The notes: generated by a model from the letters alone, not told the origin. A DNA stretch of 63,972 nt, filler included, from Anaerolineae bacterium (GCA_041082215.1; 8 parts of 7 records of this genome joined end to end with filler, not necessarily neighbours in it); one strand, 5' to 3'; shown: positions 1 to 63,972, counted from the whole stretch's first letter. A program made the numbers and translations.

Positions 1-474
<474 letters not shown>

Positions 475-517
475 CGCCAATCCTCCCTTGCATCCTCTTT
501 GCCTCAGCGGCGAGCTT

Positions 518-2938
518 TCAGTTCCGCAAAGGCTTGCCGGTCTGGAGCATGTGCCAGATCCGCTCTATCGTCTTCTGCTCGCCCAGCAGCGAGAGGAACG
601 CCTCCCGCTCCAGATCCAGGATGTACTGGGCATCCACCCACTGGGGCTGGCTCAGTTTCCCGCCGCAGAGGATGTAGGCCAGTTTGTTGGCAATCAGGGC
701 GTCGTGTTCGGAGGCGTAGCCGGCTTCTTTCATACTCCAGACCAGGATTTCCAGCGCGGCCAGGCCGTTGGACCCCATCGCCCAGACCTGCTCGCGGATG
801 GCCGGACGGTAGCCAGATTCGGCCAGCTCCAGCACCATTCGCTTCGCCTCATGCAGCAGGTGGTCCCGGTTCATCACCACCCGGTCGGACGGGGAGAGGA
901 AGCCCCATTGCCGCGCCTCCTCCGCGCTGCTGGAGACTTTGGCCAGGGCGATCATCTCGAAGACCTTCTGCAGGAAAGGCAGGGGGTCGGCCTCGGGGGC
1001 GTAGCGGACCACCGGGGAGACGATGCGGCGGAGGAGTTCCTTGCAGCCCCCGCCGGCTGGCACCACCCCCACGCCGACCTCTACCTGACCGATGTAGGAT
1101 TCGGCGGCGGCGCAGATGGCCGAGGCCCCCATCATCACCTCTGCCCCGCCGCCCAGCACCATCCCGAAGGGAGCGCTGACCACCGGCCTGGGGCTGAGGC
1201 GGAAAGCCATTACGGCGTCCTGCAATCCCTTGACGGTGGCCTCCAACTGCCCCCACTCCCCCGCCTGAGCGGCCATCGCTACCATAAAGAGGTTGGCCCC
1301 GGCGCAGAAGTGTTCCCCTTCGTTGCCGATCACCATCCCTACCCAGTCCTTCTCCAGCTCCTCCCGGGCGCGGCCCATCATGGCGATGATGTCCGCATCC
1401 AGACTGTTCATCTTGGAATGGAATTCCAGGCAGAGGACGCCATCGCCCAGGTCGGCCAGGCTGGCGCTGGGGTTTTCGGCGATCACCCGCCGTCTGTCTG
1501 CCTTCAGGCCCTTGAGGAGGATGATCCGGGGGTCGGCCTCGGCGGCGACATACCCCTTCCGGACCGGATCATAGGTGAGCAACCGGCCGTTCTCCTGCTT
1601 GTAGAAGGTGGTGTACCCGGCTGCCAGCATCTCCTTGACCCAGGGGGTCACCTCGATCCCCTCGGCCTCCATCCGCTCCGCCGTCTCCGGTACGCCCAGC
1701 GCGTCCCATATCTCGAAGGGGCCCAGCTCGTGGTTGAAGCCCCACTTGACGGCGTTGTCTACCGAGAGGATGTCGTCGGCCACTTCGGGGATGATGTAGG
1801 CAGCATAGTTGAGGCCGAAGGCGATGGTCCGCCAGATGAACTCGGCCGCCCGGTCCTCCTCGGCGCAGAGCCGTTTGATCCGCTCGCCGGTGTTCTCCAC
1901 GTCCTTGTGCTTCCCCACCGACTCAAAGCGGACCTTGGAGGGGGGCTGATGCTCCATCGTCTCCAGGTCCAGCTCCCAGAACTCCCGCTCTCCGTCCTGG
2001 GTGACCCCCTTGTAGAACCCCTGCCCGGCCTTATTGCCCAGCCATCCCCGCCCGATCATCCCCTCAACGAGGGCGACCGTCCTGGGATGGCGCAGTTGCT
2101 CCCGATAGGGATCGTGGGGGATGGCCGGGTAGAGGTTGTTGTTGACGTGGGCCATCACATCCAGCCCCACCAGGTCGAGCAGCCGAAAGGTAGCGGTCTT
2201 CGGCCGACCGATGAGGGGGCCGGTGAGGGTGTCCACCTCCTTCACCGTGTAGCCGTGCTCCAGCGCGTAGTTGAGCGTATAGGCGCCGGTCACCGAGAAG
2301 AACCGGTTGGCGATGAAGTTGGGCCGGTCCTTGCAGACCACCACGCCTTTTCCCAGCGTGCGGGTGGCGAACACTTTCATGAATTCCAGGACCTCGGGCA
2401 GGGTCCGTTCGTGGGGGATGATCTCCAGCAGTTTGAGGTAGCGGGGCGGGTTGAAGAAGTGGGTGCCCAGGAAGTGGGCCTGGAAGTCCCCGGAGCGGCC
2501 CTCGGCGATGGCCTGGATGGGGATGCCGGAGGTATTGGTGCTGACGATGCTGCCGGGTTTGCGGACCTCTTCGATGCGGGCCATGATCTGCTGTTTGACG
2601 TCCAGCCGCTCGACGACTGCCTCGACGATCCAGTCGGCCTCGCCCACCCAGCCGAAGTTATCCTCCAGGTTGCCCAGGGTGACGTACTCGGCCCGGTCGG
2701 CGGCGAAGAGGTTGGACGGCCGGGCTTTAAGGCAGCGCTCCCACCCCTGGCGGACGATCCGGTTGCGGACCTGGGGACTCTCCAGCGTGAGTCCCCCCGC
2801 CTTCTCCTCGGGCGTCAGTTCCTGCGGGGCGATGTCCAGCAGGACCGAGGGGATGCCCGCGTTGGCCAGGTGGGCCGCGATCGCTGCTCCCATCGTCCCG
2901 GCCCCGATCACTGCGACGCGGTTGATTCGGTAGCTCAT
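518..2938 (-). CDS. fadN: 3-hydroxyacyl-CoA dehydrogenase / enoyl-CoA hydratase fusion (FadN-type)
   Basis: [11 protein letters not shown]ossmann motif, [23 protein letters not shown], and a C-terminal crotonase domain (FCAGANL, GGGAE). Confidence 0.92.
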
Positions 2939-2971
2939 AGCAGGCCCTCCTTACGTGCTATGTATGACGTG

Positions 2972-4423
2972 TTACGTATGGCTTATTCCGTGCTCCGTGA
3001 TGCGTTTGGCCAGTTGCTTCTTCGACTCCAGGTCGGCCAGGCGGCCGATCATGATGACCTGGGCCTCGGGGGAGCCTGCACCGTGCAGCGACTCGGCCAG
3101 GTAGCCGACAGCCCCCGTGCCCAGGGTCAGGTTCTCGATCAGGCGGAGGATGCGCATCCGCTCCTCGGTGGTGACCTCTGCCACGCCGCGCAGGTATTTT
3201 TCCACCAGTGGCCCGATCTCGGGGTGGCGCAGGTCCTTCTCCGAGGGCATCGTCACCATCAGCCCGCCAGCGATGTCCTGGGCCAGACGGGCAAGTTCGT
3301 AGGGGAAGCGGGTGACGTTCTGTTTGCAGACGTTGGCCAGCAGGAGGTCAACCAGGTAGGTGCCGGAGGGGGTGCTGGTGCCGGCGGCGGAGCAGGCCAG
3401 CCCACAGGCGAACAGCGTCTCGTTCAGGTGGACCATTTCCGCCAGTTTCCGCCGCACGTGGGAGGCCCTCTCCACCCCCGCGTACTCGGCGGCCAGCGCC
3501 GCAGCCCCGATCAGCACGTCCCCCACGCCGGACTTGCACCCGCCGTAGCTCTGCCGGTGGTAGCCAGCGAACCGCTCGACCAGCGTGCGGGTGAATTGCC
3601 ACTCGCCGTCCATAAAGACCCGCTCGCGGGGCACAAACACGTCGTTGAAGACCACCAGCGCCTCGTGCCCGCCAAAGGCCGGGTTGCCCACGTCCAGTGA
3701 GCTTCCTTCCAGCTTGCGGGTGTCCGACGCCTGGCGGCCCAGGATGTGGACGATGCCCGGGGCGTCGCTGGGGACGGCGAAGGCGACGGCATAGTCCTCC
3801 TCCCCCTCCTGCATTGCCAGAGTGGGCATCACCACGATCTCGTGGGAGAAGACAGCGCCGGTCTGGTGGGCCTTGGCGCCGCGGACGACGATGCCGTCGG
3901 GCCGCCGTTCGGCGACGTGCAGATAGAGGTCGGGGTCGGCCTGCTCGAGGGGCCGGCGGGACCGATCTCCTTTGACGTCGGTCATCGCGCCGTTGAGGAC
4001 GAGGTCCTCGGCCTGGACGTAGCGCAGGTACTCCAGGAACCGGGCGTGGTAGTCGGTGCCCAGGGCCTGGTCCATCTCGAAGGTGGTGGACTCCAGGGCG
4101 TTGAGGGCGTCCCACCCCACGCACCGCTGAAAGCAGGTCCCGGTCTCCTGCCCCAGGACCCGCAGCGCCCGCACCTTGTCCATCAGGTCGCGGGGGGAAC
4201 GGTGGAGGCTGGTGAAGCAGTTAACCGGCTCTCCGGCCACCCCCTGACGGACGAAGAGACCGTGGAGGTGGGGGTCGTGGGCCAGTTCGTAGGTGCGGGC
4301 CAGGGCGTTGAGGGAGGGGCGGAGGATGGGGTGGTCGGTGGGCGCTTCGACCCGCTCGCCGAGGACGTAGAGTTCCCGGCGCAGCTTCCGCAGGCTCTCG
4401 ACGAACTCCTGAGCTGTCTTCAT
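2972..4423 (-). CDS. abfD: 4-hydroxybutyryl-CoA dehydratase / vinylacetyl-CoA isomerase family
   Basis: TCFQRCVGWD and HRQSYGGCK (Fe-S ligand motifs), AMTDVKGDRS, ESLHGAGSPEAQ. Start placed at the ATG of MKTAQ, after a GGAG RBS. Confidence 0.85.
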   Translation of the reverse strand: MKTAQEFVESLRKLRRELYVLGERVEAPTDHPILRPSLNALARTYELAHDPHLHGLFVRQGVAGEPVNCFTSLHRSPRDLMDKVRALRVLGQETGTCFQRCVGWDALNALESTTFEMDQALGTDYHARFLEYLRYVQAEDLVLNGAMTDVKGDRSRRPLEQADPDLYLHVAERRPDGIVVRGAKAHQTGAVFSHEIVVMPTLAMQEGEEDYAVAFAVPSDAPGIVHILGRQASDTRKLEGSSLDVGNPAFGGHEALVVFNDVFVPRERVFMDGEWQFTRTLVERFAGYHRQSYGGCKSGVGDVLIGAAALAAEYAGVERASHVRRKLAEMVHLNETLFACGLACSAAGTSTPSGTYLVDLLLANVCKQNVTRFPYELARLAQDIAGGLMVTMPSEKDLRHPEIGPLVEKYLRGVAEVTTEERMRILRLIENLTLGTGAVGYLAESLHGAGSPEAQVIMIGRLADLESKKQLAKRITEHGISHT

Positions 4424-4519
4424 CGGCGCTCCTTGTCTTACCACAGAGGCGCAGAGGGCACAGAGTTTCTCAGAAGTCCGTTTTCCCTTTGCGCTCTCTG
4501 TGCTTCTGTGGCGATTCTT

Positions 4520-5440
4520 TCATCCCGCGTGTGCGGCTTCGGCATGGCGGGCGATGGCATCAATGATGCGGGGGGCGAGGGCCGGGGGGATGTCGTGGCC
4601 CATCCCCGCGATGATCATCAGCCGCGCCCCCGGGATCGCCTGTGCTGTGTCCATCCCTCCCTCCACCGGCACGAGCGGGTCGGCGTCGCCGTGGATGACC
4701 AGGGTGGGCACCCGGACGGAGCGGAGCCGTTCCCGGCGGCTTTCCGAGGCGAGGATGGCGGCCAGTTGGCGGACCGTACCGCCCAGGCTCAGGCCCCGGT
4801 CGAAGGCGCGGGCGGCCTGCTGACGCGCGCGGGCCTCGTCGAAGGGGAAGCCCGGACCGCTGAGGACCCGCCAGGAACGGACCTCGTGTTCAATGTACCC
4901 TTCCCGGTCGGTGGGGAACGGGGTGACCAGGAGTGCGGCCGCCTCTGGCTTCGACGGCGGCAGGTCCGGTGCGCCAGTGGAGGACATGATGGAGGTCAAC
5001 GTGAGCAGCCGATGGGGGTGGCGGATCGCCATCTCCTGGGCGATGAAGCCACCCATCGAGACCCCCACCACGTGGGCCTTGGAAATGCCCAGCGCGTCCA
5101 TCAACCCCGCTGTGTCGTCCGCCATATCCCGCAGGGTATAGGGGGCCTCCACCGGCTCCCCCCGGGCCTTGCGTTGCATCATTTCCAGCACATTGGGTAT
5201 GCCCATGTCGTCGAGATGGGTCGAAAGCCCCACATCCCGGTTGTCGAAGCGGACCACCCAGAAGCCCCTGGCGGCCAGGGCCTGGCAGAACGGTTCCTCC
5301 CAACCGATCATTTGCTGGCCCAGGCCCATAATCAACAGCATTGGCGGCGCGGCGGGGTCGCCGAAGGCATCGTAGGCCAGCTCGATCCCCTCGTTCACCC
5401 GTGCTCTGGCCAGCGGCATATAGGGAATCTCTTCAACCAT
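4520..5440 (-). CDS. Alpha/beta fold hydrolase (esterase/lipase-like)
   Basis: GVSMGG nucleophile elbow, RFDNRDVGLS, HGDADPLV, GMGHD. Confidence 0.9.
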   Translation of the reverse strand: MVEEIPYMPLARARVNEGIELAYDAFGDPAAPPMLLIMGLGQQMIGWEEPFCQALAARGFWVVRFDNRDVGLSTHLDDMGIPNVLEMMQRKARGEPVEAPYTLRDMADDTAGLMDALGISKAHVVGVSMGGFIAQEMAIRHPHRLLTLTSIMSSTGAPDLPPSKPEAAALLVTPFPTDREGYIEHEVRSWRVLSGPGFPFDEARARQQAARAFDRGLSLGGTVRQLAAILASESRRERLRSVRVPTLVIHGDADPLVPVEGGMDTAQAIPGARLMIIAGMGHDIPPALAPRIIDAIARHAEAAHAG

Positions 5441-5446
5441 CGTCCT

Positions 5447-7141
5447 TCAACCTCCTGTTTCCCCTTCTCGCAGCGCCCGACGCAGCACCTTGCCCACCAG
5501 CGTCTTGGGCAGTTCATCCCGGAACTCGACGAACCGGGGGACCTTGTAGGGGGCCAGCCGCTCCTGGCAGAAGGCGATGATCTCCTCCGCGGTGGCGGTC
5601 TCTCCCTCTTTGAGGACGATGAAGACCTTGACCCGTTCCCCCTTGTCCGGGACAAAGACGCCCACGGCGGCCGCCTCCCGGACTTTGGGGTGCTGGTAGA
5701 GCGCCTCTTCGATCTCCCGCGGGTAGACGTTAAAACCGCCCGCGCCGAGGATCATGTCCTTCTTCCGGTCCACGATGCGGAAGTAGCCGTCTTCGTCCAT
5801 TACGGCGATGTCGCCGGTGTAGAGCCAGGGGGGGCCGCCTTCGGGGTCGGGGCGGAGGACCTGGGCGGTCTCCTCCGGCCGGTTCCAGTATCCCTTCATC
5901 ACCTGTGGGCCACGGACGCACAGTTCGCCCGCCTCGCCGACGGGCAGTTCCCGCTCTCCGGTCTCCACGTCCACGATCCTGGCCTCCGTATCCGGCCAGG
6001 GGATGCCGATGGTGCCGATCCGGTTCTCGCCGAAGGCGGGGTTGCTGTGGGTGACCGGGGAGGCCTCGCTGAGGCCGTACCCTTCGACCAGGCGGGCGCC
6101 GGTCAGCGCCTGGAACCGCTCCTGCACCTCCACCGGCAGGGGGGCCGCGCCGCTGCAACAGGCGCGGATGGAGGTCAGATCGTATTTCTTAACGTCAGGG
6201 TGGTTGTTGATGGCGATGTACATCGCCGGGACGCCAGGGTAGTAAGCCGGACGGTGCCTGTGGATGTTCTTCAGGATGTCGTCGAGATCGCGCGGGTCGG
6301 GGATGAGGATCATCGTCCCGCCGCTGACGACGCTGACGTTCATACACATCGTCATTCCGTAGCTGTGGAAGAGGGGGAGCGTTGTCAGTGTTCGGTCCTC
6401 CCCCTCTTTGGCGTTCACCCACACCTTGGCCTGGTAGGCGTTGGCGAAGAGGTTGCCGTGGGTCAGTTCGGCCCCCTTGGGCACTCCCGTGGTGCCGCCG
6501 GTGTACATCAGCACCGCTGTATCCCCCCAGCTCAGCTCCACCGGCTCTGGGCGGCCCGGCCGGGCCAGCAGATCGGTGAACCAGCGGGTATCGGCATCGC
6601 CGGAGATGTCCACCCGGTGGCCGGTTTTCTTCTCCATCAGCAGGGTGAACAGCAACCGCAGGAGCGGCGGGAAGTAGGTCTTGATCTGGGCAACGATCAC
6701 GTGACGGAGCGGGGTCTCAGAGCGGATCTCCCGGATGCGCGGGTAGGTCGAACTGAGGGTTACGATCACCTCCGCCCCGGAGTCGTTCAGTTGCAGGGCG
6801 ATCTCATGGGCGGTGTAGATGGGGTTGCAGGGGACGACGATGCCGCCGATGCGCAGGGTAGCGTAGTAGGCGATGGGGAATTGGGGGCAGTTGGGAAGAT
6901 GAACGGCGACCCGGTCACCTTTGTGCACGCCCAGCCCCTGCAGCGCCGCCCCGAACCGGTCCACCGCTTCATCGAACTCGCGGTAGGTGATCACGCTGCC
7001 TTTGAAGATCATCGCTGGCTGGTCGGGGTTCTCCTGCGCGGTCTGCCGGAGGGCTTCCGGCAGGGTCATCCGGGGGTAATCCAGGCGGGGTGGCACGTAG
7101 GGTTCGTAGAATTTCAGCCAGGGCTTTTCCCTGTAGGCCAT
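5447..7141 (-). CDS. fadD: Long-chain fatty acid--CoA ligase
   Basis: YTGGTTGVPKG AMP-binding motif, EGYGLSE, TGDIA...DRKKDMI, PKTLVGK. Confidence 0.92.
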   Translation of the reverse strand: MAYREKPWLKFYEPYVPPRLDYPRMTLPEALRQTAQENPDQPAMIFKGSVITYREFDEAVDRFGAALQGLGVHKGDRVAVHLPNCPQFPIAYYATLRIGGIVVPCNPIYTAHEIALQLNDSGAEVIVTLSSTYPRIREIRSETPLRHVIVAQIKTYFPPLLRLLFTLLMEKKTGHRVDISGDADTRWFTDLLARPGRPEPVELSWGDTAVLMYTGGTTGVPKGAELTHGNLFANAYQAKVWVNAKEGEDRTLTTLPLFHSYGMTMCMNVSVVSGGTMILIPDPRDLDDILKNIHRHRPAYYPGVPAMYIAINNHPDVKKYDLTSIRACCSGAAPLPVEVQERFQALTGARLVEGYGLSEASPVTHSNPAFGENRIGTIGIPWPDTEARIVDVETGERELPVGEAGELCVRGPQVMKGYWNRPEETAQVLRPDPEGGPPWLYTGDIAVMDEDGYFRIVDRKKDMILGAGGFNVYPREIEEALYQHPKVREAAAVGVFVPDKGERVKVFIVLKEGETATAEEIIAFCQERLAPYKVPRFVEFRDELPKTLVGKVLRRALREGETGG

Positions 7142-7394
7142 CGCACACCTCCTGACCTTGGCAGAAGACCGGTTAAACGAGGAAAAACCACGACGGCTAC
7201 TTTTAGTTTAGGCTGACAGGGGGAAAGTGTCAAGTCTGGGCTTCGGACAGGAGTTCGGACGGGGTGGGAGAGCGGCCCTCACCCCTTCCCCTACCGGGGG
7301 GGGCCAGAGGGTGGGGTGAGGGGGGTGGGGTGAGGTCAGAAGCGGCCGATGAGCGGTTGTGTCCGCACTCACGTCCAAACTTCAGTCAAGTCCC

Positions 7395-7422
7395 TTGACA
7401 GGGCAGGGGAGTATGTTATGAT
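7395..7422 (+). promoter_or_regulatory. Sigma70-type promoter of rnpB
   Basis: TTGACA (7395-7400), 16 nt, then TATGAT (7417-7422) with a TGn extension, 6 nt before the RNase P RNA 5' end. Confidence 0.7.
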
Positions 7423-7428
7423 GAAGAA

Positions 7429-7855
7429 GCACCCAGGTTGGCCGGGCGGTCGCGCTCCGTCCCTGGGGCGGGGTGAGGAAAGTCCGGGCTCCGCAGGGCA
7501 CGGTGCTGGGTAACACCCAGGCGGGGTAACCCGACGGACAGGGCCACAGAAACAGACCGCCGGCGGGCAGGCGGCCGAAGGGCTGCCAGTGCTGCGGGTA
7601 AGGGTGAAAAGGTGGTGTAAGAGACCACCGGCGTCTGGGGTGACCCGGGCGGCCAGGCAACCCCCACCGGGAGCAAGGCCAAGCAGGGGCAACGTAGGGG
7701 GGAGGCTTGTCCTCATCCCTACACGGGGCGGCCCGTCCCGTCCGAGCCCCGGGTAGGCCGCAGGAGGCGGCGGGCAACCGCCGTCCCAGATAGATGACCG
7801 CCGCCCTGGCCCCGTGCCGGGGTACAGAACCCGGCTTACAGGCCGACCTGGGTGC
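7429..7855 (+). ncRNA. rnpB: RNase P RNA (bacterial type A)
   Basis: Conserved GAGGAAAGTCCGGGCTCC, GGGCCACAGAAA, GGTGTAAGAG, GAGCAAGGCCAA, AGATAGATGACCGCC and ACAGAACCCGGCTTACAGGCC. Terminal P1 helix GCACCCAGGTTGGCC / GGCCGACCTGGGTGC. Confidence 0.97.
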
Positions 7856-7899
7856 AGGGGATGTGCCTTTCCTCCGGGCTTTATGGGCCATCCGTCACC

Positions 7900-7958
7900 T
7901 TGACAGATGGGCAATTGGGTGTATAATCTGGCCATATCATATGCAATTATATGCATAT
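7900..7958 (+). promoter_or_regulatory. Consensus sigma70 promoter plus probable ArsR/SmtB operator
   Basis: TTGACA (7900-7905), 16 nt, TATAAT (7922-7927). Inverted repeat ATATGCA-N6-TGCATAT (7939-7958) lies just upstream of the ArsR-family gene. Confidence 0.75.
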
Positions 7959-7969
7959 AGTGAGGGCGT

Positions 7970-8341
7970 GTGAACAGAAGGTCTCACCGGGAGGCGGCCC
8001 GTTTGTTCAGCCTCCTCTCCCATCCGGTTCGGTTGCGTATTCTGGACGAGCTGCGGCGAGGGGAGGCTTGTGTCTGTCATCTGCAGGCCATCCTCAAGCG
8101 CCCCCAGCCGTACATTTCCCAGCAACTGCGCGTGTTGCGGGACGCTGGGGCGATCGAGAGCCACCGGCGGGGGTTGTACATCTACTACCGGCTGGCCGAT
8201 GAGCGGGTGGAAAGGCTGCTTCAGGAGACTCTGGGCCCTGCAGGGGAGCCTGAACCTGTCCTTTCCTGCACCTGCCCCCGATGCCATAAAGACAATGACC
8301 TGCCCCTGATCGGGGGCCCTTTCACAGTGGAGGTGAAATAG
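7970..8341 (+). CDS. ArsR/SmtB family transcriptional repressor
   Basis: LFSLLSHPVRLRIL...EACVCHL...QPYISQQLRVLRDAG winged HTH, with CVC and a C-terminal CTCPRC. Confidence 0.9.
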   Translation: MNRRSHREAARLFSLLSHPVRLRILDELRRGEACVCHLQAILKRPQPYISQQLRVLRDAGAIESHRRGLYIYYRLADERVERLLQETLGPAGEPEPVLSCTCPRCHKDNDLPLIGGPFTVEVK

Positions 8342-8548
8342 ATGACAGAACAGAAGGACAAAGAAGAACGGCCCGTGCAGTGCGCATGCGTGAAAGACCC
8401 CTTCCTCTCTCTGCCACCGGAACTGCGTCCGCGCCCCCAGAAGAAGAGCAGCCTGCGCAAGGCGACCTGTCCTGGCTGTGGCCTTGTGTTCTGGACCAAC
8501 CGGGAGACGGAATACTGTATGGAATGCGAGAGGAAAATGACCAAATGA
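8342..8548 (+). CDS. Small Cys-rich (zinc-ribbon-like) protein
   Basis: 68 aa with CAC, CPGC and CMEC. Starts immediately after the ArsR stop, with a GGAGG RBS. Confidence 0.65.
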   Translation: MTEQKDKEERPVQCACVKDPFLSLPPELRPRPQKKSSLRKATCPGCGLVFWTNRETEYCMECERKMTK

Positions 8549-8604
8549 CGAAATGACAGAATGACCGAATGACGGAACACGGAATACGAAATACGGAGGG
8601 TGAA

Positions 8605-10008
8605 GTGAGCGAGGTCTACGATGTCGCCATTCTGGGCGCGGGGCCCGGCGGGTACGTGGCCGCGCTGCGGGCCGCCCAACTGGGGATGCGCGTCGCACTG
8701 GTGGAGGAGAAGCGCGTCGGCGGGACGTGCCTCAACGTCGGCTGCATCCCGACAAAGGCGCTGGTCACCGCGACGGACCTGCTGGTCCGCGCCCGCCGCG
8801 CCGCCGAGTACGGCGTCCGCATCCCGGAGGCCGCGCCCGACCTGGAGGGGATGATGGCCTACCAGCGGGCCGCCGTGGAGCGACTGGTGGGCGGTGTGGA
8901 GCAGTTGCTGAAGGAGTGGAAGGTGATGGTGATCCGGGGCCGGGGCCGCCTGGTCCGCCCGGATGCCCTCGCCGTCACCGACGGGGCCGGGCAGACGGCG
9001 GAGGTCGTCGCCCGGAACATCATCCTGGCCCCCGGCTCGGTGACGGCCCGCCCGCCCATCCCGGGGCTGGACCTGCCCGGCGTGGTGACCAGTACGGAGG
9101 CGCTGGACGTCTCCACCCTCCCGGCCCACCTGATTGTCATCGGCGGCGGGGTCATCGGGCTGGAGTTCGCCTGCATCTACGAGGCGCTGGGAAGCCGCAT
9201 CACCGTCCTGGAGATGATGCCGAATCTCCTGCCCGGCGTGGCCGACGAGGCCATCGCCAAACGGCTGGCGGTTCTCCTGCGGCGGCGGGGAATGGACATC
9301 CGCACCGGCGCGACGGTCCAGGCCGTAGAGGAAGCGGAAGGCGGCCTGCGGGTCCGCTTCGCCACGGCGAAGGGCGAGGAGGCGGTGGAGGGCGACCGGA
9401 TCCTGCTGGCGACGGGCCGCTGGCCCAACACCGCCGACCTGGGACTGGAGGAAGCTGGCGTCCGGATGAACCGGCGCGCGGTCGCGGTGGACGAGTACCT
9501 GCGGACGAATATCCCTAACGTCTGGGCTATCGGCGACGCGGTGGGCGGGATGATGCTGGCGCACAAGGCTATGGTGGACGGGCGGGTGGCGGTGGAGAAC
9601 ATCGCCGGGCAGAGGCGGGCGGTGGACTACCGCTCCGTGCCCAGCGCTATCTTCACCTCGCCGGAGGTGGCGGGCGTCGGGCTGACGGAAGAGGGGGCCC
9701 GTCAGCAGGGCGCCGACGTCCGTGTGCTTCAGTTCCCTCTTTCCGCCAACCCTCGGGCCCAGATTCTGGGGGAAACGGAGGGGCTGGTCCGCATCGTCTG
9801 CGAGGCCGGGAGTGGCCGGGTGCTGGGCGTGCATATGATGGGTCCCCACGTCACCGAACTGATCGCCGAGGGGGCGCTGGCGGTGCAGACGGGGGCCACG
9901 GCGGACGACCTGGCCTGGACGACCCACGCCCACCCGACGCTGACCGAGGCCGTTCTGGAGGCCGCGCTGGGATTCTGGGGGGCGACCATCCATTATCACC
10001 GGAAGTAG
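8605..10008 (+). CDS. lpdA: Dihydrolipoyl dehydrogenase
   Basis: GAGPGG, GGTCLNVGCIPTK redox disulfide, IGGGVIGLE, HAHPTLTE. GTG start after GGAGG. Confidence 0.95.
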   Translation: MSEVYDVAILGAGPGGYVAALRAAQLGMRVALVEEKRVGGTCLNVGCIPTKALVTATDLLVRARRAAEYGVRIPEAAPDLEGMMAYQRAAVERLVGGVEQLLKEWKVMVIRGRGRLVRPDALAVTDGAGQTAEVVARNIILAPGSVTARPPIPGLDLPGVVTSTEALDVSTLPAHLIVIGGGVIGLEFACIYEALGSRITVLEMMPNLLPGVADEAIAKRLAVLLRRRGMDIRTGATVQAVEEAEGGLRVRFATAKGEEAVEGDRILLATGRWPNTADLGLEEAGVRMNRRAVAVDEYLRTNIPNVWAIGDAVGGMMLAHKAMVDGRVAVENIAGQRRAVDYRSVPSAIFTSPEVAGVGLTEEGARQQGADVRVLQFPLSANPRAQILGETEGLVRIVCEAGSGRVLGVHMMGPHVTELIAEGALAVQTGATADDLAWTTHAHPTLTEAVLEAALGFWGATIHYHRK

Positions 10009-10114
10009 GGGGTTTACCACGAAGACACCAGGACACGAAGGAATTGAAAATTAAGAATTAACGATTAAACTTCGTGTCTTTGTGTCTTGGTGGTTTCATC
10101 CACCTGGAGGGGCG

Positions 10115-10567
10115 ATGACCGAATTCCTGGAACTTGCCGTGGATAAGTTCGTTTTCCGGTTTGCGACGGATCGGTACTACCATCCGGAGGGGGTGTGGGC
10201 GCGGCCAGAGGGGGAGGGTCGGGTGCGCATCGGCCTTTCGGACTTCGCCCAGCAGTCGGGCGGCGACGTCGCCTTCGCCGAGGTGAAGCCGGTGGGGACG
10301 ACGGTGGCATTCGGCGACGAGGTCGCATCGGTGGAGACGATGAAGGCGGACATCGTCGTCCCGGCGCCGGTGGGCGGGACGGTGGCCGAGGTCAACCCCG
10401 CGCTGGAGACCGCGCCGGAGGTCATCAACGAAGACCCGTACGGCGAGGGCTGGCTGGCGGTCATAGCGGCCGCCGACTGGGAGGCCGACCGGGCCCGCCT
10501 TCTGGACGCGCAGGCGTATCGGGAGCGGGTGCGGGAAGTCGCCGGGGAAGAGATGAGGAAGAAGTAG
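10115..10567 (+). CDS. gcvH: Glycine cleavage H-like lipoyl carrier protein
   Basis: RIGLSDFAQ...GDVAF, SVETMKA (lipoyl-Lys), INEDPYGEGWL. Confidence 0.88.
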   Translation: MTEFLELAVDKFVFRFATDRYYHPEGVWARPEGEGRVRIGLSDFAQQSGGDVAFAEVKPVGTTVAFGDEVASVETMKADIVVPAPVGGTVAEVNPALETAPEVINEDPYGEGWLAVIAAADWEADRARLLDAQAYRERVREVAGEEMRKK

Positions 10568-10598
10568 CGCAAGATTCATCTTGCGGTCTGGAGGTGGG

Positions 10599-11000
10599 AT
10601 GAGTGGGAGAGTAGTGATTGTTCCCTGCAGCGGGATCGGCAAGACCTTCGGGACGGTGAGCCGGGAGGCGGCGTACACCGTGGTGGAGGACCTGTGCCCG
10701 GACCGGACCGAACTGGTCGCCCTTTCCCTGCTGGTCCTGGGGGACGAGGAAGCGCGTGCGGCGGTGGCGGGCCATCCCACCGTCACCATTGACGGCTGCC
10801 GTCTGGCCTGCGCGACCAAAATGGTGCAGGAGAGCGGCCTGCCCGTGGCCCGTTCCTTCACCGTCCTGGACGCCTTCCGGAAACACCGCGACCTGAAACC
10901 GGAGGGCATCTCGTCCCTCAACCCGGAGGGACAACAACTGGCCCGCGTCCTGGCGGAGGAGGTCGCAGAGGCCGTAGAAGCGCTGCAGGAGGAGGCGTAA
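10599..11000 (+). CDS. DGC-domain putative zinc-binding protein
   Basis: VPCSG...TIDGCRLACA motif pattern. Confidence 0.75.
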   Translation: MSGRVVIVPCSGIGKTFGTVSREAAYTVVEDLCPDRTELVALSLLVLGDEEARAAVAGHPTVTIDGCRLACATKMVQESGLPVARSFTVLDAFRKHRDLKPEGISSLNPEGQQLARVLAEEVAEAVEALQEEA

Positions 11001-11070
11001 CGGAGTACGGAGTACGGAGTACGTATTGCGTACTCCGTATTTCGTATTCCGTATTCCGTTGGAGGTGCCG

Positions 11071-11292
11071 ATGCCGCTTTTGCCGAAGAAGAAGGTGGGG
11101 ATCGTCGCCTGCTCCGGGGAGGAGTTGCCGGAGGGGACGGTTTCGCGGGTGGCGGCGCTGAAGGTGCTGGAGGAACTGCGCCCGAACGATACGGTCACCA
11201 TCTGCCTGCCGCTCTTTCTGGCGGGTGGTGAGGGAGACCGGGCCTTCGCCCGTTTCTATCCGACGGTCGCCATAGACGGCTGCGAGAAGCGG
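11071..11292 (+). CDS. Second DGC-domain protein, truncated at contig end
   Basis: VACSG...ICLP...AIDGCEKR. Confidence 0.72.
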
Positions 11293-11392
11293 NNNNNNNN
11301 NNNNNNNNNNNNNNNNNNNNNNNNNNNNNNNNNNNNTTAATTAATTAANNNNNNNNNNNNNNNNNNNNNNNNNNNNNNNNNNNNNNNNNNNN
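11293..11392. other. Artificial contig linker. Identical linkers at 39043-39142, 44047-44146, 53987-54086, 57273-57372, 60103-60202 and 62726-62825
   Basis: N44-TTAATTAATTAA-N44 (stop codons in all six frames), seven identical copies. Confidence 0.97.
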
Positions 11393-14300
11393 GGTGGGCG
11401 GGTCGCTGGCCTTGACCAGGGTCAGGCTCGGCTCGGTGACGGTGAAGACCGGCTGGTTAGAGGGCGTCGGGCCGCTGTCCTGATGGCGCAGCACGGCCAG
11501 GTTGGTGATGACATCGCCCGCGACGGCTCCCAGCGGGTCGGAGAGGACGGCGGTGACGGTGATGAAGCGCTGCCCGCCCGCCGGGATGCTGGTGTAAGTG
11601 ACGGTGAAGGCGTTGCCGGCCGTCACCACGCTTCCACCCGGCCCATCAGTGACAGTGTGGAGTTGCAACCGACCGTCCAGTTGGTCGGTGACGGTCACAT
11701 TGTACAGCGTGGCCGTGATGGGCGTTGCCGGGACGGCGATGACGTAGGTGATGACATTGCCCAGGGTGGCCGTGGGCGGGGTCACGCTCTTGAGGATGCC
11801 ACCATCGGCCGTCTGGACGGCGGCGGAATGGCTACCGCCGCTGTAATCCCGGTCTATACCGACGGGCTGGCTCTCGTCCTCCCAGTTATCGTAGGCCAGG
11901 AAGGCCTGGTCTGAAAGAACAGTGTTGGCAGTGACGCCATCCGAGACCTGGAGCACCACGTTGAGGGTGATGGCGGTGTGCTGGCCCCAGGTGTAGGGGA
12001 CGGTGGGGGTCAGGTGGTTGACGCCCCAGGTGAGGATGCCCGTGGCGCCGGGGATGGGGGAGGGCTGGGCCACCACCTGCGCGGTGGGGTCGTCGCTCTG
12101 CATCGTGTAGGTAACCAGGCTCATCCCGGCGGGCAGCACATCGGTAATGACCAGGTCGTAGGCCGGGAGGGGGGCCTGGTTGGAGACCGTCAGGGTGTAG
12201 GTGACCAGGTCGTTGGCGCCGACATAGCAGGACTGGTCCCCCAGGCGGGTAACCAGGACGTCGTCAAAGCGGGCGACGGCAGTGCCGGTGCCGCCAGCGG
12301 CGGCATTGTAGAGTCCCACCCGTCCGGCGGCCAGGGCGGCGTTGATGGGAGTGTTGAAACGCAGCACCCCGTTAACCCAGACACGGACCAGGTTCCCTAC
12401 AACCTGTACCTCAACGTGGTACCACGTTCCGGGCGTGAAGGCATAGGCCAGATTGCTGTCCGTATTGACAGCGCCGACCCGCTGCCGCAGGCGCAGGTTG
12501 GCATCGGTGGACCAGTAGAGCAGCACGTAGTTGTTGGCATCGGTGTAACGCACGTACAAACCTGGCCGCGAGCGGGCGGTGCCGGTGGCGTCGCCGCGAA
12601 GCATCGCGCTGAAACTGTAGTCCGTCCAGGCAGGGTTGCCGTTGAGCCGGGTCGCGCCGCCGCTGGAGGTGCGATACTCGCCCTGAACCACGTTCCACGT
12701 ACCGTTGCCCGCTACCCAGCCCGCTGCATCCCCGTCGTTGAAGTTATCCTGCAGCAGCGTGGCATTGCACCCATACGGCGTCAGGTAGGACTTGCCGATA
12801 TGCAGCAGCGGCTCCAGGATGTCCACATTCGCCGTGTCGGTGTAGGCGTATGACTGGCCGGCATCCACGTAGGAAAGCCGCAGGGTGTTAGTGCGACGGA
12901 CGCCGTCCAGATTGGATGTGATGTTCTGGATGACGGCAGTGAGGACGCCGTTGATCTGCACGGAGCCGCTCAGGTTCCCCAACCGCCAGACCACGTTACC
13001 GGAAGCCAGGTAGCCCGGAGTGATGGTGGGGGTGGTGGAGATGACTTGGAATGGCCCACCGCTACTGCCGTCGGCGTCATAAGTATAGGTGAGCACCGAG
13101 GAGACATAGCCCAGGCCCGTAGGCAAGGTGTCGGTGAGGGTCAGGTTCTCGTAGAGGGCGTCGGCATCCGCCAAGGAGGCGGTGAAGGTGAAGACGACCA
13201 GGCTGCCGATGGTGCCGGTCTGGATCTCAGGCCCTTTGCCAAACTGCTGCAGCAGCGTGACATAGGCCACATCGGAGGCGGAGGCGAGCAGGCAGCCCGT
13301 ATCGCAGGAGGCGGTGGCGGTAACCACGTTGAGGTTGACACCCGTCTCAGTCACTACTGCGCTCACCTGCGCGGTCCAGACACCGCTGGCTGATATGGGT
13401 TGAGAAAGCACCCAGGTGATGATGTTACCTGCGATGACGGGCGGCGCGCCGTCCGAGCCGAACGTGGCGGTAATATTGGTGAAGGTTGAATCCACCACAT
13501 CCGTCACCACCACGTTGTAGGCGGCGCCGGTGCCGGTGTTGCGCACCGTCAGCGTCCAGGTGACCCGCTGGCCCACCTGTGCGGTCAGGGTGGCGGGGGA
13601 TTTATCCACCACCAGATTTGGGCCCACCACGTTGATGTTCGTCGTCGCAGTGGCGCTGTAGGAGGCAGTATTGTAGCAATCTTCTACGTCGTCATCGTAG
13701 GTCATCGTGATGACGTTGGGGCCGGAGGGGAAGGCGCATCCACCCGCCCCGACGCTATTGCGCACCGCGATAACGATGACCGTCGGGCCGGTGGGCAGTA
13801 CGCCCCAGGTGAAGACCACCGTCCCGCCCAGGTCCACTGTGCCGGAGGGCGGCGTGCTGGCCCAGACCGTCCCACTGTAGACGTAGCCCGAGGGCAGCGT
13901 GTCGGTGAGGGTCACGTTGTAGGCGGGCGGGCCCTGGTTGTTCAGGGTGACGGTGATCTCGCCGCCGCACCGGTGGAGCGTGGCGGGCGGGATGTTGGTC
14001 TGGATGATGGGGGTATCGTACACCGGCCGCGTGCGCAGGGTGACCCGGTCAGTGCGGGCGCCCTGGCGGCAGCCGTCGGGGCACCCCCAGGCCGCCTCGG
14101 CGATGTTGTATGTGTCGGCGACCGTGCACCCTTCTGGCTGGCTGACCACCGTGGTGATGGTCAGGACGACCGTTGTAGCCGGGGTGATGACGTCAAGGGC
14201 CCAGGTGATAACCCCACCCAGCGAGCCGGGCGCGGGGCCGCCGTAGCCGGGGCTGGCGTCCTGGAAGACGACATTCCCCGGCAGGGTATCGGTCACCACC

Positions 14301-17300
14301 ACCTCGTGGGCCGGGGCGGCACTACCGGCGTTGGAGAGGGTGAGGGTAAAGACCACCGGCTCTCCCGGCTCGGCGTAGACCAAATCGGGGGCGGGGGAGG
14401 TGCGGCTGAGATTCTGGCCGGTCTTCTCCAGGTTGAGGGTTGCCTGACGCACCGGCATCACGAAGTAAGAGGCTTCGGTGAGGTAAGGGTTCCCGCAGGT
14501 ATCCCGGTATCCGGTCTGAATGCGCAGTTGCCCGCCCTCAAAGGGGCAGGAGGCGTAGACGTTGTAGCGCAGGTAGACCGTCTCGCCGGGGTGGAGGCGG
14601 GAAAGCCACGTGTCCAGCGGCGCGCCGCTGCCGGGGCCCCAATGGAGGCTCTGCCCAGCGATGGTCGGGTTCGGGCCGGGCTGCCAGTTCACTGTGTCGG
14701 TGCTCACCTCGGTAGTATTGGTGACATATTGCAGGCCGACCGGCAGCGTCTCGGTGAGGGTGGCGGAATAGACGCTGAGGAGGCCCGCGTTGCGCACCGT
14801 GACGGTGACCGTGCGGGTGTAGCAGGTCTCAATCGGGGTGACCGCCTGGTTAGTGTTGAGCAGAATAGCAGGCGGAATCTCTACGCGAGAAACCACCGGC
14901 CCGCCGGATTGACAGGTCTGGCCCAGACAGCCCTGCATGCCAGCGAAGCGGTTGGTCAGGTCGTCGCAGCCGATAATCTCGGCGACGTACTGAATGGTCA
15001 CCCGTTCCTTGGGCTGCATGACCGGCAGGACCCAGGTGACCCGGTTGGAGGAGGTGATGGGGGTCACGCCAGCGACGGAGCCCTGGGTGGAGGTGATGGA
15101 GGAGTCCACGTAGCGCAGGCCGCTGCCCAGGGCGTCGGTCAGCACCACGCTGTAGGCGGGCCCGGCGCCGGAGTTATAGGCGATGAGGGTCCAGGTGACC
15201 ACGTCCCCGTGGGCATAGATGACCTCGGGGAACTTGGTCATAATGGGCAGGGGCTGGATGACCGGCGGCGAACCCAGGTTGCCACCGGTGCTACACCGCT
15301 CCCGATAGGTGTCGTTATCGGCGCAGCGGTTGTCGTAGTAGAGCGTGCCCTGGAAGGGCGCGGCGCCGCTCCCACAGCGCAACTGGACCCGCAACTGGAC
15401 CGTGCCGGTGGTCGCCGTAGCGAAAGTGTCGGAGTAGTACCAGTGGTAGCCCAGGGCGTCGGTCGTTGTGTAGGCGGGGGTGGCGCTGGAGAAACCCAGG
15501 ACCTCTATGACCGCAAATGTGGACGTGGGCACATCCAGGGCGGCATCGTAGGCGGGGACGGCGGAGGTGCGCTGCGCCGTCAGGGTGACGGTGTAGACGC
15601 CGCAGGGGGAGACCCAGGGCGGCAGGCCCGAAAGCGAGAGCGTCATCGCCGGGGCCAGAGTCCGGACGAAGACGCCTTCCTCAATCACGCCGTCGGCGGC
15701 GCACTCGGCGTTGCCCATCACACCCAGGTTCAGGACGGACCAGTCGTACCACTCAAAGTCGGAGCAGGCGGCGGGTTCGGCTACCGCCGTCCGGTAGGAA
15801 ATCCACATCGTGGCCCCGGGGACGGCAATGGCGCAGGTGGGGGAGATGTTGGAGATGACCAGCATCCCGCCCACGACGCCCGCGGAGAAGGTGGCCGTAC
15901 AGGTTTGGGCGCCGTCGCTCATCCAGACCGAAGCGGAGCCGGTGACGTAGGTCTGGTGGGGGAGCGTCTCGGTGAAGATCATCCCCTGCCAGGTGGGGGT
16001 GACGATGAACGTGTCGGCGAAGGCATAGGTATTGGTGTAGGTGTAGGCCGGGTCGGTGCAGACCTCGGCGGGGCCGGAGACCCGCTTGGAGGTGGTCGCC
16101 ACCGGCTCCTCGCACTGGAGGTAGGTCGTGGCCTGATCGGTGGCGGTCTGCTGGCAGTTCTGGCAGTCGGTGGCAGTGGCGGTGACGATATTGGTGGCGG
16201 CGGTGCCACAGTAGGCGCAGCCGGTGGCGGCGTCGGGGGTGGCGAAGACCGGGTTGAGGACGGCGGAGCCGGTCAAAACCCAGATGATGAGATCGCCCTG
16301 GATGGTGCCGCCATCGGCGTCCACCACACTCCAGCCCGCCGGCACCTGGTCGGTGACGATGATGCTGCCGACGATGCCGGCGGCGTTCACGGTGACCGTG
16401 GCGGTGACGTTCTCGCCCCGGTAAACCTCGCCGGGCATGGACTTCTCCACGCTCAGTTGGCCCGGCGTGTTGCTCAGTTGCCAGGAGGCGGACTGGGGCA
16501 TTTCGGTGTAGGGATTGCCGCAGCGGTCATAGTAGGTCAGGTTGAAGCTGAAGGCGCCGCTGCGGGGCATCGTGCAGACGGCGGCGGGGACGGTCAGCGT
16601 GAAGACCAGGTTGTAGGTCTGGCCGGGCAGGATGTCCGGCAGGTGGAACGCAGAGCCGTCGTAGGAGGCCGGCGGGGCGACAGTCATGCTGAATGGCGAG
16701 AGGTCCACCGTGAGCGTGCCGGAATAGGCCGTACCGTCGCCATTATTGGTGATAGGGATGGTGAAGACGCCGGAGCCGGCGCAGTAGCCCACATCAAAGG
16801 AGGGGAGGGTGTAGTCCAGGTCGGGGTTGGTCATCTGCAGGTCCACCGCTCCCTTGGCGGTCTGGGGGGCCTGGCAGGTCTGGCCGTTGCAGCCCCAGGT
16901 GGCGGTGACGACGTTCTCCAGGCCGGAGCAGCCGACGACGCGGGCGGCGATGGGAAAGGTGACGACCTGCCCCACAGCAAGGGAGATGTAGGAAGTGGAA
17001 GTGATGCCGGAGACATACTCCAGCCCGCTCCCCAGCGTGTCGGTCACCCGGACGCTGGAGACGGCGCCGTAGCCGGTGTTCTCCACATAGACGGTCCAGG
17101 TGACCACATCGCCAGGAGCCGCAGGGATGACGGCTGGCTCCTTGCGGACGGTGATGGCGCCAGGGTTGACCACGAAGTCGGTGTAGCGGACAATGGGGCC
17201 GTATCCGTCCTGGGTGAGGGTGACCACGTTCTGGCCGGAGACAGCGGAACAGGTAGCGGAGAAGACGGCGTGGCGGGTGATGACCTCGTTGGGACCCACC

Positions 17301-17782
17301 TCGCCAATGTCAAAGACGACCTGCGTGGGCTCAAACCCCGCCGGCATCGTGCTGGTGATGAGGACCCCTGTTGTGGTGACGGCGTCGTTGGCCGCGACGA
17401 TGGTGAAGGTAACGACGTCGCAGTTGTTGATGGGAACCTCGGGGCCGGTGATGGTGACGGCGGAGGGGTAGATGGTGTGGTGGTCGCTGGCTGCCGGTTG
17501 CTCGTCGCTGGTAAGGGGCGCGATCGGGGCCGGTGCGCTGCCGAACCAGGCGGGGAGGGCGGTTGGGGGGGTGAGGTTTTCTCCCCGCTGGGCCGTGAAC
17601 CAGGCGGGGAGGGCGGTTGGGGAGGCGGGGCTCTCTCCCTGCCGGGCGGCGAACCAGGCGGGGAGGAGTTGCCGGACAGCAGGAGCAGCAGCAGCGGTCT
17701 GTGGACCGGCTGTTCCGGGCGGGACGAGCCATTCAAACACCAAAATCAACACAACGCCGAGCTGAAGCCGTAATGAACGCAT
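11393..17782 (-). CDS. Giant secreted DUF11/Ig-like repeat surface protein (>2100 aa), C-terminus truncated
   Basis: Signal peptide MRSLRLQLGVVLILV. Many K...GDVVTWT...N.G...V.VTDTLPxGLxYV repeats. Internal beta-sandwich domain (DNFNDG...WTDYSF...WYHVEVQV...GRVGL). Confidence 0.85.
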
Positions 17783-18165
17783 CTTTTGCCTCCTTTCACC
17801 CCCCTGCAACGTCAACACCGGAGGGCAGGGGCTGGTTGATGGTGATGATGCCGACAGATTTAAGATGGAAAATTCAGTAAATCTTTTTATTTTATTCCAA
17901 TTTGGATTCTCTGTCAATTCTTTTTTATCTGATTTAATCGGTTCGTTCTAACCTGACTATAACCGGGCAGAGCCGTCCCGCTTGCGCAGGACAAATCCTA
18001 CGCCACATTGTTTCCGGGGTAAGAGTGAGTGGAGCTGCAAAATTTTTTGCTGTAGTACCGGATTTATCTTGCACAAGATAAATCTTGCGCTACGTTAGTG
18101 AGGAAGGGTGGAGCTGCGAGGGGTGTCGCTAATGAGAGGTCTTCTCCGATTGTGGCGGCACGGGT

Positions 18166-18960
18166 TCACCGCATCCTTCGTCGCCATTCCTCCTTTAGCT
18201 CAAGGGCGTCCAGATCCCCCTTGAACTCCAGAAACTGGCGCAGGAGCCGGTTGAACTTGTTGGCTTCCTCCAGCATCGGGAAGTGGCGACACTCGTCCAG
18301 GCAGATGATCCGCACATTCTCGTCGAGCCAGCCGACCCACCTCCCCTCGGGCGGGGAGATGACGGGATCCTCCCTGCCGTAGACCAGCAGGATGGGAATC
18401 TGCAGCATGCCCAGGATGTACCGGATGTCCAGCTCCGTCACCGCACGGACGCTGCTGGAAACGGCGAGGGCATCAATCTTGTGGGCCTCCATCTGCACCT
18501 CGGGGTACTCGGCGACCTGGCGACGCCCCAGGACCCGGGCTGCCACATCGCTCTCCCCGATGGGCAGGGTGGAAAGGGAACGCCCCACCGCGGAGCCATC
18601 CAGCGGGGTGCTCACCGCCATCACCTGTTCCACCCGTTCCGGCAGCTTCGCGGCAAACTGGAGCGCCACCACCCCTCCCAGCGCATGGCCGACCAGCGGT
18701 GCACGGTAGATCCCCAGCTCGTCCATAAAACGCCGCAGAAGCTCGACATAGGCGGTGGGAGAATACCCGTCCTCCCGGCGGTCGGTGTCCCCGAACCCCC
18801 AGAAATCGAGTGCGTAGGTCCGGTATTCGTCCGACAGATCGTCCATCGTCGGCACCCAGTAGCGCCATGAGCCGAGCCAGCCGTGCAGGAAGATCACCGG
18901 CTTGCCCCGGCCGATAACCTCATAGTGAACCAGACCGTTCTCGATAATAACCGCGCTCAT
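18166..18960 (-). CDS. Alpha/beta hydrolase-fold protein lacking the catalytic serine
   Basis: HGWLGSWRYW, ALDFWGFG, nucleophile elbow GHALGG (Ala at the Ser position), HFPMLEE. Confidence 0.85.
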   Translation of the reverse strand: MSAVIIENGLVHYEVIGRGKPVIFLHGWLGSWRYWVPTMDDLSDEYRTYALDFWGFGDTDRREDGYSPTAYVELLRRFMDELGIYRAPLVGHALGGVVALQFAAKLPERVEQVMAVSTPLDGSAVGRSLSTLPIGESDVAARVLGRRQVAEYPEVQMEAHKIDALAVSSSVRAVTELDIRYILGMLQIPILLVYGREDPVISPPEGRWVGWLDENVRIICLDECRHFPMLEEANKFNRLLRQFLEFKGDLDALELKEEWRRRMR

Positions 18961-18981
18961 CGCAAATGCCGGTTCAGTCTC

Positions 18982-19362
18982 CTACGAAGCGTGTCCAGCA
19001 CGGCGGAGGATCTGTCGCACCTGAGCGGTCAGTTCGTCGGGCGCGAAGGGCTTGAGGATATATTCCTCTGCTCCCGATTCCAGCCCCTGCTGGATCTCCG
19101 TCTCCTGCCCCTTGGCGGAGAGGAAGACCACCGGAATCCCCTGTGTGATGGGGTTTTCCTTCAACCGTCGGCAGGCCTCATACCCTGTCATCTTGGGCAT
19201 CCGCACATCCAGGATCACCAGGTCGGGCCGCTCCTTTTCCGTCATTTCCACCGCTTCCACGCCGTTTGAGGCCAGGATCACCTCGAATCCGGCGAAGCGG
19301 AGGGTGAAGGCGATCAGCTCACGGATGTCCTTCTCGTCCTCGGCGACAAGTATTCTGATCAT
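18982..19362 (-). CDS. Single-domain response regulator (CheY-like)
   Basis: ILVAEDE, ILDVRMPKMTG, FLSAK, KPF. Confidence 0.92.
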   Translation of the reverse strand: MIRILVAEDEKDIRELIAFTLRFAGFEVILASNGVEAVEMTEKERPDLVILDVRMPKMTGYEACRRLKENPITQGIPVVFLSAKGQETEIQQGLESGAEEYILKPFAPDELTAQVRQILRRAGHAS

Positions 19363-19376
19363 ACCAGTACCTCACA

Positions 19377-22300
19377 TCAAGATTGGCCCTCTACCTGCCC
19401 CGGGCCGGTTCTCTGGAGCACGATCGAGACCTCCCTGATGAAATCCTCAATGGCAAAGGGCTTGGTCAGGAAGCGGGCTGCCCCCAGCATCAATGCCCGC
19501 TGTTGCTTCAACTCCTCGTGGCTCAGGCTCCCCGTCATCACCACCACCGGAATATCCCGTGTGTCGGGGTCGGATTTCAGCGCCCGCAGCACATCGTACC
19601 CCTCGATATCCCGCAATTTCAGATCGAGCAGGATGAGGGCGGGCTTCACTTCCTTTGCAATCTCCAGCGCCTTGCTCCCCAGCCCGGTGGTGCGCACCTG
19701 GAACCCGTGCCGCCGGAGCGCCTCCCGCATCAAGGACAGGTTATCCCGGTCGTCATCCACCACCAGGATCATTCCCCGCCGGTGAAGGACCCTGCGGATC
19801 GCTTCCAGCAGCGCCTTCTCGTCAATCGGCTTGCCCACGTAGTCCACCGCCCCCAGCCGGAGCCCCCGCTCCTTATCCGGCACGACGGAGACGATGACCA
19901 CCGGGATGTCTGCTGTTTGCGGGTCCTTTTTGATCCGCTCCAGGATCACGAAGCCGTCGGCGTCTGGCAGGCGGATATCGAGCGTGATCAGCGCCGGATG
20001 GGTTTCCCGGGCGACCCGGATGGCTTCCTCTCCGTGGTCGGCCATCATCACCTCGTACCCTTCTCCCTCCAGGTGGATGCGGATCAGATTGGCCACGTCC
20101 GGGTCGTCTTCGACGACCAGCACCGACAGGCCAGAGGGTCGGGTCAGCGGCAGTCCCGGGCGCGGCGCTGTGGCCAGGGGGAGGGTGAAAGTAAATGTGC
20201 TTCCTTCCCCCAGCTCGCTCTCCACCCATATCTCGCCGCCGTGCATCTCCACCAGCGAGGCTGTGATGGACAATCCCAGGCCGGTCCCCGGCGTCTCCTG
20301 CACCAGCGGGTCGTCGGCGCGGAAAAAGCGGTCGAAGATCCGCTTCCGGTTTTCCTCCGAGATGCCGATGCCGGTGTCGGCGACGGAGACCTCCAGGAAG
20401 CCGTTCGCCGGCCGGGCGGAGATGGTCACCTTCCCTCCAGGCGGAGTGTACTGGATCGCATTCCCCACCAGATTGGTGAGGATCTGTGCCACGCGGGCAC
20501 TGTCGCCCCACACCGCTGGCAGGCTGGCCGGCACCTGTGCTTTCAGGTCCAGCCCCCGGCTCTGGGCCCGTGCCTGAAGGGAGGTGACGACCTGCTCGAC
20601 CACCTCGTGGATGTGGACCGCCCTCAGGTCCAGCTCCACCCGTCCGGTCTCGATGCGGGAGATATCCAGCAGGTCGTTGACCAGCGCCGTCAGCCGGTCA
20701 GCGTTGTTGCGGATGATCTCCAGGAAATGGCGCTGCTGGTCGCTCAGCGCCCCCACTGCTCCCATCAGCAGCAGGTCCACGTATCCCTTGATCGAGGTCA
20801 TCGGCGTGCGCAGCTCGTGGGAGACGGTGGAGACGAACTCGCTCTTGGCCCGGTCGGCTTCCACCTCGACGGTGATGTCGCGGAAGACGGAGACCGTGCC
20901 CAGGTATTCGGAGCGCATAATCACGGGGGAGACGTGGACGCTGACCACCCGTTCGCCCAGCTCCAGCCGCTCGGCCACGAAGTCCTCCGGGGTGCGGTCG
21001 GCCGGATTGGCGGCCCAATCCTCGATGGTCGTCAGCCAGGAACGGCCCTCCACGCCGTAAAGCCCCAGCATCTCCCGTGTGCTGCGTCCCAGGGCCCGGT
21101 CGCGGGGGATCTCCAGGATCCGCTCGGCGGCGGCGTTGAAGAGGACGATCCTGCCCTGGGCGTCGGCCACGATGACCCCGTCGGCGACCCCCTCCAGGAT
21201 TGCCTGGCTCTTGGCCGCCTCCACCTGCTGCTGTTTGAGCATCGCCCCCAGCCGCTCCGCCTGGCTGCGGATCAGGCCGTACAGCTCCGCATTGCCGATG
21301 GCGTTGCCGATCTGGGCCGCGGCCGCCTCTGCCAGGCGCAGATGGTCCTCGGCGAAGAGGCCCGGGGTGGCGGAGAAGATCAGCACCGCACCCTGCACCT
21401 CGCTGGCGGTCACCAGCGGCACCGCCACGCAGGCCCGATGGTCCGGGTCCTCCCCTTCTTCGGCGATCCAGCGGGGATCCTCCCGCAGGTCTTCGATCAG
21501 GGCCGATTCCCCGTGGGTGATCACCCACCCGGCCAGTCCTTCGCCCCGACGGAAGCGGGTTTCCTTCCCGCCCGGGGGTATTCGGGTCGGCTCGCCCACC
21601 GTCGCGCGGTGCACCAGCTTCCCCGTCGTCGGGTCCTCCAGCAGGACCGAACCCCGCTCTGCCCCCATCGCCTCCACCACCAGCTCCAGGCTCCGGACCA
21701 GCACCCGGTCCAGGTCCAGGCTGGCGGAGACCTCTGCGGCGATATGGTAGAGGGCTTCCAGCCGGTCCCGCTGGGCTGTCAGGTCCTTCAGCGCCTGGGC
21801 CAGCTCACGGGTCCGCTCCTCCACCCGTTGCTCCAGCTCCTCGGTGAAGCGGCGGATCTGCTCAAACAGACGGGCGTTCTGCACAGCCACGGACACCTGG
21901 TCGGCCAGTGAGATCAGGGTGGCCACATCGGCCGGTGTGAAGGACTCCCGGTAGGGGCGGTCGGCGGTCAGGACGCCCACGACCTGCTCGCCGATGCTCA
22001 GCGGCACCAGGATCGCCGCGCCCTGGCGGATATAGTCGGCCTCCCCGCCGGTCTCTTCCTCAACGTCCGTCACCGAAAGGGGCATCCCGCTTTTGACAAC
22101 CCTCCCCACCAGCCCCTCGCCGGGGGAGAAAGCGCGGGCGGAAAGAAGGGCCAGGTCGTGCCCCCGGGCCGCATGGGCCACGTATTTCCCGGTTTCTCTG
22201 TCCTCCAGAAAGACGACGCTTCCCTCGGAGCCGACAAGCCGGATCGTGGCGTCCACCACAATTCGCAGCACCTCGTCCAGCTCCAGCTTGGCGGTCACCA

Positions 22301-24851
22301 GGCGGTTCAGCTCGTTAAAGAACGAAAGAATCTCCACCCGCCGCTGCAGGGCTTCCAGGAGCTCCGCGTTTTCTATGGCGACGGCTGCCTGTGCGGCGAA
22401 GACCTCCAGCGCCTCCAGTGTCGAGTAGTCGGGCACCTTCCCATCCCGGGGTTCGTCCACGGAAAGGATGCCGCGGATCCGCCCTCCGGTCCCCAGGAGG
22501 GGGACCACCAGCAGGTCCTGCGGGTGCCAGCGGCCTTCCTCCCGGCGCAGCTCCTCAACCCGACGGTCGTACACGTCGAGCTTCCCCCGCCAGCGGGCCT
22601 GCTTTTCAGCCGGGATGTAGTAGCACTGGCTGATGCGGAACTCCTCCAGCAGCACCGTCTTCAACGATTCCCACGGCTGGCGCACCTCTTTCATGCGCTC
22701 GAATACGTGGAGGGGGATGCCGGCCCCCGCCACCCGCCGCAGGTGTGGTGGGTCCCCCTCCAGCACGCTGATGAGCACCAGGTTGAAGCCGACGCTCTCC
22801 TGGATGGCGTAGGCGATCTCCTCCAGCACCTCCTCCAGCGGCTGGTCGGAACGGATCGCCTGACCGACCTCCAGGACATGGCTGAGCTGGTCGGCCCGTC
22901 GCCGCAGGAGGGCGGTACGGTCAACCTGTTCTGCATAACGCCTGGCATTGCTGATGGCGATAGCGGCCTGGTCCGCCAGCGTCTCGACGAACTGCCGGGT
23001 CTGGGCGTCGAAGGCGTTGGGCCGGTGGCTGTCCAGAACGATCACTCCCACCAGGGCCTCGCTGCTCCAGATAGGCACCAGCAGGGCCGAGCGGACGTCC
23101 GGGCGACCGAAGACCGTCCGTCCCTCGCCGGCGGCATCGGGCCAGTAGAGGGATGTCCTGCTCTCGACCATCCGCGTCAGCCCCTCCTCCTGGGAAGGGC
23201 TGGCCAGCCGCTGCCGGAGCATGGCCTGTTCCTCTTCCAGATAGCCGGCGCACAGGCCCAGCTCCCATCGGTTCGCGGTGGAATCCTGGATGAGGATGGC
23301 GCAATGGGTGGCGTGGCTGAGGCGCAGGGCCTCTTCGAGGACCAACCGCAGGATGCGCTCCTGATCGAAGGTGACGCCCAGCTCTCGCGCTACCCGTTGT
23401 AGCCCCTCCAGCGCCTCGGCCCGGCGCTTCAGCTCCTGGTCTGCCCGGGAATAGAGCTGGGCGTTGTGGATAGCAAACGCTGCCTGGTCGGCGAAGGCGG
23501 TCAGCAGGTCCCGCTCCGTCTCCGTGAAGCGGTGGGGGTGGGCGAAGAGGACGGACAGCATCCCGATGACCCGATCCCCCACCTTCAGCGGGATGTCCAC
23601 AAAGGCGCTGACCCCCTCCTCCTCGGCCTTGGGGGCCAGGCGTCGCAGCCCGGGGTCTACGGACATGTCCTCTACAATCACCAACTGCCCGACGGCGACG
23701 GCGTGGGCCCGTCCTCCGACCTGGATGGGGATAGCCTGGGACTCGGCCACGAAGCTCTGGCTGAGGCCGTAGGAGGCGGCCAGGCGCAGGGTTTTTTCTT
23801 CTTCATTCACCACGAAGATCGCCGACCGATGGCAGCCCACGACCTCCAGCACAGAGGCGGCGATGGTCTGCAGGACCTGGTTCAGGTCCAGCGAGGAGGT
23901 CACCAGGGCGGAGACGCGGGCCAGGGAGGTGAGTTCCAGCGTCCGGCGGCGGGCTTCCTCGTAGAGGCGGGCGTGCTCAATGGCTGTGGCCGCGTGCCTC
24001 CCGACGGCCTGAAGGAGCCTGAGGTCCTGTTCGGAGAAGGCATCCTGCTGATAGCTGATCAGTTCCAGCGTGCCGACGAATTCCCCACGGCTCTCCAGCG
24101 GGATGCCCAGGTAGGAGCGGAAGGGGGAGTCGGGCCGGTCCAGCTTGGGCCGCACGTCCCGACGGCTGGGGATGTCGGGGATCAGGAGCGGCCTGCGGTT
24201 TCGGGCCAGCCAGCCGGAATACCCCTCGCTGAGCCGGTAGGTCCGTCCGACCTGGGCGTAATAGGTCTCGGCATCCAGCGCGCCCCGTGAGATCAGACAT
24301 CGCTGCAGAGGGTCCCAGAGCGTCACTTCCCCCATATCGAAGGGGATCAGCCGCCGGGTGGAGGTGAGGATGGCCCTCAGCGTCGCCTCCAGGTCCAGGC
24401 TGGCGCCGATCGTCCGGGCGACCTCTTCCAGCACCTCCAGCTCTTCCCGGCTATACTGACGGGTGGGGGAGGTCTCTTCCCCGCTTTTTTCCTCTTCTGG
24501 TCGGTTGGGGGGTTTTCGCTGGAGGCGCGGTCGCGGCGGCAGGAGCATCCCCGCTGCCAGGCAAAGGAGGCCGGTGGCAGCGACGGCCACAAAATGGGAA
24601 AGCGGAGCGGTTGGCCAGGAGCGGACCCCGTAGAGGAGTAGGGAAAGGAAGGCAAGGGCCAGACTTACCAGAGCGGCAAGTTTCCCGCCCAGGAAGGCCA
24701 TCAGGGCGATGGTGGCCGGCAGGAGCAGGAAGAACAGCGGCAGCCAATCGGCCGATGCCCGGTTCAATCCGTAGCCCATCCCCAACATGACGGCACCGGC
24801 CGCAGCCGCAGCTCCTCTCTCGCCTAACCGACCCAATCTACCGATCGTCAT
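19377..24851 (-). CDS. Membrane-anchored hybrid histidine kinase: TM-6xGAF-PAS-HisKA-HATPase-2xREC
   Basis: N-terminal hydrophobic helices, six GAF repeats each ending A.QAA.AI.NA.L-like, H-box SHELRTPMT, NLVGNAIQY, DTGIG, GTGLGL, and two receiver domains. Start codon inferred. Confidence 0.9.
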   Translation of the reverse strand: MTIGRLGRLGERGAAAAAGAVMLGMGYGLNRASADWLPLFFLLLPATIALMAFLGGKLAALVSLALAFLSLLLYGVRSWPTAPLSHFVAVAATGLLCLAAGMLLPPRPRLQRKPPNRPEEEKSGEETSPTRQYSREELEVLEEVARTIGASLDLEATLRAILTSTRRLIPFDMGEVTLWDPLQRCLISRGALDAETYYAQVGRTYRLSEGYSGWLARNRRPLLIPDIPSRRDVRPKLDRPDSPFRSYLGIPLESRGEFVGTLELISYQQDAFSEQDLRLLQAVGRHAATAIEHARLYEEARRRTLELTSLARVSALVTSSLDLNQVLQTIAASVLEVVGCHRSAIFVVNEEEKTLRLAASYGLSQSFVAESQAIPIQVGGRAHAVAVGQLVIVEDMSVDPGLRRLAPKAEEEGVSAFVDIPLKVGDRVIGMLSVLFAHPHRFTETERDLLTAFADQAAFAIHNAQLYSRADQELKRRAEALEGLQRVARELGVTFDQERILRLVLEEALRLSHATHCAILIQDSTANRWELGLCAGYLEEEQAMLRQRLASPSQEEGLTRMVESRTSLYWPDAAGEGRTVFGRPDVRSALLVPIWSSEALVGVIVLDSHRPNAFDAQTRQFVETLADQAAIAISNARRYAEQVDRTALLRRRADQLSHVLEVGQAIRSDQPLEEVLEEIAYAIQESVGFNLVLISVLEGDPPHLRRVAGAGIPLHVFERMKEVRQPWESLKTVLLEEFRISQCYYIPAEKQARWRGKLDVYDRRVEELRREEGRWHPQDLLVVPLLGTGGRIRGILSVDEPRDGKVPDYSTLEALEVFAAQAAVAIENAELLEALQRRVEILSFFNELNRLVTAKLELDEVLRIVVDATIRLVGSEGSVVFLEDRETGKYVAHAARGHDLALLSARAFSPGEGLVGRVVKSGMPLSVTDVEEETGGEADYIRQGAAILVPLSIGEQVVGVLTADRPYRESFTPADVATLISLADQVSVAVQNARLFEQIRRFTEELEQRVEERTRELAQALKDLTAQRDRLEALYHIAAEVSASLDLDRVLVRSLELVVEAMGAERGSVLLEDPTTGKLVHRATVGEPTRIPPGGKETRFRRGEGLAGWVITHGESALIEDLREDPRWIAEEGEDPDHRACVAVPLVTASEVQGAVLIFSATPGLFAEDHLRLAEAAAAQIGNAIGNAELYGLIRSQAERLGAMLKQQQVEAAKSQAILEGVADGVIVADAQGRIVLFNAAAERILEIPRDRALGRSTREMLGLYGVEGRSWLTTIEDWAANPADRTPEDFVAERLELGERVVSVHVSPVIMRSEYLGTVSVFRDITVEVEADRAKSEFVSTVSHELRTPMTSIKGYVDLLLMGAVGALSDQQRHFLEIIRNNADRLTALVNDLLDISRIETGRVELDLRAVHIHEVVEQVVTSLQARAQSRGLDLKAQVPASLPAVWGDSARVAQILTNLVGNAIQYTPPGGKVTISARPANGFLEVSVADTGIGISEENRKRIFDRFFRADDPLVQETPGTGLGLSITASLVEMHGGEIWVESELGEGSTFTFTLPLATAPRPGLPLTRPSGLSVLVVEDDPDVANLIRIHLEGEGYEVMMADHGEEAIRVARETHPALITLDIRLPDADGFVILERIKKDPQTADIPVVIVSVVPDKERGLRLGAVDYVGKPIDEKALLEAIRRVLHRRGMILVVDDDRDNLSLMREALRRHGFQVRTTGLGSKALEIAKEVKPALILLDLKLRDIEGYDVLRALKSDPDTRDIPVVVMTGSLSHEELKQQRALMLGAARFLTKPFAIEDFIREVSIVLQRTGPGQVEGQS

Positions 24852-24963
24852 CTCACACTTGTCCGTGCCGAATACCCGGCCCGCCTTCTCGCAGAAACAA
24901 CCCCACCTGTCCGCCTCGGGATTCGGGCCAGAACGCCCGGCGTTCGGACGGCGGGGCCACTGC

Positions 24964-25857
24964 CTAGGGGATGCGCCCTTCGCGGCGGGCAGCGGCTGCC
25001 GCCTCGGTGATCTCCCGGATGTCGGTGAAGGGACCATCGTCGCTGGTGAGGGCGCCGATCGCCAGCTCCATCAGCCCGACCTTCCGCTCGTTCCCCGCCT
25101 CATCGCGGACGACGATGTATCCCTGCTGACGGGCCTTGAAGTCGTAGTGGGTACCGACCCCTTCGGAGAACCGCCGTTTCAGGTCCTCCACCATAGGCCG
25201 CACCAGGTTCTTGTCGGTGACGATGAGGAAATCGTCGCCCCCCACATGGCCGATGAAGTCGTTGGCCGTCCCCAGCGCGTCCACTGTCTCTCCCAGCACC
25301 AGGGCTGTGTAGCGGAGCACCTCGTCGGCGGCAACGAAGCCGTAAACCTCGCTGAAGGGCTCCAGCCCGTCAATGCCTACATAGATGATCCCCCAATCGT
25401 CCCGCTGTATCAGGCTGCGGAGCTGCTCCTCGATGAGCTTGGCGCTGGGGAGGCCGGTGGTTGGGTTGGTCAGGCTCTCGTAGGTAGCCCGGGCCATCGC
25501 GTTCTTGACCCGTAGCTTCAGCTCCTCGACGTCGAAGGGCTTGGTGATGTAGTCGTCGGCCCCCAGTTCCAGGCCGTGGATCTTGTCGGAGCGCTCGTCC
25601 TTCTGGGTAAGGAAGATAATGGGGATGTGGCTGGTGCGGAGGCTGCTGCGCAGATGGCGGCAGACATCGTAGCCGTCCATATCCGGAAGCATGATGTCCA
25701 GGACCACGATGTTGGGCAGTTGCTGCCGGCACATCTCCAGGGCATCCTCTCCCCTCGGGGCCACGGCCACCTCGTAGCCCTGACTTTGGAAGTAGATGCG
25801 GAGCATGTTCGAGATGTCGAAATCGTCCTCTACGACCAGGATCCTTCCTTCGCTCAT
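24964..25857 (-). CDS. Response regulator with GGDEF-type domain (REC-GGDEF)
   Basis: REC domain (LVVEDD, LDIMLP, KPF) followed by NPTTGLP...HVGGDDF. Confidence 0.88.
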   Translation of the reverse strand: MSEGRILVVEDDFDISNMLRIYFQSQGYEVAVAPRGEDALEMCRQQLPNIVVLDIMLPDMDGYDVCRHLRSSLRTSHIPIIFLTQKDERSDKIHGLELGADDYITKPFDVEELKLRVKNAMARATYESLTNPTTGLPSAKLIEEQLRSLIQRDDWGIIYVGIDGLEPFSEVYGFVAADEVLRYTALVLGETVDALGTANDFIGHVGGDDFLIVTDKNLVRPMVEDLKRRFSEGVGTHYDFKARQQGYIVVRDEAGNERKVGLMELAIGALTSDDGPFTDIREITEAAAAARREGRIP

Positions 25858-25873
25858 CGCACGACCTCCGACA

Positions 25874-26968
25874 CTAGGCCGGGCGTGACCCGGCTTGCTC
25901 AACCGCTCTGCGGCGAATGTGCTCCATCCTCTCAGGAGTCAGCGGACGGTCGAAGGAGTGCCAGGGGGCTGGCCGGAACCCGTGTCGCCCGGCAATGGAT
26001 TCGATCTCCCGGACCCGCTCGACCGTCAGGTTTTTCCCCACCGTGTAATCCTCAAACCGGCCCTCCAGGGCCAGGGCCATGGTCTCCGCCATGCAGCCGA
26101 AGGTGATGCCGGGAGGCAGGCCGTAGTTGAAACCGAAGTCCACCGAACCCGGCATCTCCACCAGGCCGCCATCAACCACCAGCACATCGTCCCGCTCCCG
26201 CACCACCTGCGGGGAGACGTCCCGTGGGCGGGCAACGTCGCAGACCACTGCTCCAGGCCGGAGGAGCGGGCTACGGATGAGAAAGCGGCCCGCGCTGGTG
26301 GCGCTCAGGATGAGGCTGGCCTCCCGGATCGCTTCTATGTCGGTGGAAGCCTCCACCGGCCCCTTTGCAAGCCCCGTCACCTCCTGCCGGACCCGTTCCA
26401 CCGATGTCGGTCTGCGCCCCACCAGGATCAGCCGTCCCACCTGGGGGGCCAGCAGCCGCGCGCAGGCGGAGCCGATGGCCCCCGTGGCCCCCACCACGGC
26501 CGTGATGGCCCGCTCCGGCTCGATGCCCATCCATTGGCCAGCATCGAGAAGGGTCCGCACCGAAACGGCGACCGTATAGCTGTCGCCGGTGGTGACCGGG
26601 ATGTCCAGCACCTGCGCGATCGTTATCCCTCCATCTCCCACCACGGAGGTATAGGCCCCCAGCCCCAGGATGCGTGCCCCCAGCCGCTCGGCCAGCCTTC
26701 CGGTCTGGATGATCTTGCGGTAGGCGGCCTGTGGTGGCAACTGGAGCATCCGGTGGGCTGTGACGGGGCAGGCCAGCAGCCACCCTTCCACCTCCCGCCC
26801 TGTCGCCGCCGACTGCACTCCGGTCACCCGGGAGAGGATCAGCGGCGGCCAGTAGTAGGAGAGGAAATGGATCGCCCATACCGGCAGCACCCGGGCCAGC
26901 CGGGGGTACTTCCGCGCCACGTCCGCCTTGGGCTCCAGCGGATGAATGATAAAGGCGAAGGCGTCCAT
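25874..26968 (-). CDS. NAD(P)-dependent oxidoreductase resembling long-chain acyl-ACP reductase
   Basis: FAFIIHP, LGLGAYTSVV, TTGDSYT, VVGATGAIG, CDVARPRDV, GCMAETMALALE. Confidence 0.7.
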   Translation of the reverse strand: MDAFAFIIHPLEPKADVARKYPRLARVLPVWAIHFLSYYWPPLILSRVTGVQSAATGREVEGWLLACPVTAHRMLQLPPQAAYRKIIQTGRLAERLGARILGLGAYTSVVGDGGITIAQVLDIPVTTGDSYTVAVSVRTLLDAGQWMGIEPERAITAVVGATGAIGSACARLLAPQVGRLILVGRRPTSVERVRQEVTGLAKGPVEASTDIEAIREASLILSATSAGRFLIRSPLLRPGAVVCDVARPRDVSPQVVRERDDVLVVDGGLVEMPGSVDFGFNYGLPPGITFGCMAETMALALEGRFEDYTVGKNLTVERVREIESIAGRHGFRPAPWHSFDRPLTPERMEHIRRRAVEQAGSRPA

Positions 26969-27018
26969 CTTCTCCTCTTCCCTGCCAGCGTTCCCCGGCC
27001 TGCGGAAAGGCAACCCAG

Positions 27019-28293
27019 CTAGTCCTCCCTGCGTGGGCGAGGGTAAAGACGGGGGTGTAAGACTTCCGCCTCGGGTATGTGGTGTACATCGCTTTCCTCG
27101 TAAGCGACGTCCTTCCGGATCACCTGGCGCTCCGATGAAGCGATCAGGACCGAATCCGACTCGATGGTGCGGGCCGGGTAGACGATCATCCCCGACCCGA
27201 TCCGGCAGTGATGCCCAACGCATCCACCCAGGACCGTCATCCCGGTCGGTTCCAGCCGGTCCCAGTGGAGGGCGCGGAGCGGTCTGGGGACCACGTTGAA
27301 ATCGGTGAATGTGCTGCCTGCTCCCACAAAACTGTTGCGCCCGATGCAGGAGAGTTGAAGGCAGGTGTTCTGGGCCACCATCGAGTCCTCCATCATCACG
27401 CTCATAAAGAGGGCGGCCCGGAAAGGGAGGAAACAGCGTTCGCTGACGACGCTGAGCATCAACTGGCAGCCCTGGGCGATATCCACGTTGCTGCCGATGA
27501 TGCAGTTGTCTATCACAACGCCCGGGCCGATGGTCACGTTGTCGCCGATGGTGGTGGGCCCCCGGATCACGGCGCTGGGGTCAATGCTGCAACCCCGCCC
27601 GACCTTGACCACGGCGGAGGAGGAGAGGACCTGCTTCTGCTCCAGCATCGCCTGCCAGAGAAGCCTGAGCTGGAGGCCCACGTCCCGCTCCACCATCTTC
27701 TCCAGCCGGGCCCCCCGGGCAAAGACGCCGAAAACCACATTGGCCAGGAGCACATGGACCCAGGACTCGATGGCCAGGAACGGCTTGGTCGGCACGTGAT
27801 AAACCAGGTCCCCCATGCGGTCTGACATATGGGTGGGGACGTGGTAGTATCCCACCTCACGGGGTTCGGTGTGCATCACCAGCGGCCGGACCGTCTCCTC
27901 GACGCCATAGGGGAAGTACCACATATCCGCCACGTAATAGTCCCCTTCCCGGCGGATGGTTTCCTGGAGAGGGAGGGCGTGGTTGACGATCGCCTTATCG
28001 TCCAGTGGGAAGACCACCTGGCAGGCCTTGCCCAGACGGCGGGCGCGGATCAGGAATTCCTGCAGGAAGAACTCGTCGAAGAACAGGTTTTCTCGATGGA
28101 CGAGTGTCTCCACCCGCGCCGAGTCAATCTGCTCAAATGAGTCCACCTCCAGCTCTTTTTCCACATAAGAGGCCATCAGGTCCCGCTGGTGGAGCCAGAG
28201 GGGCTTGTTGAGCACCCGCAGCTCTCGGGCTGGCTCATTGAACGGAGGGATGGGCCTCCGATCGCGCAGGATGATCCTTCGCATACCCGTCAA
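27019..28293 (-). CDS. Left-handed beta-helix (hexapeptide repeat) transferase, GlmU-like
   Basis: IDPSAVIRGPTTIGDNVTIGPGVVIDNCIIGSNVDI repeats. Degenerate nucleotidyltransferase-like N-terminus (LRVLNKPL). Confidence 0.7.
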   Translation of the reverse strand: MTGMRRIILRDRRPIPPFNEPARELRVLNKPLWLHQRDLMASYVEKELEVDSFEQIDSARVETLVHRENLFFDEFFLQEFLIRARRLGKACQVVFPLDDKAIVNHALPLQETIRREGDYYVADMWYFPYGVEETVRPLVMHTEPREVGYYHVPTHMSDRMGDLVYHVPTKPFLAIESWVHVLLANVVFGVFARGARLEKMVERDVGLQLRLLWQAMLEQKQVLSSSAVVKVGRGCSIDPSAVIRGPTTIGDNVTIGPGVVIDNCIIGSNVDIAQGCQLMLSVVSERCFLPFRAALFMSVMMEDSMVAQNTCLQLSCIGRNSFVGAGSTFTDFNVVPRPLRALHWDRLEPTGMTVLGGCVGHHCRIGSGMIVYPARTIESDSVLIASSERQVIRKDVAYEESDVHHIPEAEVLHPRLYPRPRRED

Positions 28294-28940
28294 TCCACCG
28301 GTTGCTTTTCAATCCGAATCGTGCAGGTCCGATCCCCCATAGCGACGCAGGAGACCTCTTCGACCTCGAAGTTCCGTCCCCCGCTGACCCAGTAGAGGGC
28401 CTCCTGGAGGATGCCGACGGCCAGGTGGCAACTGGGGGAGGAGGAGGTCCGCTTCCAGCAGACGCCGCACCGCTCGATGATCCACAGGAACGAGACCTCA
28501 TCTTCGCCCAGCCGCACCTGGTGGTCGCTGAACTTGTTGAAGACTTCGGCGAAGACCTCGAAGCCGATCTTCAGTTTCATGGTCAGCGGCATCACCCGGA
28601 AGGCCAGGTCGGCGATCCCCAGCATCGGTCCGAAATCCTTGATGCCGAAGCGGAAGCAGGAGCGGCCGACGCGGAGGGCCAGCCCTCTCCCGCCCCGGAC
28701 CCCGTACACCTCATCCAGCACCGTCATCAGGCGGGAGAGCTCGGTGAAGGAGAAGCCCATATCGAAGTTGTTGGGCGGGTAATTGCCCAGAAGGTGCCGG
28801 AGGTTGGCCAGGTTCAGCACCGCGTTGACGCCGTTACGCCCCATCACTTCTTCCATAGCCAGGAGGACGATGCGACCCATCTTGTTGGGGAAGTAATATT
28901 CCGCCTGCCTGGCGCGGCTGGCTGTTTTGTTATCTGCCAT
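28290..28940 (-). CDS. V4R (4-vinyl reductase) domain small-ligand-binding protein
   Basis: C-terminal ERCGVC...CHLAVGILQE...EVEEVSCVAMGDRTCTIRI motif. Confidence 0.8.
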   Translation of the reverse strand: MADNKTASRARQAEYYFPNKMGRIVLLAMEEVMGRNGVNAVLNLANLRHLLGNYPPNNFDMGFSFTELSRLMTVLDEVYGVRGGRGLALRVGRSCFRFGIKDFGPMLGIADLAFRVMPLTMKLKIGFEVFAEVFNKFSDHQVRLGEDEVSFLWIIERCGVCWKRTSSSPSCHLAVGILQEALYWVSGGRNFEVEEVSCVAMGDRTCTIRIEKQPVD

Positions 28941-28971
28941 TCGGCCCCTCCGGTCGTCCTTTATGGTGCGG

Positions 28972-29757
28972 TCAATGCTCCAGGAAGTCCCGCAGCGTCT
29001 GCAGGAACCGTTCCGGCTCGTCCAGCATCGGGAAGTGACCTGAGCGTTCGAAGAAATTCACCTGCCCTGCAGGCACACCATGTTCGATCAACTTCCCCTG
29101 TTTGGGGTCCACAATGCGGTCATTGCGGCCGTAGACGCCCAGGACGGGGGCCCGCACTTCCCGCAGGCGGGGCCTGAGGTCGGTCCTGTAGAGGGAGGCG
29201 ATGCTGTAGTGGAAGGACTCCAGGCTGGTGCGGGAGAGGTCCTGTTCGAACATCTGGGACCAGCGCCGCCAGTCCCGGGTGAGGAGGGGGGAGAAGAGCC
29301 GCACGCCCAGGGGAAGGGCGCCTGGTATGGAATAGGCAAGCGCAGCCAGAGGCTTTCTGGCTGCCAGCTTCAGCATCATGGCAAGGCCGTCCCCCGAGAT
29401 CGGCGAGCCGACCACGGCCACCTTCTGCACCCGGTCTGGATGAGCCAGCGCAAGGCTCAATGAAACCGTCCCTCCCATCGAGTGGCCCATCACCGGGGCC
29501 CGCACAAGCCCCAGCCGGTCCATAAACTGGACGACCATTTCCACGTAGTCGGACACGTGGAAGTGGTGTCCCCTTGCGCCGGATTCGCCGAAGCCCCAGA
29601 AATCCAGCGCGTACGTCTTGTAGGCGTCGCTGAGGAACTCCATTGTGCTGAGCCAGTAGCTCCATGAGCCCAGCCAGCAATGGAGGAGGATCACAGGCCG
29701 ACCGCGGCCGTAGGCTTCATAATGGACAATCCCCCGGTCGGTGACGATCGAACTCAT
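28972..29757 (-). CDS. Alpha/beta hydrolase, paralogue of 18166-18960
   Basis: HCWLGSWSYW, ALDFWGFG, GHSMGG, GHFPMLDE. Confidence 0.9.
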   Translation of the reverse strand: MSSIVTDRGIVHYEAYGRGRPVILLHCWLGSWSYWLSTMEFLSDAYKTYALDFWGFGESGARGHHFHVSDYVEMVVQFMDRLGLVRAPVMGHSMGGTVSLSLALAHPDRVQKVAVVGSPISGDGLAMMLKLAARKPLAALAYSIPGALPLGVRLFSPLLTRDWRRWSQMFEQDLSRTSLESFHYSIASLYRTDLRPRLREVRAPVLGVYGRNDRIVDPKQGKLIEHGVPAGQVNFFERSGHFPMLDEPERFLQTLRDFLEH

Positions 29758-29924
29758 GCCAGGAAACCTCTGCGCCCTCTGCGCCTCTGCGGTGAACAGC
29801 CATCATGTCACTATGTTATCACAAAAGCGGCTTGCGGAAACAGTCCTAGCGTTGCAACTGAGTTAAGGAGAAGTTACAACCCTGCGGAGGCCCTGCATCT
29901 CTCGACGCCTTCTGCGGCAAGATG

Positions 29925-31589
29925 CTATCGGATCAGGACGCCCGGGTTCATGATGCCCACAGGGTCGAGGGCCTGCTTGAGCGCCTCCAGCGCTGCGATG
30001 CCCACCGAGCCGATCTCTTCCTCGAGCCATCCTGCGTGGTCCCGGCCGATCCCGTGGTGATGGCTCAGAGTGCCCCCAGCGGCCAGGATCGCTTCTGTCG
30101 CCGTCTGCTTCACCTTCCACCACTGCTCTACCTCGTGCTCCGGCGCCTGTCGGCCCAGGAAGGTGGAGTAGAGGGACGCCCCCCATTCGTAGATATGGGA
30201 GATATGGGTCATCACATAGCCCGGCCCACCGTCGGCGGCCCGGATGCCGGCCTGGATGGCGGTCTTCATTTCGCTATAGAGCCGCAGGAGATTGGACCAG
30301 GTCGTGGCGGTCTCCAGCGTGTCCACCAGGACGCCGACCCCCAGGAGCGTATCCCGCAGGTAGGGCTGGAGGAACCGCTCCCGCTTCCAGGACTCGCCGG
30401 CGGCCCGGCCGAGAGGCAGCCCGCCGTGGTCGCGGCAGATGGTCGAGGCCTGGCGCCAGAGGCCCTTCACCCGCTCCACCTCCCCATCGTATCCCAGGAT
30501 CAGGAGGCAGCTCCCACCGCTGAAACTGTGGCCCTTCTGCGCCAGATACTTCTCCATCACCCGGTCCACCAGCGCCCGCAGGCCGTGGTGTTCGTGGGCC
30601 ATGACGGCAAAGGCCGCGGTCTCCTCCGGATCGGAGAGCCGGGCGATGGTGGGGCGAGGGCCGTGTTGCATCAATTCTCTGAGGGTCGCCACGCCGTCCT
30701 CCAGGGAGTGGAAGAGGAAACCCCGGTAGTCCTGGACCTGGGGGCGGGGGCGGATGCGCACCGTCGCTTCGGTGATCACCCCATACGCCCCCTCCGAGCC
30801 TATCAGCACCTGCAGGATGCTGGGACCGGTGGCAGTGGCGGGAGTGTTTCGCGTCTCCACGATCCCCGATGGAGTGACCAGCCGCACAGCCTGCGTCATA
30901 TGCTCGATCTTGCCGTAGCCGGTTGAGGTCTGACCGGCAGCGCGGGTGGCGATCCATCCCCCCAGGGTGGAGAACTCGAAGGACTGGGGGAAGTGGCCCA
31001 GAGTGAAACCCTGGGCGTTGAGCTGGGCCTCTACCTCCGGGCCGGTGGCGCCGGCCTGGATGCGGGCCGTCCACGACTCCCGGTCCAGCCTGACCAGCCG
31101 ATCCAGCCGGGCCAGGTCCAGTGTGATAACGGGCTGTTCCCCCGGCTCAGGTTCCACCGCTCCCAGCACGGTGCTCCCCCCGCCGAAGGGGATGACGGCG
31201 ATCTCCCGGTCGGCGGCCCAGGCCAGCAATGCGGCTACCTCTCCCTCATCGGCGGGGTAGACCACGGCATCGGGCGGGTTGGGGACCAGCCCGGCGCGCA
31301 CCCGCACCAGGTCCCGGTACGCTTTGCCACAGGCGTGTTCGACGCGCGTCCGTTTGTCCAGGCGGACCGCTTCTTCACCCAGCAGCTTCCGCAGGGAGTG
31401 GAGAACGGGGTCGTCCAGCCTGGACGGGCGCAGTTCGATCTCCTCCAGGTGGACCGGGGGGCGCTCGACCAGTTCGTCGGGCAGCTCCAGCCAGGCGCGG
31501 AGCGCAGGCCAGAAACGGGGGCGGTTCTCCAGGGGGTAGTCCTGATCCAGCGTCCCCCATCCCCACCAGCGCAGATTTGGGATGTCCAT
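29925..31589 (-). CDS. FAD-binding oxidoreductase, alkyl-dihydroxyacetonephosphate synthase-like
   Basis: PDAVVYP, PFGGGS, GHFPQSFEFSTLGGWIATR, GSEGAYGVITE, SHHHGIG, DPVGIMNPG. Confidence 0.82.
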   Translation of the reverse strand: MDIPNLRWWGWGTLDQDYPLENRPRFWPALRAWLELPDELVERPPVHLEEIELRPSRLDDPVLHSLRKLLGEEAVRLDKRTRVEHACGKAYRDLVRVRAGLVPNPPDAVVYPADEGEVAALLAWAADREIAVIPFGGGSTVLGAVEPEPGEQPVITLDLARLDRLVRLDRESWTARIQAGATGPEVEAQLNAQGFTLGHFPQSFEFSTLGGWIATRAAGQTSTGYGKIEHMTQAVRLVTPSGIVETRNTPATATGPSILQVLIGSEGAYGVITEATVRIRPRPQVQDYRGFLFHSLEDGVATLRELMQHGPRPTIARLSDPEETAAFAVMAHEHHGLRALVDRVMEKYLAQKGHSFSGGSCLLILGYDGEVERVKGLWRQASTICRDHGGLPLGRAAGESWKRERFLQPYLRDTLLGVGVLVDTLETATTWSNLLRLYSEMKTAIQAGIRAADGGPGYVMTHISHIYEWGASLYSTFLGRQAPEHEVEQWWKVKQTATEAILAAGGTLSHHHGIGRDHAGWLEEEIGSVGIAALEALKQALDPVGIMNPGVLIR

Positions 31590-31811
31590 TTCTCGTCACT
31601 CCAGGGTGTGATGATTGGGTTGCAGGGCTGCCCTGCCGGACGTTCGGTAATAGTGTACCCCGGAAATGGATTGGACGCAAACTCAGGGACCTGAGAATCT
31701 TCTGCAGAACTCTGTGTCCTCTGTGTCTCTGTGGTGAGCATCTGCTTCGAAAACCCCAGGTGGGGCGAAGCCTTCCGCGCCTTCGCTCCCTGTGGTATAA
31801 TCTCCAATTGT

Positions 31812-32540
31812 ATGAAAGGTAAGGGCACTCCCAAACGGCCGGATGGACGTCGGCCAGACGAGCTTCGCCCGGTCCGCTTCCTCCTGGATTACATCGAGTA
31901 TCCCGAGGGGTCGGTGCTGGTCGAGTTGGGCCGCACCCGGGTGCTCTGCAATCTGAGCCTGGAGGAGCGGGTGCCGGTCTGGCGGGCCGGCTCCGGCTGT
32001 GGCTGGCTGACTGCTGAGTATAGCCTGCTCCCCCGCTCCACCCACACCCGTACCCCCCGCGAGGAGCGGGGGCCGGGCGGCCGCACCCAGGAGATCCGCC
32101 GCTTCATCGGCCGCTCCCTGCGGGCAGCGGTGGACCTGGAACGGCTGGGGGAACGGACCCTGATCCTGGATTGCGATGTCCTTCAGGCCGACGGCGGCAC
32201 CCGCACCGCGGCCGTCACCGGCGGGTACGTGGCTCTGGCACTGGCGATGCGTCGGCTGAGCCAGCAGGGGCTCCTCCCGCCCGATCTGCTTCGCTTCCCT
32301 GTCGCCGCTGTGAGCGTGGGGGTCGTCCACGGTCAGGTGCGGCTCGACCTCTGTTATGAGGAAGACGGCGAGGCAGAGGTGGACCTGAATGTGGTGATGA
32401 CGGCAGATGGGCGGTTCGTGGAGGTCCAGGGCACGGCCGAAGGGGGGCCTTTCCTCCCTTCCACGTTGACGGAGATGCTCGCTCTGGCGGACCGGGGGAT
32501 CCGGCAGCTCATTCGGCTCCAACTGGAGGCGCTCTCGTGA
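31812..32540 (+). CDS. rph: Ribonuclease PH
   Basis: RPDGRRPDELRPV, GWLTAEYSLLPRST, GRTQEIRRFIGRSLR, CDVLQADGGTRTAA, EVQGTAE. Confidence 0.96.
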   Translation: MKGKGTPKRPDGRRPDELRPVRFLLDYIEYPEGSVLVELGRTRVLCNLSLEERVPVWRAGSGCGWLTAEYSLLPRSTHTRTPREERGPGGRTQEIRRFIGRSLRAAVDLERLGERTLILDCDVLQADGGTRTAAVTGGYVALALAMRRLSQQGLLPPDLLRFPVAAVSVGVVHGQVRLDLCYEEDGEAEVDLNVVMTADGRFVEVQGTAEGGPFLPSTLTEMLALADRGIRQLIRLQLEALS

Positions 32541-33952
32541 GCCGGTCCGGCTTCACCCCTCGCCAGCGGCTGGTACTGGCCCTGATGGCGACGGCGGTCG
32601 TCGCGGTCTTCGGGCTGCTGGGCTACACTGTGGCCGCTACACTCCGGCATCCGCCCGTCCCCCCGCCGGCTGCGCCTCCCCTCTCCCCCTCGGCTACCCC
32701 TCCACAGCCGACGGAGACACCCCCTCCCTCTCCCACCCCGTCTCCCCTCCCCCCGACCCCCACCCGCCCCGTGCCTCTCTCCCAGATACAGAGCGCCCGG
32801 GCGGTGCGGGAGGTGGGGCGTATCCTTGCCGGGGTGCGGGAGCTGCCGCCGGTGGAACAGATGCCGGTCACCTTCCCCACCGAGCATGAGGTGGCGATCT
32901 TCCTTCTCCGGGCGTACCAGGAGAAGCGGCCTCAGGAGGCGCTTCCTCTTTACGCCGCCCTGGGGTTGATCCCCCCGCTCGACCCCCTTCCTCTGCCGGA
33001 TGTGGCGGCGCAGGCGGCGCAGGTATCCGCCCTCTACCTCCCTGCAGGCCAGCAGATCATGCTGGTGGCGGGACGGGGGCCAGCAAGCCCCGAGGATGAG
33101 CTGGGACTGGCCCACGCCCTGGCCCATGCGTTTCAGGACCAGGCCTTCGATGTCGAGGGCCTCTCTCCCTGTCGGCCCACGACGGACGCCGCGCTGGCGT
33201 TGAGGGCACTGGTGGAAGGGGATGCGGTGCTGACCACTGCCGCCTATGCGGGGGTGGCGTCGGATCCGGGGGAGGTGGAGCGATTGGGCCGGATGGCGGC
33301 CGGAGCCGAGGAGCCGACATATGCCGCCCTCGTCGGGGAGGCAGCCTACGAGCGGCTGCGGGCCTTTCCTTACGCCGACGGAGCCCGGCTCATCGCTGCC
33401 CTCTACGCCGGAGGAGGCTGGCAGGCGGTGAACCAGGCCTACGCTCGACTCCCCTGTTCGACCGAGCAGGTCCTTCACCCGGAGAAGTACGTGGGCCGGG
33501 AGCCGGTCCAGGAGATCGCTCTGCCGGACCTGGGGCCGGTCCTGGGGGAGGGGTGGGTTCAGGTGAAGCGGGATACGCTGGGGGAGTTGTTGATCGGCCT
33601 CCATCTGGCGGCTTATCTGGAGGACGAGGGGTTGGCGTGGGGGGCGGCGGACGGCTGGGCGGGGGATATCTTTGCCCTCTGGCAGAGCGAGGCGGGGGAG
33701 CAGCTCCTGGTCTGGCGGACGGCGTGGGACAACCGGGAGGAGGCGGAGGTGTTTGAACGGAGCTACGGGCTGTTGGTCCCCCGTTTCCGCACGCCTCCCC
33801 TCATCAGTGTGGAGCCTCCCTTTGACCTGCCGGGCCGCTTCTGGGAGGGGCCAGCAGGGGCGGCCTATGTGGTCCGTGCCGGTCGGGTCGTCTCGGTGGT
33901 CTGGGGGCCGAATAGGGAGAGGGTGACGGCGGTGGCGATGGCGTTGCCGTGA
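32537..33952 (+). CDS. Membrane-anchored Pro-rich protein with a degenerate zincin-like motif
   Basis: N-terminal TM, Pro/Thr linker, LAHALAHAFQDQ...ALVEGDA, FPYADG, STEQVLHPEKY. Confidence 0.7.
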   Translation: MSRSGFTPRQRLVLALMATAVVAVFGLLGYTVAATLRHPPVPPPAAPPLSPSATPPQPTETPPPSPTPSPLPPTPTRPVPLSQIQSARAVREVGRILAGVRELPPVEQMPVTFPTEHEVAIFLLRAYQEKRPQEALPLYAALGLIPPLDPLPLPDVAAQAAQVSALYLPAGQQIMLVAGRGPASPEDELGLAHALAHAFQDQAFDVEGLSPCRPTTDAALALRALVEGDAVLTTAAYAGVASDPGEVERLGRMAAGAEEPTYAALVGEAAYERLRAFPYADGARLIAALYAGGGWQAVNQAYARLPCSTEQVLHPEKYVGREPVQEIALPDLGPVLGEGWVQVKRDTLGELLIGLHLAAYLEDEGLAWGAADGWAGDIFALWQSEAGEQLLVWRTAWDNREEAEVFERSYGLLVPRFRTPPLISVEPPFDLPGRFWEGPAGAAYVVRAGRVVSVVWGPNRERVTAVAMALP

Positions 33953-34017
33953 AATGATCTGGGTGACTGGGTGATTGGGTGATTGAGCCATTGGTCATTG
34001 ATTCAGAGGAGGGAGGT

Positions 34018-34590
34018 ATGGAGCCGAGCCGTGAGGAGGCATGGAAGCTGTTGACGGAGTACACGAGGAACCCCAATCTGGTCAAGCATATGCTGGCGGT
34101 GGAGGCGGGGATGCGGGCCTACGCCCGTCGCTTCGGGGAGGATGAGGAGAGATGGGCCGTGGTGGGGCTGCTGCACGACTTTGATTATGAGCGCTTCCCC
34201 GAGGATCACCCGCTGACCGGCGCCCGCATCCTGCGGGAGCAGGGGTGGCCCGAAGACGTCGTCCGCGCCGTCCTTTCCCACGCGGCGGAGCGCACCGGCG
34301 TGGAGCGGGAGAGCCTGATGGAGAAGGCCCTCTATGCAGTGGACGACCTGACGGGGTTGATCGTCGCCGTGGCGCTGGTGCGGCCTTCCAGGGACATCCG
34401 CGATGTGGAGGTCCAGAGCGTGAAGAAGAAGTGGAAGGACCGGGCGTTTGCGGCTGGCGCGCATCGGGAGGCGATCGAGGAGGGGGCGGCGATGCTGGGC
34501 GTTGACCTCTGGGAGCACGTCGGCGTGGTGCTGGAGGCGATGCAGGGGATCGCCGCCGAGCTGGAGCTGGACGGGCGGCTGGCGAAGTAG
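34018..34590 (+). CDS. HD (HDIG) domain metal-dependent phosphohydrolase
   Basis: KHMLAVE...GLLHDFDYE...HP...SHA...AVDDLTG. Confidence 0.88.
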   Translation: MEPSREEAWKLLTEYTRNPNLVKHMLAVEAGMRAYARRFGEDEERWAVVGLLHDFDYERFPEDHPLTGARILREQGWPEDVVRAVLSHAAERTGVERESLMEKALYAVDDLTGLIVAVALVRPSRDIRDVEVQSVKKKWKDRAFAAGAHREAIEEGAAMLGVDLWEHVGVVLEAMQGIAAELELDGRLAK

Positions 34591-35742
34591 ATGAGTGAAG
34601 AGCCCACCATTCCGATTCCCACGGAGGAGCCTCGATATTGCCCCCATTGCGGCGTGCGGGTGGCGGCCCGGGCGACCACCTGCCTGATGTGCGGGGCGTC
34701 GCTGGAGGAGGAGCCGGAGGAGGCGAAGGCCCCGTCCCGCCGTTCCCACTGGCTGTTCTGGGTGGTGGCCGTCCTCGTCGCGGGGCTGGTGCTGGGGCTG
34801 GGGGGGCTGGTCCTGCGTCCCTATCTGCTGCCCCCGCCCGCCACCCCTACCTCCACCGCCTCTCCCACTTCGACTCCCTCCCCCACGTCCACCCCATCGC
34901 CGACCCTCACGCCGTCCCCCACGCTGACGCCCACTCCACTCCCCCCCCGGGCGCACCAGGTCCAGTCGGGGGAGACGCTGGCGGTGATCGCCGCGCAGTA
35001 TGATACGACGGTGGAGGAGATCCTGGCGCTGAACCCGGGAATCACGCCGGAGCTTCTGCAGGTGGGGCAGGTTCTGCTGATCCCGCCAGCCGTCCCGGCG
35101 CCGGAGCTGGCGGCCGCTCCGTCTCCGGAACCATCCCCCACCGCCCCTGGCGATTTCATCGTCCACGTCGTCGCGCCCGGGGAGACGCTGCTCACCATCG
35201 CGGAGAAGTACAGCGTCACCGTGGCCCTGCTGCGGGCAGCCAATCCGGAGATCCCCCCCGGCTCGGATGTGATCCGGGTCAACCAGACGCTGATCGTCCC
35301 GCTGGGGACGCCGATGCCGACCCCGACGGCGACGCCGAACCCGGAGGCGACGCCGACGCCGCTGCCGTTCTATCCGCCGCCGCCGCTCCTGAGCCCATCG
35401 GATGGAGCGGTGTTCGGCGGGCCGGATGCGGCCATTCTCCTTCAGTGGGCGTCGGTGGGGGTGCTCCGGCCGGGGGAGTGGTACGAGCTGCGGCTGGCCC
35501 GTCCGGGGATGGAGCTGGTGGTGGAACGGACGCAGGCGACTGCCTACCGGGTGCCGGCAGAGCTGTATCCGCCGCCGGACGCCACGGTGCGGACGTTCCG
35601 CTGGCGGGTGCTGGTCGTGCGGCAGGTGCGCGGGACCGGGTTGTACGAGGTGGCTTCGGAGTTGGGGCCGGTGCGCACCTTCCTCTGGCTGGAGGCCCTG
35701 CCGACGCCGACCCCCAGCCCTTCCCCCGGCGCGACGCCGTAG
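34591..35742 (+). CDS. Zinc-ribbon / TM / two-LysM peptidoglycan-binding protein
   Basis: CPHCG...CLMCG, a TM helix, and LysM repeats HQVQSGETL...LQVGQVLLIP and HVVAPGETL...NQTLIVP. Confidence 0.88.
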   Translation: MSEEPTIPIPTEEPRYCPHCGVRVAARATTCLMCGASLEEEPEEAKAPSRRSHWLFWVVAVLVAGLVLGLGGLVLRPYLLPPPATPTSTASPTSTPSPTSTPSPTLTPSPTLTPTPLPPRAHQVQSGETLAVIAAQYDTTVEEILALNPGITPELLQVGQVLLIPPAVPAPELAAAPSPEPSPTAPGDFIVHVVAPGETLLTIAEKYSVTVALLRAANPEIPPGSDVIRVNQTLIVPLGTPMPTPTATPNPEATPTPLPFYPPPPLLSPSDGAVFGGPDAAILLQWASVGVLRPGEWYELRLARPGMELVVERTQATAYRVPAELYPPPDATVRTFRWRVLVVRQVRGTGLYEVASELGPVRTFLWLEALPTPTPSPSPGATP

Positions 35743-36081
35743 CGCCCTGCGGCGCCGGCTGGAGGTCTGTAACTCAACTGTAACGCATAGCCTGGAAAAG
35801 GCATGGTATAGTATTCAAAAATTCAGGACCTGTGCAGTCGGATCTTTTCTCGCCACGGAGGGACAGAGGACACGGAGTCCCCCAGAAAATTCTGAGGTTT
35901 CCCGCTGCTTTCCTGTGCCCTCTGGGTCTCTGTGGTTATTCTCCCGTCGCGGGCATGTAACTGCTGACGTGGGAGGTGGAACGGTAACGAAAGGGGGTGT
36001 CTGGGGGGAGCAGGGTATGCACGATAGTTTGTAGCAAGTGACGGGTTGGCTGGTGATCCATTCAGAAAGGAGTAAGGAAAA

Positions 36082-37095
36082 ATGAAGTATCGAACTTTGG
36101 GGCTGGTCGTGGCCCTTCTTGCGGTTTCGACCCTTGCTTGCAGTCTGTTCGGTGGGGGGGAGACGCCGCCCCCCATACAACCCCCTACCCCGGAAGTGCC
36201 CCCTACTTCTGCCCCCACAGAGCCGCCCCCCACTTCGGCACCCACACAGCCGCCGACACCTGAATCCCCGGCGGGAGGGGGAACAGCCACGGTCGTCCTG
36301 GTCAACAACACGGACGCCGATGTCTGCTATGTCTACATTTCTCCGGTGGAGAGTGACGATTGGGGGGAGGACTGGTTGGGAGCGGAGGAGGTGGTGGGGA
36401 GCCGTGAGAGTCGGGAGTTCACCGTCCCTGCTGGCAACTATGACATGCGGGCCGACGACTGCGGCCATTATACGCTCGATCAGCGGATGGGTGTGGCCGT
36501 AAGCGGGCGGACAGAGTGGGTCATTGGAGGGATGCCCGAATCTGTCCTCCTTCAGGATGACTTCAGCGATCCCAACTCCGGCTGGGAGGTGGGCAACTAC
36601 GACACCGGCAGCGTGGGGTACGCCCAGGGGACCTACTCCGTCGTCTCCTACGGGGACTCCAATATGATGTGGGGGCTGGCCTACCGGAACTTCACCGACG
36701 TCATCATCGAGGTGGACGCCACTCAGGTCTCCGCCCCGTCGAACAACAACAACGCCTACGGGGTGATGTGCCGGGTGCAGGAGGACGACGACGGGTACGT
36801 GCTGCGGATCAGTGGGGACGGGTACTACGCCATCCATCGGACGGTGGACGGACATTTCGAGCCGCTGGTGGACTGGACGACGTCTTCGGTGATCCGGCAG
36901 GGGAACGCGACCAATCACATCCGGGTGGTGTGTGACGGGAGCTACCTGGCGCTGTTTGCCAACGGGGAGCTATTGGCGGAGGCGCAGGACACGACCTATG
37001 CGGAGGGGGACATCGCCCTGACGGCGACCTCTTTTGAGAGCACGTCTACCGAGGTCCACTTCGACAACCTGGTGGTGACCGCGACCACGCCGTAG
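36082..37095 (+). CDS. Lipoprotein with a C-terminal beta-sandwich (LamG/DUF1080-like) domain
   Basis: Lipobox TLAC, Pro-rich linker, LLQDDFSD...FTDVIIEVDA...NHIRVVC...LFANG...FDNL. Confidence 0.75.
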   Translation: MKYRTLGLVVALLAVSTLACSLFGGGETPPPIQPPTPEVPPTSAPTEPPPTSAPTQPPTPESPAGGGTATVVLVNNTDADVCYVYISPVESDDWGEDWLGAEEVVGSRESREFTVPAGNYDMRADDCGHYTLDQRMGVAVSGRTEWVIGGMPESVLLQDDFSDPNSGWEVGNYDTGSVGYAQGTYSVVSYGDSNMMWGLAYRNFTDVIIEVDATQVSAPSNNNNAYGVMCRVQEDDDGYVLRISGDGYYAIHRTVDGHFEPLVDWTTSSVIRQGNATNHIRVVCDGSYLALFANGELLAEAQDTTYAEGDIALTATSFESTSTEVHFDNLVVTATTP

Positions 37096-37123
37096 GGGAT
37101 GGGCGCAGGCCTGTAGTGAGGCG

Positions 37124-37154
37124 AGAGCGCAGCGAAGCTGCGCTCTTGCTTTTT
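37124..37154 (+). terminator. Intrinsic terminator after the lipoprotein gene
   Basis: AGAGCGCAGC-GAA-GCTGCGCTCT hairpin followed by TGCTTTTT. Confidence 0.7.
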
Positions 37155-37168
37155 AATGATTTAGGCTA

Positions 37169-37197
37169 TTGACTTTGCGGAGAAATGATAGTATAAT
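37169..37197 (+). promoter_or_regulatory. Sigma70-type promoter
   Basis: TTGACT (37169-37174), 17 nt, TATAAT (37192-37197). Confidence 0.7.
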
Positions 37198-37360
37198 AAA
37201 AGCATAGGAACAAGGACAGCCCGTCTCCAACGTACAGGATCACCGCTAATGCTTCAAAGCACACTCACAGCACAAAGTCTGTGCGGTATATGAATGAGGG
37301 AGACGGGCTTTTTGTATTTTTTGTTGGTTAATCTCCATACTCGGGTTGGGTGGAAGTGAA

Positions 37361-38725
37361 ATGCCGGGTCTTTCTTTGAAAGATCTGCCCGACCGCCTAC
37401 GAGAGAGATTCTCCCTGAGTGCCTACGCGCGTTTCATTCTTCTCTTCACGCTGTTCAACCTGATGTTCTGTGTTCTGCTCCTCCTATCCATACAAAACGT
37501 GCAGCTTAGGGAGGGCAAACGAAGCCTCGAGGGAGCGCTCAGTACTGTGGAGGCTGTTGCTGCGACGGCGGAACAGCAAATCACGCAACTTCGATCCACT
37601 CTGAATGCGACTCCGGCCCAAATTGGACAGGCACCTACGTCGACAGAGACAAATACTCCTACCCCGCAACCTTCTCCTTTGTCCCCTACCCCTTCTGCTC
37701 CTTCGCCGACAGCTACCTTCAGGACTCCCACGATGGCACCCTTTACTCTTACTCCCACTGCTACACCCTCCTTGCCCACCCCGACTCATACCGCTCTCCC
37801 TACCCCACAGCCGAGTGTGCCGCCACCGTCGCGTCCCACTAACACTTATACGCCGACTCCTACTCCAACTCCTACGCCCACGTCAACTCCGACCCTTCCG
37901 CCACCTCAAGTCTTCTCGATCTTTCCCCCTTCATCGGAGACGGGAAGTCTGGTCTCGCCTGTCGAAGTGTGGGGTTGGGGGTTTCAGACTGGCGCGGACG
38001 CTCAAATAAGCAATGGGATTAACACCATTAGCCTGCAGCCGTGCACCGTTGTCAGCCCCACCCTGGTCACGGGGACCCTCGATCTCTCCACCGCTGCCGG
38101 TGGTCCGTGGGACGTCGTGGTTACCAATCCGGATACTCAGTCTGGCATGGCTTCGAATGCTTTTACTGTGACTATCCCCATCACGTATGCTTATGGAGTA
38201 ACGGCTAACTGCTCTGCAGAGGTCTCCGGTTGTTCAGAAGTTACTGGCGCACCCGATGGAAACCAGGCAGACATTTCCCCTGGAGGAGTCATCACCCTGG
38301 ACCTGGGGGTGGGAAATGGCATTCGGGATGGGAGAGGCTACGATCTGGTCTTTTATGAATGGTGGAATACCGACCCTCCTCCAACCGGAAGTATTTACTT
38401 GGATTGGATTGTCATAGAGCTATCAGAGGATTTGAACATTTGGTATGAGGTTTTTAACTGGGGAGATGGGTATCGGTCCCCTATGGACGACTTCACGAAC
38501 ATTGCCAATTTCAGTAATGATAGCGATGGAGAGGTGGATAATGAGCGGATTCTCGCGGATTTGCTTTATGGTAATCCTCCTACTCCTCCTTATCCCACCG
38601 GTATCCTGATAGACATCGCTTTTCTGGGCGGTCGCCCCGATGCTTCGTATCGGTATGTTCGCCTTCGCTGTCCAGATGGGGGCGATGATCCAGCTCAGGT
38701 GGATGGTGTTGAGAGGCTTCATTAA
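37361..38725 (+). CDS. Membrane-anchored Pro/Thr-rich protein with an Ig-like (IPT/TIG) domain and an acidic C-terminal domain
   Basis: TM helix, coiled coil, PTPT linker, PPQVFSIFP...WDVVVTNPD. Visibly lower GC than the neighbouring genes. Confidence 0.7.
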   Translation: MPGLSLKDLPDRLRERFSLSAYARFILLFTLFNLMFCVLLLLSIQNVQLREGKRSLEGALSTVEAVAATAEQQITQLRSTLNATPAQIGQAPTSTETNTPTPQPSPLSPTPSAPSPTATFRTPTMAPFTLTPTATPSLPTPTHTALPTPQPSVPPPSRPTNTYTPTPTPTPTPTSTPTLPPPQVFSIFPPSSETGSLVSPVEVWGWGFQTGADAQISNGINTISLQPCTVVSPTLVTGTLDLSTAAGGPWDVVVTNPDTQSGMASNAFTVTIPITYAYGVTANCSAEVSGCSEVTGAPDGNQADISPGGVITLDLGVGNGIRDGRGYDLVFYEWWNTDPPPTGSIYLDWIVIELSEDLNIWYEVFNWGDGYRSPMDDFTNIANFSNDSDGEVDNERILADLLYGNPPTPPYPTGILIDIAFLGGRPDASYRYVRLRCPDGGDDPAQVDGVERLH

Positions 38726-38763
38726 GCTCCGTCATGGGGTGACTTTCAGAGGCGGGGGAAGAA

Positions 38764-39042
38764 ATGGACAACGTAAGAAACCCCTTTTGCCTGGCCCCTG
38801 TTACCCAGCGTGAACAGTTCTTTGGCCGCCAGAAGGAAGTCCGAAGGACGCTTAGCTTGCTGAACCAGATGCAGTGTGTCTCTGTCATCGGGCCAAAGGG
38901 GATCGGCAAGACTTCCTTTCTCAACTACCTGGCTCACCCATTTACTCGCTCCACCTGCGGTCTGGCAGAGGAGCACGTCTTCGTCCTTCTCGATGGAAGG
39001 AGACTCGCAGGGCGCCAGCCTGATGAGTGCTTCCTGCACATG
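38764..39042 (+). CDS. STAND/AAA-type P-loop ATPase N-terminus, truncated at contig end
   Basis: NPF...FFGRQKEV...SVIGPKGIGKTSFL. Confidence 0.75.
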
Positions 39043-39217
39043 NNNNNNNNNNNNNNNNNNNNNNNNNNNNNNNNNNNNNNNNNNNNTTAATTAATTAANN
39101 NNNNNNNNNNNNNNNNNNNNNNNNNNNNNNNNNNNNNNNNNNAGGGGTGAGGGCAGTAATAGGGCGGCTCTGCCAGCCGCCCCCGGCTGGTAGTGAGCGA
39201 CGGAGCGAAGAGACTCC

Positions 39218-40273
39218 TTGAGAACTTATGCATATCTCTATCCCCAGGTCTGTGCCTGGGAGAATCTCTATCTGGCCTGGCGCAAGGCGCGTAAGGGGAA
39301 GCGGGGCCGGGAACCAGCCGCGACCTTCGAGTTCGACCTGGAGGCCAATCTGCTCCGTCTTCAGCAGGAGTTAGAGACAAAGACCTACCAGCCCGGCCCT
39401 TACCGCTCCTTCTACATTCACGACCCCAAGCGCCGCCTCATCTCCGCCGCCCCCTTCCGCGACCGTGTCGTCCATCACGCCCTCTGCAATGTTATCGAGC
39501 CTCTCTTTGAGCGCCGCTTCATCTTCGATTCCTACGCCAACCGGGAGGGCAGGGGCACCCACCGGGCGCTGGACCGCTGCCAGAAATTCGCCCGCCGCTT
39601 CCCCTACGTCCTCCAGTGCGACGTCCGCCAGTTCTTCCCGTCCATTGACCACGCAATACTCAAGGAGATTCTCGGTCGGGTCATCGCCGACCCGGATGTG
39701 ATGTGGCTGGTGGACCGCATTCTGGAAAGCGGTGAGGGGGTGCTCAGCGAAGAATACCAGATGGTCTACTTCCCCGGCGACGACCTCTTCGCCGTCAACC
39801 GTCCGCGGGGGTTGCCCATCGGCAACCTGACCAGCCAGTTCTGGGCCAACTGCTACCTGGACCCCTTCGACCACTTCGTGAAGCGGGAGCTGCGCTGCAA
39901 GGGGTACCTGCGGTACGTGGACGACTTCCTGCTCTTTGCCGACGATCAGCGCGTGTTGTGGGCCTGGCGGGAGGCGGTGATCGAACGCCTGGCCCGGCTG
40001 CGGCTGACGATCCACGAGGAGCGGGCGCATCCTTACCCTGTAACCGAGGGTATCCCCTTCCTGGGCTTCGTGATCTATCCCAACCATCGGCGGTTGAAAC
40101 GGCGGAACGTGGTCAATTACCGGCGGCGGCTGCGCTGCCTTCTGGCGGCCTACGCCGCCGCCGCAATCCCCCTTGACCGGGTGGATGCCTCCATCCAGGG
40201 CTGGATCAACCACGCCCGCTATGGCGATACCTGGGGGCTCCGCCGGGCTGTGCTGGAACCAGTGGTCTTGTAG
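39218..40273 (+). CDS. DGR reverse transcriptase
   Basis: [76 protein letters not shown]. 351 aa with no endonuclease extension. TTG start. Confidence 0.95.
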
Positions 40274-40291
40274 ACGAAAGGAGACAGTGCG

Positions 40292-40639
40292 ATGCAACAA
40301 TCTCCCATCTTCGCCCGGACGCATGACCTGCTCCTCTGGCTCATCCCCCGCACGACCCAATTCCCCCGCGAACAGCGGTTCGTGCTGGGCAAGGCGGTCC
40401 AGGAGACGGCGCTCCGGTTTCAGGAGGCGCTGATCGAGGCAGCGATGACCCGCGGCCGGGAGCAGCAGAGGGCGCTGGCCCGCGCCGACCTGGACCTGAC
40501 CAAACTTCGCTTTTATCTCCGGTTGTGCCAGGACCTGCAACTGATCACCCTGCGCCAGTACCGCCACGTGGCAGAGATGATGGCAGAGGTCGGTCGCCTG
40601 CTGGGCGGCTGGCGCAGTAAGGTCTCCGGAGCGGCGTGA
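40292..40639 (+). CDS. avd: DGR accessory variability determinant (four-helix bundle)
   Basis: 115 aa, basic. FPREQRFVLG...LRFYLRLCQDLQLIT..QY...EVGRLLGGW. Sits between the RT and the TR. Confidence 0.92.
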   Translation: MQQSPIFARTHDLLLWLIPRTTQFPREQRFVLGKAVQETALRFQEALIEAAMTRGREQQRALARADLDLTKLRFYLRLCQDLQLITLRQYRHVAEMMAEVGRLLGGWRSKVSGAA

Positions 40640-40681
40640 CGGGTGCCGGACACCCTTAGCGCGGGGGCAGGCCGAAGGAGA

Positions 40682-40803
40682 CGCGCGTTGTGCGTGGCGG
40701 CTCGTGGAACAACCATCAGGAGAACGCCCGTTGCGCGGAGCGCAACAGGAACAACCCGGACAACTCGAACAACAACATCGGTTTTCGGTGCGTCTCCCAC
40801 GAC
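40682..40803 (+). repeat. DGR template repeat (TR)
   Basis: Intergenic, AAC-rich (10 AAC triplets, 29 A). Matches 43861-43982 at every non-A position. Confidence 0.96.
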
Positions 40804-41000
40804 TTTCCGCACTGCCGGCAATGCCACGGGTCGCGCGGCGGCGCTGCCGGCCGCGTGGACGCGGGCCGAGGCCTGAGAGAGACGGCGCGGCCTGTCCCTG
40901 GCCGACGCTTGCATGAAGCGTCGGGCGAATATAAAATGGCCCTGCCGCCGGCAGGCAACGCCCGCGGCAGGGCCGGCCCTTTCCTCTCGGGAGGTATGCG

Positions 41001-44000
41001 ATGGACCGAATAGTCGCGGTTATCCTGCTCGCCGTCCTTCTCCTGGTGGCGTTCACCGCCGTCCATGCTCAGACCCCTCCTCCTCCGACGCCGACACCCA
41101 CCCCGGAGCCGCCCGAACTCCCCGGCACGCTGGGTGATATCCAGAAACTGATCCAGTTCGTCCGGACTGTGGGGCCCTGGACGGCACTGGCGCTCCTCCT
41201 CCTGCTGGGCCTGGCCGCCTTCGTCTGGAGGGTAGGGGGAGCGCTGACGGCCGAAGGGGCCGGAAAGGCAGCGGAGTGGATCCGCCGGGGGATCGAGGCT
41301 GGCTGGACCCGCGCCACCCACCGCGTCCCGCCGGAGGAAAAGGCCGTCCTCAAGGACGTCCAGACCTTCTGTAAACAACTGGAACTGAAGGGTTTTGTCA
41401 AAGAGCACCTGATCATCGTATCGCTGGAAAGCGTCTACGTCCCCCTGACGGCGCGGGGCGCCATCGCGCCCGGCGGCCTCGGCGAGGGGATGCCCCTGCT
41501 GCGCGCCAGAGAGGAGGGCGGGGAGGTCCCCCTCACCGACCTCATTCCCCGCCACCGCTGCCTGGTGCTGGTGGGCGAGGCCGGCTCCGGCAAGACCACC
41601 TTTCTGAAATACGTGACCCTCACCGCCGCAGATGCCTGCGCCGGGCGCAGGCCCCAGGGGGCGGACTGGCTGCCCCGGCCCACGCCTCTCCCCCTCTACC
41701 TTCCCCTCCACGGCCTGGGGATCTATCTGCGGGACCAGAAGCCCGCCGACCGGGAGTCCCCCAGTCCCGACCTGTTGCGGGATTACATCGCCCACCACCT
41801 GCGCCATCTCGACCTTCCCGAAGGGTGGATCGCGGACCGCCTGAAGAGGGGCAATATCCTGCTCCTGCTGGACGGGCTGGACGAGGTGGCCCGCTTCGAG
41901 GACCGCCGCTTCATCGCCGAGATGGTCACCCGCTTCGCCGACCTCTACGACCGCTGCCGGCTTGTCGTCACCACCCGGCCTGAGGGGTATGAGGGGGCAG
42001 CCCAACTGGGCGGGGAGTTCACGCGGCGGGACATCAATCCCCTCCAGTGGCCGGACGACATCCGCACTTTCCTCTACCGCTGGAACGAAGCCATCCAGCA
42101 GCGGGCCGAGCAGGGGAATCTCTCTGCGCGGGGCAGAAAGGAGGCCCACGAGAAGGCCGAGCGTATGATGGCCCGGCTTGAGGCTGCCCCGAACGTCCGC
42201 GAACTGGCCAACAACCCTCTCCTCCTCACCGTGATGGCCATCGTCCACTACAACGTCGGCACCCTCCCGGAGCGGCGGGCCGACCTCTACGACGCGGCCA
42301 CCGAACTGCTCCTGGGGTGGGATAAGAAGATGGGCAGGGATGCGCTGGCCCCGCCTCCCTGGCTCGATAGCCTCTCCGGCGGCCAGCGCCGCCTGCCGCT
42401 GGAGGAACTGGCCTTTGAGTTCCAGGAGGGGCGCGTTCTGGAGCGCCCACGGGAGCGGGTGCTGGACTCTCTGGCGGACTATTTCCTGGCCGGGAGGGGA
42501 CGGGAGGCAAAAGAGACGGCCCGCTGCCGCGCCGAAGAGTATTTGACCTGGGTCACCGGCCGCACCTACGTCCTTCAGGAGATCGGCGGCAGCATTCGTT
42601 TCTACCGCAAGCCCTTCCAGGAATACCTGGCCGCCCGGCGACTGGCCCGCCGTCCGGACCTGCAGGACCAGGTGGCCCGTACCCTGGAGACGGACTGGCA
42701 GGACCGCTGGTGGGATGAGGTCCTCTGCCTGACGGTGGGACAACTGGTGAGCGACGATCCCCAGAAGGCCGGCAGCCTGCTTTCCTCCATCCAGAGCCTG
42801 CCCGACCCCCAGCAGGCCCCCCATTACAACGCCACTTTCGTCGCCCGCGCGCTGGCCGACGTGCCGGAAGGGCTGCTGGGGAGCGTCTGGGAGGTGAAGG
42901 AGCGGGTGACGGAGGAGCTGGCTAACGCCGTCGCCGCCGCGGAGCCAGCCTTCACCCCTAAGGCCAGGCTGGAGGCAGGGGTGGCCCTGGGCCGGCTGGG
43001 GGACCCCCGGCCGGGCGTCGGCGTGGACCCTCAAACGGGGCTTCCAGACATCCTCTGGGTGGAGGTGCCCGCCGGCCCCTTCTGGATGGGCTCCACCGAT
43101 GAGGAAGTGGAGCGGTGGAAGACATGGGTTCGAGGGAAGGTGGAGGACGGGACTTACACGGCTGAGAGGCTTTCTCCAGAGGACCTGCTTGAGATTTTCG
43201 GGGCCTGGCTGGAGGGGGAGCGGGGCCAGCACCCCCTGGACCTGCCTGCGTTCCAGATCAGCCGCTACCCCATCACCAACGCCCAGTACCGCTGCTTTAT
43301 GGAGGCCGGCGGATATGACGACCCTGCCTGGTGGGGTGGCGAGGAAAGCCCCGGCTGGACCTGGCGGCAGGGGGAACCACGCTGGCCGTGGCAGCGGACC
43401 GACCGGCCCGATTTCTGGGACGATCCCCGCTTTAACGGCCCCAACCAGCCGGTGGTCGGGGTCACCTGGTATGAGGCGATGGCCTTCTGCCGCTGGCTGA
43501 CGGAACGCCTGCGGCCCCACGTAGGGGCGCAGTGTGCTGCGCCCCCAGGGGGATGGGAGATCCGCCTGCCGACGGAGGCCGAATGGGAGAAGGCCGCCCG
43601 GGGCGCCGACGGCCGGACCTGGCCCTGGGGGAACGAGTGGGAAGAGGGGCAGGCCAACACCTGGGAGGCCGGCCTGAAGCAGACCTCCCCGGTGGGCATC
43701 CTCCCGCGTGGAGACAGCCCCTATGGCGTAGCCGATATGGTTGGGAACGTGTGGGAGTGGACGCTGAGCCTCTGGGGACCGGACTGGCGTCGCCCAGCGT
43801 TCGGGTATCCGTACCGGCCCGGTGACGGCCGCGAGGACACCTCTCCGGGGGATGATGTGGCGCGCGTTGTGCGTGGCGGCTCGTGGGACTCCCTTCAGGA
43901 GGACGCCCGTTGCGCGGGGCGCCTCAGGGGCGACCCGGTCGTCTCGTTCAACCTCATCGGTTTTCGGTGCGTCTCCCCCGTCCCCGGTTCTGGTTTCTGA
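41001..44000 (+). CDS. DGR target: signal peptide/TM - NACHT NTPase - FGE-sulfatase (CLec-fold) domain with C-terminal variable region
   Basis: Walker [10 protein letters not shown], Walker [27 protein letters not shown] motifs [58 protein letters not shown]...IGFRCV. Confidence 0.93.
43861..43982 (+). repeat. DGR variable repeat (VR)
   Basis: Near the 3' end of the target gene. 20 substitutions relative to the TR, all at TR adenines. Confidence 0.96.
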
Positions 44001-44541
44001 TTTCTGGTTTTCTGGATTCTGGAAGGGGGGTCTGGGGGGCGAAGCCNNNNNNNNNNNNNNNNNNNNNNNNNNNNNNNNNNNNNNNNNNNNTTAATTAATT
44101 AANNNNNNNNNNNNNNNNNNNNNNNNNNNNNNNNNNNNNNNNNNNNCCCCCCCCCCGGGAGGGGGGCGAAAGTGCCGGCCGGGAGCCGGAATTGTAGCGC
44201 AACTCCCCAGGAATTGCGCTGTTTTGGGCCGGAAGCCGGACGGGGAGTTGCTGGGGCCGATTATGGAGCTGCTGTAGCACAGGATTTTGCAGGGAGGGGG
44301 CGCCCGCCGCAGGCGGGCGGGGGTGGAATGAGGGCCAGGCCGGATGGCCGGGCTCGCAGCGTCTTTTTCTCTATCAGCCCAGCAGCCCCACCGCCTTCGG
44401 CCAACTGCCTCCTGTCCTGCCGGAGCCCCACTTCATCCCCGGCGTCCCTGGCGTTCTCAGTGTTCTCAGGCACTTGCATCGAACCCCCCTCAGAGTTGCT
44501 TTTGCACAAAGCACCATTTCTGAGTATAATTTGATAGTGCA

Positions 44542-46530
44542 ATGAGTAAGAAACCACCTGTTGAAGGAGAGACGGCATATCCCGGACCTCCAGGAGAGGA
44601 CCCGCCCCAGCAGACCACGCGCGGGCTTTCCACCCGGTTTGTCGGCGGGCCTGAACCGGCGGCAGGCACCAGGCGCATGCAGCCCGAGGCCCTGCCCCGG
44701 GTGGACGGACGCCTGATGGAAGGAGCCCTCCTCCAGGGACGCTACCGCATCCTCGGGGTCCTGGGAGCTGGGGGGATGAGCACGGTCTATAAGGCGCAGG
44801 ACCTGCACTTCCCCAGGGTGCAGCGGCTGTGCGCGGTCAAAGAAATGACCAACACCGCCACCGACCCGCAGGTGCGGGCTATGGTGATGCGGAACTTCGA
44901 GCGGGAGGCCAGCATCCTGGCCACCCTCAGCCACCCCGCCATCCCCCAGGTCTATGACTACTTCAGCGAAGGAGACCACTCCTACCTGGTGATGGAATAC
45001 ATCCAGGGGAAAGACCTCGAGGCGCTCCTCAGTGAGACGGAAGGGTTCCTCCCCGAAGCACAGGTGGTCAGTTGGGCCATTCAGATCTGCGATGTGCTGG
45101 CCTACCTCCACAGCCATAAGCCCAGTCCGATCATTTTCCGGGACCTGAAGCCCTCCAACATCATGCTGGATGAGCAGGGGCGGATCAAGCTGGTGGACTT
45201 CGGCATCGCCAAGGTCTTCGAGAGCGGCCAGAAGGGTACGATGATCGGTACGGAGGGGTACTCGCCCCCGGAGCAGTACCGGGGGATCGCCGAGCCCCGG
45301 GGGGACCTCTACGCGCTGGCGGCGACGATGCACCATCTCCTGAGCAAACAGGACCCCCGGCTGGAGCCGCCCTTCTCCTTCCAGGAGCGGCCAATCCACA
45401 AGACCAACCCCCTGGTCTCCAATGAGCTCCAGGAGATCATCAACCGGGCGCTGGAGTACGACATCAACCGGCGGTTCAGCTCCGCCGACGAAATGAAGCG
45501 GGCACTGATGAGCCTGCGATCGGCCCGGCAGGCAATGCCTGCTGCTCCCATCGTCGAGGGCATCCAGCCCGGCGCGCCGATGGCCCTCTGGCAGTTCCCC
45601 TGCGAAGACGAGGTCCGTTCCAGCCCGACGATCCACGAGGGGAAGCTGTACGTCGGCTGTTACGACAACAACCTCTATGCGCTGGATGCCGAGACGGGGA
45701 AGTTCCTCTGGAAATATCCCACCGAGGGAGGGATCGCTTCCTCCCCTTTTGTGGCCGAAGGGAGGGTCTTCATCGGTTCGGAGGACCGCTCGCTCTATGC
45801 CATCAACGCCGACACAGGCCGCCTGATATGGACCTGCCCGACCAAAGGGAGGATTTACTCCTCCCCCCGGGTCCAGTTCGGCCACGTGTTTATCGGCTCC
45901 GACGATCACCGGCTGTATGCCGTGAATGTGGCCAGCGGGCGGGTGGCGTGGACCTTCGAGGCAGAGGGGCCGATCCGCTCGACCCCTGCCATCGGCGCCG
46001 ATGCCATCTATTTCGGCGACGAGGCTGGCTCTCTCTATGCCGTGGGCGTCAGCGGCAAGCTGATCTGGCGGTTCCGTACCCGGCGTGGGGTGACCTCCTC
46101 CCCCCTCCTGACCAAGGAGCTGGTCTACGTGGGCTCCCAGGACTGGTATGTGTATGCCCTCGACCTCCGCTCCGGCTGGTCGGTCTGGCGGTATCGTACA
46201 GGGGGGCCGGTCGTCTCCTCACCGGCTATAGGGGGAACGACCCTCTTCATCGGCTCGGCCGATGGGGACATCTACGCCCTGGACGCCACCAACGGCTACC
46301 TGGTATGGCGGTACAAAACGGGGGGGCAGGTGACTTCTTCTCCAGCCACGTATGAAGGGGCGGTTTACGTGGGGTCTGTGGACGGGTTTCTCTACTCGCT
46401 GGACGCTCAAACCGGACAGCTCCGCTGGCGGTTCCAGACCAGTGGCCCGATAACCTCTTCCCCCCGGGTGTCGAACGGTATCGTGTATATTGGTTCCACA
46501 GACCATAACGTCTACGCGTTGCCTGCGTAA
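44542..46530 (+). CDS. Hanks-type Ser/Thr kinase with C-terminal PQQ-like beta-propeller repeats
   Basis: LGAGGMSTVY, AVKE, FRDLKPSN, DFGIA, GTEGYSPPE. About eight SSP...VYVGS.D..LYALDA.TG...W repeats. Confidence 0.93.
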   Translation: MSKKPPVEGETAYPGPPGEDPPQQTTRGLSTRFVGGPEPAAGTRRMQPEALPRVDGRLMEGALLQGRYRILGVLGAGGMSTVYKAQDLHFPRVQRLCAVKEMTNTATDPQVRAMVMRNFEREASILATLSHPAIPQVYDYFSEGDHSYLVMEYIQGKDLEALLSETEGFLPEAQVVSWAIQICDVLAYLHSHKPSPIIFRDLKPSNIMLDEQGRIKLVDFGIAKVFESGQKGTMIGTEGYSPPEQYRGIAEPRGDLYALAATMHHLLSKQDPRLEPPFSFQERPIHKTNPLVSNELQEIINRALEYDINRRFSSADEMKRALMSLRSARQAMPAAPIVEGIQPGAPMALWQFPCEDEVRSSPTIHEGKLYVGCYDNNLYALDAETGKFLWKYPTEGGIASSPFVAEGRVFIGSEDRSLYAINADTGRLIWTCPTKGRIYSSPRVQFGHVFIGSDDHRLYAVNVASGRVAWTFEAEGPIRSTPAIGADAIYFGDEAGSLYAVGVSGKLIWRFRTRRGVTSSPLLTKELVYVGSQDWYVYALDLRSGWSVWRYRTGGPVVSSPAIGGTTLFIGSADGDIYALDATNGYLVWRYKTGGQVTSSPATYEGAVYVGSVDGFLYSLDAQTGQLRWRFQTSGPITSSPRVSNGIVYIGSTDHNVYALPA

Positions 46531-46541
46531 GGGGGGTGCGG

Positions 46542-47405
46542 ATGGCCTTTTTGCGAAAGCTTTGGAGGGGGAGGAAGCCGGCCCAGGCCGGGCCTGCCCC
46601 CTCACCCGTCGGGCGGAAAGAGTCTGTCGGCTGGCAGGTGGAAGTGGGCTGGGCCACCGATGTGGGCCGGCAGCGACAACACAACGAGGACACCGTTCTG
46701 GTCCTCGAGGCCAATCAGGGAGGGGATAACCCGATGCCTCCCTTCGGCCTGTTTGTCCTGGCCGATGGGATGGGCGGGCATCGGGCCGGGGAGGTCGCCA
46801 GCGGGCTGGCTGCCCGCACCGTGGCGGGCTATGTCGTCCAGCACGTCTATCTGAGCGCGCTCAGTCGGCGGGAGCATGGGGCAGGCGAGCCTTCTCTGAA
46901 AGAGGTGCTGGTAGAGGCGGTCAATCTGGCCAACACAGCCGTTGCCGCTGAGGTCCCCGGGGGCGGCACGACACTGATCTGCGCTATGGTGCTGGGGACC
47001 CGGGCCTACATCGCCAATGTCGGCGACAGCCGTGCCTACCTGGTGCTCCCCGAGGGGCTGGAGCGGATCACCCGCGATCATTCGCTGGTGGATCGGCTGG
47101 TGGAGCTCGGACAGTTGACGACCACGGAGGCGGCCAACCATCCCCAGAAAAACGTGCTCTACCGGGCGGTGGGGCAGGGTGGGGTGCTGGAAGTGGACGT
47201 GTTCGTCCGGTCCATCCCGCCCGGTGGCCGGCTCCTCCTCTGCACCGACGGCCTGTGGGGTATGGTCCCCGAAGAGGAGATGGCGCATCTGATCGCCAGG
47301 GCCCGCTCCCTTCAGGCCGCCTGCGACGCGCTGGTGATAGCAGCGAACGAGGCTGGCGGCAAGGATAATATCAGCGTTATCCTTGTAGAACCTCCGGGTG
47401 CATGA
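46542..47405 (+). CDS. PP2C-family Ser/Thr phosphatase
   Basis: DVGRQRQHNED, LADGMGGH, NVGDSRAY, DHS, CTDGLWG, GGKDNIS. Confidence 0.93.
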   Translation: MAFLRKLWRGRKPAQAGPAPSPVGRKESVGWQVEVGWATDVGRQRQHNEDTVLVLEANQGGDNPMPPFGLFVLADGMGGHRAGEVASGLAARTVAGYVVQHVYLSALSRREHGAGEPSLKEVLVEAVNLANTAVAAEVPGGGTTLICAMVLGTRAYIANVGDSRAYLVLPEGLERITRDHSLVDRLVELGQLTTTEAANHPQKNVLYRAVGQGGVLEVDVFVRSIPPGGRLLLCTDGLWGMVPEEEMAHLIARARSLQAACDALVIAANEAGGKDNISVILVEPPGA

Positions 47406-48862
47406 TGGAGATAGAGAAAGACCTCTACGCTCTGCTCGGCGTCTCGCCGGATGCGACGCAGGAGGAGATCAAGCGGGCCTACCGGACCCTGGCCCGCCAG
47501 TATCATCCGGACAGCGGCACCGAGATGGCCTCCGCCGAGCGGTTCCAGGCGGTTCAGGAGGCGTACCGGGTGCTGGGAGACCCGGTGCGCCGCCGGGCCT
47601 ACGACCGGAGACGGGCCGAGCGGGGGCTGGGCATCCGTTCGATGGTGGCGTGGGATGTGATGCTCAGCCAGGATGAGCTGCCCGCCATCGCCGAAGAGCA
47701 GATGCTTTACCTCCTGATAGACATCCGCCCGGCCGGCCTCGCGCGAGCCAGAAGGCTCCCCCTCAATCTCTGCCTGGTGATTGACCGCAGTACCTCTATG
47801 CAGGGGGACCGCCTGGACTATGTGAAGGCAGCGGCCCACCAGGTCATTGACGATCTGGAGGACCAGGATACGCTGGGGATCATCTCCTTCAGCGACCGGG
47901 CGGAAATCCTGATGCCCAGCCAGCGGCTGGAGGATCGGGCGCGGGCCCACGCACGGGTCTCCTCCATCTGGGCCAGCGGGGGAACGGAGATCCTGCAGGG
48001 GCTGAAGGCCGGCCTGGAACAGTTGCGCCGGGTCAACCGGGAGGATTCGATCAGCCATCTGATCCTGCTGACCGATGGCCGGACTTACGGAGATGAGGAC
48101 GAGTGTATCGTCGAAGCCCGCCGCGCTGGCCTGGAGCGGATCGGCATCAGCGCCCTGGGGATTGGCGAGGACTGGAACGACGCCTTTCTGGACGACCTGG
48201 CCCATCAGGCCGGGGGCACCTGTGCCTACATTTCCTACCCCCAGCAGATCCGGGATGTGTTGAGGGAACAGGTACGGGGGCTGGGGTCCCTGTTCGCCCG
48301 CAATATGCGGCTTATGCTCCGCTTCACCGACAAGGCCTGGCTGGAGACAGCCTTCCGGGCTGCTCCATATATCGAACGATTGATCCCGAAGGAGGGGGCG
48401 CTGGATATCGGTATGCTGCAGGCGGGGTCGCCGGTGCGTGTGCTCCTGGAAACGGTCGTCGCACCGGTCCCTGTTGGTCAGCACCGCCTGCTCCAGTTGG
48501 AGCTGACAGCGGATGTGCCCGCGCTGGGACGGCAGGAACGGCTGCTCTTCGACCTCGATATGGATTTCCGGAAGGAGCCGGCCCAGCAACCTGTTCCGGC
48601 CGCCATCGTGAACACATTGGGCCGGTTGAGCATCTTCCGCATGCAGGAACAGGCCTGGCAGGCACTGGAGAGTGGAGAGCGAGAGGAGGCCCGCAGGCGA
48701 CTGGAAACGATCGCCACACGGCTTCTGGATATGGGTGAAAAAGAATTGGCCCATATGACCCTTCTCGAGGCCGGGCGGGTGGCTCAGGGAGGACAGGTTT
48801 CGGAGAAGGGACACAAGACCATCAAGTACGGCACGCGCAGTCTGGGCCTCAAGGGAGGATAG
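47402..48862 (+). CDS. DnaJ-domain / vWA-domain fusion protein
   Basis: J domain (DLYALLGV...IKRAYR...YHPD) followed by vWA with MIDAS motif DRSTSM, LLTDG, LGIGEDWN. Confidence 0.9.
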   Translation: MMEIEKDLYALLGVSPDATQEEIKRAYRTLARQYHPDSGTEMASAERFQAVQEAYRVLGDPVRRRAYDRRRAERGLGIRSMVAWDVMLSQDELPAIAEEQMLYLLIDIRPAGLARARRLPLNLCLVIDRSTSMQGDRLDYVKAAAHQVIDDLEDQDTLGIISFSDRAEILMPSQRLEDRARAHARVSSIWASGGTEILQGLKAGLEQLRRVNREDSISHLILLTDGRTYGDEDECIVEARRAGLERIGISALGIGEDWNDAFLDDLAHQAGGTCAYISYPQQIRDVLREQVRGLGSLFARNMRLMLRFTDKAWLETAFRAAPYIERLIPKEGALDIGMLQAGSPVRVLLETVVAPVPVGQHRLLQLELTADVPALGRQERLLFDLDMDFRKEPAQQPVPAAIVNTLGRLSIFRMQEQAWQALESGEREEARRRLETIATRLLDMGEKELAHMTLLEAGRVAQGGQVSEKGHKTIKYGTRSLGLKGG

Positions 48863-48871
48863 GAGGGAACC

Positions 48872-49381
48872 ATGATCGAGTGCCCATCGTGTGGGAAGAA
48901 ACATCGTCCTGGAACGCTCCTGTGCACGGAGTGCGGTGTGTATCTTCCCACAGGCGGTGCGTTGCGGACCGAGCCGCTTCCAACCGACGAGCTCCCGAAG
49001 TCCCGAGCCACAAGCTGGGAGGCTGTGGCGCCGGAGGAAGAAAGGGTAGAAGGGCTCCGTCCCCTGCGTGTTCATATCCTGGATAGCGACCGGCGGGTGC
49101 AGTTGCCCGCTATGCCGGAGATCCTGCTGGGACGTCTGGACACTGCCCACGGCATCTTTCCCGATCTGGACCTGACGGCAGACGGAGGGCTGGAAATGGG
49201 GGTCTCCCGCCGCCATGCCAAGATTATCCAGCGCGGCGGGGAGTTTTTCATCGAAGATGTGGGGAGCGCCAATGGGACCTTTCTGAATGAGCAACGGCTG
49301 ACCCCCTATCTGCCCTATCCCCTCCACGAAGGGGATGAAATCCAGATGGGCCGTCTGCGGGTCCGGATCATCCCGGAATGA
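48872..49381 (+). CDS. Zinc-ribbon FHA domain protein
   Basis: CPSCG...CTECG, and FHA motifs LGR, VSRRHA, SANGTFLN. Confidence 0.92.
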   Translation: MIECPSCGKKHRPGTLLCTECGVYLPTGGALRTEPLPTDELPKSRATSWEAVAPEEERVEGLRPLRVHILDSDRRVQLPAMPEILLGRLDTAHGIFPDLDLTADGGLEMGVSRRHAKIIQRGGEFFIEDVGSANGTFLNEQRLTPYLPYPLHEGDEIQMGRLRVRIIPE

Positions 49382-49452
49382 GCAGGGTGTCTTCATGGAG
49401 CGGCTTCCCACTCGCCGCGAAGCCCGCAGGGCGGACGGGATAGGAGGAGCCT

Positions 49453-49695
49453 ATGCCGCTGACCGTTCTGGTGCATATGTTGAATGAGGATCCCATCGTG
49501 GCCGAAGTGGATCGGCTGCCGGATCCAACCGACCAGTATCTGCTGTGTGAAAACCCCCGACGCAGGGATGGCCGGGACCTGAGCTATGTGCTGCCGGAGG
49601 TGAAGGCTCTCCTCGTGCCCTGGCATCGCATCCACTGTGTGGAGATATTGCCCAGCGAGGAGGAGGAGAAGATCGTCACCTTCGTGCGGGAGTGA
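49453..49695 (+). CDS. Small hypothetical protein
   Basis: 80 aa, AGGAGG RBS, overlaps the start region of the next gene. Confidence 0.65.
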
Positions 49696-49697
49696 GG

Positions 49698-50438
49698 ATG
49701 AAAGAACCCGGCCCCCTGATCCTCGTTGTAGACGACGAAGAGCGGATCGTCCGCTTCGTCACAATGAACCTGGAGCTGGAAGGGTTCCAGGTGATCACCG
49801 CTCCCTCCGGCATCGAGGCGCTCCGGCGCGTGCGGGAGGACCTGCCCGACCTGGTCCTTCTGGATGTGATGATGCCGGACCTGGACGGTTTTGAGACCCT
49901 CCGGCTGCTGCGGGAAACTTCGGATGTCCCGGTAATCATGCTCACCGTCCGCTCGGAAGAAGAGGACGTCGTCCGGGGGCTGGAGCTGGGGGCGGATGAC
50001 TATATCACCAAACCCTTCAGCATCCAGGTGCTCACCAGCCGCATCCGGGCCGTCCTCCGCCGCGTCGCTCCTCCCTCCGGCCCGGAATCCGCCGTCCTCG
50101 AGATTGACGATTACCTGAGCGTGGATTACAACCGCCGGGAGGTGATCGTCGGGGGGAGGCGGGTGAAGCTCCGACCCACCGAGTTCCGCCTTCTCTACCA
50201 CCTCATCGAAAACGCTGGCTGGGTTGTCCCCCACGAGACGTTGCTTTCCAAGGTCTGGGGATATGAGTATCGGGACGAAGTCCATTACCTTCGGCTCTAC
50301 ATCACCTATCTGCGCAAAAAGATCGAACCTGACCCCTCCCGTCCGCGCTATATTCTCACCGAACGGGGGGTAGGGTACCGGTTTGTGGACTTTCGAGGCA
50401 AGGGGCGGGAGGAAGGAGAAAAGGGAGGAAATGGGTAG
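49698..50438 (+). CDS. OmpR/PhoB (KdpE-like) response regulator
   Basis: REC domain plus winged helix (LRPTEFRLL...VWG...LRKKIEPDP...TERGVGYRF). Confidence 0.93.
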
Positions 50439-50943
50439 GGCCTACAAAGTCGTCGTCACCGGCGCCTTCAACGCCGGCAAAAGCTCCTTCATCAGCACTA
50501 TCTCTGAAATCCCCGTGGTCTCCACCGAGCGCCGCATCACCGACCACCTGGCCGAGGTGAAGGAGACGACAACGGTGGCGATGGACTACGGGCAGGCTAC
50601 CGTCGGCGGGTGTCTTTTCCACCTCTACGGCACCCCTGGTCAGGAGCGGTTCGACTTTATGTGGGACATCCTCTCCCGGGAGATGGACGGTCTGTTAGTC
50701 CTGGTGGACAGCACGGACCGTTCGTCGCTGACCGTTGCCCGCCGCATCCTCCGGCGTTTGACCCGCCGGACGCGCGTCCCTCTGCTGGTGGTCGCGACCA
50801 AGCAGGACGGGCGTCGGGCCCTCTCACTGGAGGAGGTGGCCGAGGCCCTGCACATCGAGCCGGCCACCGTCGTCCCGTGTGACCCCCGCCAGAAGCAGAG
50901 CGTGCAGGGAGTCCTCCGCACCCTGTTGACCCGCCTCGAGTAA
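50431..50943 (+). CDS. Small GTPase, MglA/ATP-GTP-binding family
   Basis: [34 protein letters not shown]. Confidence 0.88.
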
Positions 50944-51223
50944 GCCCCTCATCTCCCCTGCCCCCCTTCTCCCCAACAATGGGGGAGAAGGGGGTCGGTG
51001 CCGACTTCATCACGAACGGCACGAATGGGCCGAATCCCGCGAATCGTAGAGCGTTTTTTTATTCGTGGGAATTCGTGCATTCGTGTCATCCGTGATGGCA
51101 GTAGGTAGTAATTTTTCTACTGCAAATCTAATGGACTTCTTGTGCTCATCTAACGCAGATTCGGCAAAATAAAGACGCCTTTCAGCGAAAGAGAGGATTT
51201 CGAGAGAAAGGAGGTGACGCAAG

Positions 51224-51676
51224 ATGTCGGATCTGGTACGATGGGAGCCCTTCCGTGACCTGATCAGCCTGCGTGAGGCGATGGATCGCCTGTTCGAGGA
51301 GTCCTTCGTGCGGCCGTGGGGTGGCTGGCTGCGCCCCTCCGGGGCGGAGACGCTCGCCGTGGATATGTATGAAACGGATAACGAGGTCGTCGTGAAAGCG
51401 ACCGTCCCCGGCGTGAAACCGGAGGACCTGGACATCAGCGTCACCGGCGACACGCTTACGATCCGGGGCGAGGTGAAGCGGGAGGAGGAAATCAAGGAGG
51501 AAAACTACCTGCGACGTGAGCGGTACTATGGCTCCTTCTGCCGCTCCCTGCCGCTCCCGACCCAGGTGGTCGCCGAAGACGCGGAGGCTGTGTTCGAGAA
51601 CGGCGTGCTGACCCTCACGCTGCCCAAGGCGGAAGAGGTCAAGCCGAAGGCGATCAAGGTGAAGGCGAAGAAGTAA
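51224..51676 (+). CDS. Hsp20/alpha-crystallin small heat shock protein
   Basis: WEPFRDL...VDMYET...PGV...ERYYGSF.RSL.LP...FENGVLTLTLPK. Confidence 0.94.
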   Translation: MSDLVRWEPFRDLISLREAMDRLFEESFVRPWGGWLRPSGAETLAVDMYETDNEVVVKATVPGVKPEDLDISVTGDTLTIRGEVKREEEIKEENYLRRERYYGSFCRSLPLPTQVVAEDAEAVFENGVLTLTLPKAEEVKPKAIKVKAKK

Positions 51677-51689
51677 CCCCTGGAGGTGA

Positions 51690-52139
51690 ATGATGACCGT
51701 GGTGCATTTCAACCCGTTCCGTGAGATGATGACCCTCCGGGAGGCGATGGACCGGCTCTTTGAGGAGTCCTTCGTCCGGCCCCGGGGCGGGTGGCGGCGC
51801 GGCTCGCCGGAGGAGCCCCTCCGACTGCCGGTGGATGTCTACACCACGCCGGAGGAGATCGTGCTGGTCGCCTCCCTGCCCGGGCTGTTGCCGGAGGAGG
51901 TGGACATCTCCATCGAGGGAGATACCCTCACCATCCGCGGCGAGCTCCGTCCACCCCTGGACAACGTGGAGTATCTCTTCCAGGAACGCCCCTACGGCCA
52001 CTTTGCCCGCTCGCTCACGCTCAACGTGCCGGTGGACGTGGAGAAGGCGGAGGCGGTCTTCGAGAACGGCGTCCTGACCCTCACACTGCCCAAGATGGAA
52101 GCGGTCAAGCCCAAGGCGATCAAGGTCAAGACAAAGTAG
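51690..52139 (+). CDS. Hsp20/alpha-crystallin small heat shock protein (tandem paralogue)
   Basis: REAMDRLFEESFVRP, PVDVY, ERPYGHFARSL, FENGVLTLTLPK. Confidence 0.93.
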   Translation: MMTVVHFNPFREMMTLREAMDRLFEESFVRPRGGWRRGSPEEPLRLPVDVYTTPEEIVLVASLPGLLPEEVDISIEGDTLTIRGELRPPLDNVEYLFQERPYGHFARSLTLNVPVDVEKAEAVFENGVLTLTLPKMEAVKPKAIKVKTK

Positions 52140-52156
52140 CTGCTGGGTGGGACGGG

Positions 52157-52190
52157 GAGGGCAGAGGGGAACCCCCTCTGCCCTCTCTTC
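52157..52190 (+). terminator. Probable terminator hairpin after the hsp20 pair
   Basis: GAGGGCAGAGGGG-AAC-CCCCTCTGCCCTC then TCTTC (weak U tract). Confidence 0.5.
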
Positions 52191-52240
52191 TGCCCGGGGT
52201 AGTGTGGGATGAATCGTTAACGCGCCCAGTTCCTGAACAG

Positions 52241-52323
52241 TGGGGCGGGCGGGATTCGAACCCGCACGTCCTTGCGGACAGAGGATTTTAAGTCCCCGGC
52301 GTCTACCGTTCCGCCACCGCCCC
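52241..52323 (-). tRNA. tRNA-Leu(TAA)
   Basis: GGGGCGG/CCGCCCC acceptor stem, anticodon loop CT-TAA-AA, long variable arm, GGTTCGAATCC. No encoded CCA. Confidence 0.95.
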
Positions 52324-52379
52324 ATACCATAACGGGCAGTCCGAAGGACTGCCCGTTTCTTAAAGTCCTCACCCGGAGG

Positions 52380-52451
52380 AGGCGACGGCCGGAATCGAAC
52401 CGGCGGATGAGGGTTTTGCAGACCCTTGCCTTGCCACTTGGCTACGTCGCC
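52380..52451 (-). tRNA. tRNA-Cys(GCA)
   Basis: GGCGACG acceptor stem, anticodon loop CT-GCA-AA, GGTTCGATTCC, U discriminator. Confidence 0.95.
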
Positions 52452-52467
52452 TGAACATCCTGAACTG

Positions 52468-52540
52468 AGCGGGCGACGGGACTCGAACCCGTGGCCTTCT
52501 CCTTGGCAAGGAGACGTTCTACCAACTGAACCACGCCCGC
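52468..52540 (-). tRNA. tRNA-Gly(GCC)
   Basis: GCGGGCG acceptor stem, anticodon loop TT-GCC-AA, GGTTCGAGTCC. Confidence 0.95.
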
Positions 52541-52551
52541 TGGCGGTATAG

Positions 52552-52580
52552 ATTATACCACAACCCTTACGGCAAGGCAA
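52552..52580 (-). promoter_or_regulatory. Promoter of the tRNA Gly-Cys-Leu operon
   Basis: Minus strand TTGCCT, 17 nt, then TATAAT with a TGn extension, ending 11 nt before tRNA-Gly. Confidence 0.7.
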
Positions 52581-52585
52581 GTTCG

Positions 52586-53347
52586 ATGGCTTCGATGGCT
52601 GTTTTCATCTACCTTTCCCCCCATCTGGACGACGCCGTCCTTTCCTGCGGCGGGCGCATCTGGCTCCAGAGGCGGACGGGGATGCGCGTGCAGGTGGTGA
52701 CGGTCTTCGCCGGTGGGCCAGGGGGGAAGCTTTCCCCCTTCGCCCACTCCCTCCACCAGCGGTGGGGGCTGGGAACCGACGCCCCCTCCGCCCGCCGGGA
52801 GGAGGACAGGGCGGCGCTGGCCCTCGTGGGGGCGGAGCCGGTCCATTGGGACCTGCCCGACTGTGTCTACCGCTCCGTTGCCGACGGTGCGTTTCTCTAT
52901 CCGGATGAAGGGGCGCTCTGGGGGCCGCTCCATCCGGCGGACCGGCCGCTTCTGGAGGAGCTGAGCCGTCGGATCGGTACGCTGCCTGCGGATGCGGCCC
53001 TCTGTGTTCCGCTGGGAGCGGGGGGGCATGTGGACCACCGGCTGGTGCGCCAGGCGGCGGAGAGGACAGGGCGGCCGCTCCTTTACTACGAGGAGTACCC
53101 CTATGCCGAAGGGGCTGCGACGGTGGGGGTGGCGCTGGGAGGAGACAGTTGGGAACCCGAGGTGGTTTTCCTGGACGAGGAGGCGCTGGCAGCTAAAGTC
53201 GCGGCGGTGGCCTGTTACCGCTCCCAGCTCAGCACCTTCTGGACCGACGGAGCGGAGATGGAGGCGCGCATCCGCGCCTATGCGCTGCGCGTTGGCGGTG
53301 GACAGCCAGCGGAACGGTACTGGCGCCGCTATGTAGGACAAGCTTAA
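52586..53347 (+). CDS. PIG-L/LmbE family N-acetyl deacetylase
   Basis: SPHLDDAVLSCGG, RREED, GGHVDHR, YEEYPY, YRSQL. Confidence 0.9.
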   Translation: MASMAVFIYLSPHLDDAVLSCGGRIWLQRRTGMRVQVVTVFAGGPGGKLSPFAHSLHQRWGLGTDAPSARREEDRAALALVGAEPVHWDLPDCVYRSVADGAFLYPDEGALWGPLHPADRPLLEELSRRIGTLPADAALCVPLGAGGHVDHRLVRQAAERTGRPLLYYEEYPYAEGAATVGVALGGDSWEPEVVFLDEEALAAKVAAVACYRSQLSTFWTDGAEMEARIRAYALRVGGGQPAERYWRRYVGQA

Positions 53348-53586
53348 GCTTGTCCTACAGTATTGGTCCCTATAGAGGCGCGCATCCGCGCCTATGCGCT
53401 GCGCGTTGGCGGTGGACGGCCAGCGGAACGGTACTGGCGCCGCTGTGTAGGACAAGCTTAAGCTTGTCCTACAGTATTGTTCCCTGTAAAGGCGCGCATC
53501 CGCGCCTATGCGCTGCGCGCTGGCGATGGACGGCCAGCGGAACGGTACTGGCGCCGCTATGTAGGACAAGCTTAAGCTTGTCCTAC
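53263..53586. repeat. 114-bp tandem triplication, each unit carrying the perfect 26-bp palindrome GTAGGACAAGCTTAAGCTTGTCCTAC
   Basis: Units start at 53263, 53377 and 53491. Palindromes at 53333, 53447 and 53561. Confidence 0.92.
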
Positions 53587-53986
53587 GGGCGCACGGTGAG
53601 GGCATCGAGGGAGGCGCCGGCTGTCAGGGCGACGATCCGCACCCGGTGAGTCCCCTCCCTCCAGGAGGAGAACAACTGCATGGGCTGTCCGTCCAGCCGC
53701 AGATGGCGGGCCGGACTGCTGTCCACCATCACCTCGACCTCCCCGCCGTCCGGGCCGGGGGTCAGGGTGAGGCGTCGCCCCTCAAAAGTAAAGGCCACCG
53801 CTGCGCCGGAGGCCACCGCGCGACGGTACCGCCCCAGCACTGCCGTCGGGTCCGTCACCTCCTCCCATTCCCCCTCATAGGTCAGCGCCCAGTGGTCCTC
53901 CTGATGGGTGCCGGTGTAGAGGGTAGGGGTCACCCCGGCGATGTACTCTCGCATCGCGTCGTAGACCGGCAGGGGGGTGAAATCCG
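53583..53986 (-). CDS. C-terminal fragment of a larger protein (possibly glycoside hydrolase-associated)
   Basis: Frame is open from the contig edge: DFTPLPVYDAMREY...LTYEGEW...AFTFEG...HRVRIV. Confidence 0.55.
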
Positions 53987-54086
53987 NNNNNNNNNNNNNN
54001 NNNNNNNNNNNNNNNNNNNNNNNNNNNNNNTTAATTAATTAANNNNNNNNNNNNNNNNNNNNNNNNNNNNNNNNNNNNNNNNNNNN

Positions 54087-54704
54087 CCCCGGCCGATGCT
54101 GATGGACATGCGCACCGGCTTCAGCGTGGCCGGGTCGGTTGAGCTGGGGATCATGGCCGCCTGCGGCGCACAGATGGCCCACTTCTATAACGTCCCCGTC
54201 AGCCTCCACGGCCCCTGGACCGATTCGATGACCCACGACGATCAGTCAACCCTTGAGCGCATGTACATGAATCTGATGGCAGGGCTGGCCGGGGCCAACG
54301 TCCTGGTCGGGGCCGGGATGATCCAGCAGAGCCTGGTCACCAGCCACGAGCAGTTGGTGATTGATAGCGAGATCAACAACATCGTGGTGCGGGCGCTGGA
54401 AGGGTTCGAGATGGACGAGGAGCGGCTGGGGGCCGAGGCTATCGCCCGCGTCGGCCCCGGCGGCAACTTCGTGGCCGATCCCCATACCCTCAAGTTCCTC
54501 CGGGGGGAGCGGTACACGCCCAGCCTCCTCTTCCGCAACTCCCGGGAGGCGTGGGTGGCGGGCGGCTCCAGGACCTTCCTGGAGCGGGCCAGGGAGAAGG
54601 CCCGGACGATCCTGGCCGAGCACCGGCCCAGCCCGCTGCCGGAGGACGTGGGTAAGGCGCTGGATAAGCTGGTGGCCGAAGCACTCAGACATCTGGAAAA
54701 GTAG
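54087..54704 (+). CDS. Trimethylamine methyltransferase (MttB) superfamily protein, C-terminal fragment
   Basis: MDMRTG...GSVE...QMAHFYNVP...TDS...DDQS..E...AGAN...GAG...EQLVIDSE...VGPGGNFVADPHT. Confidence 0.88.
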   Translation, partial: PRPMLMDMRTGFSVAGSVELGIMAACGAQMAHFYNVPVSLHGPWTDSMTHDDQSTLERMYMNLMAGLAGANVLVGAGMIQQSLVTSHEQLVIDSEINNIVVRALEGFEMDEERLGAEAIARVGPGGNFVADPHTLKFLRGERYTPSLLFRNSREAWVAGGSRTFLERAREKARTILAEHRPSPLPEDVGKALDKLVAEALRHLEK

Positions 54705-54796
54705 AAAACCGCAGAGGCACAAAGGACACAGAGGGATACTCTTTGTGTTCTCCAAGCCTTTGTGGTCAGATAAGCTCAAAAAAGAGGTGAGTCAGC

Positions 54797-55435
54797 ATGT
54801 CCGACGTTCTGGAACAAATCAAGAAGGAACTCTACGACGGCAACGTGGACGGGGTACGGTCCCTCACGGAAAAGGCCCTCGCGCAGGGACTCTCGGCCCA
54901 CGAGGTGCTCAACAACGGCCTGGTGGCCGGTATGGATGTGGTGGGCCGGGATTTCAGGGACGGCATCCTCTTCATTCCAGAGGTGCTGCTGTGCGCCCAG
55001 GCGATGCACGCCGGGCTGGAGGTGCTGCGTCCACTCCTGGCCGAGTCCGGCGCGCCGACGCTGGGCAAGGTGGTGATGGGCACCGTGGCGGGCGACCTGC
55101 ACGACATCGGCAAGAACCTGGTGAGCATGATGCTGCAGGGGGCCGGCTTCGAGATCGTGGACCTGGGCACCGACGTTTCACCGGCCAGGTTCGTCGAGGC
55201 GGTGCGGGCGGAGAAGGCGGCCCTGCTGGGGATGTCGGCCCTGCTGACGACGACAATGCCGGGGATGAAAGCGACGATCGAGGCACTGGAAGATGTCGGG
55301 CTGCGGGATCAGGTGAAGGTGATCGTCGGGGGCGCTCCGGTGACCGCCGCTTTCGCTAGAGAGATCGGCGCCGACGCTTATGCACCCGATGCGGCAACGG
55401 CGGTAGAGGTCGCCCGCAGCCTGGTCAAGGCTTAA
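54797..55435 (+). CDS. Corrinoid (cobalamin-binding) methyltransferase protein
   Basis: GDLHDIGKNLV B12-binding motif, MSALLTTT, VGGAP. Confidence 0.93.
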   Translation: MSDVLEQIKKELYDGNVDGVRSLTEKALAQGLSAHEVLNNGLVAGMDVVGRDFRDGILFIPEVLLCAQAMHAGLEVLRPLLAESGAPTLGKVVMGTVAGDLHDIGKNLVSMMLQGAGFEIVDLGTDVSPARFVEAVRAEKAALLGMSALLTTTMPGMKATIEALEDVGLRDQVKVIVGGAPVTAAFAREIGADAYAPDAATAVEVARSLVKA

Positions 55436-55441
55436 GGGGCA

Positions 55442-56491
55442 ATGGGCGTCCAACCTCTCCAATCCGGCTGGTGCAGAGGCGACCTCCACGTCCACACCAA
55501 CGCTTCCGACGGGGAGGCCCCTCTCCCTCAGTTGATCGAGCTTGCCCGGGCGGAGGGGCTGGACTTCGTCGCCATCACCGACCACAACACTGTTAAGGCT
55601 CTCCCACAGGCCGGGGAGGATCCGGGCTTCCTGATCCTCCCCGGCATCGAGGTCACGGTTGACGAGGGGGATTTCAACGTTTTCGGCCTCAGGGGATGGC
55701 ACGACTGGATGGAGCCCATCTGCACCGGCCCGATCCGGGTGTCGCTGGGGGGCCGGTACCGGACGACGACAGAGCTGATGCGTCGGACGGCCGCTGAGGG
55801 GCTCCTGAACTCCATCAATCACCCCCTCCTCCCTCCCTGGGAGTGGCGGGACGCCGAAACCGACCTCCGCTACGTCCACTGTCTGGAGGTCTGGAACGAT
55901 CCCTACTGGCCAGATAACGGATGGGCCAATCCGAAGGCGGTGGCGTTGTGGACCGCCTGGCTCAATGCCGGATACCGCATCACGGCGGTCGGCGGGAGCG
56001 ACTACCATTACCCGCCCCGGCCGGAGGCGGGGGACCCCGGCGAGCGGCTGGGGCTGCCCGCCACCTATGTCTGTGTGGAGGAGCGGTCTGTCGCCGGACT
56101 GCTCGAGGGGCTGAGGCGCCGCCGGGTTTTCATCAGCGTCGGCCCGAAGGTTGAGTTCCGGGCAGAGGCGGGCGACCGGAGCTGGGGGATCGGGGACGAC
56201 CTGGGGGAGCACTCGGGCGAGGTCCGCCTGATCACCCTCGTCCATCTGGAGGGGGACGGACAGGCTCTGGCCCGCATCGTGGAGAACGGTGAGGTCGTGG
56301 CCGAGAGCCACATCCGGGATGGGGAATGGAAGTGGGTCCACCGGGTCTCTGTCGGACCCGGCCACGCTCGCTGGTATCGGCTCGACGTGGTGGACCTGGA
56401 CGGTCGTTTGCTGGCGCTGACCAACCCGATCTTCGTCGGCCCCCGCTCCGCACCCCAGCTCCTTCGGTACGGTGATTTTGTGAAGGTGTGA
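55442..56491 (+). CDS. PHP-domain metallophosphoesterase (CehA/McbA-like)
   Basis: GDLHVHTNASDG, AITDHN, GIE, INHP, GGSDYH. Confidence 0.85.
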   Translation: MGVQPLQSGWCRGDLHVHTNASDGEAPLPQLIELARAEGLDFVAITDHNTVKALPQAGEDPGFLILPGIEVTVDEGDFNVFGLRGWHDWMEPICTGPIRVSLGGRYRTTTELMRRTAAEGLLNSINHPLLPPWEWRDAETDLRYVHCLEVWNDPYWPDNGWANPKAVALWTAWLNAGYRITAVGGSDYHYPPRPEAGDPGERLGLPATYVCVEERSVAGLLEGLRRRRVFISVGPKVEFRAEAGDRSWGIGDDLGEHSGEVRLITLVHLEGDGQALARIVENGEVVAESHIRDGEWKWVHRVSVGPGHARWYRLDVVDLDGRLLALTNPIFVGPRSAPQLLRYGDFVKV

Positions 56492-56511
56492 TGGGGTAAA
56501 CCGCGGAGACG

Positions 56512-57246
56512 ATGTCTTTATATCCGTTCCCCCAGTTAACGGCCCTGGCCCCCGACCTTTTCATCTTCGACAAAGGGGGCACGCTGATTGACTTCCGCCG
56601 GATGTGGAGGGAGTGGGTGGTGGAGCTGGCACACCGGCTGGAGGGAGCGACAGGTTTCTCCGTAGCGGCTCCGCTGTTTGAGGCGATGGGGTTCGACCCG
56701 CGGACCGGTCGGATCGCCCCGGAGGGGCGGCTGGCCACCACGCCGATGGCCGGGCTGCGGCGATTGACGGTGGAGGTACTCTGCCAGACTGGCCTCTCCC
56801 CTTCGGCCTCCGCGGAGGCGGTGGGGGCCGTCTGGTTTGCCCCCGATCCGGCGACGCAGGTCCGCCCACTGGCCGACCTCCCGGCCCTCTTCGGGGCTTT
56901 GCGGCAGCAGGGGGCCCGGGTTGCCGTCGCCACGATGGACGACCGGGAGCCAACCGAGGCGACTTTCGCCTGGCTGGGGGTGAGGGTGGACGGGCTGGTC
57001 TGTGGCGACGACGGCCTGCCGCTGAAGCCCGCACCGGATATGGTATGGGAAATCTGCCGTCGGGTGGGTGTTCCACCGGAGCGGTCGGTCGTCGTTGGCG
57101 ATGCCGTCGCCGATATGGAGATGGGCCGGGCGGCCGGGGCGGGGCTGGTAGTTGGGGTGCTCTCCGGCGTGAGTCCCTCGGAGCTTCTGGCCCCCCGCGC
57201 CGACCTGGTGGTGGGGTCGGTGGGGGAGCTGGTGGGCCTGGCATAG
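56512..57246 (+). CDS. HAD-superfamily hydrolase
   Basis: FDKGGTL (variant motif I), ATMD, KPAP, VVGDAVADMEMGRAAG. Confidence 0.85.
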   Translation: MSLYPFPQLTALAPDLFIFDKGGTLIDFRRMWREWVVELAHRLEGATGFSVAAPLFEAMGFDPRTGRIAPEGRLATTPMAGLRRLTVEVLCQTGLSPSASAEAVGAVWFAPDPATQVRPLADLPALFGALRQQGARVAVATMDDREPTEATFAWLGVRVDGLVCGDDGLPLKPAPDMVWEICRRVGVPPERSVVVGDAVADMEMGRAAGAGLVVGVLSGVSPSELLAPRADLVVGSVGELVGLA

Positions 57247-57372
57247 GGGTCGGTTACCTCACCCCATCCCCGNNNNNNNNNNNNNNNNNNNNNNNNNNNN
57301 NNNNNNNNNNNNNNNNTTAATTAATTAANNNNNNNNNNNNNNNNNNNNNNNNNNNNNNNNNNNNNNNNNNNN

Positions 57373-58255
57373 TCCCACCCTGTGGGAGAGGGGAGGGGGT
57401 GCCGCCGAAGGCGGCGGGGGAGGGGTGAGGGCATACCACCTCCCCCAGCCGCCGCAGTTCCTCCTCCCGGCCGGTGAAGAGCGCGTTGCGGGGGAAGGGG
57501 AGGGACGAGCCGGGCGGCAGGTCGCCGGGGAGGGTCACCTGGGGGCGCAGGCGGGCCACCTGGGCAGGCCCCAGCACAACCTGGTTCCCGTAACCGATAA
57601 TGATAACCGAGCCGGAAACGTCGCCCTGGGCGGTGAACTGGCCCTGGATCAGGGCCTGGCCCAGCGCGCGGGCCTCCTCTGGCTTCAGGGTCTCCCCCCA
57701 CCCCAGCCGCGCCAGTATCTCCCGCAGCATGGCGGTCTGCTCCCGGTGCTCCTCCCGCAAACTCAGGACGTTCTGGGCGATAACGGGCAGGGCGAAGTCC
57801 TTCAGGGAGGAGACGGCCCGCAGCAGCGCGTCGGTGTAGAGGCGGGCGGCGGCCTCTATCTGGGCGGGGGTGAGGGTCCGGCCCAGGTCGCGGGCCAGCG
57901 CCTCCCGCAGGGCCTGAGCCACGCCGGATTCGTCCAGCGCGGCGGGGAGGTCTGCCAGCGCGGCCTGGACGGCGGGGAGGTCGGCAAAGCGCAGGGTCAG
58001 CGCGCCGGAGAGCGCCGGGTCGGCACAGCGGGCCTGGACGTACTCCTCGGCGCGCCGGGCGGCTTCCAGCAACTGGCGCGCCGTCTGGGGGTCGCGCAGC
58101 CAGCGGTCCAGGCCGGCCTGCAGTTCCTGGCCGCCGATTTCAGCCAGCGCGTCCCCGGCGGCCTCCATGAACTCCTCCCCCAGCCAGGTCCGGGCCTGGT
58201 GCTTGAGGAGGGCGACGAGCAGACGGGCCAGATGTTCGGGCAGTCGGGCCGTCAT
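57373..58255 (-). CDS. N-terminal part of a probable NB-ARC/STAND NTPase protein, truncated
   Basis: Helical N-terminal domain, low-complexity GDVSGSVIIIGYGN linker, then LPFPRNALFTGREEEL, the segment that typically precedes an NB-ARC Walker A. Confidence 0.65.
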
Positions 58256-58302
58256 GTGTGTTTCGTACTCCGTACTCCCTGCGCTCCGCGACGCGCGGCC
58301 TG

Positions 58303-59817
58303 CTACGGCGTCGGGGTGGCCTCCGCCTCCTGGCAGAGCCGGATCCCCTCCAGCGCGTTGGTTTCCTCCGGATTGATCTGCAGGGCGGCCTGGAAGAGAG
58401 GGTAGGCGCGCTCGCACTGGGCCATGTAGAAATAGCAGAGCCCCAGGGTGTAGTAGTGCTCGATACGCGGTCCGCGGACCGGCTCGGCCTTCAGCTCGAT
58501 CTGGAGCCGCCCGTCGGCTCCGACCCGAAGGAGGCCGGTGCTGAAGGGAAGGCCGTCCAGCGCATCCAGGCCGTCAAACCAGCCCACATAGACCTGACCG
58601 GCGGGAAGGGCAGGCATCCCCTCCAGCGTCAGCGTGCAGTCGCCGGTCATTGTGTTCAGCACCACGCGCCCCGCAGCCGATGCCCACCGCTCCCCGTAGC
58701 CCGTCGGCGCCAGCACGGCAGCCAGGCGAACCTCGTCCCGGTCGGCCCATTCCAGCTCCCCCCGCAGCACCACATCGGACGAGGGGTAGGGGTCCGGATC
58801 GTCAGCCAGCTCGACCGTCACGTAGAAGCCACGGGCAGCACGGCGGGACGTCCGATACGCAAGCCGGATGGCCTTCTCGAAGTTCGGTATCGCGTCCTCA
58901 TAGTTCCGCCGCACATAGAAGGTGGTGGCCAGATGGCCGTAGGCGGGGGCATACTCCGGATCCGCCTCAATCGCCTGCTCCAGATAGGTCTGGGCCTGTT
59001 CGTAATCCTGAATGGCGTAATAGGTCCACCCCAACTGATCCAGCGCCTCGGCGCTGCCCGGATCCAGCTCCGACGCGCGGCGGAAGGCCTCGATGGCGCT
59101 GGCCGTGTCGGCCAGATACTGGTAGTTGCGGCCGAGGTCCATATAGAGATAGGCCAGGTATGGATGGATCTCCAGCGCTTTGCGGTAGGACTCCACCGCG
59201 CCGCTCCAGTTGCCCATCGTCTCCAGCACGTATCCGTAGTCCCGGTGGGCGTCCACGCTGTCGGGGGCCAGCTCCAGGGCGGTCTGGGCCTCGACGACTG
59301 CTTCGTTCCACCGCCTGGCGTCGGCGTAGGCCTCGGCCAGGTAGGCGTGGGCCTCGGCGTAGGCCGGGTCGAGTTCTATTGCCCGCCGGCAGGCGTCAAT
59401 CGCTTTATGGACCTGCCCGTCCCAGTCGTAGGCCATCCCCAGGGCAGCCCAGGCACGGGCGGAGTCGGGGGCCATCTGGACGGCCCTTTCTCCCAGCTCG
59501 ATCGCCTCTTCCAGGCGCTTCTGGATCGTCAGGAGGCGGATGAGGGGGGCATAGAGGCCTACATCCTCCGGGGCCAGGCGGACGGCCTGCTCGTAGGCGA
59601 GGATGGCGCCCGCCAGGTCCCCTTCCAGGTAGAGGGTCTCGGCCTCGGCGCGGTAGGAATAGGCGGAGCGGGTGGGAGTCAGCGTGGGGACGAAGGGGCT
59701 TTCGATCTCCTGGCGCTGGATAAGGGAGTAGACATAAAGGCTGGCGGCGATGACGAGGAGGAGGAAAAGGACCAGCCAGGGATTGGACCGTCTGCGCCTG
59801 CGAGGACGAAGGTACAT
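58303..59817 (-). CDS. Membrane-anchored tetratricopeptide repeat protein
   Basis: N-terminal TM and many TPR units (A.A.LG..Y...A...Y.KALE..P). Confidence 0.88.
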   Translation of the reverse strand: MYLRPRRRRRSNPWLVLFLLLVIAASLYVYSLIQRQEIESPFVPTLTPTRSAYSYRAEAETLYLEGDLAGAILAYEQAVRLAPEDVGLYAPLIRLLTIQKRLEEAIELGERAVQMAPDSARAWAALGMAYDWDGQVHKAIDACRRAIELDPAYAEAHAYLAEAYADARRWNEAVVEAQTALELAPDSVDAHRDYGYVLETMGNWSGAVESYRKALEIHPYLAYLYMDLGRNYQYLADTASAIEAFRRASELDPGSAEALDQLGWTYYAIQDYEQAQTYLEQAIEADPEYAPAYGHLATTFYVRRNYEDAIPNFEKAIRLAYRTSRRAARGFYVTVELADDPDPYPSSDVVLRGELEWADRDEVRLAAVLAPTGYGERWASAAGRVVLNTMTGDCTLTLEGMPALPAGQVYVGWFDGLDALDGLPFSTGLLRVGADGRLQIELKAEPVRGPRIEHYYTLGLCYFYMAQCERAYPLFQAALQINPEETNALEGIRLCQEAEATPTP

Positions 59818-59951
59818 CGCTGATTGCCTCCTCTAGATACAGGGCAATGATAGCATGGGTGAGAGGCAAGTCAAGCGCGCCCACCATAATAAAGCCGATG
59901 GGGTACGCAGCAAGGGGTTATTTGCTGTCCTCCCCCGCGCAGCGGGAGTCG

Positions 59952-60102
59952 CCCCCACCCCACCCCCGCCCGCCTCCGGCGGGCACCCCCTCCCCTCCCC
60001 CGCGCGGCGGGAGAAGCCCTCACCCCACCCCCGCCCGCCTGCGGCGGGCACCCCCTCCCCTCTCCCGCACGGCGGGAGTGGCCCTCACCCCACCCCCGCC
60101 CG
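59952..60102. repeat. Tandem copies of a CCCTCACCCC/CCCCCTCCCCTCTCCC REP-like element
   Basis: About 2.3 tandem units (CCCTCACCCCACCCCCGCCCGCC...GGCGGGCACCCCCTCCCC...) running into the contig end. Confidence 0.75.
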
Positions 60103-60202
60103 NNNNNNNNNNNNNNNNNNNNNNNNNNNNNNNNNNNNNNNNNNNNTTAATTAATTAANNNNNNNNNNNNNNNNNNNNNNNNNNNNNNNNNNNNNNNNNN
60201 NN

Positions 60203-61053
60203 AATAGCGGCTGGCCGGTTGTGGGATGGGTGAAGGCCCCGATCCGCCCCTGCGTCTCCGGCGAGGTGAGCCAGGCGATGAACCGCCTGGCCGCTTCATA
60301 ATTGACGCCGGGGTGCAGCTTGGGATTGACCGCTATCACGTGGTAGGGGTTGAAGAGAATGGGGTCCCCCTCAACCAGGATGGGAAGGGTGTAGCCTTCC
60401 GAGAGCCGGGAAAGATAGGTCCCCCGGTCGCTGAGGGTGTAGGCCCCCAGCTCCTCCGCCATGGCCAGCACCTCCCCCATCCCCTGCCCGGCGGAGATGT
60501 ACCACTCCCCCCCCGGCGCGATCCCCGCCGCCTGCCAGATGGCCTTCTCTTTGGAATGCGTCCCCGAATCGTCCCCACGGGAGACGAAGAGGGCCTGGGC
60601 CCCGGCGATGCGGGCAAAGGCCCCCACAGCGTCGGCCATCCCGGCGATGGAAGCGGGGTCTGCCTCCGGGCCGACGACCACGAAGTCGTTGTACATCACC
60701 GGCTGCCGGTCAACGCCGTAGCCCATCTCAACGAAGGCCTCCTCCTGGTCGGGTGCATGCACCAGGAGGACGTCGGCGTCTCCGTTGCGGCCCAGCGCCA
60801 GCGCCTGCCCTGTCCCCACCGCCACCACCTGCACTTCGATGCCGGTCTCCTCCTCGAACGCCGGCAGCAGGTAGTCCAGCAGCCTCGAATCGTAGGTGGA
60901 GGTCGTCGTCGCCAGGATCAGGCGGGGTGGGGGCGTCGTCGCCGCCCTGTTGCACCCCCCAAGCCCCAGAAGCGCCGCTGCGGCCAGCAGAACTACCTTA
61001 CCCCTTCTGTTCCGCTTCCTGCCTCTTGCCCCTTGCCCACCTGCCCCTACCAC
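60203..61053 (-). CDS. tupA: Tungstate ABC transporter substrate-binding protein, C-terminus truncated
   Basis: LATTTST.DS, VGTGQAL..G..GDADVLLVHAP, MYNDFVVVGP, SRGDDSGTH.KE, LSDRGTY. Confidence 0.9.
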
Positions 61054-61772
61054 ACCATCTCCCCCTGTATAAACGCCGCCGTCCGGGAGTCGCGGGGAGC
61101 GGTGAAAAAAGTGTCCACGTCCCCCTCCTCCACCGCCCGCCCGTTCAGGAGGAGGAGGACCCGATCGGCCACCCGCCGGGCCTGGAGGATGTTGTGGGTG
61201 ACCCAGACCACGGTCGTGCCCTCCCGCCGGTTCATCTCCCGCACCACCTCCTCGATCAACCCCACGTTGTAGGGGTCCAGGTTGGCCGTGGGCTCGTCCA
61301 GCAGGAGGACCGCTGGGGAGAGGATGATGGCGCGGGCCAGCGCCACCCGCTGCGCCTCACCGCCGGAGAGCTTGTGGGCCGGGGTGCGGGCCAGCTCTGC
61401 CAGCCCCAGCCGCTGGAGCACCGCCTGTGTCCGCTCCCGCCCGTCCCGCATCCCCCGCAGCCGCAGCCCGTAGACCACGTTGCCCACCACGGAGGTGGAG
61501 AGCAGCGCAGGCCGCTGGAAGACCGTCGTCACCTGCCGCCGCAGCGGGAGCGGCACCGGCCCCCGGCCGATCCGGTATCCCTGGAAGGTGATGCTCCCTC
61601 CGTCCGGCGGCTCCAGGAAGTTGAGCAGCCGCAGCAGGGTGGATTTCCCCGCACCGCTGGGGCCGACGACCGCCAGAACCTTCCCCCGCCCTATCTCCAG
61701 GCGGGACAGGTCCAGCACACACCGGCCGTCATAGGACTTCCGCACCCCCTCCAGCACGTACATCGCTTCCAT
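61047..61772 (-). CDS. tupC: Tungstate ABC transporter ATP-binding protein
   Basis: GPSGAGKST, LSGGEAQR, LLLDEPT. Lies between tupB and tupA. Confidence 0.85.
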   Translation of the reverse strand: MEAMYVLEGVRKSYDGRCVLDLSRLEIGRGKVLAVVGPSGAGKSTLLRLLNFLEPPDGGSITFQGYRIGRGPVPLPLRRQVTTVFQRPALLSTSVVGNVVYGLRLRGMRDGRERTQAVLQRLGLAELARTPAHKLSGGEAQRVALARAIILSPAVLLLDEPTANLDPYNVGLIEEVVREMNRREGTTVVWVTHNILQARRVADRVLLLLNGRAVEEGDVDTFFTAPRDSRTAAFIQGEMVW

Positions 61773-61804
61773 CCTTCCCCCCGTCTCCGCGTCCCCGCGT
61801 TCCC

Positions 61805-62512
61805 CTATCTCCCCTTCCCCTGCAACTGCGCCGCCGCCAGGTTGACCAGGAAGGAGAGGGAGAGGAGCACCAGCCCCAGGCCGATGGCCAGGTCGAAATT
61901 GCCCCGGCGGGTCTCCAGGAGGATGGCAGTGGTGAGGACACGGGTCGAGCCTTCGATGTTGCCCCCCACCATCATCACTGCACCGACCTCAGAGATAATG
62001 CTCCCCAGCCCGGCGATGAGGGAGACCAGCACCCCGAGCCGCGCCTCCCGGAGGACCGCCCGCGTGGCCTGCAGACGGGTGGCTCCCAGCGCCTCGACCT
62101 GTCGGCGCAGGTCGGGGTCCACCCCGGCGACGGCGGCCATAGTGAAGCCGGCCACCATCGGCGAGGCGATGACCACCTGGGCCATCACCATCGCCCCCGG
62201 CGTGAAAAGCTCCGGCAGCCAGGGCAGGTCCAGCGGGCCGAGGACTCCGTTGCGGGAAAGGAGCAGGTACACTCCCAGGCCGACGACCACGGGGGGGAGG
62301 CCCATGCCGGTGTAGATCAGCGCCTGCACGATGCGCCGGCCGGGGAAGCGGGCCAGCCCCACCGCGGCTCCCACAGGGATGCCCATCACTGCACTGACCG
62401 CCAGCGCCGCCCCGCTCACCTGCGCCGACCGGCCGATGATCTGCCAGAGATACGGGTCGCCGCCCAGCAGGAGCCGAAGCCCCGCCTGCAGCCCCGTCCA
62501 GATGACGCCCAT
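61805..62512 (-). CDS. tupB: Tungstate ABC transporter permease
   Basis: MGLPPVVVGL, SEVGAVMMVGGNIEGSTRVLTTAI. Confidence 0.9.
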   Translation of the reverse strand: MGVIWTGLQAGLRLLLGGDPYLWQIIGRSAQVSGAALAVSAVMGIPVGAAVGLARFPGRRIVQALIYTGMGLPPVVVGLGVYLLLSRNGVLGPLDLPWLPELFTPGAMVMAQVVIASPMVAGFTMAAVAGVDPDLRRQVEALGATRLQATRAVLREARLGVLVSLIAGLGSIISEVGAVMMVGGNIEGSTRVLTTAILLETRRGNFDLAIGLGLVLLSLSFLVNLAAAQLQGKGR

Positions 62513-62825
62513 CGCCGCTCTCCCGGACGGGATTCTACCACTGAACGGGGGGCGGGGCAAGTTTCGGGCACAGTGCCCAAAACTGGCGGCGCAGGATGCG
62601 TCCTGCCCTGCGGCCCGGACCGAAACTGGCGTTCCTGGTCGCCTGTGTTATAATCACTTCGGTAACCGCCTGCCTGGTGGCGGTTTGGCCCTCACCCCTC
62701 CCCCTACCCCCTCCCCTCTCCCGCGNNNNNNNNNNNNNNNNNNNNNNNNNNNNNNNNNNNNNNNNNNNNTTAATTAATTAANNNNNNNNNNNNNNNNNNN
62801 NNNNNNNNNNNNNNNNNNNNNNNNN

Positions 62826-63472
62826 CCACCGTCGTTGTACTGGAAGATGATGTCCCCATCCGAGGTCAGGATCACCTCAAAGTCGCCGGCCGTGCCGCCA
62901 CCATAGTGGTTCCAGTTGTAGTACTGCACGACCAAGCACTGCTGGGAAGCATATCCCGGGTAGGGACAGGAGGCGAAGGTCTGGCGGTAGACGCCACCGG
63001 TGGAGTAGTTCGGGTAGAGGTCGTCGAACATCAGTGCGATGTGGTTGACCGGGTTGGAGGCGTTCGGGTAGGGGCAGTAGGCATAGAGAGAAGAAGAACC
63101 CGAGTCGAATTCGATGTGGCCGTTGCTGGAGACGTAGAACTGGGTCTTCCCTACGCCGTAGAAGTTGAAGGTGAAGCCGATGGGGAAGGGGCCGGCGAAG
63201 GAGTCATCGGTCAGGCCAGAGATGAGCGTGCCAGTGGTATGGATGTCGACGTAGCTGAAGGGGACGGTCTGTCCGATGTAGCCGAACCCATCCGGACCAG
63301 GCCAGACGGCCTCTGGCGCGGCCTGGGAAGCCGGAGTGCCCTCGGGAGCTACCCCGGTACTCGCCGGGCCCTGGGGTTGGGGCGGGGAAGCCGGTTCCTG
63401 GGCCAGAGCGGCCGGCCCGACGAGCCCCGCCAGCAGGAGGAACAAGGCGATCAGAGCAGGAACACGTCGCAT
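62826..63472 (-). CDS. Secreted protein, N-terminal fragment (nidogen/adhesin-like extracellular domain)
   Basis: Signal peptide MRRVPALIALFLLLAGLVGPAALA. GPDGFGY...DDSFAGPFPIGFTFNFYG...YVSSNG...IALMFDDL. Confidence 0.75.
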
Positions 63473-63899
63473 GGGGCTTTCCTTTCTCTGTCCTCGCGTC
63501 TGCCCGCGAACCGCGGCTCCGATGATATATGGGGTGGCCAGCCCAGCGCTTGCCACAGCCCGGGCAGACAAAAAGGGTAGCCGCATATTTGGGCCGACAT
63601 ACCTCCTTGGGAAAGGGAAACTCGTGAGCACCTCGCGTAGCTCACGAAGAAGGTGGCAGCTCCACTGCCGGTTCCGGGAAACCACACTCTATTATACCAC
63701 ACTTGTCAAGAGGGGCTTTCAGCCCGGCCAAAGTGGGATGGGATAACGGATGGGTGTGGAGCGGGCGGCGAAGCTAGCGGCCCCAGGCCCCCGTTCTTCC
63801 TTCCCCTGCTCGCTGTTCGGCGGCCCGAAGGGAGAGAAGGAGGGCGGGGCGCAGAGGCTCCGTCCCCACCCCTGTCCGCACATCGGTCGCCTGCGGATC

Positions 63900-63935
63900 A
63901 AGAAAAGGGATGCCGGGGTCTTGCCCCGGCATCCC
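63900..63935 (-). terminator. Intrinsic terminator of a minus-strand gene lying beyond the window
   Basis: GGGATGCCGGGG-N5-CCCCGGCATCCC hairpin followed by TTTTCTT on the minus strand. Confidence 0.65.
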
Positions 63936-63972
63936 TGTCGGAACCGGACGTCCTGGAGGGCGGGATACCCTC

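Follow-up and report, generated by a model that had tools for sequence, protein, structure and literature searches.

The locus analysed here is, taken as one explanation, very probably a cellular (non-phage) diversity-generating retroelement (DGR) with the gene order reverse transcriptase (RT), Avd, template repeat, target, whose target belongs among the STAND-NTPase-lectin "antigen sensors" diversified by DGRs, a class already described. It provides a compact example of such STAND-lectin receptors, with a 4.9-kb cassette, a single target and a target N-terminus too small to hide an enzymatic effector. It founds no category of its own, since both the concept and this class of architecture are in the literature: the available text of three reports (PMC8195603, 10.1101/2022.07.19.500537, PMC10907252) presents STAND/NACHT-FGE receptors hypermutated by DGRs, some of them with a TM. 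The preliminary description of this DNA, which set the protein apart as a somatically diversified, immune-like receptor, thus overstated its novelty, since adaptive-immune-like DGR STAND-FGS receptors, TM-bearing NACHT-CLec proteins among them, are what these reports describe.

The window, that is the whole stretch of 63,972 nucleotides that was analysed, is an artificial concatenation of eight pieces joined via 100-nt N44-TTAATTAATTAA-N44 spacers, and the entire DGR cassette lies on one of its true contigs, from a metagenome-assembled hot-spring Chloroflexota genome. Two features that appear close to it in the window, a Ser/Thr kinase-PQQ propeller gene (44542-46530) and a STAND fragment (38764-39042), were considered as DGR neighbours and rejected, as each sits on another contig. 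The contig ends 46 nt past the target stop codon. It was also pointed out beforehand that no phage genes occur on the contig, which is literally true but uninformative for a DGR that stands alone on its own 4.9 kb. Because the contig is this short, chromosomal location and partner genes are inferred from relatives only. A promoter scan returned 0 sites, and terminator-like sites numbered 5 against 2.7±1.6 expected, none of them after the target gene. The parts of the cassette are as follows.

39143..44046: true contig (G000:C154, 4904 bp) holding the entire DGR cassette, with artificial spacers at 39043-39142 and 44047-44146
39218..40273, plus strand: DGR reverse transcriptase, 351 aa (Pfam RVT_1, E 1.1e-16; PADLOC generic RT, 5.1e-50)
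40292..40639, plus strand: bAvd (accessory variability determinant), 115 aa (PF22296, E 3.2e-19; NF033474 DivGenRetAVD)
40682..40803, plus strand: template repeat (TR), AAC-rich, pairing with the variable repeat
40990..40994, plus strand: Shine-Dalgarno-like GGAGG, 6 nt ahead of the target ATG
41001..44000, plus strand: DGR target gene, 999 aa (signal-like helix, P/T linker, TM, NACHT, helical linker, FGE/CLec with the variable repeat)
43861..43982, plus strand: variable repeat (VR) at the 3' end of the target, with 19 addressable codons (residues 963-994)

The translation of the RT contains PIGNLTSQ and YVDD, and the first of these includes IGxxxSQ, the signature of DGR RTs. Over most of its length the enzyme is 44-70% identical to RTs that lie beside NACHT-FGE targets at other loci; with the RT of one such locus, L162, it shares 66% and 55% identity over two parts. 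The accessory protein scores 99.3 bits with NF033474 (cut-off 80) and 69.8 bits with PF22296 (cut-off 40), and matches no model in PADLOC.

Across 122 aligned nucleotides TR and VR differ at 20 positions, and all 20 mismatches fall at TR adenines, for which the chance under random placement would be about 3e-13. The TR holds 29 adenines in 123 nt, every one of them at codon position 1 or 2 of the target frame and 0 at position 3. Homology between the repeats stops at about 43982, the contig at 44046, and the VR ends 16 nt before the target stop codon (43998-44000). This adenine-specific pattern agrees with the known DGR route: the TR is copied, its adenines being misread, and the product takes the place of the VR. 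By that route up to 19 codons (residues 963-994) could be rewritten, on what would be the ligand-binding face of the C-terminal FGE/C-type-lectin domain.

Variation of the kind expected from this route is found outside the assembled genome as well. A second VR allele was recovered from 1 of four hot-spring metagenome runs: in run X4, from another sample, a 323-nt contig across the VR differs at 22 letters, and 21 of the 21 listed lie at TR-adenine positions; the allele comes from one contig at depth 7, a modest support that demonstrates alleles and not a rate. More than one adenine-specific VR allele therefore exists in nature. Across 23 homologues, the codons that contain TR adenines have an entropy of 2.54 bits, compared with 0.50 bits for the codons interleaved with them. 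A separate observation concerns the long contigs of runs X1-X3, which stop at 43841, 43886 and 43859, just short of the first variable position (43887); cover of the VR was not seen in these runs. A heterogeneous VR disrupting assembly would fit these breaks, while absent cover is in itself no evidence.

The source genome contains three DGR RTs, namely the present one and those of contigs C52 (81% amino acid identity) and C119 (71%), together with five FGE-domain proteins that carry NACHT, KAP or Mrr-like modules. Among the paralogues are KAP-FGE proteins (C52, C118), a second TM-NACHT-FGE protein (C90) and an Mrr-FGE protein, and one TR, that of C52, matches the VRs of two targets (C52 and C90). 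This multi-RT, multi-FGE content matches the published pattern. In 40 related genomes a close orthologue of the target was not found, the best match having 37% identity, and a scan of genome contigs for a close orthologue of the TM subfamily likewise returned none, the best locus covering the N-terminus (L008) reaching 33%. At related loci RT and Avd lie between two NACHT-FGE targets, and the surroundings include transposases and an S8 peptidase but no phage genes. L162 has this two-target NACHT-FGE layout, and its TM-bearing targets adjoin an S8 peptidase and a WD40 protein.

These relatives bear on whether the DGR could be borne by a phage or prophage, its target then being a viral protein for interaction with the host. 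The contig is too short to argue against this, and one IMG/VR contig (L079) has a NACHT-FGE protein beside recombinase-like genes. However, L079 is the only one of 76 IMG/VR loci that matches the NACHT part, the other 75 matching the FGE domain only; related NACHT-FGE DGR loci lie on contigs of 24-413 kb with ABC-transporter, transposase and peptidase neighbours; and an ATPase anchored in the membrane on its cytoplasmic side does not belong in a virion. Carriage by a phage or prophage is accordingly hardly credible, and the earlier contrast with phage tail-fibre DGRs was borne out by the near absence of NACHT-bearing relatives from viral contigs (1/76 loci).

The target itself consists of the following segments, all on the plus strand.

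41001..41069, plus strand: residues 1-23, signal-like, with n-region MDR, hydrophobic core at residues 4-21 and a VHA/Q signal-peptidase-like site
41070..41126, plus strand: residues 24-42, Pro/Thr-rich linker, predicted disordered and extracytoplasmic
41178..41228, plus strand: residues 60-76, predicted transmembrane (stop-transfer) helix, from hydrophobicity
41559..42083, plus strand: residues 187-361, NACHT NTPase (Pfam PF05729, 37.7 bits against a cut-off of 26.7, E 2.3e-9)
41574-41597, plus strand: Walker A GEAGSGKT, residues 192-199, intact motif
41859-41885, plus strand: Walker B LLLLDGLDE, residues 287-295, intact motif
43206..43973, plus strand: residues 736-991, FGE-sulfatase/C-type-lectin-fold domain (Pfam E 2.9e-50)

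Every sequence feature that had been listed for this protein is present where it was placed, and the reading frame from 41001 to 44000 is open for 999 aa. The proposed domain searches recovered both NACHT (37.7 bits) and FGE-sulfatase (E 2.9e-50) from Pfam. Further NACHT motifs occur at residues 324-327 (TTRP) and 405-409 (NPLLL). The NACHT region is modelled by AF2 with a pLDDT of 80-95, and the best Foldseek matches of the target, solved NLRs that share its NBD, helical and winged-helix fold, are NLRC4 (4kxf, E 2.8e-9), NLRP3, NOD2 and NAIP5, over some 500-600 aligned columns. Profile matches in the PDB for the FGE domain include EgtB, FGE and TvpA (2y3c, E 1.3e-17), so that by sequence comparison the C-terminal domain is assigned to the FGE/C-type-lectin fold and family; the VR occupies its C-terminal face. 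The idea of an NLR-like DGR target with a C-terminal VR sensor is thus upheld by the structural matches of its NACHT fold to NLRC4, NLRP3 and NOD2 and by the position of the VR in the FGE/CLec domain. The protein matches no defence model in PADLOC, and in NCBIfam it gave sub-threshold FGE-family matches and a faint EruA match only. With residues 1-125 as query, the ESM Atlas yielded no lead, the best score being 0.79.

How this protein sits in the membrane has to be read from its N-terminus. Hydrophobicity there reaches Kyte-Doolittle values of 2.9-3.2, and A23 of the putative cleavage site (V21-H22-A23/Q24) has a conservation of 90% or more in 23 homologues. The Pro/Thr linker differs in length among homologues, and pLDDT is below 50 for residues 21-45 of the target model. 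The 22 closest full-length homologues, which are 39-83% identical to the target, retain the arrangement of signal, P/T linker and TM; among 120 matches listed it occurs in 30, and 4 more have a lipobox-like signal with a TM. Based on hydrophobicity, the conserved A-x-A/Q site and the ATP requirement of NACHT, the signal-like helix and the stop-transfer helix are predicted to put a short Pro/Thr stub outside and NACHT and lectin domains inside. Because two hydrophobic segments precede NACHT, NACHT and VR would be cytoplasmic whether the first segment is cleaved or acts as a signal anchor, as had been supposed; the flank charges, however, are ambiguous. At the second helix, K+R amount to 47 in the N flank and 62 in the C flank, with the C side richer in 10 of 23 homologues, and the positive-inside rule was for this reason set aside as topology evidence.

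The weak positive-inside signal could be taken to favour the opposite orientation, an extracytoplasmic receptor with NACHT and FGE outside the membrane that binds phage particles or surface glycans, and one NACHT-CLec target of DGR 3 is predicted to be periplasmic in the available text of Doré et al. (PMC10907252). Such an orientation is nevertheless extremely improbable, given that the two hydrophobic segments return the chain to the cytoplasm, cleaved or not, that NACHT needs NTP and its nucleotide-binding motifs are intact, and that about 920 residues would need export.

On the preferred, cytoplasmic topology, the membrane would hold both the ATPase module (NACHT) and the hypervariable lectin domain against its inner face. 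A cytoplasmic ligand, be it a molecule of a phage or other invader or a non-kin molecule, might then fit the current VR variant, and this fit would release autoinhibition, upon which NACHT would exchange nucleotide and oligomerise, on the model of NLRs, Avs and bNACHT proteins. The output could be either clustering of the N-terminal helices leading to membrane damage, or recruitment of an effector encoded elsewhere. The membrane segment had been called the only candidate effector, a claim that finds no support: the contig ends 46 nt past the stop codon, so that effectors acting in trans are possible, and related loci have an S8 peptidase and a WD40 protein.

Apart from the low-complexity P/T linker, no part of the protein is as poorly conserved as its first 126 residues, which suits a simple anchor as well as an effector. 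In the former case, the membrane segment would do no more than hold the sensor at the inner face of the membrane, the place of phage entry and of envelope or septal events, and a separate effector such as a peptidase or a TIR protein would be recruited after oligomerisation. We consider this quite possible, if short of an even chance. It accords with an N-terminal module that is poorly conserved in sequence but retained in architecture, with the S8 peptidase and WD40 protein that adjoin the TM-bearing NACHT-FGE targets of L162, and with the frequent use of adaptor domains and trans effectors by published STAND-FGS systems, as far as the available text of these reports goes (PMC8195603, PMC10907252). 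Yet Pfam finds no adaptor domain (EAD or Death-like) in the target, no partner gene is visible on the 4.9-kb contig, and a 75-79% identical orthologue (L154) has DUF2157 and radical SAM genes downstream, which are not obvious effectors.

In the latter case, the N-terminal membrane module would be the effector in the manner of a resistosome, with the oligomerised NACHT bundling the TM and the amphipathic helices flanking it into a pore or lesion that depolarises or kills the cell in an abortive infection. This we regard as a possible but doubtful output. NLR-like proteins usually carry their effector at the N-terminus, and the proposed survey of homologues did reveal swapping there: paralogous subfamilies have TIR, DUF4062 or Zn-ribbon modules at this position, and the membrane modules come in three differing types (signal plus TM, lipobox plus TM, and two TM helices). 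There is also no room for a further domain between the TM, which ends at residue 76, and the NACHT pre-domain, which is conserved from L127, and the model places a helix at residues 43-57 followed by a single long helix (59-106) that continues the TM to about residue 106. Against this stand the sequence variability of residues 1-126, which have no invariant residue (entropy about 2 bits) and are the most variable part apart from the low-complexity P/T linker, and a pLDDT of 40-66 across the same residues. Moreover, a cleaved signal with an external P/T stub is unneeded for a pore and rather resembles a topogenic anchor, the 4.9-kb contig leaves adjacent effector genes possible, and an S8 peptidase and a WD40 protein lie near a related locus. 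The strongest form of the proposal, that the signal, P/T stub and TM constitute a dedicated constitutive death effector whose helices are gathered into a pore by a NACHT ring once the hypermutated lectin domain binds an invader molecule, appears unlikely. If true, it would represent a bacterial, somatically diversified counterpart of the plant resistosome channels, with recognition, switch and execution in one polypeptide of the TM subfamily and no partner gene needed.

The nature of the ligand admits a further reading, namely recognition of kin or of self and non-self, in which the receptor would sense molecules of neighbouring filament or mat cells, similar to NLR-based heterokaryon incompatibility in fungi. 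This alternative is raised in the available text of Doré et al. (PMC10907252). The named homologues of the target come from Chloroflexota and Anaerolineae MAGs, the target sequence is present in hot-spring metagenome runs, and placement at the membrane would suit sensing at cell-cell junctions. With the sensor predicted to be cytoplasmic, however, a neighbour's molecules would have to be transferred in, and those bacterial NACHT and Avs proteins that have been characterised are antiphage defences in the available text of Kibby et al. (10.1101/2022.07.19.500537), which together make kin recognition quite improbable. Returning to the preferred reading of a membrane-held cytoplasmic sensor, the compact cassette, the single target and the small N-terminus make the locus a convenient construct for two questions: whether such receptors oligomerise once a ligand is bound, and whether output can come from a bare membrane module.

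Doré et al. 2024 (PMC10907252) described antigen sensors of multicellular bacteria, such as DGR 3 of Thiohalocapsa PB-PSB1 and the "clade 5D" loci, and according to its available text the members of the class still await experiments on function, ligand, oligomerisation and defence phenotype. Those systems and the present one have in common a cellular DGR, a central NACHT, a single C-terminal CLec domain that contains the VR, and an N-terminal extension without known domain, with a TM in some of the Doré targets (PMC10907252). At the genome level, several related DGRs per genome and KAP NTPases in other targets are likewise shared, and the hosts in that report include filamentous Chloroflexi (PMC10907252). 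Compared with these systems as the available text presents them, the present locus has one target on its contig, the order RT, Avd, TR, target, and a hot-spring habitat; the combination of a cleavable-signal-like helix, a P/T linker and a single TM is not described as such there (PMC10907252).

STAND NTPase-FGS conflict systems were reported by Kaur, Burroughs, Iyer and Aravind (eLife 2020, PMC7159879; eLife 2021, PMC8195603), who proposed them as analogues of hypermutating adaptive immune receptors. They share with our locus the STAND and FGS domains and a linked RT with a four-helix accessory protein, whereas for the N-termini the available text of both papers stresses EAD adaptor, TIR, peptidase and kinase domains and does not mention a signal-plus-TM arrangement. 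Kibby et al. (10.1101/2022.07.19.500537) included among antiphage bNACHT proteins an "antigen receptor type, FGS", whose sensor is said to be diversified by a DGR RT in several cases. The target resembles this type in its NACHT, its C-terminal FGS sensor and the logic of an N-terminal effector; in the available text, however, the bNACHTs tested as phage-protective come from different clades, no test of an FGS-type member is reported, and TM regions are treated as sensors and not as N-terminal anchors (10.1101/2022.07.19.500537).

Outside the STAND proteins, the target is similar to two classical DGR targets, Treponema denticola TvpA (2y3c) and Mtd of Bordetella phage, in its FGE/C-type-lectin fold, its C-terminal display of the VR and its adenine-specific mutagenesis. 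Both differ from the present protein, TvpA being a surface lipoprotein and Mtd a tail-fibre, in that they act extracellularly and have no NTPase. In plant CC-NLR resistosomes of the ZAR1 type, an N-terminal helix acts on the membrane after oligomerisation. The likeness to the target is a functional analogy only, as the N-terminal parts are not homologous, and unlike ZAR1-type proteins the target is predicted to be constitutively inserted in the membrane.

The contig of the source genome that spans window positions 39143-44046 in its entirety (C154, 4904 bp) is a complete diversity-generating retroelement (DGR), with reverse transcriptase (RT), accessory variability determinant (Avd) and template repeat (TR) upstream of a target gene that holds the variable repeat (VR).

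Features of the DGR cassette and its target protein
39218-40273: RT, RVT_1 in Pfam
40292-40639: Avd, DivGenRetAVD equivalog at 99.3 bits versus a cut-off of 80; PF22296
40682-40803: TR
41001-44000, + strand: target gene, 999 aa by translation, with GGAGG 6 nt ahead of its ATG
43861-43982: VR, in the 3' part of the target ORF
N-terminus: signal-like, MDR, an 18-residue hydrophobic core and V21-H22-A23 followed by Q24 (read from the translation)
Residues 24-42: Pro/Thr-rich stretch (read from the translation)
Residues 60-76: hydrophobic transmembrane (TM) segment, 17 residues (read from the translation)
Residues 192-199: Walker A, GEAGSGKT
Residues 287-295: Walker B
Residues 324-327: TTRP motif
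Residues 405-409: NPLLL motif

The eight pieces of the 63,972-nt window are joined by seven artificial 100-nt spacers (N44-TTAATTAATTAA-N44; 11293-11392, 39043-39142, 44047-44146, 53987-54086, 57273-57372, 60103-60202 and 62726-62825) and map to seven contigs of a draft genome of 3.53 Mb in 174 contigs; those at 44147-53986 and 54087-57272 both belong to contig C155, at places ~64 kb apart. Synteny read across the spacers is spurious. Thus, a STAND fragment at 38764-39042 and a kinase at 44542-46530 are not neighbours of the DGR, because they lie on other contigs. The former (+ strand, at the end of C152) is the 5' part of another STAND NTPase gene with AAA_16 and nSTAND1 matches, cut at the contig end; ahead of it, 37346-38725 encodes a 459-aa protein that has a hydrophobic helix at its N-terminus, a long Pro/Thr/Ser-rich region and no Pfam match. 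The latter (+ strand, C155) encodes a 662-aa protein in which a Ser/Thr protein kinase is joined to a PQQ/BamB-like beta-propeller, and is unrelated to the DGR contig.

The TR/VR pattern of this element is adenine-specific. TR and VR differ at 20 of 122 nt, all 20 being TR adenines, and the 29 adenines of the TR occupy codon positions 1 (12) and 2 (17) but never position 3, addressing 19 codons within residues 963-994. Almost identical contigs turn up in four hot-spring metagenome runs, spread over two studies, one of which may be where the assembly came from. One of these runs (X4) yields a second natural VR allele, on a single 323-nt contig of depth 7 that covers the VR and differs from it in 22 letters; all 21 of those listed fall at TR-adenine positions. 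Across 23 aligned family members, mean entropy is 2.54 bits at TR-adenine codons versus 0.50 bits at the interleaved codons of residues 955-995. Together, this allele and the family entropy point to natural diversification by the element. Five spaced TTCTGG copies (43983-44030; GGTTCTGGTTTCTGATTTCTGGTTTTCTGGATTCTGG) lie beyond the VR, straddle the stop codon and give way to G-runs at the end of the contig; they could have a bearing on the VR's 3' boundary element. In the four runs, only short contigs, some 88-95% alike, cover the RT gene's 5' part (39143-39860), and these probably represent RT paralogues from this genome or related strains; such sequences would explain the shortness of DGR contigs.

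The genome does hold two further DGR RTs, with 81% (C52) and 71% (C119) amino-acid identity, on contigs of 1.4-4.5 kb. It also encodes four further FGE-domain proteins: KAP-NTPase-FGE proteins on C52 and C118, another NACHT-FGE protein on C90 that has two TM helices, and a fragment of Mrr-like-FGE type on C111. The C52 TR serves two targets on separate contigs, pairing with the VRs of C52 and C90, whereas the TR of C154 pairs with its own VR only. For the FGE proteins of C118 and C111, no TR was found.

The target had been described preliminarily from its sequence as a membrane-tethered NACHT protein ending in a hypervariable lectin fold, and this observation is correct, well above chance: the signal-like helix, Pro/Thr stretch and second hydrophobic helix are all present in the translation, and Pfam recovers both domains. 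NACHT (residues 187-361) scores 37.7 bits against a gathering score of 26.7, with its motifs intact, and FGE-sulfatase (residues 736-991) has an E-value of 2.9e-50; the family profile also matches the solved DGR target TvpA (2y3c; E 1.3e-17). In an AlphaFold2 model that draws on 23 homologues, mean pLDDT is 72.4; values lie at 80-95 across NACHT and the helical region and are low across residues 1-160 and the VR. For the central part, Foldseek ranks NLRC4, NLRP3, NOD2 and NAIP5 highest among PDB structures; for the FGE part, the top matches are ToxD, EgtB and CalU17.

Given two hydrophobic segments ahead of NACHT, the chain past residue 77 should be cytoplasmic, with the first segment either cleaved or kept as a signal anchor. 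Lysines and arginines flanking the second helix (47 versus 62, with more on the C side in only 10 of 23 homologues) do not settle the orientation. The intact NTP-binding motifs agree with a cytoplasmic NACHT, and from sequence this placement appears well founded. By analogy with established STAND and NLR proteins, the lectin domain would bind a ligand, releasing NACHT for nucleotide exchange and oligomerisation.

A search with residues 1-700 scored 7999 candidates, of which 1827 pass E ≤ 1e-3; NACHT and FGE-sulfatase occur together in almost every one of the 120 listed, and those that are named come from Chloroflexota or Anaerolineae MAGs. Classified by hydrophobicity, these 120 (query included) comprise 30 with a signal-like helix and TM, 4 with a lipobox-like signal and TM, 11 with a single TM (several resembling 5'-truncated gene calls), 70 with no TM ahead of NACHT and 5 truncated. 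N-termini are swapped within the family, the soluble ones including zinc ribbons, TIR, DUF4062 and CbiA-like domains and coiled coils. The layout of signal, Pro/Thr linker of variable length, helix and TM is kept in all 22 of the closest full-length homologues (39-83% identity), and A23 is conserved in at least 90% of aligned homologues. Alignment with these 22 reveals no invariant residue ahead of L127, and variability outside the VR is highest in residues 1-126, the low-complexity linker excepted. The segment may be an anchor only, with the effector acting in trans; that the module is itself the effector, the only candidate in the preliminary description, seems rather unlikely. In one 1211-aa homologue (P0011), the TR is placed immediately ahead of the target and shares its frame, as at C154, and the gene call begins inside the translated TR, giving an N-terminus rich in N and D codons and ending GFRCVS.

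The best match in 40 related genomes has 37% identity, and the target behaves as a variable accessory gene. An RT relative is also present in 14 of 46 fetched loci matching residues 1-700, many of them short. A 75-79% identical orthologue (L154), cut at its 5' end, has DUF2157 and radical-SAM genes downstream. At three loci (L170, L162 and L008), two NACHT-FGE targets surround RT and Avd, among transposases, a MacB/FtsX permease and an S8 peptidase with a WD40 protein, and no phage genes were seen. At one of these (L162:5683-8200), a DDE transposase gene splits the RT, with the S8 peptidase and WD40 protein nearby. Of 76 matching IMG/VR loci, 75 match the FGE domain alone and only L079 matches the NACHT part; its 1185-aa NACHT-FGE protein (8927-12484), with an N-terminus resembling a metallophosphoesterase, lies beside recombinase-like genes, and the contig may be an integrative element rather than phage. 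For the C154 target, kin recognition in place of defence appears improbable.

The preliminary interpretation as a DGR-diversified NACHT-lectin receptor was right in kind, yet the concept is not new: this protein is a further member of a class published by Kaur et al. (2021), Kibby et al. and Doré et al. (2024). Kibby et al. name FGS-type 'antigen receptor' proteins that carry NACHT and are diversified by DGR RTs (bioRxiv 10.1101/2022.07.19.500537). Doré et al. describe DGRs diversifying NACHT, nSTAND and KAP-CLec targets in multicellular bacteria, including filamentous Chloroflexi, annotate TM domains and predicted localisation, and note N-terminal extensions without known domains in many targets (PMC10907252). 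STANDs with FGE-sulfatase sensors are shown in a 2026 paper (PMC13581612). In the accessible DGR-NACHT/STAND literature we found no publication devoted to the subfamily with signal, Pro/Thr linker and TM, although supplementary figures or tables may list it. The cassette offers a compact test case, and its interest is moderate. Kaur et al. reported STAND NTPase-FGS proteins with swapped N-terminal modules, present in several copies per organism with differing NTPase types, and viewed them as potential analogues of hypermutating adaptive immune receptors (PMC8195603). These systems resemble ours in their linked RT and four-helix protein, and the present genome likewise has both NACHT- and KAP-FGE proteins.
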